Source: Clostridia bacterium (GTDB taxonomy: Bacteria > Bacillota > Clostridia > TANB77 > CAG-508). Taken from it: a DNA stretch of 64,000 nt. Positions within the stretch are counted from its first letter, which is position 1; every line of letters starts with the position of its first letter. The stretch lies in the NCBI GenBank assembly GCA_017470645.1, contig JAFUYJ010000001.1, positions 16,091-80,090 on the forward strand, in the 5' to 3' direction. Position numbers and translations under genes: made by a program. The notes under the pieces are model-generated. The model was not told the origin of the DNA and ran no database searches. It worked only from the letters and a program-made list of their open reading frames with translations. Of the stretch, positions 1 through 64,000 are shown in pieces.

Positions 1-1
1 T

Positions 2-1120
2 AAAGATTTGGATACGTCTAAATTTATAGATAAGATTAAGTCACAGTTAGAGTTGTTTATGGAATTTGTGGATGTTTTTACAATAGGGGTTACTGGTACA
101 AAGGGAAAAAGTACTACAAGTTCATTAATTTATGATATTGTAAGCAAGCAACGTAATGATGTACACTTGCTTGGAAATATTGGTGTTCCGTTGTTTGATG
201 AGATAGATAAATTAACTCCAAATTCAATTGTTGTGTTGGAATTATCTTCTCATCAATTGGAGTTTGCAAAGGTTTCGCCTAATATTGCTATTTTGTTAAA
301 TTTATTTGAAGAACATTTGGATCACTATAAGTCATATGAACATTATATTAATGCTAAATTAAATATTTGTAGGTATCAAAAACCAGAGGATTATTTCTTG
401 TATAGTATTGATAATGATTGCTTAAAAGAACATATAGAGAATATGGGAGAGTTAAAGCAACATGTTATAGAAATTAGCTTTGAGGGTAATAGTAAAGTTA
501 ATAATAGGGATAATATTGTTACAAGAAAAGAAAACAGTGCTTTAGCTGAGAATGGAGAGGTTTTATATACCGATTCTGAAGTAAGACAAATATTAGGTGA
601 TCATAATTTTAATAATATTATGTTTGCTGTTACGGTTGCTAAGATAATGAATCTTGATTTAAAGAAGGCGATGGAGGATATTTATAATTTTGCACCTTTA
701 GAGCATAGAATGGAATTTGTGGGTGAGATTGATGGTGTTAAATATTATAATGATTCTATTGCTACTATTCCGGCTTCTACGATTAATGGGGTTGAGACTT
801 TGAAAAATGTTAATACTTTAATAATTGGTGGAAAGGATAGGGGAATTGATTATACTGAATTTGCTGAGTTTTTAAGTAAAACTGATATTGAGCATTTGGT
901 TTGTCTTCCTGATACGGGATGGAAAATTGCGGATATGGTTGTAAATGAGGGTATGGAAAAGCATATTGTTCGTGATATGGAAGAAGCGGTTAGGGTTGCT
1001 AAAAAGGTTACTAAGAGGGGGATGAGTTGTTTGTTGTCTCCGGCTGCTTCTAGTTATGGGTTTTTTAAGAATTTTAAGGAAAGAGGTAATTTGTTTAAGA
1101 AGTTTGTGTTGGGGGTGTAA
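2..1120 (+). CDS. murD: UDP-N-acetylmuramoylalanine--D-glutamate ligase (MurD), 5'-truncated by the window edge
   Basis: The Mur-ligase P-loop GVTGTKGKSTT sits near the start of the visible ORF. In full-length MurD it lies about 100 aa in, so roughly 80 aa are missing upstream. The C-terminal LLSPAASSYGFFKNFKERGNLFKKFV matches the MurD C-terminal consensus. No in-frame stop occurs between the window start and 1120. Confidence 0.8.
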   Translation, partial: KDLDTSKFIDKIKSQLELFMEFVDVFTIGVTGTKGKSTTSSLIYDIVSKQRNDVHLLGNIGVPLFDEIDKLTPNSIVVLELSSHQLEFAKVSPNIAILLNLFEEHLDHYKSYEHYINAKLNICRYQKPEDYFLYSIDNDCLKEHIENMGELKQHVIEISFEGNSKVNNRDNIVTRKENSALAENGEVLYTDSEVRQILGDHNFNNIMFAVTVAKIMNLDLKKAMEDIYNFAPLEHRMEFVGEIDGVKYYNDSIATIPASTINGVETLKNVNTLIIGGKDRGIDYTEFAEFLSKTDIEHLVCLPDTGWKIADMVVNEGMEKHIVRDMEEAVRVAKKVTKRGMSCLLSPAASSYGFFKNFKERGNLFKKFVLGV

Positions 1121-1121
1121 T

Positions 1122-1405
1122 GTAGCCGCCAACGCTGTTTAATTAATTGATGATTGGTGGTGGTATGGGGATATATATTACTTTAAAAATGTTTCCCAAC
1201 AGCGCACAGAGAGTAATAATTCCTGAGTGTGAGGGACGGATGGATTTTGTATTGTTGATGTATTGAAAACGTTTTAGATCTATTGAGCCTATTGGGGAAT
1301 TATAACTCTCTGTAGCTAGCCGGTCCCCACTTAAGCCACATTTTTAAAGTAATATATATCCCCATACCACCACCAATCATCAATTAATTAAACAGCGTTG
1401 GCTAC
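1122..1405. repeat. Inverted-repeat element A. It has 64-bp perfect arms (1128-1191 and 1339-1402) around a ~150-bp core. The core holds a nested 17-bp stem (cagagagtaataattcc / ggaattataactctctg)
   Basis: Read directly from the sequence. The 5' arm gccaacgctgtttaattaattgatgattggtggtggtatggggatatatattactttaaaaatg is the exact reverse complement of the 3' arm. The element lies between the murD stop (1118-1120) and the antiporter start. Confidence 0.85.
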
Positions 1406-1457
1406 TCTGAAGACGGTAGATGGTTTTGTTAGATGTAAGGAAAGAGAGGATGTAGTT

Positions 1458-2420
1458 GTGGTAGTTTGGATTGTATTAATTGTTTTAGGATTTGTTTTGC
1501 TGATTAAGGGTGCAGATTTTTTAGTTGAGGGGGCAAGTAATATTGCTAAGAAGTTTCATATTCCGGAGATAATTATTGGGTTGACTATTGTGTCTATTGG
1601 TACTTCTATGCCGGAGTTGTTTGTTAGTATTACTTCAGCGATAGATGGGTATGCTGATATGGCTGTTGGGAATATTGTTGGGAGTAATATAGCTAATTTG
1701 TTGTTAATTTTGGGTATGTCGTCAATTATCAGAGCTATTAAGTTTAAGAGGGAGACTAGGTTGATTGAAATTCCAATGTGTTTAGGTGTTTCGCTGCTTT
1801 TTGTTTTACTATGTAATTTGGGACATAATATTACAAGAGTAGATGCTGGAATTTTGATTGTGCTTTTTGTATTGTTTATTGTGTATACAATTATAATGGC
1901 TAAAAAAGGTGAGGATTTTGATAAGGAAGATGACGATGAAATTGTTGTAGATCGAACTAAGTCAAGTAAATCAACTATTAAGGATATTGTGTTTTTGATT
2001 TTAGGAGCGGTATTGCTAAAAATTGGTGGAGATTTAACGGTTGAGAATGCGGTTGAGGTTGCTAAGCATTTTGGGTTAAGTGAGAAATTAATTAGCGTTA
2101 CAATATTAGCTGTTGGGACAAGCTTGCCAGAATTAGTTACGAGTGTTTCTGCAGCTTTTAAAGGTAAAAGTGATATTGCTATCGGTAATATTTTGGGTTC
2201 AAACATCTTTAATATGTTGTTGATAATTGGTGTTTCTGCAATGATTAAGCCTATTGTATATAATATGAGTTATAATTTAGATATGGTATTTTTAATTGGT
2301 GGTACTTTGGTGTTATCATTGTTTCCTATTATTCCACCAAAAAATAAGATGAGTAGAGGAAATGGCTTTGTGTATGTTTTGATTTATGCAGGGTATTTGG
2401 TAAGTTTATTTGTGAAGTAA
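1458..2420 (+). CDS. Ca2+/Na+ antiporter, CaCA family (YrbG-like)
   Basis: It carries the duplicated alpha-repeat motifs GTSMPELFVSITSA and GTSLPELVTSVSAA and is multi-TM. The track ORF starts at TTG 1398, which lies inside the IR arm. I prefer GTG 1458, which follows RBS aaagagagga and gives an N-terminus VVVWIVLIVLGFVLLIKGADF typical of the family. Confidence 0.8.
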   Translation: MVVWIVLIVLGFVLLIKGADFLVEGASNIAKKFHIPEIIIGLTIVSIGTSMPELFVSITSAIDGYADMAVGNIVGSNIANLLLILGMSSIIRAIKFKRETRLIEIPMCLGVSLLFVLLCNLGHNITRVDAGILIVLFVLFIVYTIIMAKKGEDFDKEDDDEIVVDRTKSSKSTIKDIVFLILGAVLLKIGGDLTVENAVEVAKHFGLSEKLISVTILAVGTSLPELVTSVSAAFKGKSDIAIGNILGSNIFNMLLIIGVSAMIKPIVYNMSYNLDMVFLIGGTLVLSLFPIIPPKNKMSRGNGFVYVLIYAGYLVSLFVK

Positions 2421-2475
2421 TGAATTGTATATAATTTTTATAAACAATAAATAGTTATTTGTGAGGAGGAAATTT

Positions 2476-2868
2476 ATGTATAGTGAGGATATTGAGTTAG
2501 CAAAAAATGCTAGATTAAAGGCATATTCGCCTTATAGTAATTATCAAGTTGGAGCAGTACTTAGAACTAAAAGTGGAAAAGCATATATAGGATGTAACAT
2601 TGAAAATCATGGAATACAAGGAATTTGTGCAGAACGAACAGCTTTTGCAAAAGCACTTTCAGAAGGTGAAAGGGAGTTTGAAAGTATAACAGTTGTTGGT
2701 GGAAAAAAAGGTGAAGAAGCTAGAGATAAATGTATGCCATGTGGATATTGTAGACAGTTTATGAGCGAGTTTGTAAATGATAATTTTAAAGTGTATGTTG
2801 TTGATAGAGACAATAATGTTAGTGAGTTTACTATGGGTGATTTATTGCCATATGGTTTTAAGATTTAA
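2476..2868 (+). CDS. cdd: cytidine deaminase
   Basis: Zinc-ligand motifs CAERTAFAKAL and CMPCGYCRQFM are present. ATG 2476 follows RBS gaggagg at 2464-2470. The track ORF carries a 5-aa N-terminal over-extension. Confidence 0.9.
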   Translation: MYSEDIELAKNARLKAYSPYSNYQVGAVLRTKSGKAYIGCNIENHGIQGICAERTAFAKALSEGEREFESITVVGGKKGEEARDKCMPCGYCRQFMSEFVNDNFKVYVVDRDNNVSEFTMGDLLPYGFKI

Positions 2869-2948
2869 AAATGTATTAGGGTCACACTATATATACATGG
2901 ACATTGAAAGAAGCTTTGTTGGAAAAAATTTATAAAATTTAAGAAAAA

Positions 2949-2990
2949 AATTAGGACGAAGAAAATCTATTTTTCTTCGTCCTAATTTAA
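2949..2990. terminator. bidirectional rho-independent terminator between cdd(+) and asnS(-)
   Basis: A perfect 15-bp stem, ttaggacgaagaaaa / ttttcttcgtcctaa, has a 5-nt loop and A/T runs on both sides. Confidence 0.7.
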
Positions 2991-2999
2991 ATGTATTTT

Positions 3000-4388
3000 T
3001 TAAAAATCACAATTTCCTGGTGTTCTAGGGAATGGAATAACATCACGAATATTTTGCATACCTGTAATGTACATTAGCAATCTTTCAAATCCTAGACCAA
3101 ATCCTGAATGAACTGTTGAACCGAATTTACGTAGTTGTAAATACCAATCTAATTCTTCAGTATCTATGCCTAATTCTTTCATACGATTTACTAATTTATC
3201 GTAGTCTTCTTCTCTTTGAGAACCCCCCATAATTTCACCAGCGCCTGGAACTTCTAAGTCAACTGCTGCAACTGTTTTTTCATCTGGGTTTAGTTTCATA
3301 TAAAATGCTTTAATATCTTTTGGCCAGTTCTTTACAAATACAGGACCGTTGAAATATTCTGTAATATATTTTTCATGTTCTTTTGCTAAATCTTCTCCAT
3401 ATTCAGGTTGGAATTCCCATTCTTTATCAGCTTTTTTTAGAATGTCAATTGCTTCTTTGTGATCCAATCTAGTAAAAGATGAGTTACATACTTTTTTTAG
3501 TTTTTCTATTAAACCATTTTCAATAAATTTATCGCAGAATTCTAATTCTTCTGGGCATTTTTCTAAAACAACTTTAACAACGTATTTTAAGAAATCTTCT
3601 TCTATATCCATTAATTGTTCTAAATCACAGAAACAAATTTCTGGTTCTACCATCCAAAATTCGTTTGCATGTGTTTTTGTGTTTGAGTTTTCAGATCTTA
3701 GTGTTGGTCCAAAAGTATATATTTTTCCAAATGCGTGTGCAAATGTTTCACCGTGTAATTGACCTGAACCTGTGATAAATGCTTTCTTACCAAAGATGTC
3801 TTGAGTGAAATCAGTTTGTCCATCTTTTTGTGGTAATGGTTTATCTAAATCTAATGTTGTTAATTTAAACATTTCAGCAGATCCTTCACAGTCTGCACAT
3901 GTGATTATAGGACTGTTTAAATAAACGTATCCATTGTTTTGAAAATATTCATGTATAGCAAAAGCGGCAACACTTCTTATTCTAAAGATTGCATTAAAAG
4001 TATTTGTTCTAGGACGTAAGTGTGCAACTGTTCTTAAATACTCAAAAGTGTGTCTTTTCTTTTGAAGTGGATAGTCTTGTGAGCTTAAATTGTCCACTGT
4101 TACGCTTGTTGCTTGTATTTCAAAAGGTTGTTTTGCATCTGGTGTGATTATTAACTTACCTGTTACTGCTATTGAAGAACCTATTGTTAATTTACAGATT
4201 TCATCGAAGTTAGATAAATTATTATTAAAAACAACTTGTACATTATTGAAAAATGAACCATCATTTAGTTCAATAAATCCAAATGTTTTTGAATCACGTA
4301 CAGTTCTAACCCAACCTTCTATTTTAATTTCTTGATTTTCATAGTTTGTTGTGTTTCTAAATAAATCTTTTATAATTGTTGTTTCCAT
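3000..4388 (-). CDS. asnS: asparagine--tRNA ligase
   Basis: 462 aa. An N-terminal OB-fold anticodon-binding domain is followed by a class II aaRS core with motifs FRIRS, GSGQLHGE and GFGLGFERL. Confidence 0.93.
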   Translation of the reverse strand: METTIIKDLFRNTTNYENQEIKIEGWVRTVRDSKTFGFIELNDGSFFNNVQVVFNNNLSNFDEICKLTIGSSIAVTGKLIITPDAKQPFEIQATSVTVDNLSSQDYPLQKKRHTFEYLRTVAHLRPRTNTFNAIFRIRSVAAFAIHEYFQNNGYVYLNSPIITCADCEGSAEMFKLTTLDLDKPLPQKDGQTDFTQDIFGKKAFITGSGQLHGETFAHAFGKIYTFGPTLRSENSNTKTHANEFWMVEPEICFCDLEQLMDIEEDFLKYVVKVVLEKCPEELEFCDKFIENGLIEKLKKVCNSSFTRLDHKEAIDILKKADKEWEFQPEYGEDLAKEHEKYITEYFNGPVFVKNWPKDIKAFYMKLNPDEKTVAAVDLEVPGAGEIMGGSQREEDYDKLVNRMKELGIDTEELDWYLQLRKFGSTVHSGFGLGFERLLMYITGMQNIRDVIPFPRTPGNCDF

Positions 4389-4642
4389 AAGCTTTGTTAT
4401 GCTAGTTTGATAAATTCGAATATAGATAAATGAAAATTTAAAAAACTAACAATCTCCTTTCTGAAAAATTTTGTCGTAAATTAGCTGTATATCAATCTAA
4501 TTTTCTATTTTTAGATTATACATCGTAATAGGCAAAATTGCAAGTATAAAATTCTTGCTTTACATTGAAAATGTTTATTGATATAATTTTTTTGAAATAA
4601 AAAACGTAAGAAAATAATTAATAATATAAACGAGGAAAAGAT

Positions 4643-5410
4643 ATGGTAAAGTATTCGTCAAAAATAAAAAAAATTGTATCAAGTTTATTTTTTAGAGTGG
4701 TGTTATGTATGTTTTTGCTTGTTTGTGGTGCGATGTTTGTTAGATTCAGTAATAGTATGGTTTCTTTAGCAAAGAGTGATAACGTATCTAAAAATGAAAA
4801 TATAATATCTAGTGATGAGAGTGTGAATTTGGATACAAGCGATTTGATTTACGTTGACTTAAGCAAATCAAATGATACTATTGCTAATGACAGTGTTTAT
4901 CACCAAGTTTATCCTGAAAAATGGCTTGAAGAGTTTAATGAAAAAGTAACTATGTTGCAAGAAATTTTTCCATCAGGTAAATATTGGAATCACATGGGGC
5001 AAAATGCATCTAATCCTGGTGAAACAAATAATATATATTGTGTTACAGATATCCCATGTAATCATAATATTTATGGAGAGTTATATTGCAATGCACATTA
5101 TGGGAAATCTAATGATGTGTATCCTTATTATGCAACATGTAGTCAATGCAGAGGTTTTGCAAGCTTGCTAAGTGATATTATTTTTGGTGAAGATGCACCT
5201 GTTAGATATTTTGAAGATTATGATGAATTACGAATTGGCGATCAAGCGAGAATTGATGGTGATTTTCATAGCGTTTTTATTATTGATAAAACAGATGAAT
5301 ATGTAATTGTTGCAGAGTGTAATGCCGATTTACAAACATGCCAAATTAATTGGGGAAGAAAGATTTTAAGACAAGATTTGAATGGATGGTATATTACAAG
5401 ATGGGATTGA
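4643..5410 (+). CDS. hypothetical secreted/membrane-anchored Cys-rich protein
   Basis: It has an N-terminal hydrophobic segment and 10+ Cys in the mature part (CVTDIPCNHN, CSQCRG, AECNADLQTC). I see no family match I can name with confidence. Spacing of Cys...His...Asp would allow a papain-like fold, but this is a guess. Confidence 0.45.
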   Translation: MVKYSSKIKKIVSSLFFRVVLCMFLLVCGAMFVRFSNSMVSLAKSDNVSKNENIISSDESVNLDTSDLIYVDLSKSNDTIANDSVYHQVYPEKWLEEFNEKVTMLQEIFPSGKYWNHMGQNASNPGETNNIYCVTDIPCNHNIYGELYCNAHYGKSNDVYPYYATCSQCRGFASLLSDIIFGEDAPVRYFEDYDELRIGDQARIDGDFHSVFIIDKTDEYVIVAECNADLQTCQINWGRKILRQDLNGWYITRWD

Positions 5411-5484
5411 CTTTATAAAAATAAAAGAATATAATTAAAATATGAAATATAATTCACATTGTAAATATAAGAGAGGAGTCAAAT

Positions 5485-6381
5485 ATGAAAACTGACAAAA
5501 ACATTTTAATTGCTTTTATTTTAAATTTATCATTTTCTATTTTAGAATTTATAGGCGGTGCTTTTACAAATAGTGTTGCCATTATCTCAGATTCTGTACA
5601 TGATATGGGTGATGCTTTAAGTATTGGAGTATCATATTTTTTAGAAAAGAAAAGTAAGAAAAAGCCTGATGATAAATATACATATGGATATATTAGATAT
5701 TCTGTTTTAGGTAGTACTATAACAACAGTAATACTTTTAGTTGGTTCTATATTAGTTATATATAATTCAATTCTAAGAATTATTAATCCTGTGGAAATAA
5801 ACTATGATGGAATGATAATTTTTGCGGTATTCGGTGTTATTATAAATTTTGCAGCAGCGTATTTTACAAGAGAAGGAGATTCTTTAAATCAAAAATCTGT
5901 TAATTTGCATATGTTAGAGGATGTTCTTGGATGGGTAATTGTATTAATTGGAGCTATTGTGATGAGAATATTTGATATAACTTACATTGATCCAATTCTT
6001 TCTATTTGTGTAGCTATATTTATTTTGATAAATGCATATAAAAACTTTAAAGCTATATTAGATGTATTCCTTGAAAAAACACCTAAAAATATTGATGTTG
6101 CGGAGATTAAAGAACATTTAAGTGAAATTGAGGAAGTAGTAGATGTTCATCATATTCATATTTGGAGTATGGATGGATATTCTAATTTTGCAACGTTGCA
6201 TGTTATTACAAAAGATAAGAGTAAAGAGGTTAAAGATAAGATTAGAGATGAGTTAAAAGAACATGGAATTGGTCATGTTACTATTGAATTAGAGGGTGAA
6301 GGTGAGAAGTGCTGTAGTGAAAATTGTGATGTTGAGTCAAATGTTGGGGGACGTCATCATCATCACCATCATCATCATTAG
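5485..6381 (+). CDS. czcD: cation diffusion facilitator (CDF) family metal efflux transporter, CzcD/ZitB-like, with His8 C-terminus
   Basis: Six TMs are present with the HD/HD metal sites (SDSVHDMGD), a C-terminal cytoplasmic domain, and a natural His-rich tail GGRHHHHHHHH. Confidence 0.85.
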   Translation: MKTDKNILIAFILNLSFSILEFIGGAFTNSVAIISDSVHDMGDALSIGVSYFLEKKSKKKPDDKYTYGYIRYSVLGSTITTVILLVGSILVIYNSILRIINPVEINYDGMIIFAVFGVIINFAAAYFTREGDSLNQKSVNLHMLEDVLGWVIVLIGAIVMRIFDITYIDPILSICVAIFILINAYKNFKAILDVFLEKTPKNIDVAEIKEHLSEIEEVVDVHHIHIWSMDGYSNFATLHVITKDKSKEVKDKIRDELKEHGIGHVTIELEGEGEKCCSENCDVESNVGGRHHHHHHHH

Positions 6382-6409
6382 TATTTTTTTTATGGCTTAG
6401 ATATTTTGC

Positions 6410-6633
6410 AGTAGTTCGCCTCAAAAAAAGTGCGTCAATGCTTATATTGTTTTATTCGTTTCGCCCCAACTACGAACCAAGAGTAAGAAAATATCATGCA
6501 AGATGGGATTGAGTGATATGGGTTTGAGTGTATTTTGCATGATATTTTCTAACTCTTGCTAGCTTGTTGGTCCCCACCTTGACTTCACTTCATAAAACAA
6601 TATAAGCATTGACACACTTTTTTTAGGCTACTC
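6410..6633. repeat. Inverted-repeat element B. Its ~40-bp arms (6417-6455 and 6592-6628, 1-2 mismatches) enclose a core with a nested 22-bp stem (caagagtaagaaaatatcatgc / gcatgatattttctaactcttg)
   Basis: Read directly from the sequence. The core shares a conserved head (CCCAAC..CG.AC.AGAGTAA.AA) and tail (TAGCT.G..GGTCCCCAC.TT.A) with element A. Confidence 0.85.
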
Positions 6634-6673
6634 TATGATAGTGAGGGCTAAATTGATATAGAAAGGATTTTGT

Positions 6674-7645
6674 ATGGAATTACCGGTTGAATTAAGAGGT
6701 TTAATTGAAAAAAGTTTGGAAAGTAGTAATATAAAAGAATTACAAAAAAATTCTGAGAGTATTAGCTTAAAGTATAGAGAAGAAAGTGGAAGAGGAAATA
6801 GGTTGGTTACGGAAGATATTGAGGCTTTAGCATATTCGGCAGTTAGAATGCCTGCTACGTTTGCTGCAGTTTATACTGCTTTAAAAAATACGTTGGAGAT
6901 TTGTGATTTAAAAATAGACTCTATGTTAGATGTTGGAGCTGGAACAGGTGCTGGTACTTGGGCAATTAACGATTTAGTGGATTTTGAAGAAGCAACATGC
7001 CTTGAGCGAGAAGATGCGATGATGAATCTTGGAAAAAGTTTTATGCAAGAATCAGAAATACAGTCTTTAATGAATGTTAAGTGGGAAAAGTTCGATTTAA
7101 TAGGTTCAGAAATTAAACAGAAGGCTGACTTAGTTGTATGTTCTTATGTTTTAAATGAATTAAATGAAAATGATAGAAAAATTGCGTTGGAAAAATTATG
7201 GAACGCAACAAATAAAATTCTTTTGATAATTGAACCAGGAACGCCAGTAGGGTTTAGTGAAATTAAACAACTTCGAAAGATTTTAATGAAACATGGTGGA
7301 AATGTTATAGCTCCATGTCCAAATATAGAAATATGCCAAATGCCAGATGATGACTGGTGTCATTCTACGTGCAGAGTAGCTAGAACTAAAATACACAAGT
7401 TGTTAAAAAATGGTGATGTACCTTATGAAGATGAGAAATTTTCATACATTGCAGTGTGCAAGGAATCAATTGAAAAGAAGGATTTTGTAAGAGTTTTAAG
7501 ACATCCTAAAATTGAAAGTGGAAAAATTACTTTGCAAGTATGTTCAAAAGATGGGATAAGTGAAAGAATTGTTACTAAAAAGGAAAAAGAATTGTTTAAA
7601 ATTGCAAGGAAAGTTAAATGTGGAGAATACATCGAAAATATGTAA
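6674..7645 (+). CDS. Rsm22-family SAM-dependent methyltransferase (COG5459-like)
   Basis: A methyltransferase glycine-rich loop DVGAGTGAGTWA is followed by a C-terminal Cys cluster (CPNIEICQM, CHSTCRV) typical of bacterial Rsm22 homologues. Confidence 0.65.
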   Translation: MELPVELRGLIEKSLESSNIKELQKNSESISLKYREESGRGNRLVTEDIEALAYSAVRMPATFAAVYTALKNTLEICDLKIDSMLDVGAGTGAGTWAINDLVDFEEATCLEREDAMMNLGKSFMQESEIQSLMNVKWEKFDLIGSEIKQKADLVVCSYVLNELNENDRKIALEKLWNATNKILLIIEPGTPVGFSEIKQLRKILMKHGGNVIAPCPNIEICQMPDDDWCHSTCRVARTKIHKLLKNGDVPYEDEKFSYIAVCKESIEKKDFVRVLRHPKIESGKITLQVCSKDGISERIVTKKEKELFKIARKVKCGEYIENM

Positions 7646-7735
7646 AAACAGTAATATCAAAGCTTCTTATCATTTTGCTGACGTCGGCAAAATGATAAGA
7701 ATGCCATAAGGAGCAGAAAATGAATATTATTTTTT
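7641..7735 (+). pseudogene. Remnant duplicate of an internal segment of the downstream dinD-like gene; about 85 bp at roughly 88% identity to 8250-8335
   Basis: atgtaaaaacagtaatatcaaAGcttctTatcattttgcTgacgtcggcaaaaTgataaGaatgcc aligns with the gene segment encoding CKNSNINTSDHFADVGKTIKMP. No start codon is present, stops follow, and it overlaps the Rsm22 stop codon. Confidence 0.6.
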
Positions 7736-8076
7736 AAGATAGACATTCAAAAGCGGATGATAAATATAATCCAAATGAAATGTTTGAGGAAGATAGGGAA
7801 TCTTCAAATTATACGGTAGCGGTATTTGATATAGATGAGAATATATTATATTTTTATGAATTAGATACATAAAATTATAATAAGTAACTACAAAAATTTT
7901 CAACGATGTCGAGAATATTTGCTTTATAATATTATGTAAAAATAATTTATAAAACTATTGAATGCTAGAATTGAATATGATATAATGCAAACAATAGTTT
8001 TTAAATAAATATATGTAGTATATGCTGGAATAATAAATGTAGAGATAACTAAATTTTAGCAAAAGGAAGTGTTCTT

Positions 8077-8928
8077 ATGGAAAATAATTTGGTAATCAAA
8101 ACAGAAAAGATTTTTGAGAAAATAAAACATGTTGATGAAAGTGGTGTGGAATTCTGGTATGCAAGAGAGCTTATGGAAATACTTGAGTATACTAAATGGG
8201 GAAATTTTGTGAAGGTTATAAGTAAAGCAATGGAAGCATGTAAAAACAGTAATATCAATACTTCTGATCATTTTGCCGACGTCGGCAAAACGATAAAAAT
8301 GCCCAAAGGTGCAGAAAAGGTAGTTGATGATTTTAAATTGACAAGATATGCATGTTATTTAATTGCACAAAATGGTGATAGTAGGAAGAAAACTATAGCA
8401 TTGGCTCAAACATATTTTGCAGTACAAACTAGAAAGCAAGAAATAACAAGGCAGGAATATGAGCAATTAAGTGAAGATGAAAAAAGATTATATACAAGGC
8501 AAAATGTAAAAGATAAAAACAAGTTTTTGTTTGATACTGCCAAACTTGCTGGAGTTAAAAACTATGGAAAATTCAATAATTATGGATACAGAGGTTTATA
8601 TAATGGTGAAACTGCAAAAGATATAGCTAAAAGAAAAGGAATATCAGAAAAAGAGGATATTCTTGATTATATGAGTAGTACAGAATTAGCAACTAATCTA
8701 TTTAGAATTACGCAAACAGATGAGGTATTAAAAAACAAAAATATAAATAACGAAAATGATGCATGTAAAACACATCATAATGTTGGACAAGCGGTAAGAC
8801 AAACTATAAAAAGAATAGGTGGTACAATGCCTGAGGATATGCCAACGCCTAGAAAAAGTGCAAAAGAGATTGAAAAAGAAAAAATGAAAAGATTAGTAGA
8901 GAAAAACAATAAGAAGAAAGGAAAGTAA
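8077..8928 (+). CDS. dinD: DNA-damage-inducible protein D-like (Bro-N domain family)
   Basis: WYARELMEILEYTKWGNFVKVI...SDHFADVGKTIKM...LTRYACYLIAQNGDSRKK...AQTYFA matches the E. coli DinD/Bro-N consensus (FW.AREL, DHFvDV.KMv, LTRYACYL.AMNGDPRK, AQ.YF). Confidence 0.8.
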   Translation: MENNLVIKTEKIFEKIKHVDESGVEFWYARELMEILEYTKWGNFVKVISKAMEACKNSNINTSDHFADVGKTIKMPKGAEKVVDDFKLTRYACYLIAQNGDSRKKTIALAQTYFAVQTRKQEITRQEYEQLSEDEKRLYTRQNVKDKNKFLFDTAKLAGVKNYGKFNNYGYRGLYNGETAKDIAKRKGISEKEDILDYMSSTELATNLFRITQTDEVLKNKNINNENDACKTHHNVGQAVRQTIKRIGGTMPEDMPTPRKSAKEIEKEKMKRLVEKNNKKKGK

Positions 8929-8929
8929 T

Positions 8930-9274
8930 ATGGAACATATTCATTCAATTATTATTATAAAAAAAGAAAATGCCTTTTTAAATTATTATGATGAAAGATG
9001 GGGAATGTATTTATTTCCAAATATGAAAGGAAATGATATAGAAGCAATAAAAAATAAGTATAATACACAAAATGTAAAATTACTATTTGATAAAGTACAC
9101 GATAAGTATTCTGTATCACATGATGAAATAAGAACATATCATCATTATTTCTATGAAGTTGATGCTGATATTGACGGAACTTATTTTACATTAGATGAAT
9201 TGTTGGAAGATGAAAAGGTTAAGGAAAATAATGAAGATATTATCGGATTTATAAGAGAGTATTATCAGATGTAG
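8930..9274 (+). CDS. hypothetical protein, translationally coupled to the dinD-like gene
   Basis: ATG 8930 comes 2 nt after the dinD stop. 114 aa, with no recognisable motif. Confidence 0.5.
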   Translation: MEHIHSIIIIKKENAFLNYYDERWGMYLFPNMKGNDIEAIKNKYNTQNVKLLFDKVHDKYSVSHDEIRTYHHYFYEVDADIDGTYFTLDELLEDEKVKENNEDIIGFIREYYQM

Positions 9275-9299
9275 ATTCAATAAAAATTGCTCAAAAATA

Positions 9300-9326
9300 A
9301 AAGGCAGGAACACAATTCCTGCCTTT
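9300..9326. terminator. rho-independent terminator (bidirectional hairpin)
   Basis: aaaggcaggaa cacaa ttcctgccttt forms a perfect 11-bp stem. Confidence 0.7.
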
Positions 9327-9460
9327 ATGTATTGCATAAAACCAAGAAAAATATCCCTGCAATTTAACTAGCCTAGAACGGCTGAATTAAGGTATACAAC
9401 CTCACTGCGTTCAGTTGCATAAGTTATCCGTAGAACTCGCTATGCTCGTTAACGGCTAAC

Positions 9461-9667
9461 TTATTTAGTCATATTGCTTTCAGCTTGTTGTATTAACTTT
9501 CTAACCATGTTACCACCTATTCTACCAGCGTCTCTTGAAGATAAGTCACCATTGTAACCATCTTTTAAGTTAACACCAACTTCGCTAGCTACTTCATATT
9601 TGAATTTATTTAAAGCTTCAGCAGCAGCTGGAACAACTTTTCTATTTGAATTGCTTGAGTTTGCCAT
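9461..9667 (-). CDS. small acid-soluble spore protein, alpha/beta type
   Basis: MANSSNSNRKVVPAAAEALNKFKYEVASEVGVNL...RDAGRIGGNMVRKLIQQAE matches the alpha/beta SASP signatures (KxEIASEFGV, GxVGGEITKRLV). The start is ATG (complement of 9665-9667) after RBS ggaggtg. The track ORF over-extends this N-terminus by 25 aa. Confidence 0.9.
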   Translation of the reverse strand: MANSSNSNRKVVPAAAEALNKFKYEVASEVGVNLKDGYNGDLSSRDAGRIGGNMVRKLIQQAESNMTK

Positions 9668-10168
9668 AATATTCACCTCCCATGATTGTACAATTATTAT
9701 TCTGAAAAAACTTTCTTGCTTTTTCAATATTATGATGTGCATTTAAAAATTTTTTAAACTGGAAATTTTTTGAATTGAAAATGAGTATAATATTTTTTTT
9801 AAAGTTAATAATTTAATTGAAAGAAAATATATTATACGAGGTGATTTTTTGAAAAAAGATGATGATAAGATAGAAGATGCAACAAAATATGGAGAATTTG
9901 TTTCATCATATTTTGCATGGTTAACTTTAGATGGTCAAAGAGAGAGAGCAATGGAATTAGATAAGATGACAAAAAAAGAGAAAAATAAGTAATATTTAAT
10001 TATATGTTTATATCAATAATTATATTTTGTACAAATATCAAATTTTTACTCACTTAATAAAAAAATGTGAAAGTCTTGAAAAAACAAGTATATTTATGTT
10101 ATTATATATCTTACCTAAAATACCATTTAGTGCTTTTACTTATGGCATAAGTTTGAAAGGAGATTTTT

Positions 10169-12622
10169 ATGCAATATAAGTTTACAAACAGAGCTGAAAA
10201 AGCTATAAAGATTGCTAACACAACTGCAGAAGAACTTGGACACAGCTATATTGGTACAGAACACTTACTATATGGTTTGTCAGAAGAAGGAAACGGTGTT
10301 GCAAGCAAGGTTTTAGAATTGCAAGAGGTTACTCCAGATAAAATATTACAAGAAATAGAAGAATTAATAGGATTTGTAGATATAGATAATGAAAAAGTTG
10401 AAACTTCTGGTTTTACACCTAGAACCAAAAGAGTTATTGAAAATGCTTTTAGAGAAGCAAAAAAAATAGGAAGTGAATTCATAGGTACAGAGCAATTATT
10501 AGTAGGGATAATGCAAGAAGCAGATAGTGTTGCTGTGAGAATTCTTCTTGATTTAAATGTCAGTCCACAAAAAATATATAATGAGATAGCTAAAGTAATT
10601 AACGAAGAAGATTTTAATCAAACAGATTCTTCAGATAATAAAAATATAGGAAGCTATAGTTCTACTCCAACATTAAATCAATGTGGGGCAGATTTAACTA
10701 AACAAGCTAGAGAAGGTAAACTTGATCCTGTGATAGGAAGAAAAGATGAAATAGAAAGAGTTATTCAAATCTTATCAAGAAGAACTAAGAATAATCCTTG
10801 CTTAATTGGAGAACCAGGTGTTGGAAAAACAGCTGTAGTTGAAGGTTTAGCAGAAAAAATAGTTTTAGGTGATGTACCGGAATTATTAAAAAATAAAAGG
10901 GTTGTAACGCTTGATATTACCAGTATGATAGCTGGTGCTAAATATAGAGGAGACTTCGAAGAGAGAATAAAGAAGTCATTAAATGAAGTAAAAAAAGTAT
11001 CGGATGTAATTTTGTTTATTGATGAAATTCATACTATAGTTGGTGCTGGAGCTGCAGAGGGAGCGGTAGATGCAGCAAATATTTTAAAGCCACTACTTGC
11101 AAGAGGAGAAATACAATTAATAGGAGCAACAACCATAACAGAGTATAGAAAATATATTGAAAAAGATAGTGCATTAGAAAGAAGATTTAGTCCAGTTACT
11201 GTTGAAGAACCTAGTATAGAAGATACCATTAAAATATTAGAGGGAATTCGTGACAAATATGAAGCTCATCATAATGTAAAAATTACAGATGAAGCAATTG
11301 TTTCAGCAGTAAACTTATCAGTAAGATATATAACGGATAGATTTTTGCCAGATAAAGCAATAGACTTAGTGGATGAAGCATCATCTAAGCTTAAAATGAA
11401 AACGTATACAAGGCCAGAGAAACTAAAAGAATTGGAAGAAAAAATAAGTCAAATAGACAACGAAAAGGAAGAGGCTATTTTGGTTCAAGATTTTGAAAAA
11501 GCTGCTAATTTAAGGGATGAAGAACAGAAATTACTTGAGAAATTAGAAAAGGACAATAAAAGATGGGAAAATAAATCAAGTAGAAATGTAACTATACTAA
11601 ATGAAGAAGATATTGCTGAAGTAATAGCAAATTGGACTAATATTCCAGTGAAGAAGCTAACTCAGGATGAGAATGAAAAATTAAAAAATCTTGAAGAAGT
11701 ACTTCATAAAAGAGTAGTGGGACAAAATGAAGCAGTAGAAGCGGTTGCAAAAGCAATAAGAAGAGGCAGAGTCGGATTAAAAGATCCAAATAGGCCAATA
11801 GGTTCATTCTTATTTTTAGGTCCAACAGGGGTTGGAAAAACAGAACTTTCAAAAGCATTAGCTGAAGCAATGTTTGGAAATGAAGATGCAATGATCAGAA
11901 TAGATATGTCTGAATATATGGAGCCACACTCAATATCTAAGTTAATAGGCTCACCTCCAGGGTATGTAGGATTTGATGAAGGTGGACAATTAACAGAAAA
12001 AATTAGAAGAAAACCATATTCTGTTATCTTATTTGATGAGGTTGAAAAAGCACATCCAGATGTTATGAATATGTTGTTGCAAATATTAGAGGATGGACGA
12101 TTAACAGATAGTCAAGGAAGAACAGTTAATTTCAAAAATACGGTAATAATAATGACATCAAATATAGGTGCTAGAATAATAACAGATAGAAAACTATTAG
12201 GCTTTGCGGCTGGTTCAGAAGATAGTAAAAAAGAAGAAAACAAACAATATGAATCAACTAAGAAAGACGTAATGGCTGAATTGAAAAAGGAGTTTAAGCC
12301 AGAATTTATAAATCGTATTGATGAAATCATAGTATTCCATAAATTAGTTGAAGAAGATATAATGCAAATTATAGGAATAATGTTAAAACAAGTGGAAGGA
12401 AGATTAAAAGCTAACAACATAGAAGTTGAAATAGACGAAAGTGTGAAAAAATATATATTTGAAAAGGGATTCGATAAAAATTATGGTGCAAGGCCTTTAC
12501 GAAGAGCTATTCAAACTTACGTTGAGGATGAAATTAGTGAAGCTATTTTAGATGGAAAGGTAAAAGAAAGCAAGAAAAGCATTATTGAAATTGATGAAAA
12601 TCATAATGTTGTAGTTAAATAG
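10169..12622 (+). CDS. clpC: ATP-dependent Clp protease ATP-binding subunit ClpC
   Basis: 817 aa. Two N-terminal Clp repeats, two AAA+ modules (GEPGVGKT, GPTGVGKT) and a UVR-like linker. Confidence 0.95.
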   Translation: MQYKFTNRAEKAIKIANTTAEELGHSYIGTEHLLYGLSEEGNGVASKVLELQEVTPDKILQEIEELIGFVDIDNEKVETSGFTPRTKRVIENAFREAKKIGSEFIGTEQLLVGIMQEADSVAVRILLDLNVSPQKIYNEIAKVINEEDFNQTDSSDNKNIGSYSSTPTLNQCGADLTKQAREGKLDPVIGRKDEIERVIQILSRRTKNNPCLIGEPGVGKTAVVEGLAEKIVLGDVPELLKNKRVVTLDITSMIAGAKYRGDFEERIKKSLNEVKKVSDVILFIDEIHTIVGAGAAEGAVDAANILKPLLARGEIQLIGATTITEYRKYIEKDSALERRFSPVTVEEPSIEDTIKILEGIRDKYEAHHNVKITDEAIVSAVNLSVRYITDRFLPDKAIDLVDEASSKLKMKTYTRPEKLKELEEKISQIDNEKEEAILVQDFEKAANLRDEEQKLLEKLEKDNKRWENKSSRNVTILNEEDIAEVIANWTNIPVKKLTQDENEKLKNLEEVLHKRVVGQNEAVEAVAKAIRRGRVGLKDPNRPIGSFLFLGPTGVGKTELSKALAEAMFGNEDAMIRIDMSEYMEPHSISKLIGSPPGYVGFDEGGQLTEKIRRKPYSVILFDEVEKAHPDVMNMLLQILEDGRLTDSQGRTVNFKNTVIIMTSNIGARIITDRKLLGFAAGSEDSKKEENKQYESTKKDVMAELKKEFKPEFINRIDEIIVFHKLVEEDIMQIIGIMLKQVEGRLKANNIEVEIDESVKKYIFEKGFDKNYGARPLRRAIQTYVEDEISEAILDGKVKESKKSIIEIDENHNVVVK

Positions 12623-12709
12623 TTTAAAAACACTTGATTTTTTCAAAGAAATGTAGTATTATATAGAAATATTAATAGTGAATTTAAAAAATTGAAAGGG
12701 GAAATAATA

Positions 12710-13279
12710 ATGGCAGAAGTATATATGGCAGGAGATTTTAGAAATGGAACAACATTTGAAATGGACGGAAACGTATTCAAAGTTGTAGAATTTCAACACG
12801 TAAAACCAGGTAAAGGTTCAGCATTTGTTAGAACAAAATTAAAAAATGTAATAAGTGGGGCAGTTATTGAAAAAACATTTAACCCATCTGAAAAATACCC
12901 AGGAGCAGAAATTGAAAAGAAAGAAATGCAATACTTATATAACGATGAAGATTTATACTACTTCATGGATAACGAAACATATGAACAAATACCTTTAAAC
13001 AAAGAACAATTAGGAGATGCTTTAAAATACATTAAAGAAAACATGAATGTAAAAATCTTATCATTCAAAGGAAATGTATTTGCAGTTGAACCACCAATGT
13101 TCGTTGAATTAGAAGTAACATATACAGAACCAGGATTTGCTGGAAACACAACAACAACATCTGGAAAACCAGCTAAATTAGAAAATGGATTAGAAATATT
13201 AGTTCCATTATTCGTAAACATCGGTGATATCGTTAAAATCGATACAAGAACTGGTGATTACATGGAAAGAGTAAACTAA
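12710..13279 (+). CDS. efp: elongation factor P
   Basis: KPGKG loop ([17 protein letters not shown]) and three OB domains. ATG 12710 follows RBS aaagggga. The track start at 12692 has no RBS. Confidence 0.93.
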
Positions 13280-13372
13280 TTAAAAATAATGAATTGTAAA
13301 AATAAGCTTATATAATTTATGTACAATAGTGCATAATATCATATAAGCTTATTTTAGAAAGGTTTAAAGTTT

Positions 13373-13873
13373 ATGTCAGAATTAAGTAAAAAGTATAAAG
13401 AGATTTTAAATGATCTTGATAACAACATAAAAGACGAGAAAGAGCGTGAATATGTTAATAAGAAAATTGCAGAAATATCTATTTTACACATGGAAGTAAT
13501 AGAAGAAATGGCAGACATATTAAAAAATAAAATTGATAACATTGAGAAAGTTCAAAAAACAATTGAATCAAAAATTAATAAAATAGAATCTTCAGTTACA
13601 GGTATTGAAAATGATATTTATGATGATGGATTTGAATTTGAAATAATATGTCCATATTGTAATGCAGAGTTTATTGCTGATGTAGAATCAAAATCAGATA
13701 TTAAATGCCCAGAATGTCAAAACACTATTGAATTGGACTGGAATGGAGGAGAAGAAGTAGGGGGATGCTCAGGACACTGCTCTATGTGTAATTCAAGGTG
13801 TGGAGAAGGTTTCTTTAATGAATTTGGAGAAGATATAAATTTTATTGAAGAAGATGATGATGAAGATATGTAA
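13373..13873 (+). CDS. coiled-coil / zinc-ribbon protein (CD1247 N-terminal-domain-like), acidic C-terminus
   Basis: An N-terminal coiled coil is followed by CPYC...CPEC and CSGHCSMCNSRC Cys clusters and a DDDEDM tail. Confidence 0.55.
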   Translation: MSELSKKYKEILNDLDNNIKDEKEREYVNKKIAEISILHMEVIEEMADILKNKIDNIEKVQKTIESKINKIESSVTGIENDIYDDGFEFEIICPYCNAEFIADVESKSDIKCPECQNTIELDWNGGEEVGGCSGHCSMCNSRCGEGFFNEFGEDINFIEEDDDEDM

Positions 13874-13937
13874 TCTATAATATTAATACTTGTAAGACAA
13901 AAAATATTAAAAAATTAATTTTTTTGCCTTACAAGTA

Positions 13938-13966
13938 TTGACAAATAGTTATTTAGAATATATAAT
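13938..13966 (+). promoter_or_regulatory. consensus sigma-A promoter for tRNA-Leu
   Basis: TTGACA (13938-13943), a 17-nt spacer, then TATAAT (13961-13966). It lies about 38 nt upstream of the tRNA 5' end. Confidence 0.65.
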
Positions 13967-14003
13967 AATTCTTGTCGTAAGACAAATACCAGTTTATATA
14001 AAT

Positions 14004-14091
14004 GCAGATGTGGCGGAACTGGTAGACGCACAGGACTTAAAATCCTGCGGTTGAATAAACCGTGCCGGTTCGATTCCGGCCATCTGCACCA
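14004..14091 (+). tRNA. tRNA-Leu (anticodon UAA), includes encoded CCA
   Basis: GCAGATGTGGCGGAACTGGTAGACGC... with long variable arm. Anticodon stem cagga/tcctg around loop cttaaaa gives TAA. T-arm GGTTCGATTCC. Acceptor gcagatg/catctgc, discriminator A, then CCA. Confidence 0.9.
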
Positions 14092-14124
14092 ACGACCAAT
14101 ATTTTCGTGTTGGTCGTTTTTTTG
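14092..14124 (+). terminator. rho-independent terminator after tRNA-Leu
   Basis: acgaccaa ... ttggtcgt followed by a T7 tract. Confidence 0.8.
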
Positions 14125-14363
14125 TTTAAATTTATGCATTGAAATCAGAAATATATTTCAAAATGCGTTCTTATTGACAATTGTTAGTTATTGTGATACA
14201 ATAAAACTACTTAATTTTATTATCCGATATCTGTTATCGTATTAATTTAGCAGATAACGGTTTATATAGTAGGAATGCAATAAGTAAATGACAAATTTTT
14301 TGTCTTATTTATTGCAATAAGGCTAAAAGAATCAGACGATTTTACGACTACAAGGAGGTTACT

Positions 14364-14885
14364 ATGAAAAGTTCAGATTATTTTAGCAATGTATATGAGC
14401 CGCAAAGAGACAAAACCGTTTCCTACTGGGAGCAGAGAGCAATTATAGACGCAGAAAAAGAAGCAGAATTAGAAAATATGCTTGATTGGCTATATGATAC
14501 GACAGAGAAAGTCTTTAGTTGTATACCAGAGTCAACACTCACGTCATTTAAGCCAGCTTATATCGATATAAGATTCTTTCGTAAAAAATCTGGTAATTAC
14601 ATTAATGTACGATTGGTGAAATATCGTAAAGAGCGTGATGCATTTGGTGATTTGTATACCGATCAAAAAATTTTTAAAATGCCATTCATTAATTTCGAGT
14701 CTGTTCCTAAAATCTATAGAAACAATTGGGAAGATGCGTTGATAATTTTACGTAGAGGTAATTTTGAGGCATACGACGGATTCTATAAAAAAAGACACGG
14801 AAATATAGGTAAATACAAGGCGGTTTATGAGGATAGCTGTAACCTGGAGACAAAGTTCTTTAGTCACTATAGCAGAAAACTGTAA
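14364..14885 (+). CDS. hypothetical protein with atypical composition for this window
   Basis: 173 aa, preceded by RBS aaggagg. Unlike neighbouring genes it uses CG dinucleotides and C-ending codons (cgt, ccg, gac, acg). No motif I recognise. Confidence 0.55.
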   Translation: MKSSDYFSNVYEPQRDKTVSYWEQRAIIDAEKEAELENMLDWLYDTTEKVFSCIPESTLTSFKPAYIDIRFFRKKSGNYINVRLVKYRKERDAFGDLYTDQKIFKMPFINFESVPKIYRNNWEDALIILRRGNFEAYDGFYKKRHGNIGKYKAVYEDSCNLETKFFSHYSRKL

Positions 14886-14904
14886 GTATCTTTAATGCTC
14901 AATG

Positions 14905-14936
14905 AAAAAAGCGACTTGGATAAGTCGCTTTTTTTA
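14905..14936 (+). terminator. rho-independent terminator
   Basis: aaaaaagcgacttggataagtcgcttttttt. Confidence 0.75.
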
Positions 14937-15003
14937 TAAATTCTAGAGCCCCAAGCTATGCTGGTGGATATATATAAATAGTTGTATTATGGAGGAGTTA
15001 CTT

Positions 15004-15618
15004 ATGAATAAAAGAATAGTATGTGCATTAATGATTATGCTATTAATGATTTTTAGCCTAGCTGGTTGTGGGGTTAGAAGAAAAAATAATTCTACAACTA
15101 CTCAAAACATTAACAATGAAGAAAATACAAGTGTATTAAGCTCTACAGAAGATATAAATTTACGTGATTTAGATGGCAAGAAATCTAATTATTTATTCAC
15201 ATACAAAAACCAAGATTATTCAGCAAAATATACAAAAGATAATTGGCATATTAAAGATTCATATAAAATAACTGATGCAAAAGACATTGGCATTATATGT
15301 CAAGCATTAATCGAGGTTCATCCAATTCATGGAAAAGACTTAAAATCATATAGAAAAGTTGATGATTTAGTATATGAGTGGCAACAGCATAATTTAGCAT
15401 ATAATCTTTTACCAGACGATAATTCATGGAAAGAACATGCAAAAGATGTAGATTTAGATCCAGCTGATCAAGGAAAAAACCTTACACAAATATATGAAGC
15501 TAGAACTGGGAGTAAATTGGATATAAATAAATTGAAAAATAATAAGAAAGTACAAGGAGCAAAAAACAGTAGTAAAGTTCAGAAAATAAAAAATATAGTA
15601 AATAAAATCTTAAAATAA
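15004..15618 (+). CDS. putative lipoprotein
   Basis: Signal peptide with lipobox LAGC (MNKRIVCALMIMLLMIFSLAGCG). ATG 15004 follows ggagg. The earlier ATG at 14989 is part of the RBS. Confidence 0.65.
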   Translation: MNKRIVCALMIMLLMIFSLAGCGVRRKNNSTTTQNINNEENTSVLSSTEDINLRDLDGKKSNYLFTYKNQDYSAKYTKDNWHIKDSYKITDAKDIGIICQALIEVHPIHGKDLKSYRKVDDLVYEWQQHNLAYNLLPDDNSWKEHAKDVDLDPADQGKNLTQIYEARTGSKLDINKLKNNKKVQGAKNSSKVQKIKNIVNKILK

Positions 15619-15715
15619 TTAGTAATAAAAAGAAAAATGGTAGAGTTTCAAGTATATGATTTACTTGATAAAGAGTACGAAATATAGTACAATTATAGCG
15701 ATAGGGGGGATTTTT

Positions 15716-16420
15716 ATGGGAAGAAAATTAGAACCTTATAGTATAACTTCAATGAGAAATATTGATAAAACACTTAATTATTTTAATAGAGGTGTTGATA
15801 GTAGTTATAAAAAAACAATTAAAAATGAAATTGCTGAACTAAAGAAAGAGCTTTTAATAAAAATGAAAAGAGATTTACCAATTTCAGAGACTAATCATAT
15901 AATTGACGTTATAAAACATAACGAAGACACTGGAAAAGCAAAACTATATTTTCATGTCTATAATATGGAATGTGAAGAAGAATGTTCTGAACAACAGGAT
16001 TGCTATGGCACAATTAATGAAAAAGGCGAAGTAGAATTGTATGTTTCAAAAGAGCTTGTTCGAGTTTATAAAAAAGAAAGAAAAAATGAAAAACCTTATT
16101 CAAGATATTCGGGTAAAGAAAAAGAGAGAATTAATGAGATAAAAAATATCATAAAGCATGAGTCAGAAAGAATTGAAAAAGAAGATTCAGAATGGTATTC
16201 AAAATCAACTATAAAAAAATTATTCGCAAAAGCTATGGGGAAAAAACCAAAGACAAATCAAGAACTTAAAGATTTCTTGTTACAAATTCCAGAAAAATTA
16301 AATGGTGTATCTGATAAGTTTAGAGATTCGTTAAAAGTTACTGAATCTCAAAATGTAAAAACGCAGAAAGAATCAAATGAAATACAATCAAACCATAAAC
16401 ATGAAATAGATTTAAATTAA
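15716..16420 (+). CDS. hypothetical protein (K/E-rich)
   Basis: ATG 15716 follows RBS agggggga. No motifs I recognise. Confidence 0.5.
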   Translation: MGRKLEPYSITSMRNIDKTLNYFNRGVDSSYKKTIKNEIAELKKELLIKMKRDLPISETNHIIDVIKHNEDTGKAKLYFHVYNMECEEECSEQQDCYGTINEKGEVELYVSKELVRVYKKERKNEKPYSRYSGKEKERINEIKNIIKHESERIEKEDSEWYSKSTIKKLFAKAMGKKPKTNQELKDFLLQIPEKLNGVSDKFRDSLKVTESQNVKTQKESNEIQSNHKHEIDLN

Positions 16421-16447
16421 TAATTCTATGAGCAATATTATTATAAA

Positions 16448-16480
16448 AACATCAAGTATTAATGCTTGATGTTTTTTTTT
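16448..16480 (+). terminator. rho-independent terminator
   Basis: aacatcaag tattaatg cttgatgtt followed by T9. Confidence 0.75.
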
Positions 16481-16560
16481 GAAAAAAAAGTTGAAAAAAA
16501 TATATACATATGCTAATATTAAATTGTATAAAAAATACAAATATTAGGGGAGGTAATATT

Positions 16561-16911
16561 ATGGTTAAGAGCAGAAATATAGTTGTACAAGTATTATTAA
16601 GTATCGTAACATGTGGAATCTATGGAATATACTGGTTCATTACATTAACAGATGATGCTGCAAAAAAATCAGGAGATGCAAGTCTTAATGGAGTAAAAGC
16701 ATTCTTATTCACATTAATTACATGTGGAATCTATGGATATTACTGGTATTACAAAATGGGTAAAACTTTAAAAGCAGCAGGTGATGCAAACGGTGTTGCT
16801 GCTGATGACAACTCAGTACTTTATTTAATACTTGGTTTATTCGGCCTAGGAATTGTTAACTATTGCATTATGCAAAGTGACTTAAACAAAATGGCTGATA
16901 TTCAAGGATAA
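16561..16911 (+). CDS. DUF4234-like small membrane protein
   Basis: Duplicated CGIYGIYW / CGIYGYYWYY motif characteristic of DUF4234. ATG 16561 follows aggggagg. Confidence 0.6.
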   Translation: MVKSRNIVVQVLLSIVTCGIYGIYWFITLTDDAAKKSGDASLNGVKAFLFTLITCGIYGYYWYYKMGKTLKAAGDANGVAADDNSVLYLILGLFGLGIVNYCIMQSDLNKMADIQG

Positions 16912-16915
16912 TTAT

Positions 16916-17284
16916 ATGAAAAAAAGAGATTATATTATATTTATAATCGTACTAATTGTAATGGCAATACTGGTTCTTAGTGAACGTATTGCCATTCCTT
17001 GTATATTTCATAAAATAACCGGATTATATTGCCCTGGATGTGGTATAACAAGAGCTATAAAATCTTTGATAAAAGGAGATATTTATTCTTCTTTTAGAAA
17101 TAATATGCTATTGTATATAGTAGTTCCACTAATATTTGTATTACAGGTGGTAAATAAAGTATCAAATATCAAAATAAAAAGAATTAATAATGTGATATTT
17201 GTATTTCTACTTATATTTACTATAGGATATGGAATATTGAGAAATATACCGGCTTTTTCATATCTTGCTCCACTTGATGTGTAA
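16916..17284 (+). CDS. DUF2752-like membrane protein
   Basis: CPGCGITRA motif (CPxCGxTR) with flanking TM helices. Confidence 0.6.
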   Translation: MKKRDYIIFIIVLIVMAILVLSERIAIPCIFHKITGLYCPGCGITRAIKSLIKGDIYSSFRNNMLLYIVVPLIFVLQVVNKVSNIKIKRINNVIFVFLLIFTIGYGILRNIPAFSYLAPLDV

Positions 17285-17311
17285 AAGTCAGATTATAAAG
17301 GATGTGTAGAA

Positions 17312-17873
17312 ATGTTCAGTACTTGGGAAGAACTGGAAAATTCGATAATAAATTGTAATAAATGTAAATTATGTACAAATAGAACAAATATAGTATTTGG
17401 AGAAGGAAATAAAGATGCTGATGTTATGTTTATAGGAGAAGGTCCTGGAGCGGATGAAGACAGTCAAGGAATACCTTTTGTAGGAAAAGCTCGGACAGCT
17501 TATGAATAAGGCATTTATTGGTCTTGGCATAAACAGAGAAAATGTCTATATTGCTAATGTTGTAAAATGTAGACCACCAGCAAATAGAGTTCCACATGAG
17601 AACGAAGCAGAAGCATGCTTAGATTATTTACGAAATCAAGTAATTCTTGTAAAACCAAAGATTATTGTTCTTTTAGGAAGTACAGCTTTAAAAAATATTT
17701 TAGGAAAAGAGTATGGAATAACAGCAGCACGAGGTAAATGGGTTGAAAGAAAAGGAATATTATATATGCCTACTTGGCATCCGGCAGCCCTACTACGTGA
17801 TGAAGGTAAGAAAATTGAATTTTGGAATGATTTAAAGCAAGTAAAAGATAAGGCAACAATACTCAAGATATAA
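17312..17873 (+). pseudogene. uracil-DNA glycosylase family 4, disrupted by a +1 frameshift near 17492
   Basis: ORF 17312-17509 ends ...GEGPGADEDSQGIPFVGKARTAYE*. ORF 17502-17873 continues in the next frame as MNKAFIGLGINRENVYIANVVKCRPP... Deleting one base in gct-c-gga restores GKAGQLMNKAF, matching the family-4 UDG consensus (PFVGxAGQLL). Confidence 0.75.
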
Positions 17874-17898
17874 AAAGAAAAAGGTGGTAATATAGAGT

Positions 17899-19158
17899 AT
17901 GGAAAAACCTATTACAGAAATTGCTGAGAAAATTAAGAAAAATGGTGGTTGTTTATATCTAGTAGGTGGTGCAGTTAGAGATGAAATGCTAGGTAAAAAA
18001 TATGAAGACGAAGACTATTGTGTGGTAGGATTATCACATGATGAATTTGTAGAGCTATTTCCTGAGGCATTTATCAGAGGAAAATCATTTGAAGTTTTTG
18101 ATATGTATGGAAAAGAGTTTGCTTTAGCTAGAATTGAGAAAAAAAGTGGAAAAGGACACAAGGAATTCGAAGTTAATTCAAACAAAAATATTTCCATTTA
18201 TGAAGATTTAAAACGAAGAGATTTAACAATTAATTCAATTGCTAAAGATGTGCTAACAAATGAGATAATTGATCCATTTGAAGGAAAAAAAGATATAGAA
18301 AATGGCATAATAAAAGCAACATCAGAAAGCTTTTCAGAAGATCCATTGCGCGTATATAGAGCAGCCAGATTTGCATGTAAATTGAACTTCGAAATAGAGG
18401 AAAGAACTTTGAAATTGATGAATTCTTTAAAACAAGAACTATCAGAATTATCCGCTGAAAGAGTTTTTGAGGAAATGAAAAAAGCTTTATCATATGACAA
18501 GCCATCAATCTTTTTCAATATGTTAAAAAAAGCAGATGTATTAGATGTTCATTTTAAAGAGATTTACAAATTGATTGGAGCATTACAGCCAGAAAAATAT
18601 CATCCAGAGGGGGATGCATACAATCATACAATGCTCGCTGTGGATATGTGTGCTACTCTTACGGATGATGAGAGAATAAGATTTGCTTCATTAGTACACG
18701 ACTTTGGTAAAGGAGTAACTCCTAAAGAGATGTATCCACATCATTATGGACATGATGAAAAAGGTGTACCTGAGGTAGCTAATTTTGTTAAAAGATTGAA
18801 AATGCCAAATGATTGGGCTGCCTTTGGAAAAGTATCTGCTAAGGAACATATGAAAGGTGGAATTTTTTATAAAATGACAGCTAGTAAGCAAGTAGATTTT
18901 ATAGAAAGAATTTACAAAACTAAACTTGGTTTAAAAGGATTAGAAATAGTGGTAGAATCTGATCGAAATTGCAGGGGCATTGGAGGAGAACAAGTTAAGT
19001 TCGCAGAGTTAGGAAACGAAATAATGACTAAAATAAATGGCGATTTTATAAAAGAAAAGTTTGGAATTGAAGAAGGAATTAAATTGAAGCAAAAATTACA
19101 TGAACAACGAATCAAATTAATTAAAGAAAAATTAGGCGCAAAATTTGACTTTTTTTAA
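17899..19158 (+). CDS. cca: CCA-adding tRNA nucleotidyltransferase / poly(A) polymerase family with HD domain
   Basis: Pol-beta nucleotidyltransferase head (GGAVRD...DYCV...RRDLTINSIA, RVYRAARFA) plus an HD domain (HPEGDAYNHT...LVHDFGK). Confidence 0.8.
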   Translation: MEKPITEIAEKIKKNGGCLYLVGGAVRDEMLGKKYEDEDYCVVGLSHDEFVELFPEAFIRGKSFEVFDMYGKEFALARIEKKSGKGHKEFEVNSNKNISIYEDLKRRDLTINSIAKDVLTNEIIDPFEGKKDIENGIIKATSESFSEDPLRVYRAARFACKLNFEIEERTLKLMNSLKQELSELSAERVFEEMKKALSYDKPSIFFNMLKKADVLDVHFKEIYKLIGALQPEKYHPEGDAYNHTMLAVDMCATLTDDERIRFASLVHDFGKGVTPKEMYPHHYGHDEKGVPEVANFVKRLKMPNDWAAFGKVSAKEHMKGGIFYKMTASKQVDFIERIYKTKLGLKGLEIVVESDRNCRGIGGEQVKFAELGNEIMTKINGDFIKEKFGIEEGIKLKQKLHEQRIKLIKEKLGAKFDFF

Positions 19159-19229
19159 AAATTAATGTATTATAGGTAAGTAACTTTTGATATATAACTA
19201 TTTAACAGATAGTATAGGAGGAATAAAAA

Positions 19230-20024
19230 ATGGGAGAAGTTATTGTTATAACATCAGGAAAAGGTGGAGTAGGAAAAACAACAACAACAGCAAATCTAGG
19301 GTCAGCTCTTGCTTTGTGTGGAAAAAAGGTTGTTTTAGTAGACACAGATATAGGACTTAGAAACTTAGATGTAGTAATGGGATTAGAAAATAGAATAGTA
19401 TACGACATTGTAGATGTTGTAGAAGAAAAATGCAAATTAAGACAAGCTCTAATAAAAGATAAACGTTTTGAAGAGTTATTCTTACTACCAGCAGCTCAAA
19501 CAAGAGATAAAAGTGCAGTAAATGAAGAACAAATGAAAGCTTTAACAGAAAAACTTAAAGAAGAATTTGATTACATTATTGTAGATTGCCCAGCTGGAAT
19601 AGAGCAAGGTTTCAAAAATGCTATTGCTGGTGCTGATAGAGCAATTGTTGTTACAACAGCAGAAATTTCTTCTATAAGGGATGCAGATAGAATTATAGGA
19701 TTATTAGAAGCTGCAGAAATTAAAAATCCAGAATTAGTAATTAACAGATTAAGACCTAATATGGTAAAAAGAGGAGAAATGATGGATGTAGAAGACATTG
19801 TTGATTTACTTTCAATTGAGTTAATCGGTGTTGTCCCTGATGATGAATATATCATAACTCAAACAAATAAAGGTGAACCAGCGGTTTCAAATAGAAAAGC
19901 TCCTTCAGGAAAATGCTATATGGAAATAGCGAGAAGAATATTAGGAGAAAATCTAGATGTAACTATTCCTGGTAGAGATGAAGGTATTTTTTCTAAAATA
20001 TTTGGAGTGTTTAAAAGAAAATAG
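19230..20024 (+). CDS. minD: septum site-determining ATPase MinD
   Basis: Deviant Walker A GKGGVGKTT. MinD over its full length, including the C-terminal amphipathic helix. Confidence 0.95.
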   Translation: MGEVIVITSGKGGVGKTTTTANLGSALALCGKKVVLVDTDIGLRNLDVVMGLENRIVYDIVDVVEEKCKLRQALIKDKRFEELFLLPAAQTRDKSAVNEEQMKALTEKLKEEFDYIIVDCPAGIEQGFKNAIAGADRAIVVTTAEISSIRDADRIIGLLEAAEIKNPELVINRLRPNMVKRGEMMDVEDIVDLLSIELIGVVPDDEYIITQTNKGEPAVSNRKAPSGKCYMEIARRILGENLDVTIPGRDEGIFSKIFGVFKRK

Positions 20025-20048
20025 TTACCAAATTTGGAGGGATTTAAA

Positions 20049-20606
20049 ATGTTAGAAAATTTTACAACATTTCTTAAGAAAAAAGGAAAAAAGGAACAAA
20101 ATGATAAATCAAAAAATGCAGCTAAAGAAAGATTACATTTAGTATTAATGCAGGATAGAGCTAATGTTTCAGCAGATTTCCTTGAAATGATGAAAATGGA
20201 AATTGTTGATGTTATAAAAAAATATATCGATGTCGATGAAACAGATATGGATGTAAAATTGGAAAATAGAGTAAATGATGATGGCACATCAGGTGCACCA
20301 GCACTTTATGCTAATATACCAATTGTTGGCATTAATGAAGAAAAGAAAAAAGAAAGTGTTGAAATAGGAAAAGCTAAACAAGCTGAGAGCACAGATACAT
20401 CTGAAGATAAAAAAGAAACAAAAACAGCAACGAAGAGAACAAGAACAACTACAAAAAAATCGGTATCAGCTAAAAAATCTACAACAACTAAAGCTAAGAC
20501 TACTAAGACAAAAAGTAAGGCATCTACTGCTAAAAGTAAGAAGAAAGATGATGCTGAAGCAGATAGCAATAAAGAAAGTAAAAAGACTAGTGCTACGAAA
20601 GAATAG
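20049..20606 (+). CDS. minE: cell division topological specificity factor MinE with ~85-aa Lys/Thr-rich C-terminal extension
   Basis: The N-terminal ~100 aa form the MinE domain (KERLHLVLMQDR...MKMEIVDVIKKYIDV). A KT-rich low-complexity tail follows. ATG 20049 follows RBS ggaggg. Confidence 0.8.
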   Translation: MLENFTTFLKKKGKKEQNDKSKNAAKERLHLVLMQDRANVSADFLEMMKMEIVDVIKKYIDVDETDMDVKLENRVNDDGTSGAPALYANIPIVGINEEKKKESVEIGKAKQAESTDTSEDKKETKTATKRTRTTTKKSVSAKKSTTTKAKTTKTKSKASTAKSKKKDDAEADSNKESKKTSATKE

Positions 20607-20632
20607 AAGATATGAAATATCTTCTATTTTTT
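20604..20632 (+). terminator. rho-independent terminator after minE
   Basis: tagaagata tgaaa tatcttcta followed by T6. Confidence 0.7.
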
Positions 20633-20751
20633 CGTCTTATCTACAATAAATAGTGATAGAAAAATAAAAAAAGTAGTGAATAAGTCTTCAAATTTGTGGA
20701 AAAATTGGGTATAATAGTAAATAGTATATCGAATTTTAAAGGAGATTAATT

Positions 20752-21858
20752 TTGAATAGGAAAATTTTAAAAAATATAGAATGGTCAATTATAGTATGTG
20801 TAGTTATTTTGATAGCAATTGGTTGCGTAGCTTTGTATTCTGCGACTCAAAGTACGGAACATGATGAACTAATTAAACAGCTAATTTGGTTAGGTATAAG
20901 TATTCCAATAGTTGTTGCTATAATAGCTACGGACTATGAAATAATTATAAAAGCCGCACCAGTAGGGTATGGAGTGATGCTGCTTTTACTGGTAGCTGTA
21001 TTATTTACTCAACCAATAAATGGGGCTACTAGCTGGTTTACTTTAGGTTCTTTTTCATTGCAACCAGCAGAATTTACTAAAATATTTGTAATATTACTGT
21101 TAGCACTGGTAATATCTAAAGTACAAAAAGAAGGTAAGAATGAGATAAGTAAACCGTTGAAACTAGGTTTGTGTTTATTGGTAGTAGTTGTGCCTGTTCT
21201 ATTAATTATTAAACAGCCTGATTATGGTACTGCAATAGCATTTGTAATAGCAACAATTTTTATGCTTTATGCAGCAGGAATTAATAAGAAATATATTTTG
21301 GGATCAGTTCTTTTAACAATAGTAGTTTTGCCAGTAATGTATTTGTATATTTTACCGGACCATGCAAAAACAAGAATTGATGTATTTTTGAATCCAGATT
21401 TAGATCCGAGAGGATCTGGTTATAATATAATTCAATCAAAACTTGCTATAGGCTCTGGGCAATTACTTGGTATGGGAGTTAAACAAGGAAATCAAACACA
21501 ACTAGGTTATTTGTATCCTAAAACAACTGATTTTATTTTTTCTGTAATTGGAGAAGAAATGGGATTTGTTATTGCTGGTCTGATTATAGTTTTATATGTA
21601 GTGCTTATTACAAAGATTATTTATATTGCTAAAACTGCTAAAGATGATAAAGGTTCATATGTAGCTATTGGAATTGCGGGAATTTTTGCTTTTCATATGG
21701 TGGAAAATATTGGTATGGCTATGGGGTTATTGCCAATTACAGGTGTTCCTCTTCCTTTCGTGAGTTATGGTGGTAGTTCACTTTTGACTAATTTGGTTTT
21801 GATTGGATTGGTACTTAATATAAGTGGAAGAAGAAAAAAATCTTTGTTTATTGAGTAG
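20752..21858 (+). CDS. rodA: rod shape-determining protein RodA (FtsW/RodA/SpoVE family)
   Basis: 10-TM SEDS protein in the minDE-rodA context. TTG start follows RBS aaaggaga. Confidence 0.85.
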   Translation: MNRKILKNIEWSIIVCVVILIAIGCVALYSATQSTEHDELIKQLIWLGISIPIVVAIIATDYEIIIKAAPVGYGVMLLLLVAVLFTQPINGATSWFTLGSFSLQPAEFTKIFVILLLALVISKVQKEGKNEISKPLKLGLCLLVVVVPVLLIIKQPDYGTAIAFVIATIFMLYAAGINKKYILGSVLLTIVVLPVMYLYILPDHAKTRIDVFLNPDLDPRGSGYNIIQSKLAIGSGQLLGMGVKQGNQTQLGYLYPKTTDFIFSVIGEEMGFVIAGLIIVLYVVLITKIIYIAKTAKDDKGSYVAIGIAGIFAFHMVENIGMAMGLLPITGVPLPFVSYGGSSLLTNLVLIGLVLNISGRRKKSLFIE

Positions 21859-21867
21859 GAGAATAGA

Positions 21868-22890
21868 ATGGAAAAATTTATAAAAAAATTGAAAATTGGA
21901 AATGTTGAATTGAATAATAATGTTCTTCTGGCTCCTATGGCAGGAATAACTGATAGGGCTTTTAGAATTGTGTGTGAAGAATTTGGACCTGGGCTTGTTT
22001 GTACGGAGATGGTTAGTAGTAAGGGACTTTTTTATGATGATAAGAAAACTGACATGTTACTAAACATTGAAGGAGAGAAGAGACCTATTGCTGCTCAAAT
22101 TTTTGGAAACGATGTTGAGGCTATGAAGTATGCTGCAAGTTATGTGAGTAAAATCGCGGATATTGTTGATATCAATATGGGGTGTCCAGCTCCAAAGGTT
22201 GTTAAAAACGGAGATGGGAGCAAACTATTGTTGAATCTACCGTTGGTGGAAGAAATTGTAAGAGAGGTTGTAAAAGCTTCTTCTGTTCCTGTTACGGTGA
22301 AGATAAGAAAGGGATGGGATTCTAATAATATTGTTGCGGTTGAAGCTGCCAAAATAATTGAGAGAGCTGGTGCTTCTGCTATAACTATTCATGGTAGAAC
22401 TAGAAGTGAGTTTTATTCAGGAACAGCAGATTGGGATATAATTAGAAAGGTTAAAGAAAGTGTAAGCATTCCTGTAATTGGCAATGGTGATATAAAATCT
22501 AAAGAGGATGCAAAAAGAATGTTTGAGGAAACTGGTGTTGACGGAATAATGATTGGAAGGGGAGCATTAGGTAATCCTTGGATTTTTAAAGAAGTTATTG
22601 ATTATTTGAGTGATAACAATAAAGACGTTAATCAAGGTATAGACTGCAATGAATATATAGATAATTCAATTAATATTTCTAATGAAGAAAAACTAAGAAT
22701 TATTCTTAAACATATAGATCTAGAAGTAGAAGATAAGGGAGAAATAACAGCTGTAAGAGAGATGAGAAAGCATATTAGTTGGTACATAAAAAATTGTAGA
22801 GAGGCATCTAAATTTAGAGACACCGTAAATAGAATAGAAAATAGAAAAGAGCTGGAAGATTGTCTTAAGGAATATTTCGCTAGCTTATGA
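21868..22890 (+). CDS. dusB: tRNA-dihydrouridine synthase
   Basis: [13 protein letters not shown]...[10 protein letters not shown]...DINMGCP...GNGDI motifs of the Dus TIM barrel. Confidence 0.85.
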
Positions 22891-22902
22891 ATATGATTGT
22901 GA

Positions 22903-22934
22903 AGAATAGATAAGTGATTATCTATTCTTTTTTT
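22903..22934 (+). terminator. rho-independent terminator
   Basis: agaatagataa gtga ttatctattct followed by T7. Confidence 0.75.
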
Positions 22935-23008
22935 GCAATATGCACAATTTTGGAATTATTAATATTGTGCAAAATATTAAAACTTTGAATGATTATTAAG
23001 GGGGAAGA

Positions 23009-23689
23009 GTGATGAAAAATAAAAAGGTTATTTTTGTAAGTGTAATTATTATTTTGATAATTGCCATTTTATTTTTTGCAATTTTTAGAATTCTACATTA
23101 TAAAAATGTTCAAACTGGAAATAATATAAGTGATAAAACTTTACAAGAAATTGAAGATTATATTTTAAATATTAGTTCTTATGAAGCTGAAATTGAGGTT
23201 ACTGTGGAAAGCAACAAAAATACAAATAAATATATTATGAATCAAAAATATTATAGTCCTAATATTGCTAGCCAGGTGGTACTTGAACCTAAGAATATTG
23301 AGGGGTTAACTGTAAAATATGATGGTACAAATTTAGAAGTATCAAATTCGAGATTGAGCTTAAGTACTATATATGAAAATTATTCATACTTAGCTGATAA
23401 TGTATTGTGGCTTAGCGATTTTGTGGAGAATTATAGAGCAAATAATGGAACTATTACGGAAGAAAATGGCATAATAGTAATGCAGACTACGTGTGATGAA
23501 AATAAATACTCTGCATATGAAAAACTGTATATTGATAGAAATGCTAATAAAATTACCAAGTTAATTATTGAAGATGAGAACAAGAAAAGTAGAATCTACA
23601 TAACATATAATAAGATAGAAATTGGTAGTTTAGACAAAGACAATGTTTTAGCGTTCAAAACAGAGTATGTCATAGCACAAGATATATAA
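23009..23689 (+). CDS. hypothetical membrane-anchored protein (possible LolA/DUF4367-like fold)
   Basis: Single N-terminal TM helix, then a beta-rich extracytoplasmic domain. No motif I can name confidently. Confidence 0.45.
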   Translation: MMKNKKVIFVSVIIILIIAILFFAIFRILHYKNVQTGNNISDKTLQEIEDYILNISSYEAEIEVTVESNKNTNKYIMNQKYYSPNIASQVVLEPKNIEGLTVKYDGTNLEVSNSRLSLSTIYENYSYLADNVLWLSDFVENYRANNGTITEENGIIVMQTTCDENKYSAYEKLYIDRNANKITKLIIEDENKKSRIYITYNKIEIGSLDKDNVLAFKTEYVIAQDI

Positions 23690-23778
23690 CAATGAAAATA
23701 ACTCCATTTTTATCTGTCTAATATTTAAATATATGAATAAATAACGTTTTATTTAAAGAAATAGTGGGAGTGATTAAA

Positions 23779-24123
23779 ATGATAGTTAAAAGAGGAGATA
23801 TGTTTTATGCAGATTTAAGTCCTGTTGTTGGATCTGAACAGGGTGGAATCCGACCAGTTGTAATTATTCAAAATGATGTGGGAAATAGGCATAGCCCAAC
23901 AGTAATTGCAGCTGCAATTACTTCGCAAACTGGAAAAAATAAATTACCTACACATATAGAGATAGGTGCAGAAAATAATGGTTTAAAGGCAGATTCGGTT
24001 GTACTTACTGAGCAGATTCGAACAATAGATAAAAGTAGATTAAAAGAAAAAATAGGGCATATTGATGATGCAATTATTATGAATAAAATAAATAGTGCTT
24101 TAGGAGTAAGTTTCGGCTTATAA
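23779..24123 (+). CDS. mazF: MazF/PemK/EndoA-family mRNA interferase toxin
   Basis: MIVKRGDMFYADLSPVVGSEQGGIRPVVIIQNDVGNRHSPTVIAAAITSQ is near-identical to the EndoA/MazF consensus. ATG 23779 follows RBS gggag. Confidence 0.88.
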   Translation: MIVKRGDMFYADLSPVVGSEQGGIRPVVIIQNDVGNRHSPTVIAAAITSQTGKNKLPTHIEIGAENNGLKADSVVLTEQIRTIDKSRLKEKIGHIDDAIIMNKINSALGVSFGL

Positions 24124-24127
24124 AAAT

Positions 24128-24155
24128 AGGAGAGCAACCTTATGGTTGTTCTCCT
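24128..24155. terminator. bidirectional terminator hairpin between mazF(+) and htrA(-)
   Basis: aggagagcaacc ttat ggttgttctcct. Confidence 0.65.
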
Positions 24156-25414
24156 AAAGTAATTTCAAGTTCTACATACTCTTTATCTCTTAATACTTTT
24201 AGTTTTACTGTATCTCCAATATTATGAGAATTTTTTATTTCATTTAATTCGTCCATAGTTTTTACTTCTTTTCCATCAAATTCAGTAATTATATCATAAG
24301 CTTTAATTCCAGCCCTTTCAGCTGCTGAGAATTGTTCAACAGAAACAACATAAATACCTTCAACTAGACTATATTGTTTTGCTGTTTGAGCATCGATTAT
24401 CCTTCCAGAAATACCTAAGTATGGTCTTTTTACTTTTCCATCTGAAATTAATTGTTGATAAATATCTATAGTAGAGTTGATTGGAATAGCAAATCCAATT
24501 CCTTCAACACCTGAACCTGAAAGTTTTAAAGTATTAATTCCTATAACTTCTCCCTTAGAATTAACTAATGCTCCACCACTGTTTCCAGAGTTTATGGCAG
24601 CATCTGTTTGAATAACGGTATAATTTTTTCCATCAGATGTTACAGTTCTCTTTGCTGCACTAATAATTCCTGCTGTTACAGTACTCTCCATTCCTAATGG
24701 GTTTCCTATAGCCATAGAAAATTCTCCGACTTTGATAGAATCTGAGTTACCTAATGTTGCTGCAGGTAAGCCTGTCTTATCTATTTTTATAACAGCTAAG
24801 TCTGTTGTTTCATCTGTTCCAATTATCTTAGCATCATACGTAGTCTCGTCGTTATAAAGTTTTACTGTAACTTTACTTGCTTCGCTTACTTGATAGTATA
24901 TTGAGTTGGCTGATGTATTAACAACATGATTATTTGTTAAAATATAACCATCCTCGCTTATTATAACACCTGACCCTGTGGCAGAACCTGATGATTGCAT
25001 TTGATATCCATAATAAGGTGAACTTACAGTATATTCGACTGTTATACCAACAATTGAGGGTAACACTTTGTTAGCAGCATATGTGCTTGTATCTGAATAG
25101 TTTTCTAAAGATATTGGATTTGAATTGATTACTGAAGTTGTTTCGTTATCTTTTTGTGTATCTTCAGTTTTAATTTCTTCTTGTTTTGCTGAAGTTGTTT
25201 CGTTTGAATTTGGAGATGTTGAAGATACTTGTAAGAAATCTACTAATCTATTTTTTACTTCTGGAATATTTACACATAACCCTACGATTAAAACCGTACC
25301 TAAAATACCTGATAGAAATGGTATAAATATTCCTTTAAAAAAACCTATCTTTGCCTTTGATTTTTTTTTGTCTGAATTGGAATCTACTGCTTTGAAAAAT
25401 TCATTATTATCCAT
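24140..25414 (-). CDS. htrA: HtrA/DegP-family serine protease with N-terminal TM anchor and C-terminal PDZ
   Basis: Catalytic triad context TNNHVV...DLAV...GNSGGAL, plus a PDZ domain. Confidence 0.85.
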   Translation of the reverse strand: MDNNEFFKAVDSNSDKKKSKAKIGFFKGIFIPFLSGILGTVLIVGLCVNIPEVKNRLVDFLQVSSTSPNSNETTSAKQEEIKTEDTQKDNETTSVINSNPISLENYSDTSTYAANKVLPSIVGITVEYTVSSPYYGYQMQSSGSATGSGVIISEDGYILTNNHVVNTSANSIYYQVSEASKVTVKLYNDETTYDAKIIGTDETTDLAVIKIDKTGLPAATLGNSDSIKVGEFSMAIGNPLGMESTVTAGIISAAKRTVTSDGKNYTVIQTDAAINSGNSGGALVNSKGEVIGINTLKLSGSGVEGIGFAIPINSTIDIYQQLISDGKVKRPYLGISGRIIDAQTAKQYSLVEGIYVVSVEQFSAAERAGIKAYDIITEFDGKEVKTMDELNEIKNSHNIGDTVKLKVLRDKEYVELEITLGEQP

Positions 25415-25615
25415 AGTTAAAATCCTTCCTTTCTATAATTAAACATCCACGTTTTTATGTTGAAATATTATATCGCTTATAGGTATATAATAACTCAACT
25501 TTATATTATAATACAATATTTTTGTGAATTTTTTGTGAAAAAAATGTTAATATTTTGGAAAAGTTTGCAATCTAAAAAAATATATAATATAATGCAAACA
25601 ATGGAGGAGTGAAAT

Positions 25616-26203
25616 ATGAGACATGAAGAAGGAAAAAGTTCAATTAAATTAATAATAGCGATGATAGTTATTGTGATTTTGGTTATTCTGGGAGTTAGAT
25701 ACACTATAAAGTTCATAAATTCAGAAAAAGTTAAAAATTTTCAATATGATATGCTGCTCGTAAAGAATAAAACTGAAATATATAATGCTAAACATACTTT
25801 AAATAAAGATGAAAATCCATTACTGGGATATCAGTTAACGCAATTGCCAGAAGATATCAACATAAATGAATTTAAAGATAAACATGTTATTTCTGATGAA
25901 GAATATGAAAAATATTACTTATTAGACTCAGCGAGTTTAGAGAAAATGGATTTGAGCGAATTAGCCAATAAGTACCAAGGTTATTTTATTGTTAATTATG
26001 AGAATTATGAAGTTATTTACACAGAAGGTTATGAAAATAAAAATGGAATGTGGTGTTACAAAATTTCTGATTTAGAGAAAACTCAGGCAGAACAAAAAAG
26101 TCAAACAAATAAAATAGAAGAGACTAATGAAGGTGAACAAAATAATGGCGAAGGTTCTCAAGAAACATCAGATATAAGTTCAGAAGAAAGTATAGAAAAT
26201 TAA
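25616..26203 (+). CDS. hypothetical membrane-anchored protein with acidic C-terminus
   Basis: N-terminal TM helix. No motifs I recognise. Confidence 0.45.
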   Translation: MRHEEGKSSIKLIIAMIVIVILVILGVRYTIKFINSEKVKNFQYDMLLVKNKTEIYNAKHTLNKDENPLLGYQLTQLPEDININEFKDKHVISDEEYEKYYLLDSASLEKMDLSELANKYQGYFIVNYENYEVIYTEGYENKNGMWCYKISDLEKTQAEQKSQTNKIEETNEGEQNNGEGSQETSDISSEESIEN

Positions 26204-26264
26204 AAGCTATTATATTGAATGAAATACAAGAGAAAATAAAGAAAATTAAAGGAAGTAATAAAAG

Positions 26265-26891
26265 ATGAAAGAAAAAGAATTACTTAGATTACAAGAATTA
26301 CGAAAGTTTGAAGAAGATATATATTCACAAGGTACAGAATATATTTGCGGGATTGATGAAGCAGGACGTGGACCGCTTGCAGGACCAGTTGTTGTTGCTA
26401 GTGTTATTATGCCAAAAGATTCTATGATTGAAGGGGTCAATGATTCCAAAAAGGTTTCTGAAAAGAAAAGAGAAAGGTTATATGAAGAAATAATCAATCA
26501 GGCCATAAGTTACAGTGTTGGTATTGTTGATCAACAGGAAATTGATAGGGTTAATATATTAAATGCCACTAAGGCTGGTTTAACAGAGTCTATTAAAGGT
26601 TTAAAGGTTAAACCAGATATTATTTTGGTTGATGCATTAAATGGAATTGATACTTGTGGAATTCCGTATCATTCTATTATTAAGGGTGATGCTAAATGCT
26701 ATTCTATTGCTGCGGCTTCGATTATTGCTAAGGTAACTAGGGATAGAATTATGAGGCAGTGGCATGAGGTTTATCCACAGTATAATTTTATTCAACATAA
26801 GGGATATGGAACAGCTGCTCATATTGCAGCTATTAAGGAGTATGGGTTGTGTCCGTTGCATAGACGCAGTTTTGTTAAAAATATTGTGTAG
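26265..26891 (+). CDS. rnhB: ribonuclease HII
   Basis: GIDEAGRGPLAGPVV active-site motif and DSK motif. Confidence 0.9.
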   Translation: MKEKELLRLQELRKFEEDIYSQGTEYICGIDEAGRGPLAGPVVVASVIMPKDSMIEGVNDSKKVSEKKRERLYEEIINQAISYSVGIVDQQEIDRVNILNATKAGLTESIKGLKVKPDIILVDALNGIDTCGIPYHSIIKGDAKCYSIAAASIIAKVTRDRIMRQWHEVYPQYNFIQHKGYGTAAHIAAIKEYGLCPLHRRSFVKNIV

Positions 26892-26927
26892 GTTTTGACT
26901 ACTCTATATTTTGAGGAGGTAAATAAA

Positions 26928-28232
26928 ATGAATATATTGGATATTATCTGTAAAAAAAGAGATAAAGTTGAGTTGTCAAAACAGGAAATTAATTTTTTTG
27001 TTGAAGGGTATACTAATGGTGAAGTTACTGATTATCAGGCTGCAGCTTTGATAATGGCAATTTACTTAAATGGGATGACTGATGAAGAGATTACTAATTT
27101 GACTCTAGCTATGGCTTATTCGGGAGAGGTTTTGGATTTATCTAAGCTGGGGGAGAATGTTGTAGATAAACATAGTACAGGTGGAATTGGTGATAAGATT
27201 ACTTTGATTTTGATGCCTATTGTTGCTGCATTAGGTGTACCTGTAGCTAAAATGTCTGGAAGAGGTCTTGGTTTTACTGGTGGAACTGTGGATAAATTGG
27301 AGTCTATTCCTGGATATAACACACAAATTTCTGTTGAAGAGTTTATTCAAAACGTTGAGAATATTGGAATTAGCTTGATGGGGCAGACTTTAAACTTAGC
27401 ACCGGCTGATAAAAAAATATATGCTTTAAGAGATTCAATTAGTTGCGTTGAGAGTATTCCACTTATAGCTTCAAGTATTATGAGTAAGAAGATTGCTTCA
27501 GGAGCTAATAAGATTGTTTTAGAGGTTACAGTTGGTAATGGAGCTTTTATGAAGGATATAGATGATGCTAAAAAACTAGCTGAAACTATGATAAACATTG
27601 GAAAATTAGCTGGAAAAGAAGTTGTTTGTATTTTAACAAACATGGATGAGCCTTTAGGATATTCAATTGGAAACACATTAGAAGTAATAGAGGCAACCGA
27701 GGCACTTCAAGGTGATATGGATGAGGATGTAAAACAAGTTGTCTTAGAGTTAGGGAGCTATATGATTAAACTAGCAGGTTTTGGAGATGATATAGAGTCT
27801 AATAAACAAAAAATGCTTGATTGTATTGATAGTGGAATGGCGTATATGAAGTTCCTAGAGTTAATTCAGAATCAAGGAGGAGACATTTCTTATATAAATG
27901 ATGTTTCCAAATTTGAAAATGCAAAATACATATACACTGTGTTATCTGAAAAGGATGGTTATATTAAATCAATTGATGCGCAAAGTTTAGGAAAAATATC
28001 ATGTGAATTGGGTGCGGGAAGAGTTAAAAAAGAAGATGTAATAGACAATCAAGTTGGGCTAATTATTAACAAGAAAATCGGAGAAAAAATTGAAAAAGAT
28101 GATATCTTAGGAATTATACATGCTAATGACGAATTGAAATTAAAAAATGCCATAGAGGATTTTAAGAAAAGCTTTACTATTTGTGAAGAATATGTTGAAA
28201 AGCCAGAGGTAATTTTAGGAATAATGGAATAA
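26928..28232 (+). CDS. pdp: pyrimidine-nucleoside phosphorylase
   Basis: HSTGGIGDK, SGRGLGFTGGT and LMGQTLNLAPADKK motifs. ATG 26928 follows ggagg. The track start at 26895 lacks an RBS. Confidence 0.9.
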   Translation: MNILDIICKKRDKVELSKQEINFFVEGYTNGEVTDYQAAALIMAIYLNGMTDEEITNLTLAMAYSGEVLDLSKLGENVVDKHSTGGIGDKITLILMPIVAALGVPVAKMSGRGLGFTGGTVDKLESIPGYNTQISVEEFIQNVENIGISLMGQTLNLAPADKKIYALRDSISCVESIPLIASSIMSKKIASGANKIVLEVTVGNGAFMKDIDDAKKLAETMINIGKLAGKEVVCILTNMDEPLGYSIGNTLEVIEATEALQGDMDEDVKQVVLELGSYMIKLAGFGDDIESNKQKMLDCIDSGMAYMKFLELIQNQGGDISYINDVSKFENAKYIYTVLSEKDGYIKSIDAQSLGKISCELGAGRVKKEDVIDNQVGLIINKKIGEKIEKDDILGIIHANDELKLKNAIEDFKKSFTICEEYVEKPEVILGIME

Positions 28233-28235
28233 TAA

Positions 28236-28266
28236 AAAAGGAACTATATACGGTTCCTTTTTTATT
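28236..28266. terminator. bidirectional terminator between pdp(+) and PBP(-)
   Basis: aaaggaac tatatacg gttccttt followed by a T-tract. Confidence 0.7.
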
Positions 28267-28271
28267 TTAAT

Positions 28272-30554
28272 CTAATGTGATCCAGAATCTAATTCTTCTT
28301 GAAGAGTAATAGTGATAACGCTTCCTTCTTCAACTTTAGTTCCAGCAATTGGGTCTTGACTAACAACTTTACCAGAACCTACTATTTTTACATTTAGATT
28401 TTTATTTAATAATGTATTTTTTGCTTTAATTCCTGTAAGTCCTTTTACACTTGGTACTTCTACAGAAATTCTATCTGAATTTTTGTTTGAATATAGTTTT
28501 ACAACAGCACCATTTACTAATTGAGTACCAGGTTTTGGAACCTGCTCTGAAACGATTGAATCAGCTGCTGCTGATGTGTCATATTTAAATCCGGCATCTT
28601 CTAATATTTTTTGAGCTTGAGCCACTGTTTTATTTTTTACATCAGGTAATGACTTTGTTTGTAAGCTATTGTAAGAGTCTGTTGGAGTCGTTGTTATAGT
28701 TGTATCATTTGAAGGAATTTCCATATATGGTAATACTTCAGATAGAACTTGTGCAACAACAGGAGCTGCAATTTGACCACCATAATTGTTACTTTCGTCT
28801 GGGTCATATAATGTTAATAATACTGCAACTTTAGTGTTTTCAACCGGCGCAATTGCTAAGAAAGATGCGACATAACCTTCTTCTTCTTTTCCAGGTGATG
28901 GTTCAGATGTCCCTGTTTTTCCACCTATGTTATAACCTTTAACTTGTCCATATCTACCGCCACCTTCAACAACAACAGATTCCATCATACTTCTAACTTG
29001 TTCAGCTGTTTCACTTGAAACAACTTGTCTAACTGCTTGAGGTTCAACAGTTGTTACTGTTCCAGTGTCTGTGTTTTCTATCGATTTAACAATTCTAGGT
29101 TGCATTAAAACACCATCATTAGCAATAGCACAAACAGATGTAATCATTTGAAGAGGGGTAATTGTAAATCTTTGACCGAATGAAATTGTAGCTAGTTCAA
29201 CAGGTCCAACATTATCTATAGTATGGAATGATCCAACTGCTTCACCAGAAGTTGCAATTCCTGTTTTATCAAATAAGCCAAAGGCATCAAAGTACTTGTA
29301 CATTGTTTCTTTACCAATTTTTGCACCAAGTTGCATGAATGCAGGGTTACATGAATGCTCTAAAGCTTCCCTAAGTGACTGATATCCATGACCGGAAGTT
29401 TTAGCACACTTAATTTTAGTTCCATAAATATCTTGGTATCCTATACAAGAGAATATACCAGGAGTATCTGTTTCTACTAAGTTTTCCTCTAAAGCAATAG
29501 CTGATACTAATACTTTGAAAACTGAACCGGGTTCATATGTATTTGAAACAGCTGGATTCCTCCACATATTTTGTAACGCAGCACTTTTTGCAGTTTGTGA
29601 TAATCCGTCCCAGTCTTTTGACATACTTTCATTAGGTGAAAAAGGTGCATTTAGGTCATAATCTGGGTAGGATGCCATTGCAAGAATATCTCCAGTTGAA
29701 GGATCCATAACAATAATATTTCCTCCACGTCCACAGTTATTATCTGCAACTGCTTGTTTTAGATATTTTTCTGCAATTGTTTGAATATTATAATCTATAG
29801 TTAGTGTAATATTACTTCCGTTTTGAGCAGGTATATAGTTTTCGTTATCATTTAATATTATATCTTGAGCTGCATCTTGAGAAGTGGTTATTTTACCTGG
29901 AGTTCCTGTTAAAACTGAGTTCCAGTAATACTCTAAACCAGCTAAACCTTGGTTATCATCACCACAAAAGCCAATTAAGTTTGATGCTAAATTGCTGTAA
30001 TAATAATATCTCTTTGTATCTGTATCTATATTAATTCCTGCATAGATTTTATTTTCGTCCATCCAATCTTTTAATTTATTGATTTTATCTTCTTCAACTT
30101 TCTTTGCAATTGTTTGAATAGAACTATTACTTATAACTTTGTTATGAACTTCTTCATAATCTAATTCAAAAATTTCAGAAAATGCTTTAGATACTTTTTC
30201 TTGAAGATTAACAGTTTCTTCAGGAGAATCTTCTACAATGAATTTTTGAGGATTTATTGTAACAGTATCAACATTAGCACTTATCGCTAAAGGTTTTCCT
30301 GTTGAATCATAAATTGATCCTCTGTTTGGACTTATAATTCTGCTAGTGGTTTGCTGTTTTGTAGCTGCTTCTTTTAATGAGGCACCTTGTACAAATTGCA
30401 ACCAGCCAATCCTAAAAACAAGAGTAAACATCAAAACAACTAATAAAACAGTAAGTCCAAGCAGCCTTGTAGGTTTATTATATTTTGTTGATGTATCTTT
30501 TTTTTCTCTATTATATGTTTTTCTCACATTCTTTTTTCTATTGTTCGAAGCCAT
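28272..30554 (-). CDS. class B penicillin-binding protein (PBP2B/SpoVD-like) with two C-terminal PASTA domains
   Basis: N-terminal TM anchor and dimerisation domain. Transpeptidase motifs SVFK, SCN and KTG. C-terminal PASTA repeats. Confidence 0.85.
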   Translation of the reverse strand: MASNNRKKNVRKTYNREKKDTSTKYNKPTRLLGLTVLLVVLMFTLVFRIGWLQFVQGASLKEAATKQQTTSRIISPNRGSIYDSTGKPLAISANVDTVTINPQKFIVEDSPEETVNLQEKVSKAFSEIFELDYEEVHNKVISNSSIQTIAKKVEEDKINKLKDWMDENKIYAGINIDTDTKRYYYYSNLASNLIGFCGDDNQGLAGLEYYWNSVLTGTPGKITTSQDAAQDIILNDNENYIPAQNGSNITLTIDYNIQTIAEKYLKQAVADNNCGRGGNIIVMDPSTGDILAMASYPDYDLNAPFSPNESMSKDWDGLSQTAKSAALQNMWRNPAVSNTYEPGSVFKVLVSAIALEENLVETDTPGIFSCIGYQDIYGTKIKCAKTSGHGYQSLREALEHSCNPAFMQLGAKIGKETMYKYFDAFGLFDKTGIATSGEAVGSFHTIDNVGPVELATISFGQRFTITPLQMITSVCAIANDGVLMQPRIVKSIENTDTGTVTTVEPQAVRQVVSSETAEQVRSMMESVVVEGGGRYGQVKGYNIGGKTGTSEPSPGKEEEGYVASFLAIAPVENTKVAVLLTLYDPDESNNYGGQIAAPVVAQVLSEVLPYMEIPSNDTTITTTPTDSYNSLQTKSLPDVKNKTVAQAQKILEDAGFKYDTSAAADSIVSEQVPKPGTQLVNGAVVKLYSNKNSDRISVEVPSVKGLTGIKAKNTLLNKNLNVKIVGSGKVVSQDPIAGTKVEEGSVITITLQEELDSGSH

Positions 30555-30693
30555 ATTTCACCATCTTTTCTTATAGTTTAATATCAAAAATATTGTATAT
30601 TAAGAGTATATAAAAGTCAAGAATAAAGGTTTAAAAATATGGGAATGTATGATATAATATAGCTATAATTATAAAATATTAAGGAGATAAGTT

Positions 30694-31992
30694 ATGAGTA
30701 TTTTAATAAAAAATGCCACTCTAATTTCAATGGATAATACAAGAGAAAAAATCGAGAAAAACGTTGATATTTTAATAGAAAATAGTAGCATAGTAAAAAT
30801 AGAGAAAAATATTGATTTAGAGAATAAATCTGAATTACAGACAATAGACGCAACTAATAAAGTAGTAATACCTGGATTGATAAATACTCACGCTCATGTT
30901 CCAATGAGTATTTTCAGGGAAACTGTGGATGGATATAACATGCAAGATTGGTTAGAAAAAAAGATATGGCCGATGGAAGATAATTTAACTAAAGAAGATA
31001 TTTATTATGCTTCACTTTTATCTTTTATTGAAATGGTAGAAACTGGTTGTACAACCATAAATGATATGTATTATATGACAGAAGATAGTATAAAGGCTAT
31101 GAAAGATGTGGGAATAAGATTGCAAACAACTAGAACTCTTACAGATATCCCAACAGATGAATCTGGGGATAAAAGGATTGATGAATTACTAAAACTTTTA
31201 AGTGAATACAAAAATTTTGATGAAAAGCTAACTTTTAATCTTGGAATTCATGGATTGTATACAGCAAAAGAGAAATATTTGAAAAAATGTTTACAAGTAG
31301 CTGTTAATGAAGATTTACCAATTCATATGCATTTTTGTGAAAATAATAAAGAAGTTGATGATATAAGAAAATTATACAACAAGGAACCTATAGAAGTTTT
31401 AAAAGAATACTTTATGGGTAAAAAAACTTTGTTGGCGCATGCTGTTAAATTAGATAAACAAGATATAGAATCAATAAAAGATATGAATATTAGTATTGCT
31501 CATTGTCCTATAAGTAATTTAAAGCTTGGATGTGGAATTGCCAATATAGAAAAAATGATTGAATGTGGAATAAATGTGTCTTTAGGAACAGATGGACAGG
31601 GTAGTGGATGTAGTTTGGATATGTTTGAAACCATGAAGTTTGCTGCATTACTACAAAAGGGAATATATGAAGATGCTAAATGCATGAATGCATATGATGT
31701 TTTAAAAATGGCAACCATAAATGGTGCAAAGGCATTAGGTTTGGAGAAAAATATAGGAAGCATAAGTGAAGGTAAAAAAGCGGATATAATAATTATAGAT
31801 TTAAATAGGACAAAATCAAATCCAGAAAACAACTTGATTTCACAAATAGTATATAACACAACAGGAGAGGATGTAGATACAACTATAATTAATGGAAGGG
31901 TTTTGATGGAGAATAAAAGATTGAAAATAGATATCAACAAAAATGAATTATTTAAAAAATGTGAAGAAATTATTTTGAGAATATCTAAATAG
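30694..31992 (+). CDS. mtaD: 5-methylthioadenosine/S-adenosylhomocysteine deaminase (amidohydrolase family)
   Basis: PGLINTHAHVPMS metal-binding motif. Length and motifs fit an MtaD/TrzA-type amidohydrolase. Confidence 0.75.
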   Translation: MSILIKNATLISMDNTREKIEKNVDILIENSSIVKIEKNIDLENKSELQTIDATNKVVIPGLINTHAHVPMSIFRETVDGYNMQDWLEKKIWPMEDNLTKEDIYYASLLSFIEMVETGCTTINDMYYMTEDSIKAMKDVGIRLQTTRTLTDIPTDESGDKRIDELLKLLSEYKNFDEKLTFNLGIHGLYTAKEKYLKKCLQVAVNEDLPIHMHFCENNKEVDDIRKLYNKEPIEVLKEYFMGKKTLLAHAVKLDKQDIESIKDMNISIAHCPISNLKLGCGIANIEKMIECGINVSLGTDGQGSGCSLDMFETMKFAALLQKGIYEDAKCMNAYDVLKMATINGAKALGLEKNIGSISEGKKADIIIIDLNRTKSNPENNLISQIVYNTTGEDVDTTIINGRVLMENKRLKIDINKNELFKKCEEIILRISK

Positions 31993-32091
31993 ATAATAAT
32001 ATGTAAAACATGCGAAACAAATGTTGAAATATTGAAAATTTTAACAAAATATGTTATAATTTATAAAATATTTTTATAAGGGGGACCTAAC

Positions 32092-32361
32092 ATGTTTTTA
32101 CCAATTGTCTGGTCAGCAAACCGGAAACCTATGAATGTTGTAGAGATAAGAGCTGAAAGCATGGAAGAAATAGCTGAAAATATAATGGTAAATGAAATAC
32201 TGAGTTATATTGAGGCTTCTCGACAATTTAAAGGTGTTCCTTGTCAGAGAGAACAAGATAGTAATAGTAAATTCAAAGTTACTGTCTTGTGTGACTTGAT
32301 TTTCCCAAATGAACAAGCTTGCAAAGCTTTTATGATGTTCTTAAGGGATAATCTTTGTTAA
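32092..32361 (+). CDS. small hypothetical protein
   Basis: 89 aa with a strong RBS aaggggga. No motifs I recognise. A terminator-like hairpin with a T-tract follows. Confidence 0.45.
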   Translation: MFLPIVWSANRKPMNVVEIRAESMEEIAENIMVNEILSYIEASRQFKGVPCQREQDSNSKFKVTVLCDLIFPNEQACKAFMMFLRDNLC

Positions 32362-32515
32362 AACAAAAAAGAGTGTTGTGTTGCAATGCTCTTTTATTTT
32401 TTTGAAATAAATTTATTCTCTAATCTATTGCTTTTAGGCAAATTTTGATATATTATAAATCTATAAATTTTGGAGAAAAGTTAAAGCTTTTTTCTGTGAA
32501 CGAAAGGTGAAAAAA

Positions 32516-35500
32516 ATGTACTTAAAAAGACTAGAATTACAAGGATTTAAATCATTTGCAGATAAAACTGTATTAGAATTCAAACCAGGAATAACATCAG
32601 TAATAGGACCAAACGGTTCAGGAAAAAGTAATATTTCAGATAGTATTAGATGGGTACTTGGAGAACAAAGTATGAAATCACTAAGAGGTGCTAAATCTGA
32701 AGATATTATTTTCAATGGAACTCAAAATAGAAAGTCTTTAGGTTTTGCTGAAGCATCTATTATTATTGATAATTCTGACGGTTCACTTCCAATTGAATAC
32801 AACGAAGTTACAGTAACAAGAAAAATTTACAGAAGCGGAGAAAGTGGTTATTTTATAAATAAAGTACCATGCAGATTAAAAGATATTTTAGAACTATTTA
32901 TGGATACTGGTATTGGTAAAGATGGATACTCAATTATAGGACAAGGAAAAATTGATGAAATTTTAAGTAATAAATCAGAAGACAGAAGACATATATTTGA
33001 GGAAGCTGCTGGAATTGTTAAGTATAGGGTTAGAAAGGGAGAGTCTGAGAAAAAACTTGAACAGACTAAACTTAATTTATTAAGAATCAACGATATATTA
33101 ACAGAAATTGAAGCAAATTTGGACCCTTTAAAAATGCAATCTGAGAAGGCAAGACAATTTTTGGATTTAAGGGAAGAACTAAAGAATATTGAGGTTGGAT
33201 TATTCTTATATAACATAGATAATTATAAGGAAAAGCTAGAACAAATAGTTAAAGACGAAGACATAATGGCATCTCAAAGAGATGATGAAACATCAAAATT
33301 AGAGAATAAACAAAAAGTAAAAGAAGATTTAAAAACAGAAATAGATAAAATTACAGCAGAAATTGAAAGTGTTCAAAATTTAAGTTTTGAAGCTACAAAT
33401 AAAATTGAAAAATTGAATACTGAGATTGGAATAGCAAATGAAAGAATTTCAAATAACAAAGCAAATGATGAGAGATTAAAAAAAGAAATTGAAGAAGTAA
33501 AAAATAGAATAAAAGAATTAGAAGAAGAGAAGAATCAAAAGTTAGAAAAGAAAAACAACATCTTTTCTAATAAAGAAAAATTTGAAAATGAGTTAAAAGA
33601 AAAGGAAGCAGAACTTGCTAAATTAACTGAAAAATTATCTTCTAAAGAATTAGAAATAGAAGAGAAAAAACAAAAGGTTGAAAAGAACACAGATACTAAA
33701 TATGAGATTGGAAATGAAATAAGCACACTAGAAGCGAATTTTGAAAACTATGAAAAAAGAGAAAAAACTTTAAAAACAGAAATTACTGAAACTATATCTG
33801 AATTAGACAGTTCAAGAAGCGATAAACAAGAAATTTCAAAAGGATACTTTGACATTGAAGGAAAGAAAAATAAGGTCTTAGCAGAAATAGAAAAAATAGC
33901 TAATGAAAAAGCTGAAGCTACTAATAAAATAAAAGAATATGAAGAAGAAATAAATAGGATTACATATGATATTAGAATGAAAGATTCAAGATGCAAATTC
34001 TTAGTAGAGACTGAAAAAGAAAAAGAAGGATACACAAAAAGCGTTAAATCTTTACTATTAGATTGTGATAAAAACTCTTCATTAAAATCTGGAGTTGAAG
34101 GTGTTTTAGCAAACTTAATATCAGTTGATGACAAATACCAAACTGCTATAGAAATGGCCCTAGGCGGAATTCTTCAAAATATTGTTACAGATAATGAACA
34201 AACAGCTAAAAAGCTAGTAGAACATTTGCGCAAAAACAATTTAGGAAGAGCATCATTCTTACCAATTTCATCTGTTAAAGGAAACAAAATTGATAGACTA
34301 AAATGTAACTTTGATGGATACATAGGAATTGCATCTGACTTAGTAAAATGTAATAAAAAATATGAGAATATAGTGTTGAATCTACTTGGAAGAACTGTTG
34401 TAGTTCAAGACATGGATTCTGGAATTGAGATTGCAAAAGCTAATAAATATGCATTTAGAATTGTAACATTAAAAGGTGATATCATAAGTAATTCAGGTGC
34501 AATTACAGGTGGTTCAGTAGCTACTAAAACTGTTAATATCTTGGGAAGAAGTAATGAAATTGAAAAGCTTGAAAAAGAGATAAAATCACTTAAAGCCAAA
34601 CTAGAGGAAGTTACTGCTAATAAAGAAAAATATGAAAAATCTATCTCAGGTGTAATTGAAAAATCTGAAGAATTAGACAATAAGTTAAATGAAATTAATA
34701 TAGTGTATGCAACAGAAAAACAAAAAATATTATCTATTGAAGAAGCTATAGATAAGGTTGCTGCAAGATTAGAAAAATTAAAACAAGAAAATGAAAATAT
34801 TAAACATCAAAAATCCGAGCTATTAAAAGAAAAAGAAGAAAAATTTGCTAGCATAGAGAAAATAGACAAAGAAAATAGCGAATTAAATGCTGTTATTGAA
34901 GAGTTTGCATTATTAAATAAAGATGATCAAAAATATATTGATGATTTGAATTTTGATATAACAAATTTAAGAATTTCTGTATCATCATTTGATGAGAGTG
35001 GAACTTCAATCGATGAGATGGTAGAAAGAATTGAACTTGATATTACAAATAATAATACAAGTATTGAAAATAAAGAAAAACAAATAACAGAAATTGCAAA
35101 TGAAAACACAGAACTAGAAAATAGCATTGCTAACTTTAATAACGAGATAGAAACAATTAAATCAGAAGTAGCAAATAGCACTGGAAAGGTTGATGAATTA
35201 AAAGCTTCAAGAGTTGAAAATAACAGTAAATTAGAAAAAACAGAAAAAGAAATAACCGATCAATTTTCAGTTATTGAAGGTTTAAAAGAACAACTTGTAA
35301 AAATTGATGTTAAGAAAACAAAATTTGAACAAGATTTAAAACAAGTTGTTGATAATTTGTGGGAAGAATATGAAATGACTCCAAATAGTTGCGAAAATTA
35401 TGAAAAACCAAGTAATGTTCAGGCTACACAAAAAGAAGTTAATAAATTACGTAATAAGATTCGTGATTTAGGAAGCATCAATATTGATTCAATTGAAGAA

Positions 35501-36061
35501 TACAAAAAGGCTAAAGAAAGATATGACTTTATGAGCGAGCAACGTTTAGACTTAGAAAATACACAAACAAAATTAAGAAGTGTTATTACAGAAATGACTA
35601 AAACAATGAAAACTCAGTTTGCAGAAAAATTTGCACTGATAAACAAAAACTTCAACGAAGTATTCCAAGAGTTATTTGGAGGAGGAAAAGCAGAGCTTGT
35701 ATTAGAAGATGAAGAAAATATCTTAGAGTGTGGAATTGATATTAGAGTACAACCAACAGGTAAAAAGCTTCAAAACATGATGCTTTTATCTGGTGGAGAA
35801 AAAGCGTTTACAGCTATTGCGTTATTGTTTGCAATATTAAAAATCAATCCAGCTCCATTCTGTATATTAGATGAGATTGAAGCAGCTTTGGATGACGTTA
35901 ACGTTTATAGATACGCCGATTACTTAAAGAAATTCAGCGACGAAACACAGTTCCTTGTTATCACTCACAGAAAAGGAACAATGGAAGCAGCTGATACAGT
36001 ATACGGTGTTACTATGGAAGAAAATGGTATAAGTAAATTGTTATCAATTAAGATGGCATAA
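32516..36061 (+). CDS. smc: chromosome segregation protein SMC
   Basis: Walker A GPNGSGKSN, long coiled coils, a hinge, and a C-terminal LSGGEKAFTAIALLFA / DEIEAALD signature. ATG 32516 follows aaaggtg. Confidence 0.95.
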   Translation: MYLKRLELQGFKSFADKTVLEFKPGITSVIGPNGSGKSNISDSIRWVLGEQSMKSLRGAKSEDIIFNGTQNRKSLGFAEASIIIDNSDGSLPIEYNEVTVTRKIYRSGESGYFINKVPCRLKDILELFMDTGIGKDGYSIIGQGKIDEILSNKSEDRRHIFEEAAGIVKYRVRKGESEKKLEQTKLNLLRINDILTEIEANLDPLKMQSEKARQFLDLREELKNIEVGLFLYNIDNYKEKLEQIVKDEDIMASQRDDETSKLENKQKVKEDLKTEIDKITAEIESVQNLSFEATNKIEKLNTEIGIANERISNNKANDERLKKEIEEVKNRIKELEEEKNQKLEKKNNIFSNKEKFENELKEKEAELAKLTEKLSSKELEIEEKKQKVEKNTDTKYEIGNEISTLEANFENYEKREKTLKTEITETISELDSSRSDKQEISKGYFDIEGKKNKVLAEIEKIANEKAEATNKIKEYEEEINRITYDIRMKDSRCKFLVETEKEKEGYTKSVKSLLLDCDKNSSLKSGVEGVLANLISVDDKYQTAIEMALGGILQNIVTDNEQTAKKLVEHLRKNNLGRASFLPISSVKGNKIDRLKCNFDGYIGIASDLVKCNKKYENIVLNLLGRTVVVQDMDSGIEIAKANKYAFRIVTLKGDIISNSGAITGGSVATKTVNILGRSNEIEKLEKEIKSLKAKLEEVTANKEKYEKSISGVIEKSEELDNKLNEINIVYATEKQKILSIEEAIDKVAARLEKLKQENENIKHQKSELLKEKEEKFASIEKIDKENSELNAVIEEFALLNKDDQKYIDDLNFDITNLRISVSSFDESGTSIDEMVERIELDITNNNTSIENKEKQITEIANENTELENSIANFNNEIETIKSEVANSTGKVDELKASRVENNSKLEKTEKEITDQFSVIEGLKEQLVKIDVKKTKFEQDLKQVVDNLWEEYEMTPNSCENYEKPSNVQATQKEVNKLRNKIRDLGSINIDSIEEYKKAKERYDFMSEQRLDLENTQTKLRSVITEMTKTMKTQFAEKFALINKNFNEVFQELFGGGKAELVLEDEENILECGIDIRVQPTGKKLQNMMLLSGGEKAFTAIALLFAILKINPAPFCILDEIEAALDDVNVYRYADYLKKFSDETQFLVITHRKGTMEAADTVYGVTMEENGISKLLSIKMA

Positions 36062-36070
36062 ATATAAAAA

Positions 36071-36099
36071 AAGGGATTCAAAAATGAATCCTTTTTTTT
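36071..36099 (+). terminator. rho-independent terminator after smc
   Basis: aagggattca aaaa tgaatccttt followed by T8. Confidence 0.75.
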
Positions 36100-36237
36100 A
36101 TAAATCTGGGGCTCTCAATATTTTTTTGGTATTCATGCCTGAAAAATTCTGCATGAAGCCACATTCTTTCGCTATTTAATCATATCTCTTACATTAATAG
36201 CATATATATTAATAAAGGACACAAAGGAGGATTGGTT

Positions 36238-38910
36238 ATGTGGCAAGCATTAAATTTGAGTGAGGTTAAGCAAAAATTGAAAACTAATTACCAATATGGG
36301 CTAACAAATGAAGAAGTGGACAAGCGTTTTCAAGAATGTGGAGAAAACAAGCTAGAAGACAAGCCAAAGGAAAGTTTGGTTGTTAAGTTTTTTAAACAGT
36401 TTAATGATTTCATGATAATTATTCTTATAATTGCAGCAATTGTTTCTGCATTAATTGAGAAAATGCAAGGCTCAAATGATTATTTAGATTCAATTATTAT
36501 TATTGCAATTGTTGTTTTTAATGCTATTATGGGTATTATTCAGGAAGCAAAAGCAGAAAAGTCGCTTGAGGCTTTGAAAAAAATGACTGCACCAGTTGTA
36601 AAAGTAAGAAGAGAAGGTCGAATCAGACAAATTAAAAGTAATGAATTAGTGCCAGGCGATATTGTTATTTTAGAAGCTGGAAATTTTGTGCCAGCAGATT
36701 GCAGATTGATAAGTAGTTATAATTTGAAAGCGGAGGAATCGAGCTTAACAGGTGAAACTGTTCCAGTGGAAAAAAACGCATCAATTATATTAGAGGAGAA
36801 AACAGGAATAGGTGATTGCTTTAATATGGTATTTGCAACTACAGTAATAGTAAATGGTCACGGTGAAGCGGTTGTAACCGAAACAGGAATGAATACAAAA
36901 GTTGGAAAAATTGCAAAAATGATTATTACTAATGAAGCACCAGAAACTCCTATTCAAAGAAAACTATCGGAAGTTGGAAAAACTTTAGGACTAGCATGCT
37001 TAGGAATATGCGCTTTAATATTTTTTATAGGTATAATAAAAAGAATTCCGCCAATAGAAATGTTTATGACTTCAGTAGGACTTGCAGTTGCTGCGATCCC
37101 GGAGGGACTACCTGCTATTGTAACAATAGTACTTTCAATAGGTGTAACTAAAATGGCAAAGAAAAATAGTATTATAAGAAAGCTACCTGCTGTGGAAACT
37201 TTGGGGAGCAGCAGTGTTATATGCTCTGACAAAACTGGAACGCTAACACAGAATAAAATGCAAGTTGTAGAAGTTTTAACACCAAATATAAACAGTGCAA
37301 TAAATAAAAAAGAAAAATCTAATCTTACTATAGAACTCGCAACAATGTGCACAGATGTTGAAATATCGTATGATGACGGAAAGGCAAATGTATCCGGAGA
37401 CCCAACAGAAGTTGCCATTGTAGAAGAATGTTATAAACTTGGGGTAACTAAAAAAAGCTTATATAATCAATTCGAAAGAGTAGGAGACATACCGTTTGAT
37501 TCATCAAGAAAAATGATGACAACAATACATAAAATTGGAGATAGATACAGAATAATAACTAAGGGAGCACCTGATATTTTAATAAAAAAATGTAGCAAAT
37601 ATTATTTAAATGACCAAATATCTAGTTTAGGAACATCAATAATAAGGCTAATAGAACAGCAAAATGAGAAAATGGCTGAGAAGGCCTTAAGAGTGATTGC
37701 AGTTGCATATAAAGATGTAGATGCATTACCAATTAAACTAGAAAGCAATTATGTAGAAAACGATCTAATATTTACAGGACTAATAGGAATGATAGACCCT
37801 CCTAGAGAAGGAGTAAAGGAGGCAATTGCAACGTGTAGAAAAGCAGGAATAAAAACAGTAATGATTACAGGTGACCATATTACAACAGCAAATGCAATTG
37901 CAACAGAATTAGGAATATTAAAGAAAAACGATTTATCAATAACAGGAGCGGAATTAGATAGACTGCCCAAAACAGAATTTAAAAATAATATCATGAAATA
38001 CTCTGTTTTTGCGAGGGTTACACCAGAACACAAAGTGGAGATAGTAAAAGCTTTTCAAGGAACAGGAGCAGTTGTTGCAATGACTGGGGATGGAGTAACT
38101 GATGCCCCTGCATTAAAAAATGCTGATATAGGAATTGCAATGGGACAAAACGGAACAGATGTTGCAAAAAACGCAGCAGATATGGTACTTACAGATGATA
38201 ACTTTGTTACAATAGTAGAAGCGGTAAAATACGGAAGAACAATTTTTAACAATATTAAAAAGGCAATTCACTTTTTAATAGCAACAAACGTAGGAGAAAT
38301 TGTCACAATATTTCTAGGATTATTAATAGGAATGCGATCACCATTATTAGCAATCCAGTTATTATGGATTAACTTAATAACAGATTCATTACCTGCAATA
38401 GCATTAGGCTTAGAAAATCCAGAAAAAAACATAATGTCAGAAAAACCTCGAAACCCAAAGAAAAGCATTTTTTCAGATGGATTATGGGGGCGTATTATAG
38501 TCGAAGGTTCCATGATAGGAATTCTAAACCTACTAGCATTCACAATTGGAAAAAGTTATTATGGATTAGAAGTTGGAAGGACAATGGCATTTATTTCACT
38601 AGGACTATCAGAATTAATACACAGCTTCAACATAAGAAGTGAAGAATCAATCTTTAAAGCAGGATTATTTGAAAACAAATACTTAATCATGGCTTTTTTA
38701 GGTGGAGCTTTCTTACAAACCATAGTGGCAGTAGTACCGCAATTTGCGCAAATATTTAAACTAACAAATTTAACAGGAAAGCAATGGCTATACACAATAG
38801 GAATATCATTCACACCAATAATATTAATCGAAATACAAAAATTTGTAAATCAATTAAAATTCGGAAAAATAATAAGAAAAGAAAACACAAACAAAGCAAT
38901 CACAGCATAA
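36238..38910 (+). CDS. P-type cation-transporting ATPase, Ca2+-ATPase (type IIA/IIB)-like
   Basis: DKTGTLT phosphorylation site, TGES, MITGD, GDGVTDAPAL and 10 TM helices. ATG 36238 follows aaaggagg. Confidence 0.9.
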   Translation: MWQALNLSEVKQKLKTNYQYGLTNEEVDKRFQECGENKLEDKPKESLVVKFFKQFNDFMIIILIIAAIVSALIEKMQGSNDYLDSIIIIAIVVFNAIMGIIQEAKAEKSLEALKKMTAPVVKVRREGRIRQIKSNELVPGDIVILEAGNFVPADCRLISSYNLKAEESSLTGETVPVEKNASIILEEKTGIGDCFNMVFATTVIVNGHGEAVVTETGMNTKVGKIAKMIITNEAPETPIQRKLSEVGKTLGLACLGICALIFFIGIIKRIPPIEMFMTSVGLAVAAIPEGLPAIVTIVLSIGVTKMAKKNSIIRKLPAVETLGSSSVICSDKTGTLTQNKMQVVEVLTPNINSAINKKEKSNLTIELATMCTDVEISYDDGKANVSGDPTEVAIVEECYKLGVTKKSLYNQFERVGDIPFDSSRKMMTTIHKIGDRYRIITKGAPDILIKKCSKYYLNDQISSLGTSIIRLIEQQNEKMAEKALRVIAVAYKDVDALPIKLESNYVENDLIFTGLIGMIDPPREGVKEAIATCRKAGIKTVMITGDHITTANAIATELGILKKNDLSITGAELDRLPKTEFKNNIMKYSVFARVTPEHKVEIVKAFQGTGAVVAMTGDGVTDAPALKNADIGIAMGQNGTDVAKNAADMVLTDDNFVTIVEAVKYGRTIFNNIKKAIHFLIATNVGEIVTIFLGLLIGMRSPLLAIQLLWINLITDSLPAIALGLENPEKNIMSEKPRNPKKSIFSDGLWGRIIVEGSMIGILNLLAFTIGKSYYGLEVGRTMAFISLGLSELIHSFNIRSEESIFKAGLFENKYLIMAFLGGAFLQTIVAVVPQFAQIFKLTNLTGKQWLYTIGISFTPIILIEIQKFVNQLKFGKIIRKENTNKAITA

Positions 38911-38957
38911 TTCAATATCTTTCGCGGCTAATTGCAAAAAGTGTAACTGAAAAACTC

Positions 38958-38986
38958 TTGACATAACCACTCATTATCTATATAAT
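38958..38986 (+). promoter_or_regulatory. consensus sigma-A promoter upstream of pyrB
   Basis: TTGACA (38958-38963), a 17-nt spacer, then TATAAT (38981-38986). Confidence 0.55.
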
Positions 38987-39026
38987 GTCACAAAATGTCG
39001 AAAGACAAAACAGGAGGATATTATAT

Positions 39027-39932
39027 ATGAAAAATGTAATAAGCTGTGATCAATTTACAAAAGAAGATTTAAAAGAAATATTTGACTTAGCAGATGTAGT
39101 AAGAGCCAATCCAGAAAAGTACATGAATGCTTTAAATGGAAAGGTTGTTACTACTCTTTTTTTTGAACCAAGCACCAGAACAAGACTATCATTTGAAACA
39201 GCAGTTGTAAGATTAGGAGGAAGATTAGTTTCAACAGAAAATGGAAAAACAAACTCATCATCAACCAAAGGCGAAACCTTAGAAGATACAATTAGAGTAG
39301 TAACCGGATACACAGATGCAATAGTAATGCGCCACTCATTTAATGATGCTGCAGAAAGAGCAGCAAAGATAGCTACAGTGCCAGTAATTAATGCAGGAAG
39401 TGGAAAAGGAGAACATCCTACTCAAAGCTTATTAGATGCATATACTATAAGAAGAGAAAAAGGAAGATTAGATAACCTAAAAATAGCAATCTTAGGAGAT
39501 TTAATAAATGGAAGAACAATTCATTCATTAATTAAATTATTTGGAAGATATGAAAATATAGAATTTTATGCACTTTCAAAAGAAAATTTGGCATTACCAG
39601 AAAAATATGTTAAAATAATTGAAGAAACTGGTAATAAATATTTTAAATGTAATTCGTTTGAGGATATTCCTAAAGATGTTGATGTAATGTATCATACAAG
39701 AATTCAAGCAGAGAGATGTGATGAAGATTTAGGAAAAGAAGAATTTATAATTAACAAAAAAGTATTAAACCAATTTTCAGAAGATACTATAGTGTTACAT
39801 CCATTACCAAGAGTAGATGAGATTGCAACAGATATCGATAATGATAAAAGAGCAATGTTTTTTAAACAAGCTCATAACGGAATGTGGGTAAGAATGGCGT
39901 TGTTACTTAAGGTGTTTGAAGAGGAAAAATAA
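39027..39932 (+). CDS. pyrB: aspartate carbamoyltransferase catalytic subunit
   Basis: STRTRLSFE, HPTQSLLD and HPLPR motifs. ATG 39027 follows RBS aggagg. No pyrI follows. Confidence 0.85.
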   Translation: MKNVISCDQFTKEDLKEIFDLADVVRANPEKYMNALNGKVVTTLFFEPSTRTRLSFETAVVRLGGRLVSTENGKTNSSSTKGETLEDTIRVVTGYTDAIVMRHSFNDAAERAAKIATVPVINAGSGKGEHPTQSLLDAYTIRREKGRLDNLKIAILGDLINGRTIHSLIKLFGRYENIEFYALSKENLALPEKYVKIIEETGNKYFKCNSFEDIPKDVDVMYHTRIQAERCDEDLGKEEFIINKKVLNQFSEDTIVLHPLPRVDEIATDIDNDKRAMFFKQAHNGMWVRMALLLKVFEEEK

Positions 39933-39951
39933 TTATAAGAGGTGATTTTCC

Positions 39952-41169
39952 ATGAAGAGTTTTCAAGATAAAATTGAAGATAGAGAAGTTATATACATAG
40001 AAGATTTAGTGTTGGTAAAGGACACAAAAGATAGCACATATAAAGATAAAGAAGACAAGGGGATAAAAAAAGGTGGATATATTGGAACCACAATGGGAAA
40101 GTTTAATACAATGCAATATGAGATATATACTAAAGAAGGTAAAAAAGTTGGCTTGGCTGATTATAAAACAGGAAAGATAATAGCTTGGAATTCGAAATAT
40201 AAGCGCAATAAAAATCTAAACGTAAAGCAACTAATAAAAGAACAGGTTAGAAAAGACAAGGCAAGAAAAAACAAAAAAGAGTCAACTATAATAGATACTA
40301 CGAATAAAAATGCACAAGAAAACGATAAGAGTAAAGAGAGCAAAAATGAAAAGTCTAAAATCAAAAATATAGAACAAGAAAAGAAAAAAGAAACATTTAC
40401 TAAAGAAAAAATAGAGTCATATAACAATGTTAAAATTAAGGATTTTGCATTTGTTGCAGATTTAATTAATCCAAACGAATACAATATTTATGATACATAT
40501 TTCATAAATAAAGATGGTAATTTTCAAATGTATGCTCAAGATTTACAAACAGGTGAATACAAAAAAATAGATGAATATATTAGAAAAAAGAACAAAATTG
40601 GTGAGATTGATACAATTGAAAAAAATAGAAATGAAGAAAAAATAGGAATGGGGCAAGAAGTAACATATCTTAATAGGAATGGCGAAAGGGTTGAAGTAGA
40701 TTTCCAACAAATAAATACAGGAGAGATAGAAGCAAGGGTAACATCAAAGGAAAGAAAAGGAGATAAATCTGGAGATATCGATAAAGATGGTATCGTTGAA
40801 GGAATAAAAATTGCTACAGACCGAGATCCTAATAATATAAAAGTTGAAAAATTTGATAATATTGAAAGTAACGTAAATCAAGAAAAAGAAGAAAATAACA
40901 TACAAACTAATGAAATTAACGAAGGACCACTTACAGACCAACAAATGAAAGAGCAAATTGGACAAGCTAATTTGGAACCAAAAGATGAGGCAGAAGTTAT
41001 AAGGGAAATTAGTTCTAGATATACAAGTAAAAATCCTACAGAAAAGGAATTGTATGAGATTATTGGTAAATATGAGCACGAAAAAGACGATTATGAAGAA
41101 AGATTAGAACCAGGATATACTAGAGATAAGAATGGTGTACTAAGATTTAGGGGATTGCCAATAGAATAG
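39952..41169 (+). CDS. hypothetical K/E/N-rich low-complexity protein
   Basis: 405 aa, highly charged, with no TM segment or signal peptide and no motif I recognise. Confidence 0.5.
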   Translation: MKSFQDKIEDREVIYIEDLVLVKDTKDSTYKDKEDKGIKKGGYIGTTMGKFNTMQYEIYTKEGKKVGLADYKTGKIIAWNSKYKRNKNLNVKQLIKEQVRKDKARKNKKESTIIDTTNKNAQENDKSKESKNEKSKIKNIEQEKKKETFTKEKIESYNNVKIKDFAFVADLINPNEYNIYDTYFINKDGNFQMYAQDLQTGEYKKIDEYIRKKNKIGEIDTIEKNRNEEKIGMGQEVTYLNRNGERVEVDFQQINTGEIEARVTSKERKGDKSGDIDKDGIVEGIKIATDRDPNNIKVEKFDNIESNVNQEKEENNIQTNEINEGPLTDQQMKEQIGQANLEPKDEAEVIREISSRYTSKNPTEKELYEIIGKYEHEKDDYEERLEPGYTRDKNGVLRFRGLPIE

Positions 41170-41180
41170 AAAAATGAAAA

Positions 41181-41216
41181 ATATGTAAGGTAAAGTAACG
41201 CCTTACATATTTTTTT
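41181..41216 (+). terminator. rho-independent terminator
   Basis: atatgtaagg taaagtaacg ccttacatat followed by T6. Confidence 0.75.
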
Positions 41217-41269
41217 GTATAAAATTTGCCAAATTTGGAGAGAATATTTCTAAAAAAGAAATACAAGAG

Positions 41270-44200
41270 GTGGCAAATTTGAAAAACTACAAAATAATGA
41301 ATACAAAGGGAGTTTTGCTTGATAAATATCAGCTAGAAAACTATTTAGCTAAGCTTGCTTCTGATAATATTTTAAAAAATAAATCAGACAAGAACACATA
41401 TCCAATACCAAGATTAAAAGAAAATTATGAATATATAACAAAAGTATACAATACATTAACAGAACACTTAAAACTTGGAATACCAATTCATCCAGCAGGT
41501 GAGTGGATTTTAGACAATTATTATATTATAGAAAAAACAGTAAAAACAATTTTAAAAGATATGCCATTAAAGAAATATACAAGTTTTATAGGTCTTGAAA
41601 ATGGTACGTATAAAGGTTTTGCTAGAGTATACATGCTAGCTAGTGAAATTGTCGCATATACAGATGCAGTAATTGATAGAAACAATTTAAGCAGTTTGCT
41701 TCAATCATATCAATCAAAGAAAAATTTGAGTATGGAAGAAATTTGGAATATAGGAGTATTTTTACAAATTGCTCTTATCGAGAATATTCGAGGAATCTGT
41801 GAAAAAATCTATGCTTCTCAAATACAAAAATATAAAGTTGAAAATATTATAGAAAGATTAGTTGAAAATAAGGATGAATTAAAATTTAAAAATGTTTCCC
41901 CAAGTAGATCATATTCGTATGGTGAAATGAAGTATCCTTTTATTGAGTATATGTCGTATAGATTAAAACAGTATGGTAGGCAGGCATATGCTTTTTTTAA
42001 TATTTTAGAAGAACAAGTTGAAAAAATGGGATTAAGCGTTTCGGAAGTTATTCAAAAAGAGCATTTTGATATTGCTGTGAAAAAAGTATCAATGGGAAAT
42101 TCAATTACAAGTATTAATACTATAATTAGGGTCAATTTTCTTGAAATATTTGAGCAAATAAATGGTGTTGAAGAAATTTTAAAAAAGGATCCTGCATGTG
42201 TATATAGTAAAATGGATTATAAAACTAGAGCGTATTACAGACAAGAAATTCAGAAAATTGCAAAAAAAACAAAAATATCTGAAATATATGTTGCAAAGAA
42301 ATGTTTAGAATTAGCAAGTAGAGGTAAAGAAACTCATATTGGATATTATTTGATTTCAAAAGGAAAAGAACAACTACTTTCAGAGCTATTAAATAAAAGA
42401 GTTAAATTTATAAAATTAAAAACTAAAAAAAGAATATATGTTTTTGGAATTATATTGTTATCAATATTATTAAGCTTATTATGTGGAACATATGTGTATA
42501 AGAACGGTGCAAATATAATTATTTCTTCATTAATTTTTATTACAGCGCTAATACCAAGTCAAACCATAGTTGTGCAATTAATCCAATATATTTTGAGTAA
42601 AATAATAAAACCTAAGATGCTCCCAAAATTAGATTATAAATTAGGAATTCCAAAAGAAAGTGCAACAATGGTAATTATACCAACAATTGTAAAAACAGCG
42701 GAGAAAGTACATGAATTATTTTCAAAGCTAGAAGTGTATTATATAGCAAATAAGAGTGATAATTTATATTTTACATTATTAGGAGACTGTTCAAGTGAAT
42801 CAAATGAAAAAGAGGATTTCGACAGTGAAATAATAGAAGCAGGAATTAAAGAAATAGGTAGACTAAATGAAAAATATCCGGATAAAGAGTTTAGTAAATT
42901 TAATTTTATTTATAGGAAAAGAGTGTGGAATGAGGCAGAGGAATGTTATTTAGGATGGGAGAGAAAAAGAGGTGCTATTACTCAATTTAATGAGTATTTG
43001 TTAGGAAATATAAAGAACCCATTTTTATATAATAGTTTTGAAGAAAATTTAGGTGAGACTTTTGGGGACACTGACAAAAAGTCTCACCCGGAAATAAAAT
43101 ATGTAATTACGCTAGATAGCGATACAGATTTGACACTAAATTCAGGATTAGAATTAATTGGTGCAATGGCACATATTTTAAATAAACCAATATTAGATCA
43201 AAATAAAAATGTTGTAATTAAGGGGCATGCATTAATGCAACCAAGAGTTGGAATAGGATTGTTAGAAGTAAGACGAAGTTTGTTTACCGAAATTTTTTCA
43301 GGACAAGGTGGTACAGATTCATATGTTAACGCAATCTTTGATGTATATCAAGACAATTTTGATGAAGGAATTTTTACAGGAAAAGGAATTTATGATTTAA
43401 AAGTCTTTTCTAAGGTTTTGAAAAATGAAATTCCTGAAAATACAGTATTAAGCCATGATTTATTGGAAGGATCATATCTAAGATGCGGAATGGTTTCAGA
43501 TGTAATGCTTATGGATGGTTATCCTACTAATTATCTAGCTTTTAAGAAAAGGCTTCATAGGTGGATTAGAGGAGATTATCAAATATTAAAATGGATAAAA
43601 AACAGAAAGATAGATTTGTTATCTAAATATAAAATTGCAGATAATATATTGCGAAGCAAACTAGAAAGTAGTGTATTAGTATTATTAATATTAGTAATTC
43701 TTACTAATGCAGTTTATAAAGTGAAGATGTGGCCAATTATTGTATTTTTACTTGTGGCAGTAACAATTCCATATATTTTAGAGATAGTTAATAAAGTGAT
43801 ATTCAAAAAAGAAGGAGAAACAGGACAAAAGACTTTTGTAAAAAAACAAACCACATTAAAAAACAGCTTAATAAAAGCTTTTTTTACAATAATTACAATT
43901 CCAGATAAGGCATATATGGCTATTAATGCTGAGATTACAAGCTTATACAGAATGCTAGTTAGCAAAAAACATTTATTAGAATGGGTTACAGCTGAAGAAG
44001 CAGAAAAAAAATCAAAGAATGATTTAAAAAATTACTGTTTTAGTATGATTCCAAATATAATAGCAGGTATGATAGGAATAGGATTGGTATTATTAATTGA
44101 TTTACAAGTCGTACAGGAATTAGTGATTTTAGTTATTTCAATACTATGGATAATTGCACCTATAATCATGTGCAATATTAGTAAACCAATTAAAGAAATA

Positions 44201-47200
44201 GATAAGTTAGATTTACTAAATAAAAATGAACAAGATTATGTTCGACACATTGCTGAAAAAACATGGCTTTTCTTTAAGGATTATATTAATGAAAAAACAA
44301 ATTTTTTGCCACCAGATAATTATCAGGAAGACAGAAATCCAAAAGTTGTAATGAGAACATCATCAACAAATATAGGATTAGCAATGCTTTCAATAATTTC
44401 AAGTTACGATTTAGAATTTGAAAACTTGGAAGATACCATAAACTTATTAGAAAAAACTATAAACACAGTTTATGGTTTACAAAAATGGAATGGTCATTTA
44501 TATAACTGGTATAATCTAGATAATTTAGATCCACTAACACCTAGATTTGTTTCATCAGTTGATAGTGGTAATTTTGTGGGATATTTATATGTTGTATATC
44601 AATTTTTGGAAAATGTGATTCAAACTGTAGATAGCCCCTTGACTTTAATAGATAAAATTAATTCAATGAAAATACAAGTAAAAGAATTAATTCAAAATAC
44701 TGATTTTACAAAACTATTTGACTATAAAAATAACTTATTCTCAGTAGGCTTTGATGTTGAAGAAAATAAATTAGTCGATTCATATTATGATTTGATTGCA
44801 TCTGAAGCAAGACAAGCAAGCTTAGTTGCCATAGCAAAAAAAGACATAGATGTAAAGAATTGGTATAACTTAAGTAGAACACTTACTGTATTAAATAAAT
44901 ATAAAGGATTGATTTCATGGTCAGGAACTTCATTTGAATATTTAATGCCAAACATAAATATTCCAAAGTATCCAGGAAGCTTATTAGATGAATCGTGCAA
45001 ATTTATGATAATGAGCCAGAAAGAATACACAAAAAAACTAGGAATTCCATGGGGAATATCGGAGTCAGCTTTTAATTTGAAAGATTTAAATAATAATTAT
45101 CAATACAAAGCTTTTGGAATCCCATGGCTTGGATTAAAAAGAGGTTTGGCAGATGAAATGGTTGTGTCATCCTATGGTTCAATTTTAGCAATAACAGAAG
45201 AACCAAAAGCTGTTTTGGAAAACATAAAGAAACTAGAAAAACAGGGCATGTACGATAAGTATGGATTCTATGAAGCAATAGATTATACTCCAAATAGGGT
45301 AGGTAAAAACAATAAATATGAAAATGTTAAAACATATATGGCACACCATCAGGCATTAATTTTACTATCAATTAATAATCTGTTTAACAAGAATATCCTA
45401 CAAAAAAGATTCATGAAAAATCCTGAAATGCAAGCAGTTAATATTTTATTAGAGGAAAGAATGCCTGAAAATATAGTTATAACAAAAGAACAGAAGGAAA
45501 AAGTAGAAAAGATAAAATACAATAATTATGACTATTATTCAGAAAAAACATTTACTAAAATAAATAATGATATAGATAGATATAATTTAATTGCAAATAA
45601 GGATTATACCATAATAATGGATGACAAAGGGAATGGCTTTAGCAAATATAAAGATATATTAATAAATAGATATAAACCAACATCCGATTTAGAGCAAGGA
45701 ATATACTTCTATGTAAAGAATATTAAAAATAAAAAAATTTGGACTAGTGGATACAATCATGGGTATGAAGAGCCTGATAAATACACTGTAACATTTGCAC
45801 CGGATAAAACTAAAATAGTAAGAATTGATGGGAACATAGAAACTAAAACAATAGTAACTGTAAGTCCAAATGATTCTGTAGAAATAAGAAGATTGGAAAT
45901 TAAGAATTTAGGAAACACTGATGAAACTTTAGAAATAAGCTCTTTTATAGAGCCAGTTCTATCAAAGAAAGAGCAGGATTACGCTCATCCAGCATTCAAC
46001 AATTTATTCTTAAGTTACGAGTATATTGCAGATACAAATACTATTTTGGTAAAGAGAAAAAAACGTTCTGAAAATGAGCAAGAAATGTATATGGCCGTGA
46101 ATCTATATTCAGAAGAAAGTTCAATTGGAGAAGTTGAATATGAACTTAGTAAAGAAAGATTTATAGGAAGAAATAATTTTGATATTCCAAAGCTTGTAGA
46201 AAATTCAAAACCATTTAGCAAGAAAGTTGAATTAACAACAGATCCTATTATTGCAATGAGAAAAACTATAAATATTAAAGCAAAGGAAAAGATAATATTT
46301 GATTTGATTATTTGTGTTTCAAAAGATAAAGAATATGTGTTAAATAAAATTAAAAAATATATGAATATTGATAATAACAAAAGAACATTTGAACTTTCAA
46401 AAGCAAGAGTTGAAGCAGAAAATAGATATTTAGAAATTACTGGAAAAGATATTGCTATGTATCAAAGATTGTTAAATTATATTATTGGAAATAATTTAAA
46501 TAGTAGTGGAAATGTATATTTGGAAGATATCTATCCAATAACAGAATTATGGAAATTTGGTATTTCTGGTGATTTTCCAATTGTTTTTGCTAAAATAAAA
46601 AATGTAAGTGATATTGATGTTATCTCAGAATTAGTCAAAGCGTACGAATATTTTAAAACCAAAAATCTAGAATTCGATTTAGTAATATTAAATGAAGAAA
46701 AGGAAAAATATGATAGCTATGTTAAGGATGCGATTCTTGATGCGATTTTAAACAGAAATTTAGCGTATATGTTAAATACCAAAGGTGGAATATACGTGCT
46801 AAATAACATCAAGGAGCAAGATGTTGATTTAATTTCTGTATATTCAAAATTAGTTATTGATGCAAAAAACGGAAACCTAAATTTACAGCTTAATGAGCTA
46901 GATGAGAATATTATTAAAATAAACAAGAATGATATGATAGAAAAACAAGAATTAACACAAGAGGAAAGAAAAGATAATTTATTGCTAAATAATAATCTAC
47001 AATATTATAATGATTTTGGCGGATTTTCACAGGATGGGAAGGAATACTTGATACGAGTAAATAAAAATGAAAATGTACCAATGCCATGGAGTCATATTTT
47101 AACAAATAAAAACTTTGGAACAGTCGTTACTGAAGGAATGGCTGGATATACATGGTATAAGAACAGCAGATTAAATAGAATTACTTCGTGGTCAAATAAT

Positions 47201-49422
47201 CCAGTTTTAGATGTGCCATCAGAAGCTATTTATATAAAAGATGATGAAACAAAAAAAGCGTGGTCTTTAGGTTTAAATCCTATGCCAGATAATAACGATT
47301 ATTATATAACATATGGATTCGGATATGCAAAATATCTTCATGAGAGTTTACGGTATAAAGCAAGAAGCGGAAATATTTGTTCCTAAAGACGACTGTGTAA
47401 AAGTGTATATGATTAGACTTAAAAATGAAACGCCTCGTAGGAGAAAATTAAAACTGGTTTACTATTTGAAACCTGTATTGGGGGAAGAGGAAGTAAAAAC
47501 AAATGAGTTTCTAAAGATGAAATATAACAAAAATAGCAATATGGTATTAGCTAAAAATGTTGTAAATTCTGATTTCCATGATATACTGTTTGTATCAAGT
47601 AGTGAGAAAATAAAATCATACACGGGACAAAAAAAAGAATTTATTGGAAATGGCGGACTACAAAATCCATCAGGTTTGAATTTAGACAATTTCAGTAATA
47701 ATTTTTCATGGAAATTAAGTAATATAATAGCAATTGAAATTGAGGTTGAGCTTGAATCATTGGAAAACAAAGAAATTTCAATAGTTATGGGAACAAATGA
47801 TACAATAATTGGATGCCAAGATTTAGCATACAAATATAGTAATTTAAATAATTGTTTCCAAGAAAATGAAACAGTAAGAAGATACTGGGGTGATTTATTA
47901 AGTAAAATACAAGTGAAAACACCGGTAGACTCTATGAACATTTTATTAAATGGATGGGTAATGTATCAAACAATAGCTAGCAGAATGTTGGGAAGAACAG
48001 GCTTTTATCAATCTGGAGGAGCTTTTGGATTTAGAGATCAGCTGCAAGATAGTTTAAGTGCCAAATATTTAAATCCAGAAATAACCAAAGAGCAAATTAT
48101 TAAACATAGCCAACATCAGTTTATAGAAGGAGATGTGGAACATTGGTGGCATGATGATACTAAAAGAGGAATTAGAACAAGATTTTCTGATGATTTATTA
48201 TGGTTACCATATGTAGTTGCAGATTATATAGAATTTACAGGTGATTATAGTATTTTGGATATTAAAACAAAATATATAGAAGGAAACGTATTAGAGGAAG
48301 GTGTTGACGAAAAATATGATTTATACTTGCCATCGGAAGAAGAAGGGACAATATTTGAGCATTGCGTAAAGGCTATAGAAAAATCACTAAAATTTGGTGA
48401 ACATGGATTGCCAAAAATAGGATCGGGAGACTGGAATGATGGATTTAGTACGGTTGGAAATAAAGGTAGAGGAGAAAGTGTATGGTTAGCTTTTTTCTTG
48501 GGTAGTGTATTACAGAAATTTATAAAAATATGCGAATATGAAGAAGGTAAACAAAACGTTGAAGAATATGCAGGAGCTGAAAAAGTAAGATCAAAGAGAT
48601 ATAAGGAAGTTTTAGAACAACTTAAAAAGTCTGTAAATATTAAGGCTTGGGATGGAAGATGGTTCAATAGAGCTTTTATGGATGATGGGAAGGTACTCCG
48701 GAAGTTTACAAAATGAAGAATGTAAGATAGATAGTATTGCTCAAAGCTGGTCTGTAATTTCAAATATGGGAGATAATGACAAGAAATATATATCAATGGA
48801 AAGTTTAGAAAATCACCTAGTGGATACCGAAAACGGAATTATAAAACTTTTAGATCCTCCTTTTGAAAATGGAGATATAGAACCTGGGTATATTAAGGCA
48901 TATCTACCTGGAACCAGAGAAAATGGCGGTCAATACACGCATGCTGCTATTTGGGTAATAATTGCAGAATCAATGTTAGGACTTGGAAATAAAGCTACAG
49001 AATATTTTAGAATGATTAATCCGATTGAACACACTAAAACGAAAGATAGTGTTATGAAATATAAAGTGGAACCGTATATTATTCCAGCTGATGTGTATGG
49101 ACAAGGAAATTTATTAGGACGTGGTGGATGGACTTGGTATACTGGTTCAAGTAGTTGGATGTATATAGCAGGAATAAAATATATTTTAGGATTAAATATT
49201 GAAAATGGTTATATGAGTTTTAATCCATCTATTCCAAGCGAGTGGAAAGAGTATGAAATAAAATATAAAAATGGTGAAACGAGATACAATATAAAGATTA
49301 AAAATATTAACGATAAAAGTAATAAGGGAAAAACTGTAAAATTGAATGGGGATGTAATTGAGAATGGAAAAATAAAACTAGAAGGTAATGGAGGGGTAAA
49401 TGAAATAGAAGTAGAAATATAA
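41270..49422 (+). pseudogene. cyclic beta-1,2-glucan synthase-like giant protein (N-terminal domain, glycosyltransferase domain, TM region, C-terminal GH94 glycoside-phosphorylase-like domain). It is split into three ORFs by two +1 frameshifts near 47348 and 48699
   Basis: ORFs 41270-47386, 47313-48716 and 48652-49422 run in successive frames with 74- and 65-bp overlaps. The sequence reads continuously across each junction once one base is removed: ...KYLHES|(V)YGIKQEAEIFVP... and ...DDGKVL|GSLQNEECKIDSIAQSW... GH94-type motifs (GFRDQLQDS, HWWHDDT, WGISESAFN) and the total of ~2700 aa fit Cgs/NdvB-like proteins. The start codon is ambiguous among GTG 41270, TTG 41279 and ATG 41297. Confidence 0.7.
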
Positions 49423-49437
49423 ATTAATATATGAAAA

Positions 49438-49482
49438 AGACCTAAATGTGAGCCCGAAAGGGACTCATATTTAGGTCTTTTT
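49438..49482. terminator. bidirectional terminator between convergent genes
   Basis: agacctaaatgtgagccc gaaa gggactcatatttaggtct followed by T5. Confidence 0.65.
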
Positions 49483-49495
49483 GTTGGAACGACGA

Positions 49496-50167
49496 TTACG
49501 CTGAAAAGGCAGAGTATAATGGAAGCACTTCGCAAAGCTTAGAGTTTTTGGGGTCATCATAAGCCCATATCCTCATATAAATGAGGATGTCTCTAAATAA
49601 GCATGTTATCTTATGTATAACTTCCATGGCCGATTGATAAGGGAGTGTAGACCTGTTGATAACCATGTCATAGATAGTCATTTTTTTGTCAGACATGTCG
49701 CACACTCCGATAAACTTATTAACCATTTTGTCATTTTCAAGCTCAAAGTAATCCAGCTGGAAAAGCCAAGGCTTTTCTGGGATACGACGAACTTGTACTT
49801 GCATAAGATCTTCCTTGCCTGTTTCTTCATCAGGTTCTGTATAGAGTCTGAATGCGGAAATTCCAGGGTTTTGTACATCTAAGTCGAAATTTCGAAGGGG
49901 AACACTAGGGTCGTGTCCGTCTTGTACAATTTTAGAAGAAAACTCATGAAGCCATTGATAGTTCTTTTCACGAACTTCTACAAAAGGAATATTATCCTTT
50001 GTTTTTAAGTATTCCTCTTTGTCAATGTAAGTGGGTGGAACAATGGGGATTTTTACCATATTGCCACCTACCACAAAAGAGTAGAACCGTGGAATTCTGC
50101 TTCTTGAAGCCTCTAAAGCATTTTCAGTACTTGCCTTTAAAAGATTCTTCAGTCGTCTATTGTGCAT
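49496..50167 (-). CDS. hypothetical protein, GC-richer than surroundings
   Basis: Start MHNRRLKNLL is the complement of 50165-50167, after RBS ggagg. The track ORF over-extends by 14 aa. No motif I recognise. Confidence 0.5.
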   Translation of the reverse strand: MHNRRLKNLLKASTENALEASRSRIPRFYSFVVGGNMVKIPIVPPTYIDKEEYLKTKDNIPFVEVREKNYQWLHEFSSKIVQDGHDPSVPLRNFDLDVQNPGISAFRLYTEPDEETGKEDLMQVQVRRIPEKPWLFQLDYFELENDKMVNKFIGVCDMSDKKMTIYDMVINRSTLPYQSAMEVIHKITCLFRDILIYMRIWAYDDPKNSKLCEVLPLYSAFSA

Positions 50168-50357
50168 GTTGATTCCTCCTTGTGCACTATTAAAATGTGA
50201 ATATACCAACGTGCATTATTATATCATTTTTGTCGAATTATGTCAAACTAAATTATTTTTTTGAAAATTATTGTTTATTTTTTACAAAAGTGTTATAAAT
50301 TAATTGTGCTGTATAAAATAAATGACAGTAATATTTTACAATAAAGGAGAAATTAGA

Positions 50358-50729
50358 ATGGAAATTAACGAACAAAAAAGACAAAAATTTATGGAAAACG
50401 CAAGTAAAAGGGTAAATAATGTAATGCATAACATTCAAATTTTGGAACCTATGGCAAGAAGTAATACTTATGATTTTACAAGAAATGATGTTGAAGAGAT
50501 GTTTGCAGCTATGCAAGAAACTTTAGACAATACTAAAGCTGAATTTATCAGAAAACTTGAAGGTAGTGCTAAAACAGAAAGAAAAGCTTTCTCTTTTGGT
50601 CAATCAAAGAATATATCAGAGGTGGCAACTGAAGTTGTTAATACTGTTTCACAACCAAGTGTTGAAACAACTACTGAAACAAATGTTGCAGAAGAAGTTA
50701 TAGGTGAAGTAAATAATATTGCTGAATAG
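50358..50729 (+). CDS. small hypothetical protein
   Basis: ATG 50358 follows RBS aaaggaga. 124 aa, acidic and T/E-rich at the C-terminus. Confidence 0.45.
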   Translation: MEINEQKRQKFMENASKRVNNVMHNIQILEPMARSNTYDFTRNDVEEMFAAMQETLDNTKAEFIRKLEGSAKTERKAFSFGQSKNISEVATEVVNTVSQPSVETTTETNVAEEVIGEVNNIAE

Positions 50730-50746
50730 ATATAAAGTATATAAAT

Positions 50747-50776
50747 GGGCTATGGAAACATAGCTCTTATTTTTTT
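50747..50776 (+). terminator. rho-independent terminator
   Basis: gggctatg gaaa catagctc followed by a T-tract. Confidence 0.7.
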
Positions 50777-50891
50777 GCTATGTAAGGTTATTGGAAATAT
50801 TTACTTCTATTTTATGTCTAACAAATCATTGTAATTTTAAAAGCTTTTTTATATAATTAATTTATAAAAATAGAATAGGAAAAGTGATAAT

Positions 50892-51758
50892 ATGAAAGAA
50901 CAAAATTTGGTATTAAAAAATGTAAAGTCATTTAATTTAACACACATATTTGAATGCGGACAATGTTTTAGATGGAATAAAAATGAAGATGGAAGTTATA
51001 CAGGTGTTGTTGGAGAAAATGTTATTAATATAAAAATGATAGATAATAATGTATATGTAAAAAGCTTTGGAAAAGATAACTTAAATGAGTTAGTACATTC
51101 TTATTTTGATATGGATAGAGATTATGAAAAAATAAAAAAATCTTTAAGAAAAATTGATGAGCATATGAAGGAAAGCATTTCATATGGTGACGGAATAAGA
51201 TTGCTAAATCAAGACTTGTGGGAAACAATTATATCATTTATTATTTCAGCCAATAATAATATTCCAAGAATTAAGGGAATAATTGAAAGAATTTCAAAAA
51301 GATATGGTAATAGAATAATCTGGGATGGCGCCCAATATTACTCTTTCCCAACACCAAAACAACTTGGAAAAGCAAGTGTAGAAGAACTTAGAAATTTAGG
51401 GTTAGGTTTTAGAGATGTTAGGGTGTATGAAACCACACAAATGGTAGTAAATGGTGAAGTCGACTTTGATAAACTACACAATGAAAAAGATACACAGGTT
51501 GTAAGAGATGAATTATTAAAGTTGCCAGGCGTTGGTCCAAAGGTTGCTGATTGTATTTTGCTATTTTCAACGTTAAAAAGATTGGATGTTTTTCCAATTG
51601 ATGTGTGGGTTAGAAGAGTTATGAATGAGCTATATATTCACAACGAAGACGAGAATAAAGTAGACAAGAAGCTAGTACTAAGTTTAGCAAATGATAAATT
51701 TGCAGATTTGCAAGGAATAGCACAACAATATTTATTTTTTTGGAAACGTGGAATTTAA
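50892..51758 (+). CDS. ogg: 8-oxoguanine DNA glycosylase / AP lyase (OGG1-family, Clostridium Ogg-like)
   Basis: HhH-GPD motif LPGVGPKVADCILLF with catalytic Lys and Asp, plus an N-terminal FECGQCFRW OGG1-type segment. Confidence 0.8.
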   Translation: MKEQNLVLKNVKSFNLTHIFECGQCFRWNKNEDGSYTGVVGENVINIKMIDNNVYVKSFGKDNLNELVHSYFDMDRDYEKIKKSLRKIDEHMKESISYGDGIRLLNQDLWETIISFIISANNNIPRIKGIIERISKRYGNRIIWDGAQYYSFPTPKQLGKASVEELRNLGLGFRDVRVYETTQMVVNGEVDFDKLHNEKDTQVVRDELLKLPGVGPKVADCILLFSTLKRLDVFPIDVWVRRVMNELYIHNEDENKVDKKLVLSLANDKFADLQGIAQQYLFFWKRGI

Positions 51759-51776
51759 TTTGAAAGGAAATAAAAA

Positions 51777-54700
51777 ATGTCAATTAGATTAATATATGGA
51801 AAATCAGGCTCAGGAAAAAGTGAGTTTATATTTAATGAGATAAAAGAGTTAATAAATTGTGGAAAAAAGATATATATAATTACTCCAGAACAGTTTTCTT
51901 TTACTGCTGAAAAAAAGTTACTTGAGACTTTAGGAAATTCGGCAGTATTAAATGCTGAGGTTTTAACTTTTAACAGAATGGCATACAGAGTAGCAGCAGA
52001 AGTAGGGGGAACTGCAAAAATAAATATATCAAATTCAGGAAAAGCAATGCTAATTTATAACATTTTATGTGGTAAAAAAAGTAAGCTAAAATTTCTTGGA
52101 AAGTCAGATGAAAACATAGAGCTTATTATTGATCAAATTACAGAGTTTAAAAAGCATGGAGTTATGGTTGACGATTTAAATAAGACTATGGAAGAAACAA
52201 CAGACAACTATTTGAAATTAAAAATACAAGATATTTTGCAGGTATATAGTGAATTTGAAAATAAAATAGAGAATCGATATATTGATGAAAATGATAACTT
52301 AACTAATCTTGCAAATCAATTAATAGATGTTAATATATTTGATAATACTTTAATTTATATAGACGAGTTTGTAGGATTCACAAAGCAAGAATATGAAATT
52401 ATAAAACAGCTAGCTAAGGTTGCAAGTCAGGTAAATATAACTATTTGCTCTGATTCCATAGAAGATAGCTTTTCTCCTGAAAGTGATGTCTTTTTTTCAA
52501 ATAAATTGACTATATCTAGGTTATTTGAAATTGTAAAATCAGAAGAAATACCATTAGATGATCCGGTTTGCTTAGATACTATTTACAGATTTAAGAATAA
52601 AGAACTAGAACATTTGGAAAGAAATTTGTATGCAATTCCATATAAAAAATACGAAGAACAGCCTGAAAATATCAAACTATTTTTAGCAAATAATCAATAT
52701 TCAGAAATTGAAAATGTTGCAATTAACATTGTTAAGTTAGTAAGAAATGAAAACTACAGATATAAGGATATAGCTGTAATTACAAAGGGGCTTGATGTAT
52801 ATTCAAATTTGGTTAAAGTAGTATTTAATAAATATCAAATTCCAGTTTTCATTGATGAAAAGAAAGATTTAAGCCAAAATATTATCGTAAAATATATACT
52901 TTCTATATTAGAAATTTTTGCAAGAAATTGGTCATATGAATCTGTTTTAAATTATGTTAAAACAGGATTTTTAGACATAAGCAAACAAGAAATATTTATG
53001 CTTGAAAACTATTGCCAAAAGTGGGGGATAAAGAATAATAAGTGGTATAAATCAGAGTGGAATTTTAAAGATGAGGATGATACAAATAGAGAGCAAATAG
53101 AAAGAATAAGAGAAATGAGAAGGATGATAGTAAATCCATTACTAGAATTCAAAGATAGCTTATCTGGGGCAAATAATGTAAAAAATATTACAATGAATCT
53201 ATATGATTTTTTAATAAAAAATGAAATCGACAAGAAGTTTGAAAACAAAATTGAGGAATTAAAAATGGCTGGACAGACTGAGTTTGCAACGCAATATGAA
53301 ACAAGCTGGAAAATTATTATGAATGTATTAGATGAAATTGTTTTGGTTTTTGGTGATGAAAAAGTTTCATTTGATAAATATATGCAAATATTAAAAACAG
53401 GACTGGCAAGTAGCGATTTAGGTAAAATACCTGGAACGCAAGATCAAGTAATTATAGGTGATATTGATAGATCAAGAAGTCATAAGGTCAAAGCTATATT
53501 TATAATAGGTTTAAATGATGGAATGTTTCCTTCTGTACATAAAAATGAAGGATTTTTTAACGATAATGATAGACAGTATTTAAAAGAAAGAGGAATGGAA
53601 CTTGCTAGAAATACAATAGAAAGCTTATACGAAGATAATTTCAATATATACAAAGCCTTTACAACTGCTGAGGAAAAATTATTTTTATCATATTCATCTT
53701 CAAATTCAGAGGGAAAGACTTTAAGAGGTTCAATACTAATATCAAAAATGAAAAAAATATTTCCAAAATTAGAGGAAGATAGCGATATAATTGAAAGAAC
53801 ATCTGAGATTTTAATTGAAAATACTACATTTGACGAATTACTAAATAAACTAGGAGAATATAGAGATACAGGTGAAATAAGTGATGAATGGGTAGAGGTT
53901 TATAATTATTACAAGAATAATAAAGTATGGAAGTATAAATTAGAAAAGGCAATGGAAGCACTTCTATATAACAATAAACCAGAGAAAATAAATCAAAAGA
54001 ACATTTCAAAAATGTATGGAGATACCTTAAGGACTAGCGTTTCAAGGTTGGAACAATATCAAGCGTGCCATTTTGCTTATTATTTAAAGTATGGATTAAA
54101 GTTATCTGAAAAAGATAATTTTAAAATTAATCCGGTTGATACTGGTACATTTATGCATGATGTAATAGATACGTTTTTTAATAGTATTAAGGAAAGATCA
54201 TATGATGTAAAAGATTTATCTGATGAGCAAATTAGAGAGCTTGTTGAAGAAATTATTGATGAAAAATTAGGATTAAATAAAAATTATATATTTACAAGTT
54301 CTCCAAAGTATAAGGCTTTAAGTATGCGTTTGAAAAAAGTTATTTTTAGATCTATGAAATATATTGTTGATAGTTTGAAATATAGTAAGTTTGATGTGTT
54401 AGGAAACGAAGTAGAATTCAAAGAGGGTAAAGAGTATCCGCCAATTACTATGAAATTAGATAATGGACAAAATGTTGAGATTACTGGAAAGATTGATAGA
54501 ATTGATATTGCAAAGTTGGATGGTAATAATTATGTACGTATTATAGATTATAAATCTTCTGCTAAAAATATTGATTTGAATCAGGTGTATGCGGGGTTAC
54601 AGCTTCAGTTAATTACTTACTTAGATGCTGTTTGTAATGCTGAGGATTTAATGCCGGCGGGGGTTTTATATTTTAATTTGATTGATCCTGTTGTTAAGTC

Positions 54701-55136
54701 TAAGAAGAGTTTGTCTGAGGAGGAAATTGAGGAGAAGATTAGGAAACAGTTTAAGATGCAAGGGCTTATTTTGGCTGATGTGGATGTTGTTAAGATGATG
54801 GATACTAATTTGGAGACGGGTGCTTCTAATGTTGTTCCGGCGTATGTTGGGAAAGATGGAACTTTGAGTAGTACACGTTCAAGTTCGGTTAGTAGAAAGC
54901 AATTTGAGTATTTGCAGAAGTATACTAATAGGATTATTAAGCAGATTTCTTTGGAGATTTTGAGTGGAAATATTGATATTAATCCGTATTATAATACTAA
55001 GAATAAGAAGACGCCTTGTGATTTTTGTGCGTATAAGTCGGTTTGTAATTTTAATGGGGCGGATTGTACGAATGGGTATAATTATATTGCTAATGCGGAG
55101 AAGGAGGCTGTGTTGGAGATGATGCAGGAGGAGTGA
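51777..55136 (+). CDS. addB: helicase-exonuclease AddAB, subunit AddB (RexB)
   Basis: N-terminal Walker A GKSGSGKSE. C-terminal RecB-type nuclease with an Fe-S Cys cluster (CHFAYYL...CDFCAYKSVC). 1119 aa. Confidence 0.9.
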   Translation: MSIRLIYGKSGSGKSEFIFNEIKELINCGKKIYIITPEQFSFTAEKKLLETLGNSAVLNAEVLTFNRMAYRVAAEVGGTAKINISNSGKAMLIYNILCGKKSKLKFLGKSDENIELIIDQITEFKKHGVMVDDLNKTMEETTDNYLKLKIQDILQVYSEFENKIENRYIDENDNLTNLANQLIDVNIFDNTLIYIDEFVGFTKQEYEIIKQLAKVASQVNITICSDSIEDSFSPESDVFFSNKLTISRLFEIVKSEEIPLDDPVCLDTIYRFKNKELEHLERNLYAIPYKKYEEQPENIKLFLANNQYSEIENVAINIVKLVRNENYRYKDIAVITKGLDVYSNLVKVVFNKYQIPVFIDEKKDLSQNIIVKYILSILEIFARNWSYESVLNYVKTGFLDISKQEIFMLENYCQKWGIKNNKWYKSEWNFKDEDDTNREQIERIREMRRMIVNPLLEFKDSLSGANNVKNITMNLYDFLIKNEIDKKFENKIEELKMAGQTEFATQYETSWKIIMNVLDEIVLVFGDEKVSFDKYMQILKTGLASSDLGKIPGTQDQVIIGDIDRSRSHKVKAIFIIGLNDGMFPSVHKNEGFFNDNDRQYLKERGMELARNTIESLYEDNFNIYKAFTTAEEKLFLSYSSSNSEGKTLRGSILISKMKKIFPKLEEDSDIIERTSEILIENTTFDELLNKLGEYRDTGEISDEWVEVYNYYKNNKVWKYKLEKAMEALLYNNKPEKINQKNISKMYGDTLRTSVSRLEQYQACHFAYYLKYGLKLSEKDNFKINPVDTGTFMHDVIDTFFNSIKERSYDVKDLSDEQIRELVEEIIDEKLGLNKNYIFTSSPKYKALSMRLKKVIFRSMKYIVDSLKYSKFDVLGNEVEFKEGKEYPPITMKLDNGQNVEITGKIDRIDIAKLDGNNYVRIIDYKSSAKNIDLNQVYAGLQLQLITYLDAVCNAEDLMPAGVLYFNLIDPVVKSKKSLSEEEIEEKIRKQFKMQGLILADVDVVKMMDTNLETGASNVVPAYVGKDGTLSSTRSSSVSRKQFEYLQKYTNRIIKQISLEILSGNIDINPYYNTKNKKTPCDFCAYKSVCNFNGADCTNGYNYIANAEKEAVLEMMQEE

Positions 55137-55156
55137 TTTTTTTAGTGTGTTGCCGA

Positions 55157-55308
55157 GAGAAAAGAATTAATATTTTATAAAAAAGTAATCCCTCCAAACG
55201 CGGTGGTGTTTGAGATTGTTCGGGGTGCGTGGTACGATAACTGGTTGGGTTAGATGTTTTTGGGCTCAGGTCGGAATTAATTTTTTATAAAATATTAATT
55301 CTTTTCTC
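55157..55308. repeat. Inverted-repeat element C: perfect 28-bp arms (55157-55184 and 55281-55308) enclose a 96-bp relatively GC-rich core
   Basis: gagaaaagaattaatattttataaaaaa and its exact reverse complement. It lies 21 bp after the addB stop. Confidence 0.8.
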
Positions 55309-55417
55309 CGAGGGAGTGTGTGTGGTATATTTAAAGTTATGTTTTTTGGGGTGAATAGTGTATTTATAATTTTTGTTTTTTTCGTGTGTGAGTAGTTTAT
55401 TTATATATTTGTAAAGG

Positions 55418-56257
55418 ATGTGTTTGGGTTTGAGAGATTTGAGTAATGAGGTTGTGATTCATAAGAGGGAGAATGGGTTTGAGTTTTTGCAGTTTAGGAA
55501 GTTGTTGGAGCTTGGGGTTAAGCATGCTTATAGTTTGAAGCCACATTTTTTTAATACTAGACCGGGGGTTGTAAGTAGTGAGACTTATAGTGCTGCGGTG
55601 GATAATTATGCTAGGTTTTGTAATGTGATTGGTGTGGATGTGAATAAGCTTGTTAAGCCTAATCAGACTCATACAAACTGTGTGAAAATTGTGGATAACT
55701 TGCCTGGAAAGATGAGTATTGAAGAAGATATGTTTAAGGATGTTGATGGATTGGTTACTAATATTGAAGGGGTTTCTTTGGCTTCTGTTAATGCGGATTG
55801 TATTTTACTTCTTTTTTATGATCCGGTGAAAAGAGTAATTGGTAATGTGCATTCTGGTTGGAGAGGAACTTTTGCTAAGATTGCGGCAAATGGTGTTAAT
55901 AAAATGGTTCAGAGTTATGGGTGTAATCCAGAGGATATAATTGTGTGCATTTGTCCAAGTATTAGGAAATGTCATTTTGAGGTTAAAGAAGATGTAAAAA
56001 AATTGTGCGAGGATACGTTTGGCTATACAAATAGGTTAAATGATTTTATTGAGTATATAGGAAAAGATATAGATGGAACTGGCAAGTGGAGAATCGATAC
56101 GGTTTTAGTTACAAAAGTTTTGCTTCAAGAATGTGAAATTAAGGAAAACAATATTTATGACTGCGGAATTTGCAGTGTGTGTAATAAAGATATTATTCAT
56201 TCCTATAGAGGAGATGGGAAGGATGCTGGTCGAGGCACTGCTATTATTTCACTGTAG
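55418..56257 (+). CDS. pgeF: YfiH/PgeF (DUF152) family purine-nucleoside-phosphorylase/laccase-domain protein
   Basis: Family-typical spacing of the His/Cys/His metal ligands (NCVKI..., HSGWRGT, CICPSIRKCHFEV). Confidence 0.75.
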   Translation: MCLGLRDLSNEVVIHKRENGFEFLQFRKLLELGVKHAYSLKPHFFNTRPGVVSSETYSAAVDNYARFCNVIGVDVNKLVKPNQTHTNCVKIVDNLPGKMSIEEDMFKDVDGLVTNIEGVSLASVNADCILLLFYDPVKRVIGNVHSGWRGTFAKIAANGVNKMVQSYGCNPEDIIVCICPSIRKCHFEVKEDVKKLCEDTFGYTNRLNDFIEYIGKDIDGTGKWRIDTVLVTKVLLQECEIKENNIYDCGICSVCNKDIIHSYRGDGKDAGRGTAIISL

Positions 56258-56367
56258 ATAAAAAATAACTGTGTGCATTTATTTAAACTATAAAAGAAAA
56301 AATAAGTTGAAAATATAAAGAGCATTCTATATAATTGAGATAGATTAATGTAAATGGAGAAATAAAT

Positions 56368-57648
56368 ATGAATGAAGAAAATATAAAAGAAATGGCAGAG
56401 TACTGCTTGAACTGTAAAACAAAACCTTGTAGAAGTGGGTGTCCACTTGAGAATGATATTCCTGAGTTTATAAAAAATATAAGGGAAAATAATTATGAAC
56501 AAGCATATAAAATACTTAGCAAAACTACAGTGTTAGAATCAGTTTGTGGTAGAATATGTCCTCATATGAGTCAGTGTATGGGTAAATGTGTAAGAGGTAT
56601 TAAATCAAATCCTGTAAACATTGGAACATTAGAAGCGTTTATTGGTGATATGGCTATAGAAGAAGGTTTCGATATGGATGTAGAGATAAAAAGTGAGAAT
56701 AGTATGTTGCCAAAAAAGAAAATTGCAATAATTGGTAGTGGACCAGCGGGATTAACATGTGCTGCATTCCTTGCTAGAAGTGGATTTGAAGTAACAATAT
56801 TTGAAAAAAGAGACAAGCTAGGAGGACTTTTAAGATATGGAATTCCTGAGTTTAGATTAGATAGAAAGATATTAGACGGTACAATTAATAAAATATTAGA
56901 TTTAGGAATAAATATAGAAATAGATAAAGAGTTGGGGAAAGATATTTTCTTAGATAAACTAATTAAAGACTATGATGCAGTTTTTATTGCAATTGGTGCA
57001 AATATTCCATGGAAAATGAATGTTGAGGGCGAAGATTTAGAAGGAGTTTATGGTGGAAATTCTTTGTTAGAATATAATAAGCATCCAAATTATGAAGGAA
57101 AAAATGTTGCTGTAGTTGGCGGTGGAAATGTTGCAATGGATTGTGCAAGAACTATAAATAAATTGGGAGCAAAACAGGTTACAGTTGTATATAGAAGGGC
57201 TGAGGAACAGATGCCTGCTGAAAGAAAGGAAATTGAAGATGCTAAAAAAGAAGGTGTAGATTTTCTGTTTCAAACTAACATTGTTAAAATAATAGGGGAG
57301 GGCATAGTTCAAAAAATAGAATGTGTTAGGACAGAATTGGTTCAAAAAGAGGGTGAGTCAAGACTTTCACCAGTTAATGTAGAAGGAAGCAACTTTGAGA
57401 AAAATGTGGATTATGTTGTAATGGCAATTGGTTCAATGCCTGAAGAAAAAGTTGTTAATGGTTTAGGAATTGAATGTGATAAAAAGGGATTTATAAAAGT
57501 AAATAATAATTTTGAAACTTCTTTGGAAAATGTATATGCTGGAGGAGATATTGCTGGAACAAAAGCAACAGTTGCATGGGCTGCAAGAACCGGTAGAGAA
57601 GTGGCAAATAGTATAAGGAGGAAATTTAATGGAATTAGTGTGGAATAA
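56368..57648 (+). CDS. NADPH-dependent glutamate synthase beta-subunit-like oxidoreductase (GltD/SudA/NfnB family)
   Basis: N-terminal 2x[4Fe-4S]-type Cys clusters (CLNCKTKPCRSGCP, CGRICPHMSQCMGKC). An FAD fold IAIIGSGPAGLTCA and an NAD(P) fold VAVVGGGNVAMDCA follow. Confidence 0.75.
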   Translation: MNEENIKEMAEYCLNCKTKPCRSGCPLENDIPEFIKNIRENNYEQAYKILSKTTVLESVCGRICPHMSQCMGKCVRGIKSNPVNIGTLEAFIGDMAIEEGFDMDVEIKSENSMLPKKKIAIIGSGPAGLTCAAFLARSGFEVTIFEKRDKLGGLLRYGIPEFRLDRKILDGTINKILDLGINIEIDKELGKDIFLDKLIKDYDAVFIAIGANIPWKMNVEGEDLEGVYGGNSLLEYNKHPNYEGKNVAVVGGGNVAMDCARTINKLGAKQVTVVYRRAEEQMPAERKEIEDAKKEGVDFLFQTNIVKIIGEGIVQKIECVRTELVQKEGESRLSPVNVEGSNFEKNVDYVVMAIGSMPEEKVVNGLGIECDKKGFIKVNNNFETSLENVYAGGDIAGTKATVAWAARTGREVANSIRRKFNGISVE

Positions 57649-58453
57649 TCTTAAAAAGTTTTGCACAAATTTATCTAAGCATAATGTAAGTGAATATACC
57701 GCTCAATGCGCATACTATACAATTTTGTCTTTTATACCATTTGTAATGTTAGTAGTTACGCTGATACAATATTCGTCTATATCAAAAGAAACGTTATTTG
57801 ATATTCTTCATACTGTAATACCGGATACAATGAGTGACACAACAATTGGAATAATACAAGAGGTATATTCTAAATCAGTTGGAACAGTGTCAATATCTGC
57901 AATATTTCTGCTTTGGTCAGCCAAAAGAGGCTTTCACGCATTATCAAAAGGGTTACACAAAATTTATGAAACAGAAAAAGAATATAATTTTCTTTTTATG
58001 CAATTAAAATCAATAATATTAACAGTTTTTTTTGTTTTAATGGTAATTTCAGTACTTCTATTATCGGTTTTTGGAAATACCTTAACTACTTTTATTGAAG
58101 AAAATTTTGTGATTCCTAGATTTATTACTAATCTATTAAATTTATCAAAAATAGGAGTGTATATAGTATTATTTATAATTTTACTTGCTATATATAGATT
58201 TGTTCCAGGACATAAACAGGGAATAAAAAGACAAATTCCCGGAGCTTTTATAGCTACTGTTGGTTGGCAAATAATTTCGTATATTTTTTCTATATATTTA
58301 AAAACGTTTAAAGGTTTTTCAGTAATGTATGGGAGTTTAACTACAATAGTTTTAGCTATGATGTGGATTTATTTTTGTATGTATATTATATTAATTGGTG
58401 CGGAAGTTAATAATTTCAAGCTTGAAAGGCTTGAAAAAACAACAAAAATGTGA
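57629..58453 (+). CDS. YihY/BrkB (virulence factor BrkB) family membrane protein
   Basis: YTAQCAYYTILSFIPFVML motif and six TM helices. It overlaps the preceding gene by 20 nt. Confidence 0.75.
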   Translation: MELVWNNLKKFCTNLSKHNVSEYTAQCAYYTILSFIPFVMLVVTLIQYSSISKETLFDILHTVIPDTMSDTTIGIIQEVYSKSVGTVSISAIFLLWSAKRGFHALSKGLHKIYETEKEYNFLFMQLKSIILTVFFVLMVISVLLLSVFGNTLTTFIEENFVIPRFITNLLNLSKIGVYIVLFIILLAIYRFVPGHKQGIKRQIPGAFIATVGWQIISYIFSIYLKTFKGFSVMYGSLTTIVLAMMWIYFCMYIILIGAEVNNFKLERLEKTTKM

Positions 58454-58518
58454 TAAAATATGGACGCAAAAAAACAGAAATCTTTATAATATTAATTAAT
58501 ATGAAAGGAAGATGGTGA

Positions 58519-58974
58519 ATGCTTTTTAAGGTTTTTTTGCTGTATATTTTGCTTATGCTGTGTATTCTTATAGTTAGGTTGAATCCGAAACGGATAGCGA
58601 TAAATAATTTAATTCGCTCAATAGACGAGTTCAATTATAACTATGAGTCAATTCAGAATGTGATTAATCAAGATATGGACGTAAATGAAATGATAAAAGC
58701 AATCAATCCTAAAATGGAAGGTTTAGATATTGAATTTCTATCCTTCGATTTTGGAATGATTAAAAGTGTACCTTTTCGCAATACAAAAGAATTACGTCAG
58801 TGCTTTTTAGCTGCTGGTGATTTTATTCTTAAATATGAAGAATTGGTCGAGGAAAAATATCAATTTCAATATGACTATACTGATTATGAAGTGTTCACAG
58901 AAGCACTGCAGAAGATTCGGACAGAATGTATGAGAAGAAATGAAAATACAATGTTCGATATCAAAGTAAAATAA
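58519..58974 (+). CDS. hypothetical membrane-anchored protein, paralog 1
   Basis: N-terminal TM helix and a ~120-aa soluble domain. Shares VPF...LR..F..G.FIL...AL.KI with the next gene. Uses CG-containing codons atypical for this window. Confidence 0.5.
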   Translation: MLFKVFLLYILLMLCILIVRLNPKRIAINNLIRSIDEFNYNYESIQNVINQDMDVNEMIKAINPKMEGLDIEFLSFDFGMIKSVPFRNTKELRQCFLAAGDFILKYEELVEEKYQFQYDYTDYEVFTEALQKIRTECMRRNENTMFDIKVK

Positions 58975-59025
58975 AGTTCATACACCTATACGCCTACGCT
59001 TTTATTAAAGAAAGGAGAACAAACA

Positions 59026-59514
59026 ATGTTCACAAATCTGTTTATCTATCTAGTTGCCATCGTATCTGGAATCAGCTTCGGTCTCAATATCTCAATGCTA
59101 ACTGACTCTAGAAGAAAACGGAAACGTATGATAAACGAAAATCGAAAAGATCTTTATCGCATGATGAATGATTTCATAGCGTTTTATGATTTGTTCGAAG
59201 AATACTTCGATAAAGATATGAATCGTGATGAATTAATTCCAATCTTAAAGCAAAAATCCTTAATTGATGGAGAGTTTATAATGGTACCATTCGGAGATAA
59301 ACGTATGGGAATACCAGTAGATACCACGGAAAAACTAAGAGAAATTTTCTACGAAAATGGAGAGTTTATCTTAGATATCGGGGATGATATGAAAGAAATT
59401 TTACGTCTGGAGGAATTAGAAAACTATGGAGATTTTTCAGCCAGACTTGATGCTTTAAGAAAAATATGCATAAAGCACGCCATGGATTTTATGGAAGATG
59501 AAATTCATGTTTAA
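59026..59514 (+). CDS. hypothetical membrane-anchored protein, paralog 2
   Basis: Same architecture and shared motifs as 58519-58974. Atypical composition. Confidence 0.5.
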   Translation: MFTNLFIYLVAIVSGISFGLNISMLTDSRRKRKRMINENRKDLYRMMNDFIAFYDLFEEYFDKDMNRDELIPILKQKSLIDGEFIMVPFGDKRMGIPVDTTEKLREIFYENGEFILDIGDDMKEILRLEELENYGDFSARLDALRKICIKHAMDFMEDEIHV

Positions 59515-59516
59515 CA

Positions 59517-59546
59517 AAAAAGCCGCTATCAGAGCGGCTTTTTTGT
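59517..59546. terminator. bidirectional terminator between paralog 2(+) and leuS(-)
   Basis: aagccgct atcag agcggctt followed by T6. Confidence 0.75.
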
Positions 59547-59566
59547 TTTATAATTTAATTATTTAA

Positions 59567-61966
59567 CTATTTAACAACGATATTGTATATTTTATTTTTT
59601 ACATAGATTTCTTTAATTATAGTTTTACCTTCAATATTGTTGATAATAGTTTGATTTGAATGAACAATTTGTTTTACAGTTGCTTCATCTGAATCTAATG
59701 GAGCAATAATGTTAGCTCTTAGTTTTCCATTAACTTGAACTGGAATATTTATTTCATCGTCAATTGTTTTTGATTCATCGTATTCAGGCCATTTTTCATA
59801 TGCTATTGAAGAGTTATGACCTAAAGCAGTTGTCCATAATTCTTCTGTGATGTGTGGAGCAACAGGATTTAATAGTTTTACAAATCCTTCTGCATATTTT
59901 TTAGGTAGAACATCAGCTTTATATGCAGAGTTTATAAATATCATCAATTGACTAATAGCTGTATTAAAGTTCATAGTTTCATAATCATTTGTTACTTTTT
60001 TTACTGTAAAATTGTATACTTTTTCTAATTCAGTATTTTCAACATCTTGAATTTTATCGCTTTCAGCAAATAATCTCCAAACTCTATCTAAGAATTTTTT
60101 AGAACCATCAATTCCTTTTGGATCCCAAGGTTTAGAAGCTTCAATTGGTCCCATAAACATTTCATAAATACGTAAGCTATCTGCGCCAAATTCATTTACC
60201 ATATCATCTGGATTAACAACATTTCCTAATGATTTGCTCATTTTCACACCATTTGCACCTAAAATCATACCTTGATGACGTAGTTTTGCAAATGGTTCTT
60301 TAACTGGAACTAAACCTTTGTTGTATAAATAGTTATTCCAAAATCTAGAATAAAGTAGATGACCAACTGCGTGTTCAGGTCCCCCCATGTATAAGTCAAC
60401 TGGTAACCAGTGTTTTAATAATTCTTGGTTTGCAAATTCATCATTGTTATGTGGATCAATATATCTTAAGAAATACCAACTTGATGCTGCACTTCCAGGC
60501 ATTGTACTGGTTTCACGTTTTCCAATTTTACCATCTTTTTCATATCTTAACCAATCAGTAGCTTTCTCTAGTGGAGATGCACCTGTTTTTGAAGGAGCAT
60601 AGTCTTCAAGTTCAGGAAGAACAAGAGGCAATTCGCTCTCATCAATTGTTTCCATTCCATCTTCAAAATGAACAATTGGAATAGGTTCACCCCAGTAACG
60701 TTGACGAGCAAAAATCCATTCACGTAATTTATAATTTATTTTTTTAGTACCAATTCCTTTTTCCTCAAGCCATGAAAGCATTTTGTTAATAGCATCTTCT
60801 TTATTTAATCCATTTAAGAAATCAGAATTAATATGTAGTCCATCTTCAGTAAATGCTTCTTTTGAAACATCTCCGCCTTCAAGAACAGGTATTATATCTA
60901 ATCCAAATTTTGTTGCAAAAGCATAATCTCTTTCATCATGTGCTGGAACAGCCATAATAGCACCTGTTCCATATGAAGCTAATACGTAATCTGCAATCCA
61001 AATTGGAATTTCTTTGTTATTTACAGGGTTAATAGCATATGCACCTGTAAATACACCAGTTTTTTCTTTATTTAATTCAGTTCTTTCTAAATCAGATTTA
61101 CTGCTACATTGTTTAATATAGTCTTCAACAGCTTGTGCTTGTTCAGAAGTTGTAATTTTCTTTACTAATTCATTTTCAGGAGCCAAAACGCAGTATGTAG
61201 CTCCAAACAATGTATCACATCTTGTTGTAAATACAGTAAAATCAAGGTCTTCATGATTTGCTACTTTGAATTTAACATGTGCACCAACAGATTTTCCAAT
61301 CCAATTTTTTTGTATTTCCTTAGTTGATTCAGGCCAATCTAAATCATCTAGGTTTTCAAGTAAAGTTTCAGCATAGGCGGGAATATCTAATACCCATTGT
61401 TTCATATTTTTTCTAACAACAGGGAAGCCACCACGTTCGCTCTTTCCATCAATTACTTCATCATTAGCTAAAACTGTTCCTAATTCTTCACACCAGTTAA
61501 CAGGCATATCAACATATTTTGCTAATCCGTCTTTGTATAATTGAATAAAAATCCATTGTGTCCATTTATAATAGTCAGGGTCACATGTAGATAATTCTTT
61601 GTCCCAATCAAAAGATAAACCAAGCATTTTTAATTGCTTTTTGAATACTTGAATATTTTGTTTTGTGAATATATCAGGGTGGTTACCTGTTTTAATTGCA
61701 TATTGTTCAGCAGGTAATCCAAATGAATCCCATCCCATTGGATGAAGTACATTGTAACCTTGCATTCTTTTCATTCTTGACATTATATCTGTTGCTGTAT
61801 ATCCTTCTGGATGTCCAACATGAAGTCCTTGTCCTGATGGGTAAGGAAACATGTCTAGAGCGTAGTATTTTGGCTTTGAAAAATCCCATACGTCTGTTTT
61901 AAATGTATGGTTTTCGTCCCAATATTGTTGCCATTTTTGTTCTATATTTTTAAAATCATAAGCCAT
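59567..61966 (-). CDS. leuS: leucine--tRNA ligase
   Basis: 799 aa. HIGH motif [17 protein letters not shown] motif VKMSKSLGN, and a CP1 editing domain. Confidence 0.95.
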
Positions 61967-62162
61967 AGTTTCAAATCAGTCCTTTCTGTAATAAATATTA
62001 GTGCTATTATACTACAAAAAATACCAAAAATAAAGGCTTTTACGTAAAAAAATAAAATGATAAATTTGTTGAAAAATGTAAATGAATAATGATTGACAAA
62101 AGTTGGTAATAATATATAATATGAAATGGTAATAAAAATAAATATAAGGGAGGAAGAGATAT

Positions 62163-64000
62163 ATGGCACAAGAAATTAGTGAAGAAGAGAAAATGCGTAT
62201 TAAGTCTATGGTTGACGAGCTAGTAGAAAAGGCTAAAAAAGCATCAGAAGAATATTTACAATTAAATCAAGAGCAAGTTAACAACATAATTAAGGCAATG
62301 GCAATGGCTGGCTTAGAGAAGCACATGGAACTTGCAAAGATGGCAATTGAAGAAACTGGACGCGGTATTTATGAAGATAAAATAACAAAGAATATGTTTG
62401 CAACAGAATATATTTATCATAGCATAAAATACGATAAAACAGTTGGAATAATAGATGAAAACGAAGAAGAAGGATATGTAAGCATAGCAGAGCCTGTTGG
62501 AATCATTGCAGGAGTAACACCTGTTACAAATCCAACATCTACAACAATGTTTAAGTCAATTATTGCTGCAAAAACAAGAAATGTTATTATTTTTGGATTC
62601 CACCCATCATCACAAAAATGTAGTGTGGAAGCAGCAAAAACAGTAAGAGATGCTGCAATTAAGGCTGGTGCACCAGAAAACTGTATTTTATGGATTGAAG
62701 AACCTTCAATAACAGCAACAAATTATTTAATGAATCACCCAGATGTTAACTTAATATTAGCAACAGGTGGTACAGGAATGGTTAAAGCTGCTTACTCATG
62801 TGGAAAACCAGCTTTAGGAGTGGGACCAGGAAATGTACCTTGTTACATTGATAAAACTGCTAAATTAGAAACGTCTGTAAATGATTTGGTTTTATCTAAA
62901 TCTTTTGATAATGGTATGATTTGTGCATCTGAGCAATCTGTTATTGTTGATAGAGAAATTAAAGATGAATTTGAAAGATTAATGAAACAAGCAGGATGTT
63001 ACTTTATGACTGCAGAAGAAACAGACAGATTAAAAGGAAGCATGTTTATTGAGGAAAAAGGATGTGCTTTAAATGCTGATATAGTAGGAAAAAGTCCATA
63101 CAATATTGCAAAAAGAGCAGGTATTGAAGTTCCAAAAGAGACTAAAGTGTTGGTATTACAAGAAAACGGTGTAGGAATAGAATATCCATTTTCAAAGGAA
63201 AAGTTAAGCCCTGTTTTAGCGTATTATATAGTTGATAGTGCAGATGAAGGTATAGAATTAGCTGAAAAATTAATTGAATTTGGAGGTTTAGGTCATTCAG
63301 CTGTTATTCATTCGGAAGATGATGAAACAATTCGTAAATTCTCTGAAACCGTAAAAGCAGGAAGAATTATAGTTAATTCACCATCAACACATGGAGCAAT
63401 AGGTGATATTTATAATACTAATATGCCATCACTTACACTTGGTTGTGGAACATTTGGTGGAAATTCAACAACAGCAAACGTATCAAGTGTTAATTTAATA
63501 AATGTAAAAAGAGTTGCAAAAAGGAGGGTTAATATGCAATGGTTTAAAATTCCAGATAAAATTTATTTTGAAGCAGGTTCAATTCAATATTTAGAAAAAA
63601 TGCCTGAAATTACAAGAGCTTTTATAGTAACAGATCCAGGTATGGTTAAATTAGGTTATGTAGATAAAATATTATATCATTTAAGAAAAAGAGAAGAATA
63701 TGTGCATTCAGAAATATTTTCTGATGTAGAGTCAGATCCATCATTTGAAACAGTTAATAGGGGTGTAAAAATGATGAATGAATTTAAGCCAGATGTTATT
63801 ATAGCTCTTGGCGGTGGAAGTGCAATAGATGCAGCAAAAGGAATGTGGCTATTTTATGAGCATCCAGATGCTGATCCAGAGGGAATGAAACTTAAATTTA
63901 TGGATATTCGTAAACGTACCTATAAATTCCCTAAGCTAGGTGTTAAAGCTCAAATGGTTGCAATTCCAACAACATCAGGAACAGGTTCTGAGGTTACATC
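62163..64000 (+). CDS. adhE: bifunctional acetaldehyde-CoA/alcohol dehydrogenase AdhE, 3'-truncated by window edge (absent from the ORF track)
   Basis: Manual translation from ATG 62163 (RBS aagggagg) gives MAQEISEEEKMRIKSMVDELVEKAKKASEEYL...PVTNPTSTTMFKSIIAAKTRN...(ALDH domain)...GGGSAIDAAKGMWLFYEHP (Fe-ADH domain). No stop occurs through 64000. Confidence 0.9.
   Translation, partial: MAQEISEEEKMRIKSMVDELVEKAKKASEEYLQLNQEQVNNIIKAMAMAGLEKHMELAKMAIEETGRGIYEDKITKNMFATEYIYHSIKYDKTVGIIDENEEEGYVSIAEPVGIIAGVTPVTNPTSTTMFKSIIAAKTRNVIIFGFHPSSQKCSVEAAKTVRDAAIKAGAPENCILWIEEPSITATNYLMNHPDVNLILATGGTGMVKAAYSCGKPALGVGPGNVPCYIDKTAKLETSVNDLVLSKSFDNGMICASEQSVIVDREIKDEFERLMKQAGCYFMTAEETDRLKGSMFIEEKGCALNADIVGKSPYNIAKRAGIEVPKETKVLVLQENGVGIEYPFSKEKLSPVLAYYIVDSADEGIELAEKLIEFGGLGHSAVIHSEDDETIRKFSETVKAGRIIVNSPSTHGAIGDIYNTNMPSLTLGCGTFGGNSTTANVSSVNLINVKRVAKRRVNMQWFKIPDKIYFEAGSIQYLEKMPEITRAFIVTDPGMVKLGYVDKILYHLRKREEYVHSEIFSDVESDPSFETVNRGVKMMNEFKPDVIIALGGGSAIDAAKGMWLFYEHPDADPEGMKLKFMDIRKRTYKFPKLGVKAQMVAIPTTSGTGSEVT

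Follow-up and report, generated by a model that had tools for sequence, protein, structure and literature searches.

Two long intergenic hairpins, elements A and B, found in the 64-kb stretch of DNA analyzed here (the window) probably represent subtypes A and B of one clade-restricted, undescribed family of non-coding palindromic repeats dispersed over genomes from a small number of uncultured gut Clostridia. In the best reading of the evidence, the family behaves like small mobile DNA with a conserved tip and not like a cation-sensing RNA, and the balance leans towards a non-autonomous palindromic repeat, either a foldback MITE or a giant REPIN-like element.

The existence of both hairpins and of their common tip blocks, proposed in an initial annotation, was confirmed, with element A at 1122-1408 and element B at 6404-6634. 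The perfect pairing claimed for the element A arms held (1128-1192/1338-1402, 100% complementary, separated by 145 nt), their length being 65 nt and not 64, while in element B, credited with arms of about 40 bp, the arms span 33 nt (6423-6455/6592-6624, 97% complementary) and continue in a bulged extension that reaches AGTAG..CC at 6410 and GGCTACTCT at 6626. A nested stem is present in each element, of 18 nt with a single A.A mismatch in A (1206-1223/1296-1313) and of 39 nt with 82% complementarity in B (6466-6504/6532-6570). All the common blocks were found on the + strand in identical order, namely CCCAAC (1195 in A, 6465 in B), AGAGTAAnAA (1210 and 6480) and TAACTCTnnnTAGCTnGnnGGTCCCCAC (1303 and 6550). 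The common tail was also recovered, its 18-mer pattern occurring twice in the window against 0.12 expected, as was a shared closing motif that had been overlooked, GGCTACTCT (A 1400; B 6626). The DNA fold of element A reaches -85 kcal/mol (z = -14 vs shuffles). The two elements are composed of the following parts:

1122-1127, + strand: left foot of element A, GTAGCC (GT[AG]G tetranucleotide plus CC), starting 2 nt past the stop codon of the Mur-ligase gene (8-1120); same foot in the orthologous copies L033, L046 and L048.
1128-1192, + strand: left arm of element A, 65 nt, with a locus-specific distal part and a semi-conserved proximal part, ATATATATTACTTTAAAAATG, which shows covariation.
1195-1223, + strand: 5' conserved block of element A, CCCAACAGCGCAC, and 5' strand of the inner stem, AGAGAGTAATAATTCC, near-invariant in 32 type-A copies.
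1224-1295, + strand: apical loop of element A, G/T-rich, about 70 nt, constant in length and homogenized in sequence within genomes.
1296-1330, + strand: 3' strand of the inner stem of element A, GGAATTATAACTCTCT, with the fixed A.A mismatch, and 3' conserved block, GTAGCTAGCCGGTCCCCAC.
1338-1402, + strand: right arm of element A, pairing as an inverted repeat.
1400-1439, + strand: right foot of element A, GGCTACTCT, followed by a degenerate outer repeat (GAAGACGGTAG..GTTAGATGTAAG); for comparison, full outer repeats occur in L045, L026, L037 and L020.
6404-6422, + strand: left foot of element B, TTTTGCAGTAGTTCGCCTC.
6423-6455, + strand: left arm of element B, pairing as an inverted repeat.
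6465-6577, + strand: apical module of element B, CCCAACTACGAAC ... CTAGCTTGTTGGTCCCCAC, 113 nt, with a long inner stem (6478-6504/6532-6558) bearing the same A.A mismatch as A and, between its strands, a 27-nt loop with GGGTTT; a covariance model from type A gives it 69.5 bits.
6592-6634, + strand: right arm and right foot of element B, the latter being GGCTACTCT (6626-6634).

The elements belong to a genuine recurrent family, as further copies carry the conserved unpaired blocks together with massive two-sided changes in the stems. Forty-nine distinct copies were identified in uncultured Clostridia MAGs and metagenomes; genome searches gave 32 loci in 7 MAG species (185,579 species representatives searched), and 23 of the 25 metagenome matches to the 5' block also bear the 3' block. 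No copies were found in plasmids, phages or viral contigs. The failure of the initial annotation to place the core in any known family was borne out by an Rfam scan, which gave no match. The unit is intergenic and multi-copy, measures 230-340 bp and has conserved feet (TTTTGCA-GT[AG]G-NCC-GYC ... GRC-TAC-TCTG), to which some copies add outer terminal repeats (GGTTACTGTTTAACAC/GTGTTAAACAGTAACC). Its asymmetric tip, 112-150 nt long, contains C-rich blocks that do not vary and a stem in which an A.A mismatch is fixed.

The position of element A before a Na/Ca-exchanger gene and of element B after a cation-efflux gene had suggested a link to cation transport, and a cis-regulatory riboswitch or attenuator sensing divalent cations and controlling the adjacent transporter genes would fit this arrangement in the window. 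Other copies adjoin groES/groEL, kor genes, T-box leaders, an rnpB-like RNA, priA, mur genes and others, and no recurrent neighboring gene was found among copies. Since the neighboring genes are unrelated, the link is a coincidence and the cation-sensing reading, which these contexts already refute, is scarcely credible. In addition, the transporter gene beside element B lies upstream of it, the relative L046 lacks the B core although it has the same transporter and Rsm22 genes, and no expression platform was found.

The arms span 53-65 bp, pair almost perfectly (0-2 mismatches over 51-66 nt in most copies) and differ in sequence from locus to locus. Summed over copies, they comprise 2432 Watson-Crick pairs, 36 G.T, 23 A.C and 60 other mismatches, with no clear wobble bias. 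In the aligned stems 99.5% of cells are paired and 19 pairs changed on both sides, a level attained by 0 of 500 shuffles. The A.A mismatch is fixed in all A, B and C copies, and a U.C/C.U mismatch pair occurs in six of the nine aligned B/C copies. Compensatory change had been taken as evidence for RNA; given that the arms are almost purely Watson-Crick and that selection on RNA would be unable to keep 65 pairs perfect, a symmetrizing process at the DNA level is the better explanation. One-sided changes in the proximal stem are mostly G.U (15 vs 2 A.C), which also fits selection on a + strand RNA, though the same excess could also arise from this strand's G/T mutation bias.

It is rather improbable that the copies are structured RNA genes or processing modules used by the host. 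In one form of this proposal the long perfect stem would be a stalk processed by RNase III, like those of rRNA precursors, and would release the tip as a small RNA whose unpaired C-rich motifs, CCCAAC and UCCCCAC, serve as seeds or protein-binding sites; in another the hairpin would work in cis as an mRNA stabilizer or operon-decoupling site. Twenty-seven copies lie in sense orientation between co-directional genes, downstream genes are co-oriented in 37 of 41 cases, and elements A and B and the copy between groES and groEL (L052) must be co-transcribed, the space around them being too small for a promoter of their own. Across species the tip blocks do not vary, despite drift of the loops, the element A site is kept in several species, the one-sided + strand changes favor G.U, and the covariance model scores 210-236 bits in sense against 50-74 in antisense. 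Against this stand the perfection of the arms, many copies placed directly downstream of intrinsic terminators, the lack of a promoter or terminator signal in or around A and B and of any Rfam relative, and a 70-nt loop without conserved structure. An intact copy antisense to its operon and the turnover of whole copies, both described below, also speak against RNA.

In about 47 of 49 copies CCCAAC lies on the G>C strand, and at every locus that can be judged the strand carrying it has the leading-strand sequence (i.e., that of the lagging-strand template). The L063 copy lies intact between korA- and korB-like genes, antisense to this lagging-strand operon and co-oriented with the leading strand of its locus. 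Polarity appears to follow the replication strand and not transcription, the two being separated by the single locus L063. Uniform orientation also makes an invertible DNA switch, in which the long inverted repeats would act as recombination sites flipping the core of about 140 bp and switching a promoter, very improbable: inverted repeats around 110-150 bp upstream of genes do recall the geometry of gut invertons, but independent assemblies of one locus all show the core in the same orientation, as do about 47 of 49 copies, no promoter-like site was found, the arms differ between copies and thus offer no common recombinase site, and recombinase genes are absent near copies, save in one mobile island.

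Between the two options left by the initial annotation, a small RNA family or a MITE-like element, the latter is better supported by filled and empty sites among relatives and by identical-arm copies in different flanks. Two empty sites were located in the window:

12615-12625, no strand assigned: empty site lying after the Clp-ATPase stop codon and before the efp promoter, where relatives L054 and L016 have a type-A copy.
50753-50809, no strand assigned: empty site where relative L047 has a small GIY-YIG ORF and a type-B copy.

In L046 the element B site is occupied by no more than a short, imperfect hairpin that has the same feet. L019, L020, L040 and L037:1-90 lie in different flanks but share a right arm identical over 50 nt, so that at least four loci in one MAG hold a whole element copied recently, arms included; these copies are all cut by contig ends, which hides their left flanks, and the fully visible copies are old and diverged. 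The element A site is filled in the window, L033, L039, L046, L048, L051, L056 and L066 with recognizably homologous arms, and a host function, rather than selfish maintenance, may lie behind such long persistence and perfect tip conservation at orthologous sites. Tips within one genome are more alike than between orthologs: paralog loops are 85-98% identical, their arms 37-66%, and the L033/L046 loop is nearer to paralog L017 (0.86-0.89) than to ortholog L048 (0.69), with the arms showing the reverse.

A classical double-strand cut-and-paste MITE, derived from a DDE insertion sequence sharing the outer terminal repeats and oriented by post-insertion selection rather than by mechanism, is an improbable source of this pattern. 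The 13-16 bp outer terminal inverted repeats that some copies carry, the small, ORF-less and multi-copy unit, the insertion polymorphism and the occurrence of two internal modules in one scaffold, as in MITE families with common ends, would suit it. However, no target-site duplication is visible where both ends are readable (L045, L026), the parent insertion sequence was not found, near-absolute strand polarity is unexpected of a symmetric double-strand mechanism, and conservation is strongest in the center, not at the ends. Conservation of the center is atypical of MITEs and REPINs alike and also counts against the favored non-autonomous palindromic repeat.

Such a repeat would be moved by an enzyme encoded elsewhere, most likely acting on the folded single strand at the replication fork because polarity tracks the replication strand and not transcription; the GT[AG]G...CTAC feet make an HUH/Y1 enzyme (RAYT or IS200-type) the best guess. 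Neither the 64-kb window nor about 400 kb of flanking loci yielded an ORF for a transposase, an integrase or a Y1/HUH-like protein, and searches for an autonomous element sharing the ends found none. Once inserted, the arms would drift almost neutrally, and intra-element template switching or arm-to-arm conversion (quasipalindrome correction) may copy changes to the opposite arm, so that the arms remain complementary; template switching at quasipalindromes is an established source of mutations (PMC7202029). Within a genome, the tip would be homogenized by recombination between copies, with the invariant blocks as anchors. As the C-rich blocks (CCCAAC, GGTCCCCAC) and the fixed inner-stem mismatches persist against symmetrizing pressure, they probably form a selected, strand-specific recognition module. 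Co-transcription of operon-internal copies as long hairpins would be a side effect.

Among known systems, REP/REPIN sequences, served by RAYT enzymes (TnpA-REP, HUH Y1), are also intergenic, non-coding, many-copy hairpin repeats with no gene inside, with GT[AG]G at the foot of a stem whose base is G+C-rich, the complement CTAC at the other foot, a hairpin-bulge-hairpin layout and long vertical persistence; REPs with a GT[AG]G 'double foot' have been described (PMC6006769). The family differs in size (230-340 bp; REPs measure 21-65 nt and REPINs about 100 nt), in conserving most the asymmetric tip of 112-150 nt where REPINs conserve the flanks, in arms that differ strongly between copies, in numbering tens and not hundreds of copies per genome, and in its hosts, an uncultured Clostridia clade; no RAYT gene was seen adjoining any copy. 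Bacterial MITEs that form whole-element hairpins (Neisseria Correia elements, ERIC/IRU, RUP and bcr1; reviewed in PMC10969869, PMC2229807) are similarly short, non-autonomous and intergenic, have terminal inverted repeats, are co-transcribed into long hairpins and show filled and empty sites among relatives, and their cognate transposase is likewise often unknown. Unlike them, the family shows no visible target-site duplication and near-absolute strand polarity, its arms stay perfectly complementary while diverging to near-random identity, its central blocks are invariant across species, and its tip is exchanged or homogenized among copies.

In IS200/IS605 elements and their gene-less derivatives (PATEs) orientation is also tied to the replication strand, since they are established to insert into and excise from the lagging-strand template (PMC5027513). 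These elements recognize hairpins that are imperfect through fixed mismatches and leave the target unduplicated, features that the family may share, and similar short motifs flank the left and right junctions of the family tip (CCCAAC, CCCCAC). IS200/IS605 elements lack terminal inverted repeats and carry a pair of distinct subterminal hairpins, whereas the family is one nested hairpin throughout; the left flanks of copies showed no conserved target tetranucleotide, and no TnpA or TnpB gene was found. Integron attC sites, which are folded single-strand recombination sites, likewise keep structure while sequence varies. In attC a small box at the base (CCAAC/GYYGG) is separated by an unpaired spacer from a second stem, which holds a base that is always unpaired, and the terminal part varies; the layout of the family tip resembles this. 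They are also strand-specific and sensitive to replication orientation (PMC5371416). In contrast to attC, the GTT of the R' box is not conserved in the family (GCC, GTC or GTT), copies are single and dispersed rather than in cassette arrays, tips are embedded in extra arms of 53-65 bp, and no integrase was found in the window or in the flanking loci examined (about 400 kb).

A third long hairpin of a related kind is present in the window:

55153-55312, no strand assigned: arms 55157-55192/55273-55308, 36 nt, 94%.

Its tip is different and distantly similar (CCCTCCAAACGCGG...GGGCTCAGGTCGGAATTAA). The L047 ortholog of this hairpin bears the 'Y' tip; in L025 and L039 this tip, unrelated to those of types A and B, occupies the scaffold that they also use.

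The two palindromic elements A and B of the window belong to a family of short repeats, 230-340 bp in size and with no conserved ORF, in which long outer inverted repeats (arms) enclose an asymmetric apical module (tip or core) and end in conserved outermost sequences (feet). The hairpin positions reported in the initial annotation were confirmed for both elements, and the nested stems and the blocks common to A and B (CCCAAC, AGAGTAAnAA and TAACTCTnnnTAGCTnGnnGGTCCCCAC) were borne out. For the 18-mer tail pattern, the window has two occurrences versus 0.12 expected. The arms of A, described as perfect over 64 bp, do pair perfectly but over 65 nt, and those of B, taken as ~40 bp, consist of a shorter paired segment with a bulged continuation. 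The perfect motif GGCTACTCT, which closes A (1400) and B (6626), had been missed. A third hairpin of a related kind carries a different tip.

1122-1408, element A: arms 1128-1192 and 1338-1402, 65 nt, 100% complementary, 145 nt apart; nested stem 1206-1223 / 1296-1313
6404-6634, element B: arms 6423-6455 and 6592-6624, 33 nt, 97% complementary, bulged continuation to 6410 and 6634; nested stem 6466-6504 / 6532-6570
55153-55312, third hairpin: arms 55157-55192 and 55273-55308, 36 nt, 94%; located directly after an addB-like gene

Copies beyond A and B exist in relatives, with 49 distinct copies in total. A scan of 185,579 species (one genome each) gave 32 loci matching ACTCTNNNTAGCTNGNNGGTCCCCAC, nearly all of them in metagenome-assembled genomes (MAGs) of uncultured Clostridia: 18 belong to a single rabbit MAG (Lapin-022 bin89) and the remainder to Lapin-001 bin11, Lapin-027, the sheep-rumen RGIG6613, a Hadza gut MAG, one 'Lachnospiraceae' MAG and one 'Treponema' MAG. 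When metagenomes were scanned independently for the 5' block, 25 loci emerged, 23 of which also contain the 3' block; the other two were discarded as high-GC chance matches. BLAST of both cores and three pattern scans of viral contigs found no copy in plasmids, phages or viral contigs (chance matches or none), and a literature search by sequence strings returned only primers and unrelated matches. The family adds an undescribed repeat in one poorly known group among the gut and rumen Clostridia. The relatives are MAG and metagenome fragments, all found via the conserved core, a route that under-samples empty scaffolds, young identical copies and divergent relatives; in addition, the copies are phylogenetically related and their counts are therefore not independent. 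The window's own genome was seen again in metagenome contigs, several of which begin or end at elements. Public short-read contigs very often start or stop inside elements (relatives' loci L001-L005, L014, L019, L020, L036, L037, L040, L044, L057 and L065), indicating that these repeats fragment the assemblies of carrier genomes and that copy numbers are underestimated.

The organization of the element is as follows.

Parts of the element, in + strand order from outside to inside, and core length
Feet: left TTTTGCA-GT[AG]G-NCC-GYC; right GRC-TAC-TCTG, the right one more constant
Arms: 53-65 nt; distal 30-35 nt variable by locus; proximal part (ATATATATTGTTTTGAAAATG...) semi-conserved and covarying
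Junction: asymmetric, with invariant C-rich strands, 5' CCCAAC-WRCG-N-AC and 3' TARCTWGYYGGTCCCCACYT
Inner stem: AGAGTAAKAA... / ...TTMTAACTCT, with an A.A mismatch in every copy
Apical loop: innermost part of the element
Core length: 135-137 nt in subtype A (33 copies), 112-113 nt in B and ~150 nt in C

Conservation is strongest in the element centre, where most type-B copies also keep a U.C/C.U mismatch pair. In most copies, ~85% by eye, the right foot is CTAC (GTAG on the opposite strand), and the left foot reads GTAG in 13 and GTGG in 4 of ~43 copies; the stem base is GCC/GGC or GTC/GAC. Outer terminal repeats, GTTACTGTTTAAC(AC) ... (GT)GTTAAACAGTAAC, lie ~70-95 nt from the core in some copies, at both ends in L045 and L026, at one end in L031, L037 and L041, and singly in L057 and in a copy of L039 with an unrelated 'Y' tip. 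These repeats may resemble IS6-family ends, and GGCTACTCT and TAGCCGGT may resemble the pT181 nick region; the interpretation below draws on neither likeness.

The Y tip (TCCGTTCGTTTGCTGGCG...GCGCACTCCACYTGCG) resides in the same scaffold as the A and B types (L025:7620-7900; L039, minus strand, ~4380-4560). The third hairpin of the window is the ortholog of the Y copy in L047, the arms of which differ and are again perfectly paired. There also seems to be nesting of hairpins at, or close to, the tips of others: a second near-perfect hairpin (GTCAATGGGGACGGAGATTTTTGACAC...) replaces the apical loop of the type-A copy at L030:217-424 (minus strand), and an apparent arm end of another scaffold comes after a type-A right end in L019, L020 and L040. 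Scaffolds with the tip precisely missing were not found among the loci, a sample biased to filled sites.

The covarying stems had initially been regarded as a sign of functional structured RNA or of a DNA hairpin bound by a protein, and a host-used RNA, either a processed small RNA or a hairpin for mRNA processing, is a serious rival explanation of the family. The pairing itself is real: in 32 type-A copies 99.5% of the cells are paired, with two-sided changes in 19 of the 53 pairs, values that none of 500 shuffles reached, and slid controls are 37-52% paired. Yet the long arms are near-purely Watson-Crick, with zero mismatches over 51-66 nt in 12 of 43 copies, which points to an arm-copying process. 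Selection for an RNA fold cannot maintain pairing at every arm position, since a single mismatch in a 60-bp helix costs almost nothing, and the arm mismatches (36 G.T, 23 A.C and 60 other) give no clear wobble signature. Template switching in quasipalindromes copies one arm to the other (PMC7202029), and such a symmetrizing process could maintain complementarity here. In L048 and L056 the left arm departs from the right one over a ~12-nt block, whereas L066, a close relative, has symmetric arms; the L048 and L056 copies appear to represent symmetrization caught unfinished. The same compensated divergence between orthologs occurs in the unrelated third hairpin. Unlike the arms, the tip keeps its asymmetries, which argues that its sequence is under selection. 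The family provides a natural case in which long inverted repeats diverge almost without constraint and yet retain perfect complementarity, and a caution against taking 'compensatory changes' in very long stems, by themselves, as evidence of structured RNA.

The initial annotation could place the core in no known family, and A and B have none in Rfam. The strict Rfam 15 scan of the whole window returned above the gathering threshold a single tRNA only, an 85-nt gene with a long variable arm (14004-14088); A, B and the third hairpin, scanned permissively, gave only sub-threshold matches to generic hairpins (miRNA precursors; VR-RNA, 21 bits versus 100), and a scan of 18 related loci gave no match at the elements. 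A 13-codon minus-strand ORF in the core was dismissed, being present in type A only and not conserved in B by inspection. Intrinsic terminators were rejected too, with no sites in 1000-1520 and 6300-6720; A and T runs occur at the stem base of some copies and are not general.

Evidence of mobility comes from filled and empty sites, compared between relatives at ~80% nucleotide identity. Window positions 12615-12625, filled by a type-A copy in L054 and L016, are empty, and so are 50753-50809, where L047 carries a type-B copy; the B site of L046 has nothing more than a short, imperfect hairpin that shares the feet. In Lapin-001, four contigs share an identical 50-nt right arm in different flanks (rnpB-like RNA, priA and other genes) and all are cut within the element, indicating that young identical copies exist and are under-assembled. 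The A site, between the Mur ligase and Na/Ca exchanger genes, is filled in eight assemblies from several species with recognizably homologous arms, and its copies are old. Within one genome, paralogous loops are 85-98% identical and their arms 37-66%. The loop of L033/L046 is closer to the paralog L017 (0.86-0.89) than to the ortholog L048 (0.69), and the arms show the opposite; the tips evolve in concert. No clean target-site duplication was detected at L045, L026 or the L054/window site, and the young copies are cut by contig ends. Neither a parent insertion sequence with the same ends (window plus ~400 kb of loci) nor, in the loci examined, a copy with a gene inside or an insertion sequence bounded by the outer repeats was found; one pair of outer-repeat matches in L040, considered as such bounds, falls in def and another coding ORF.

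The orientation of the copies is strongly constrained. The strand bearing CCCAAC is the G-rich strand in ~47 of the 49 copies; 27 copies lie in sense between co-directional genes, six between divergent genes, one between convergent genes and one between two other-strand genes. The window has 30% G+C (A 24823, T 19985, G 11988, C 7204) and ~85% of its ORFs on the + strand, an asymmetry that places it within one replichore with + as the leading strand. Its GC skew is +0.32 for + strand genes and -0.09 for - strand genes, which indicates a replication component besides the coding one. In L063, an intact copy lies between korA-like and korB-like genes, antisense to both, which weighs against a host-used RNA. 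Both genes have the low skew usual for genes on the lagging strand, and the nine leading-strand genes of the locus share the orientation of the copy; at this one locus, therefore, polarity tracks the replication strand and does not need sense transcription, replication direction being deduced from skew and gene orientation over loci of 8-14 kb. Perfect inverted repeats of >50 bp should permit occasional inversion of the core, so the uniform orientation implies that strandedness matters. An inverton was rejected at the level of assemblies, the core having one orientation across all assemblies and loci, and no promoter-like site was returned by a consensus promoter scan in and around A and B. 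By eye, candidate promoter-like strings are seen in type B (TT[GA]ACT-N16-TATAA[GA], after CCCCAC) and, weaker, in type A (TTAAGC-N16-TATATA).

The best-supported interpretation is that these elements are non-autonomous palindromic repeats with a logic close to that of MITEs and closer still to that of REP/REPIN sequences. Of the two initial suggestions, a MITE-like element is a better match than a new small RNA family: the copies are short, non-coding, dispersed and insertion-polymorphic, they are numerous (18 loci in one MAG), the whole element is an inverted repeat comparable to terminal inverted repeats, and filled and empty sites coexist with four identical-arm copies. Traits of REPs are matched by the GT[AG]G...CTAC feet, the G+C-rich stem base and the hairpin-bulge-hairpin layout (PMC6006769, PMC3333891), with GT[AG]G within 0-2 nt of the foot as in REP/REPIN-RAYT systems. 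However, REPs span 21-65 nt and REPINs ~100 nt with conserved flanks, whereas this element is larger with a conserved centre. From both MITEs and REP/REPINs it differs in size, in its locus-specific self-correcting arms, in the exchanged invariant asymmetric tip and in strict replication polarity. IS200/IS605 elements are processed on the lagging-strand template, whose sequence corresponds to that of the element's G-rich strand (PMC5027513), and orientation tied to this template is shared with IS200/IS605-derived PATEs. In contrast, PATEs have separate subterminal hairpins without terminal repeats and insert 3' of a fixed tetra- or pentanucleotide, while the element is one nested hairpin with terminal repeats and its left flanks show no common short target. 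Integron attC sites contain YYYAAC too (R'' = RYYYAAC), but the R' box reads GCCGGTC, GTCGGTC or GTTGGTC versus GTTRRRY, the copies are dispersed singly rather than in cassette arrays and the window has no integrase.

For these palindromic repeats, an enzyme acting on single-stranded DNA is a candidate for moving the element, and the tip could serve as its recognition feature. The invariant asymmetric tip, the locus-specific arms and the strict replication polarity are jointly unusual for bacterial MITE/REP-type repeats, and together they suggest recognition of a single strand, by a mechanism whose enzyme can be searched for. A search for Y1/HUH motifs, which would reveal a counterpart of the single-copy, repeat-flanked RAYT gene of REP/REPIN systems, gave none in any ORF of the loci examined. 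We propose, tentatively and as an improbable reading for now, a new replication-polar single-strand hairpin element: a self-correcting scaffold with an exchangeable apical cassette (A/B/C or Y) that a dedicated enzyme, HUH/Y1-related or new, would read on the lagging-strand template. What truly moves or homes may be the cassette itself, which would overwrite the tips on other scaffolds; another possibility is that the host uses the cassette, perhaps as a strand-specific signal for priming or processing. Should the tip turn out to be an exchangeable cassette or to be processed as an RNA, the family would be of broader interest.

Gene context adds no partner: an all-against-all BLAST of 768 ORFs revealed no recurrent neighbouring protein, and the window genes are housekeeping only. 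The association of A and B with cation transporters, noted initially, is a coincidence, and a cation-transport riboswitch or cis-regulator was rejected, as the neighbours of other copies are unrelated and L046 keeps the genes without the B core. Many copies begin only a few bases from a stop codon or immediately past an intrinsic terminator, and several are operon-internal, such as that of L052 between groES and groEL. In L013:6199-8000 (also L043, L059, L060 and L065) a type-B copy has a tRNA gene on one side and, on the other, a small ORF and a large serine recombinase of 562 aa; the region is probably the end of an integrated island. This tRNA-adjacent island, present in the Hadza Clostridia MAG, recurs with ~94% identity in the 'Treponema sp. 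UBA6988' MAG (L043), probably through mis-binning or horizontal transfer. At L047:6114-6320 an ORF of 69+ aa with a GIY-YIG-like N-terminus (by eye) lies on the opposite strand to the adjoining type-B copy; like the element, it is missing from window 50753-50809, and it has no homolog beside other copies. Both the recombinase island and this ORF are single cases and were rejected as recurrent partners.

Other features of the window were recorded. After the addB-like gene (ADDB_N + PD-(D/E)XK) come the third hairpin and a Cu-oxidase_4 gene (51777-56257), not addA, the usual operon partner of addB. A very large glucoamylase/GH94-type gene (41270-49422) appears divided into three overlapping ORFs (41270-47386, 47313-48716 and 48652-49422) across which the same Pfam domains continue, indicating two frameshifts and hence either errors in the sequence or a pseudogene. 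Past a 431-nt gap (7646-8076) that follows the Rsm22-family gene on its downstream side, a Bro-N protein, a domain often associated with phages, and a 114-aa ORF with no Pfam match are encoded at 8077-9274.

Follow-up and report, generated by a model that had tools for sequence, protein, structure and literature searches.

Composition of the addB–pgeF Region

The window, that is the whole stretch of 64,000 nucleotides of contig JAFUYJ010000001.1 that was analyzed, is G-rich on its + strand, which also carries 43 of the 48 ORFs. A patch of strong G+T (keto) enrichment was found around the junction of two housekeeping genes, where the following features lie:

51777–55136, + strand: addB, encoding the AddB helicase-nuclease subunit (Pfam ADDB_N, AddB_5th, PDDEXK_1), final ~1 kb recoded
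54100–56100, + strand: G+T patch C, reaching from the addB 3' end through the spacer and over the 5' two-thirds of pgeF, with its core at 54560–55750
55141–55321, + strand: C-type hairpin element between addB and pgeF (inverted repeat I3, arms 55157–55192 and 55273–55308)
55418–56257, + strand: pgeF/YfiH-family gene (Cu-oxidase_4, Pfam PF02578; gene-caller start 55424), first ~130 codons recoded

Third-position composition was followed in 100-codon windows over the + strand genes. Across the whole window it is about 45% A, 7% C, 12% G and 36% T, with G/(A+G) of 0.15–0.25 and keto bases near 50%, while between 54569 and 55747 it becomes 5–10% A, 0–2% C, 37–45% G and 50–54% T, with G/(A+G) of 0.80–0.90 and 89–95% keto bases. 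The original prediction, made from the letters alone, described a switch from A-ending to G-ending codons in the addB 3' end and pgeF. The switch is real, as the A-/G-ending codon pairs change from 318:83 in addB before 54380 to 48:121 in the remainder of addB from 54380 combined with the first half of pgeF (p = 2e-30, Fisher test). For the last 580 nt of addB, roughly 14 AAG against 2 AAA had been counted by hand; our recount gave AAA:AAG = 3:14, with GAA:GAG = 1:13. It was also correct that T-ending codons do not move to C-ending ones, the T:C ratio being 320:51 outside the patch and 196:5 inside it (p = 5e-6). C-ending codons are thus almost gone, and this loss together with the shift from A-ending to G-ending codons means that the change is A to G plus C to T, so that the G+T enrichment stands but a change of A to G alone does not. 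At fourfold sites of patch C, T also rises, from 38 to 53%.

The supposed abruptness of the switch was not borne out. Third-position A+C per 60 codons across patch C runs 39, 30, 31, 22, 21, 12, 4, 7, 1, the element, and then 4, 9, 12, 24, which describes a bell-shaped gradient of ~1 kb per side with its top at the spacer hairpin. GC and TA skews are 0.53 and +0.13 in the patch versus 0.23 and -0.12 outside, and the correlation between them is +0.43 inside versus -0.43 outside. The change had further been described as one of synonymous third positions; these did change, but first and second codon positions moved in the same direction. In PgeF, A occupies 38% of second positions versus 50–54% in orthologues without a patch, and amino-acid composition is altered.

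Other Patches and the Hairpin Elements

The same composition had been reported to recur at 1–2500 (~2570 in our analysis), in dusB, in rnhB/pdp and at the start of the Rsm22-family gene, with inverted-repeat elements inside or abutting three of the patches. All of these were recovered, elements included, although the last is weak (G/(A+G) 0.35, patch at ~6186–7075):

1–2600, + strand: G+T patch A, spanning the murD 3' part, spacer and Na+/Ca2+ exchanger gene and truncated where the window begins (third-position G/(A+G) 0.41–0.69)
1122–1409, + strand: A-type hairpin element with 65–72-nt perfect arms (1128–1192, 1338–1402)
6418–6633, + strand: B-type member of this element family, lying between a cation-efflux gene and the Rsm22-family gene, with a weak patch around it
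21750–22360, + strand: weaker G+T patch before dusB (G/(A+G) 0.44–0.49), no element
26585–27335, + strand: weaker G+T patch where rnhB and pdp meet (G/(A+G) 0.49–0.52), no element

Patch A likewise has a graded A+C profile, with its top at the hairpin element, and is common to the same-species strains L032 and L033. The rnhB–pdp spacer holds GTAGG..GACTACTCT, similar to the outer ends of the A- and B-type elements, and no element was found at the rnhB–pdp junction of relatives.

The C-type element, with a size of 160 nt, has a fold energy of -55.6 kcal/mol (z = -4.9), CCGAG direct repeats on its flanks (55153–55157 and 55308–55312) and a G+T-rich core with CCAAACGCGG..TACGATAA..GGGCTCAGGTCGGA. 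Folding of the A-type element gave -151.8 kcal/mol (z = -16; nhmmer E = 6e-77); its inner motifs CCCAACAGCGCAC and GGTCCCCAC are conserved and its apical loop is hypervariable and G+T-rich. The family is dispersed over different loci, namely the A- and B-type sites in the window, L016 (4726–4953) and L044 (1779–1978), and between copies the arms differ and the inner motifs are conserved. No Rfam family matched the elements, and no reverse transcriptase or transposase gene was found beside them. The unpaired positions of three C-type elements (window, L004, L021) have a keto fraction of 0.72–0.77, and in the A and B types the apical loop is G+T-rich as well. The long stems are fully Watson-Crick, with no wobble intermediates; the element stem differs between the window and L032 by two changes, each fully compensated, and syntenic copies of the A-type element show compensatory changes at 19 of 83 pairs. 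Such perfect, compensated stems suggest that the hairpin forms at the DNA level. A/C-rich conserved motifs persist within the patch, and these motifs, together with the covarying stems, clearly point to selection on the elements.

Association of Elements and Patches Among Relatives

Our comparison set comprised ~30 related metagenomic loci (L-numbered) from several studies and several hosts. Third-position keto content was 0.65–0.92 at 10 element-bearing junctions versus 0.514 ± 0.085 at 154 control junctions (Mann-Whitney p = 2.5e-7), counts that share phylogeny and amount to ~5 independent cases; the junction with the B-type element stands at 0.655 versus the control mean of 0.514. Averaged over 11 elements, the keto fraction is 0.66 at the element edges and has returned to 0.50 at roughly -750 and +900 nt. 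The profile of these elements is bell-shaped, of equal polarity on both sides, and peaks within the 150 nt flanking the element.

Homologues of the C-type element occupy the same site in L004, L021, L002, L016, L017, L022 and L031, and all of them, like the window, show a peak there. Ten loci lacking the element at the addB–pgeF junction are patch-free, with L006, which has a patch but no element, as the exception. At the junction of murD and the antiporter gene, G3/(A3+G3) in the five element-bearing loci is 52–81% on the murD side and 24–61% on the antiporter side, while in L045, which lacks the element, the values are 17% and 8% and patch A is missing. Patches are also present without an element (window 21750–22360 and 26585–27335, L006, and L009 9716–10237), and large inverted repeats exist without a patch (L005 7767–8072, L008 11187–11643); both were counted against an element-focused explanation. 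Patch strength varies widely between species with the same element.

It could be argued that selection keeps the flanks G/U-rich and A/C-poor for the function of the element, for example by reducing competing pairings or by supplying a C-rich antisense RNA for Rho termination. The elements themselves are clearly selected, and G<->T differences are in excess within the species, in agreement with this idea. However, selection would have to reach hundreds of synonymous positions at distances of up to 1 kb and be strong enough to alter AddB and PgeF residues, its outcome differs greatly among species sharing the element, and the patch of L006 exists without one. We therefore regard this explanation as very improbable.

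In-Place Mutation Versus Import

Three candidate explanations had originally been proposed, i.e., mosaic recombination with a relative, a chimeric or mixed-strain assembly, and mutation or repair acting locally on one strand. The window derives from a metagenome scaffold, which would be compatible with a chimeric assembly, a collapse of strains or an artefact of sequencing. This candidate was rejected and its probability is negligible: an independent Logan assembly contains a contig with an identical AddB, patch A recurs at 98% identity in two other samples, homologous patches occur at the same junctions across studies and hosts, reading frames are intact and the proteins are conserved.

Import merits closer attention. 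The patches may be mosaic or gene-conversion segments from biased donors, with the element acting as a mobile marker that co-converts donor flanks. Exchange between species is demonstrable, since a 4-kb stretch of addB is ~99% identical between L003 and L004, whose genomes are ~70% identical elsewhere, and L004 and L021 have ~8 kb in common. In L003 a recombination junction truncates the patch sharply, with G3/(A3+G3) falling from 48 to 11; element core types are discordant with host phylogeny; and GRINS have been tied to gene conversion (PMC8256042). However, among the ~30 relatives no broad or genome-wide G+T bias was found, only local patches, and thus no broadly biased donor. The window and L004 have the same core type but dissimilar flanks, with PgeF 53% identical and AddB C-terminal identity not raised. 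AddB protein identity to relatives does not drop inside the patch, and nucleotide identity neither jumps nor falls. The gradient shape, and the graded strength across species at the same site, fit growth in place, and import would merely relocate the origin of the bias. Import as the source of the patches thus seems unlikely to us. Inter-species recombination in the clade is nevertheless real, judging from these shared segments, and probably moves or cuts patches later rather than creating them; only to this extent does the mosaic proposal hold.

The patches appear to be the product of in-situ mutation pressure, and neither of import nor of chimerism. This reading follows from the shift at first and second positions, the protein divergence that is not raised, the lack of a genome-wide biased relative and the agreement of independent assemblies. 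Patch substitutions have no neighbour-base context. Divergence within the species is ~3x higher in patch A (2.7% vs 0.9%), the size expected from an ~8-fold higher A-to-G rate, and G<->T differences are over-represented among same-species differences. The shift at positions 1 and 2, the absence of context and the raised divergence indicate mutation rather than codon selection. Of the original candidates, it is therefore the localised strand-specific process that is favoured, given a hairpin-centred gradient that involves all codon positions, has no context and tracks the element at two loci.

Strand Polarity and Possible Mechanisms

The polarity of the patches is fixed to the + strand and not to the gene, as seen in two minus-strand genes beside elements. 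In the GIY-YIG gene of L016, coding-strand C3/(C3+T3) is 0.56, 0.38 and 0.15 with distance, against a background of 0.18 ± 0.12. The HtrA-like gene of L044/L043 has values of 0.40–0.45 in codons 1–40 and 0.37–0.42 in the next 40, followed by 0.04–0.20; orthologues without the element have mostly 0.09–0.23. This enrichment on the + strand argues against a simple transcription-linked (non-template strand) cause, with the minus-strand evidence consisting of these two genes and with the orientations of element and gene and the inferred direction of replication coinciding almost everywhere.

A transcription-linked origin would involve R-loops or heavy transcription leaving the non-template + strand unpaired, the hairpin stabilising the R-loop, and A and C deaminating on the coding strand. 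Transcription-associated asymmetry is indeed known to enrich the coding strand in G+T, and every strong patch is in + strand genes. If an R-loop extended across the element, a two-sided gradient on one strand would result, and G-rich RNA would strengthen R-loops. The two minus-strand genes, however, are enriched on their template strand with a gradient toward the element (read-through + transcripts being possible), the patch runs ~1 kb into the upstream gene and across gene boundaries, and a conserved strong promoter was looked for and none was found. We consider it improbable that transcription is the cause.

Another possibility is that an error-prone polymerase repeatedly resynthesises the + strand around the element, during gap filling, restart after hairpin stalling or template switching. 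G:T wobble or tautomer mispairs would then put G or T into the newly made strand, to be seen as A to G and C to T on the + strand. The observed signature is as predicted for keto bases misincorporated on that strand, without sequence context and with elevated local divergence, and stems are re-perfected as in quasipalindrome template switching; a tautomer/error-prone idea is laid out in the Discussion of the GRINS paper (PMC8256042). Yet there is no known reason for such synthesis to affect the + strand only on both sides of the element, synthesis centred on a break or nick normally flips polarity between the sides, which is not seen here, and within the window the elements have no linked polymerase or nuclease gene. 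This explanation appears rather unlikely.

The reading that we prefer, with a probability of roughly 45%, is a focal, strand-fixed substitution pressure at the hairpin elements, in which single-strandedness of the + strand and deamination of A and C would be the mechanism. The pressure would turn amino bases into keto bases on the + strand (A to G, C to T and, secondarily, more T) and be filtered by protein constraint, so as to approach saturation at synonymous sites and be visible at replacement sites. Its focus would be the conserved elements in spacers of co-oriented genes, with the background reached ~0.75–1 kb to either side. As the G-rich strand of the replichore, the + strand would be the lagging-strand template; once unwound, a long perfect inverted repeat may fold back and leave this strand recurrently single-stranded for unusually long, as we infer from the signature. 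Unpaired A and C would deaminate to hypoxanthine and uracil and be copied as G and T, while paired stems may be shielded or repeatedly re-perfected. The chemistry and signature would be those seen on the H strand of vertebrate mitochondria. Spontaneous adenine deamination is slow, however, and would have to be raised very strongly at these sites. Both deaminations are faster on single-stranded DNA and have been related to replication-linked mitochondrial gradients that are strongest at third positions (PMC3269015).

Two further observations speak against this reading. In a simple lagging-strand-gap model exposure lies mainly on one side of the hairpin, and the gradient seen is two-sided. The rise of T at fourfold sites and the G<->T excess fall outside a pure-deamination prediction.

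Comparison With Known Systems

The elements resemble retron msr-msd RNAs, REP/REPIN and MITE-like elements in having long terminal inverted repeats around a structured core and in being dispersed in spacers, and the 5-nt CCGAG direct repeats flanking the C type are a trait shared with this group. In contrast to it, they have neither an adjacent reverse transcriptase or transposase nor an Rfam match, their inner motifs rather than their arms are conserved, and they are syntenic across species with compensatory stem changes.

Regarding the patches, the sign of their bias is that of the window-wide skew and of the bacterial leading-strand G+T excess, but the latter is modest and near-uniform along the replichore, whereas the patches are 2-kb peaks reaching 95% versus ~50% keto bases at third positions. 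Transcription-associated asymmetry has the same direction of bias in + strand genes; unlike it, the patches keep to the + strand in both minus-strand genes beside elements, have a far larger amplitude and are centred on spacers. On the mitochondrial H strand, the gradient follows single-stranded time, with C to T saturating first and A to G being graded. That system spans the genome and is set by replication origins, while the patches are much steeper, ±1 kb peaks at an intergenic hairpin of a bacterial chromosome. In vertebrates the H strand shares with them A-to-G plus C-to-T change on one strand, strongest at third positions (PMC3269015).

GRINS are the closest known system. They too are intense, kb-scale regions of positively correlated GC and TA skews inside functional genes (2021, PNAS; PMC8256042), with the skew strongest at third positions and amino-acid use pulled to G/T-rich codons; single-copy skewed regions are also mentioned (PMC8256042). 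Their mechanism is unknown, deamination and tautomer-driven C-to-T and A-to-G errors being discussed, and the words hairpin, palindrome and inverted are absent from the main text (PMC8256042). By definition GRINS are duplicated (>80% identity); they are linked to gene conversion, occur in PKS genes of high-GC Streptomyces, and on a single strand have skews of either sign that change abruptly (PMC8256042). The patches, in contrast, occur as single copies in the window, within housekeeping genes of a 30%-GC Clostridia genome, have one polarity, and are bell-shaped and hairpin-centred. They point to mutation acting locally on one strand, a type of process described so far only in antibiotic-synthesis genes and without a mechanism, in an uncultured gut Clostridia bacterium, where almost all freely changeable A and C in ~2 kb of one strand have become G and T around certain hairpins between housekeeping genes.

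Base composition of the patches

Third-position composition was taken in windows of 100 codons. Usual third positions hold about 45% A, 7% C, 12% G and 36% T, while those of 54569-55747, in the patch covering 3' addB, the spacer and 5' pgeF (patch C), hold 5-10% A, 0-2% C, 37-45% G and 50-54% T, i.e. 89-95% G+T, with a G/(A+G) of 0.80-0.90. The switch from A- to G-ending codons that the original prediction placed in 3' addB and pgeF was confirmed: AAA:AAG is 3:14 and GAA:GAG 1:13 in the last 580 nt of addB, and the 11 A/G-ending codon pairs go from 318:83 before 54380 to 48:121 within the patch (Fisher 2e-30). T-ending codons had been said not to move to C-ending ones, and our counts agree, as C-ending codons almost vanish (T:C-ending 320:51 outside versus 196:5 in the patch, p = 5e-6). 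Fourfold sites in the patch hold 14% A, 33% G and 53% T, compared with 54%, 5% and 38% outside. The codon and fourfold-site counts thus describe a change from amino to keto bases on the + strand (A to G, C to T and some gain of T).

However, the switch is not abrupt, as had been claimed, but follows a gradient: third-position A+C per 60 codons runs 39, 30, 31, 22, 21, 12, 4, 7, 1 up to the addB stop and 4, 9, 12, 24 in pgeF. The gradient of patch A (murD, spacer and the Na+/Ca2+ exchanger, i.e. antiporter, gene) has the same shape. Patch C extends over about 2 kb and patch A over at least 2.5 kb. The change had also been described as synonymous; third positions are indeed recoded, but positions 1 and 2 shift too. 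Over codons 1-130 of PgeF, A at position 2 is 38-42% in patch-bearing sequences versus 48-54% in the rest, with G and T higher, while the shift at positions 1 and 2 of AddB is smaller. Codon-level or translational selection was ruled out by these shifts and by patch boundaries that ignore genes. Further patches had been proposed at 1-2500, in dusB, in rnhB/pdp and at the start of the Rsm22 gene; the first is present at 1-2570 and the others as follows:

21756-22362, + strand: weaker patch
26585-27335, + strand: weaker patch at the rnhB-pdp junction, with no element
start of the Rsm22 gene, + strand: weak patch

Hairpin elements and their setting

The peak of patch C is the 281-nt addB-pgeF spacer, and hairpin-forming elements of three types were found in the window and in related metagenomic loci (designated L001 to L046):

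1122-1409: A-type element of 289 nt at the peak of patch A, with perfectly complementary arms of 65-72 nt
6418-6633: B-type element of the same family as A, with only a weak patch around it
55157-55192 and 55273-55308: arms of the C-type hairpin element, which spans 55141-55321 and has flanking CCGAG direct repeats and a G+T-rich core
L004 13437-13622, L002 4403-4625 and L016 9374-9514, also L017, L022 and L031: addB-pgeF element in relatives

The limits of the C-type site are constant, with GTGTGTTGCCGAG directly before the stem and CCGAGGGAG directly after it. Three unrelated core types occur within the same CCGAG-flanked stem ends, and the core type is discordant with host phylogeny, that of the window being shared with the distant L004, whose flanks are dissimilar. 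The core swaps look like cassette-like replacement. In the A- and B-type copies, the invariant A/C-rich motifs CCCAAC..CG.AC..AGAGTAA and TAACTCT...TAGCT.G..GGTCCCCAC flank a hypervariable G+T-rich apical region inside long outer stems, and all 12 copies found share one orientation. G+T makes up 72-77% of the unpaired positions in three C-type elements, those of the window, L004 and L021, and A- and B-type apical loops are likewise rich in G+T.

The stem sequence of the A- and B-type copies varies among species, with pairing retained. RNAalifold analysis revealed compensatory double changes in 19 of 83 pairs and essentially zero one-sided (wobble) changes in the outer stem, and the two stem positions that differ between the window and L032, a strain of the same species, are both fully compensated. 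Since A to G and C to T pressure under an RNA-only constraint should leave G-U pairs and none is seen, the alignment suggests that the hairpin forms and may be corrected at the DNA level, e.g. by template switching between the arms.

The family is dispersed, with a B-type copy at a different locus in L016 and another copy in L044. Comparison of the latter (1779-1978) with the conspecific, 99% identical L043 showed that L043 has arms of about 50 nt without the 147-nt core, the missing segment lying exactly between the direct C-rich motifs CCCCAAC and CCCCACC; the difference could stem from a microhomology deletion or, alternatively, from an insertion accompanied by a short duplication. In L016, a stand-alone GIY-YIG nuclease gene of 102 aa (4350-4655, - strand; Pfam PF01541, E = 1.6e-15) directly adjoins the B-type element at 4726-4953, and both lie within an insertion of about 560 nt relative to the synteny of the window, in a single case.

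An Rfam search of the whole window at the gathering threshold returned only a tRNA, and E-value searches of both element regions only chance miRNA-like matches, with no family for any element. Plasmid blastn with both elements gave nothing relevant, IMG/VR pattern scans for both conserved A/B motifs no match, and literature searches with the motif strings irrelevant matches only. Promoter and terminator scans found no conserved signal, the one promoter-like match in the C core being absent from L004.

The window, with a G+C content of about 30%, is included in a 500-kb metagenome scaffold (ENA ERZ28654714 scaffold_7), and its relatives, from rabbit, human and sheep rumen, belong to uncultured gut Clostridia. 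These species occur in many gut metagenomes, with more than 100 close variants on record. Positive GC skew prevails over nearly the whole window and the + strand carries 43 of the 48 large ORFs; this strand is therefore both G-rich (leading-strand sequence, lagging-strand template) and coding for most genes. Downstream of the elements lie the genes for the Na+/Ca2+ exchanger, Rsm22 and PgeF. According to Pfam, the genes around elements A and B are all housekeeping genes, with no reverse transcriptase (RT), transposase or DNA deaminase among them, and cdd (2461-2868) encodes an ordinary cytidine deaminase.

Two further loci were recorded. A pair of direct repeats of 106 nt (7640-7745 and 8238-8343), each with a 38-nt palindrome, encloses the 5' part of a Bro-N-domain gene (8077-8928), the second repeat falling within the gene. 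The segment 7640-8343 is probably a small mobile or prophage remnant, and relatives carry ORF6N/HicB genes in the corresponding neighbourhood. A giant GH94/glycoamylase-type gene (41270-49422) is split into three consecutive overlapping ORFs (41270-47386, 47313-48716 and 48652-49422), and the source annotation likewise has three genes.

Element presence and the patches

An element is present in the addB-pgeF spacer of the window, L004/L021/L024, L002/L020, L016, L017, L022 and L031, all of which have a G+T peak of 0.61-0.71 (300-nt windows) and a G share of A/G-ending third positions, G3/(A3+G3), of up to 0.6-1.0. In L001, L003, L007/L025, L008/L019, L009, L012, L023 and L030 the spacer is short, without an element and without such a peak. 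Among the other element-free loci, L005 shows a weaker rise and L010 reaches 0.56-0.61; the sole exception is L006, which has a moderate patch without the element and whose closest relatives have it. The A-type element between murD and the antiporter gene is syntenic in the same-species strain L032/L033 (98% identity) and in the other species L034, L036 and L046. With the element, G3/(A3+G3) in the 50 codons on either side is 52-81% and 24-61%, respectively, versus 17% and 8% in L045, where the two genes are 3 nt apart without an element.

The G+T fraction at third positions is 0.65-0.92 at 10 element-bearing junctions versus 0.514 +/- 0.085 at 154 control junctions between co-oriented genes (Mann-Whitney p = 2.5e-7), the pooled junctions being phylogenetically non-independent and amounting to roughly 5 independent cases. 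Averaged over 11 elements, the G+T fraction is 0.66 within 150 nt of the element on both sides and is back at 0.50 at about -750 and +900 nt. The amino-to-keto bias is thus focal, two-sided and confined to one strand, and it tracks the elements. Double-strand break or resection models were ruled out, as they predict opposite polarity on the two sides.

G+T patches without a spacer element occur at the ogg-addB junction (L009 9716-10237, L010 9770-10210, L018 1663-1723). Large inverted repeats without a patch are found in L005 (7767-8072), L008 (11187-11643), L006 (5152-5233) and L010 (14285-14355), with arms of up to 117 nt that contain a TGGGGAC motif, the reverse complement of part of GGTCCCCAC. 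Regarding the rnhB-pdp patch as the scar of a lost element, none of the 4 relatives fetched has an element at this junction.

Import, artefact or mutation in place

Three explanations had been offered at the outset, namely a recombination mosaic, a chimeric or mixed-strain assembly and a localised strand-specific mutational process. The second was rejected, since AddB in an independent Logan assembly is identical to that of the window and the pattern is replicated across samples, assemblers and studies. As for an imported segment, AddB amino-acid identity to each relative in blocks of 80 residues is no lower in the patch than elsewhere and nucleotide identity per 300 nt has no discontinuity, so that no identity break is seen across the patch in the window. 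In none of the relatives (about 30 loci) was the bias found outside local peaks. Recombination is nevertheless real: L003 and L004 are about 99% identical over some 4 kb of addB (9077-13347 in L004, 8200-12469 in L003) and about 70% in the flanks, the right-hand junction truncating in L003 the patch of L004, and L004 and L021 share about 8 kb. On sequence identity, such addB-centred segments, of 4-8 kb and 97-99% identity between different species-level genomes, indicate recent inter-species recombination around addB. Mosaicism can therefore move or truncate patches and make abrupt edges, but it does not explain the origin of the bias. In L009 and L010, the frame of addB (from 10001) stops after 507 codons and resumes in another frame, owing to either a frameshift common to both or an error of assembly.

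The third explanation is supported by the element-tracking gradient, the lack of an identity break and the lack of neighbour context, A to G conversion being independent of the 5' or 3' neighbour. The window and L032 diverge by 2.7% across patch A, compared with 0.9% over the following 3.9 kb, and this matches a two-state calculation with G/(A+G) of 0.2 versus 0.67, in which transition flux is expected to be about 3.3-fold higher. A recent directional excess was sought in the close pairs L004/L021 and window/L032; given the small numbers, only the approximately 3-fold density in patch A was informative, and forward and reverse counts were not, as they are expected to balance at compositional equilibrium. 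These observations fit a mutation input that is locally raised and strongly biased in direction. Over 900-2400, where differences from L032 are about three times denser in patch A, G-T transversions in either direction are in excess (11 of 40), contrary to what deamination alone would give.

Strand rule and possible mechanism

A to G and C to T are exactly the products that deamination of A and C would leave. Deamination is much faster in single-stranded DNA, and the same third-position gradients are described on the mitochondrial H strand (PMC3269015). In the simplest account, the + strand would be unpaired unusually often or long around the hairpin during replication, with paired stems protected and loops and flanks exposed. 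Several points count against it: a gap in the lagging strand should expose chiefly one side of the hairpin, adenine is slow to deaminate spontaneously, T rises too, some patches lack an element and some other large inverted repeats lack a patch. If the + strand were resynthesised in an error-prone way, with G:T or tautomer mispairs, the signature would be the same as with deamination; this was suggested for GRINS by their authors (PMC8256042), and here we regard it as unlikely. We infer the deamination and single-strand step from the substitution signature.

The strong patches all lie in + strand genes, in which transcription and replication are confounded. Two minus-strand genes next to elements bear on this point:

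L016 4350-4655, - strand: GIY-YIG gene; coding-strand C3/(C3+T3) of 0.56, 0.38 and 0.15 away from the element, versus a minus-strand background of 0.18 +/- 0.12 (99th percentile 0.56)
L044 and L043, - strand: HtrA-like gene; C3/(C3+T3) of 0.40-0.45 in the first 40 codons, 0.37-0.42 in the next 40 and then 0.04-0.20, versus 0.09-0.23 (one bin 0.37) in orthologues without the element

A rise of C on the coding strand of these genes is a rise of G on the + strand, so the enrichment is on the + strand regardless of gene direction and its polarity does not follow the coding strand. With two genes, modest amplitudes and possible read-through transcription, this is only suggestive evidence against a simple non-template-strand cause. 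The same two cases would tentatively favour a rule fixed by replication direction or element orientation. R-loops that the displaced hairpin stabilises would account for the symmetry of the patch but fit the minus-strand genes poorly, and we consider them slightly less probable again than error-prone resynthesis. Replication-associated asymmetry has a polarity that follows replication direction and reverses on the other replichore; the + strand is G-rich at every locus as well as in the window, hence one replichore polarity was sampled.

Taken together, the conserved hairpin elements may be foci of a natural, strand-specific, local amino-to-keto hypermutation that recodes about 2 kb of their housekeeping neighbours and speeds the evolution of their proteins, a tentative reading to which we give a probability of about 0.35.

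Significance and comparison with known systems

Mutation rate and spectrum are usually treated as near-uniform along a bacterial replichore. Here, an element of 160-290 nt goes with a one-strand recoding of the neighbouring genes that comes close to saturation and is strong enough to alter which amino acids PgeF uses. In codon-usage and composition scans, patches of this kind look like horizontal transfer, and they inflate local synonymous divergence. If the elements are hypermutation foci, they could reveal an unknown hairpin-dependent DNA transaction or enzyme.

The target of a diversity-generating retroelement has a template repeat elsewhere and an adjacent RT, and its adenines change to any base. 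The patches differ, with no second copy in the window, no RT among the genes examined and A to G plus C to T changes over 2 kb. In retron ncRNAs, a1/a2 inverted repeats surround a structured msr-msd, with the RT gene immediately downstream. The elements have long flanking inverted repeats and an inner hairpin, with no recognisable msr stem-loops or Rfam match, and the exchanger, Rsm22 and PgeF genes stand downstream instead of an RT.

The closest comparison is with GRINS, kilobase regions of functional genes in which GC and TA skews are intense and correlated; the skews peak at third positions and change amino-acid use, and their mechanism is unknown (PMC8256042). GRINS are defined by a length above 500 bp, mean absolute GC and TA skews each above 0.15 in 150-nt windows and duplication at more than 80% identity in the same cluster or genome. 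Patches C and A are long enough (about 2 kb and at least 2.5 kb), with mean absolute GC skews of 0.53 and 0.46, respectively. Their skews are correlated (r = +0.43 and +0.30 versus -0.43 outside), the keto share at third positions is as high as 95%, and PgeF is shifted at positions 1 and 2 too. Mean absolute TA skew is 0.14 in both, against the 0.15 cut-off (a shift of +0.25 from a background of -0.12), and blastn of both patches within the 64-kb window returned only themselves and the element arms. By the published definition the patches are thus not GRINS, given this TA skew and the lack of duplication in the window. Moreover, unlike GRINS, they have one polarity, are bell-shaped and hairpin-centred and lie in housekeeping genes of a low-GC Firmicute. 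The words hairpin, palindrome and inverted are absent from the main text of the GRINS paper (PMC8256042), and the titles and abstracts of later papers citing it do not address the mechanism. The intense skews themselves are therefore already known from GRINS, and the new content is the nucleating element together with the natural presence/absence controls. The patches supply what the GRINS work lacked: a polarity, a point on which the pattern is centred, the distance over which it decays and comparisons with and without the element. These would allow single-strand exposure, R-loops and error-prone synthesis to be distinguished experimentally. If the elements are indeed hypermutation foci, they would provide the first anatomical handle, a defined nucleating sequence that comes with presence/absence controls, on the unexplained skews of GRINS.
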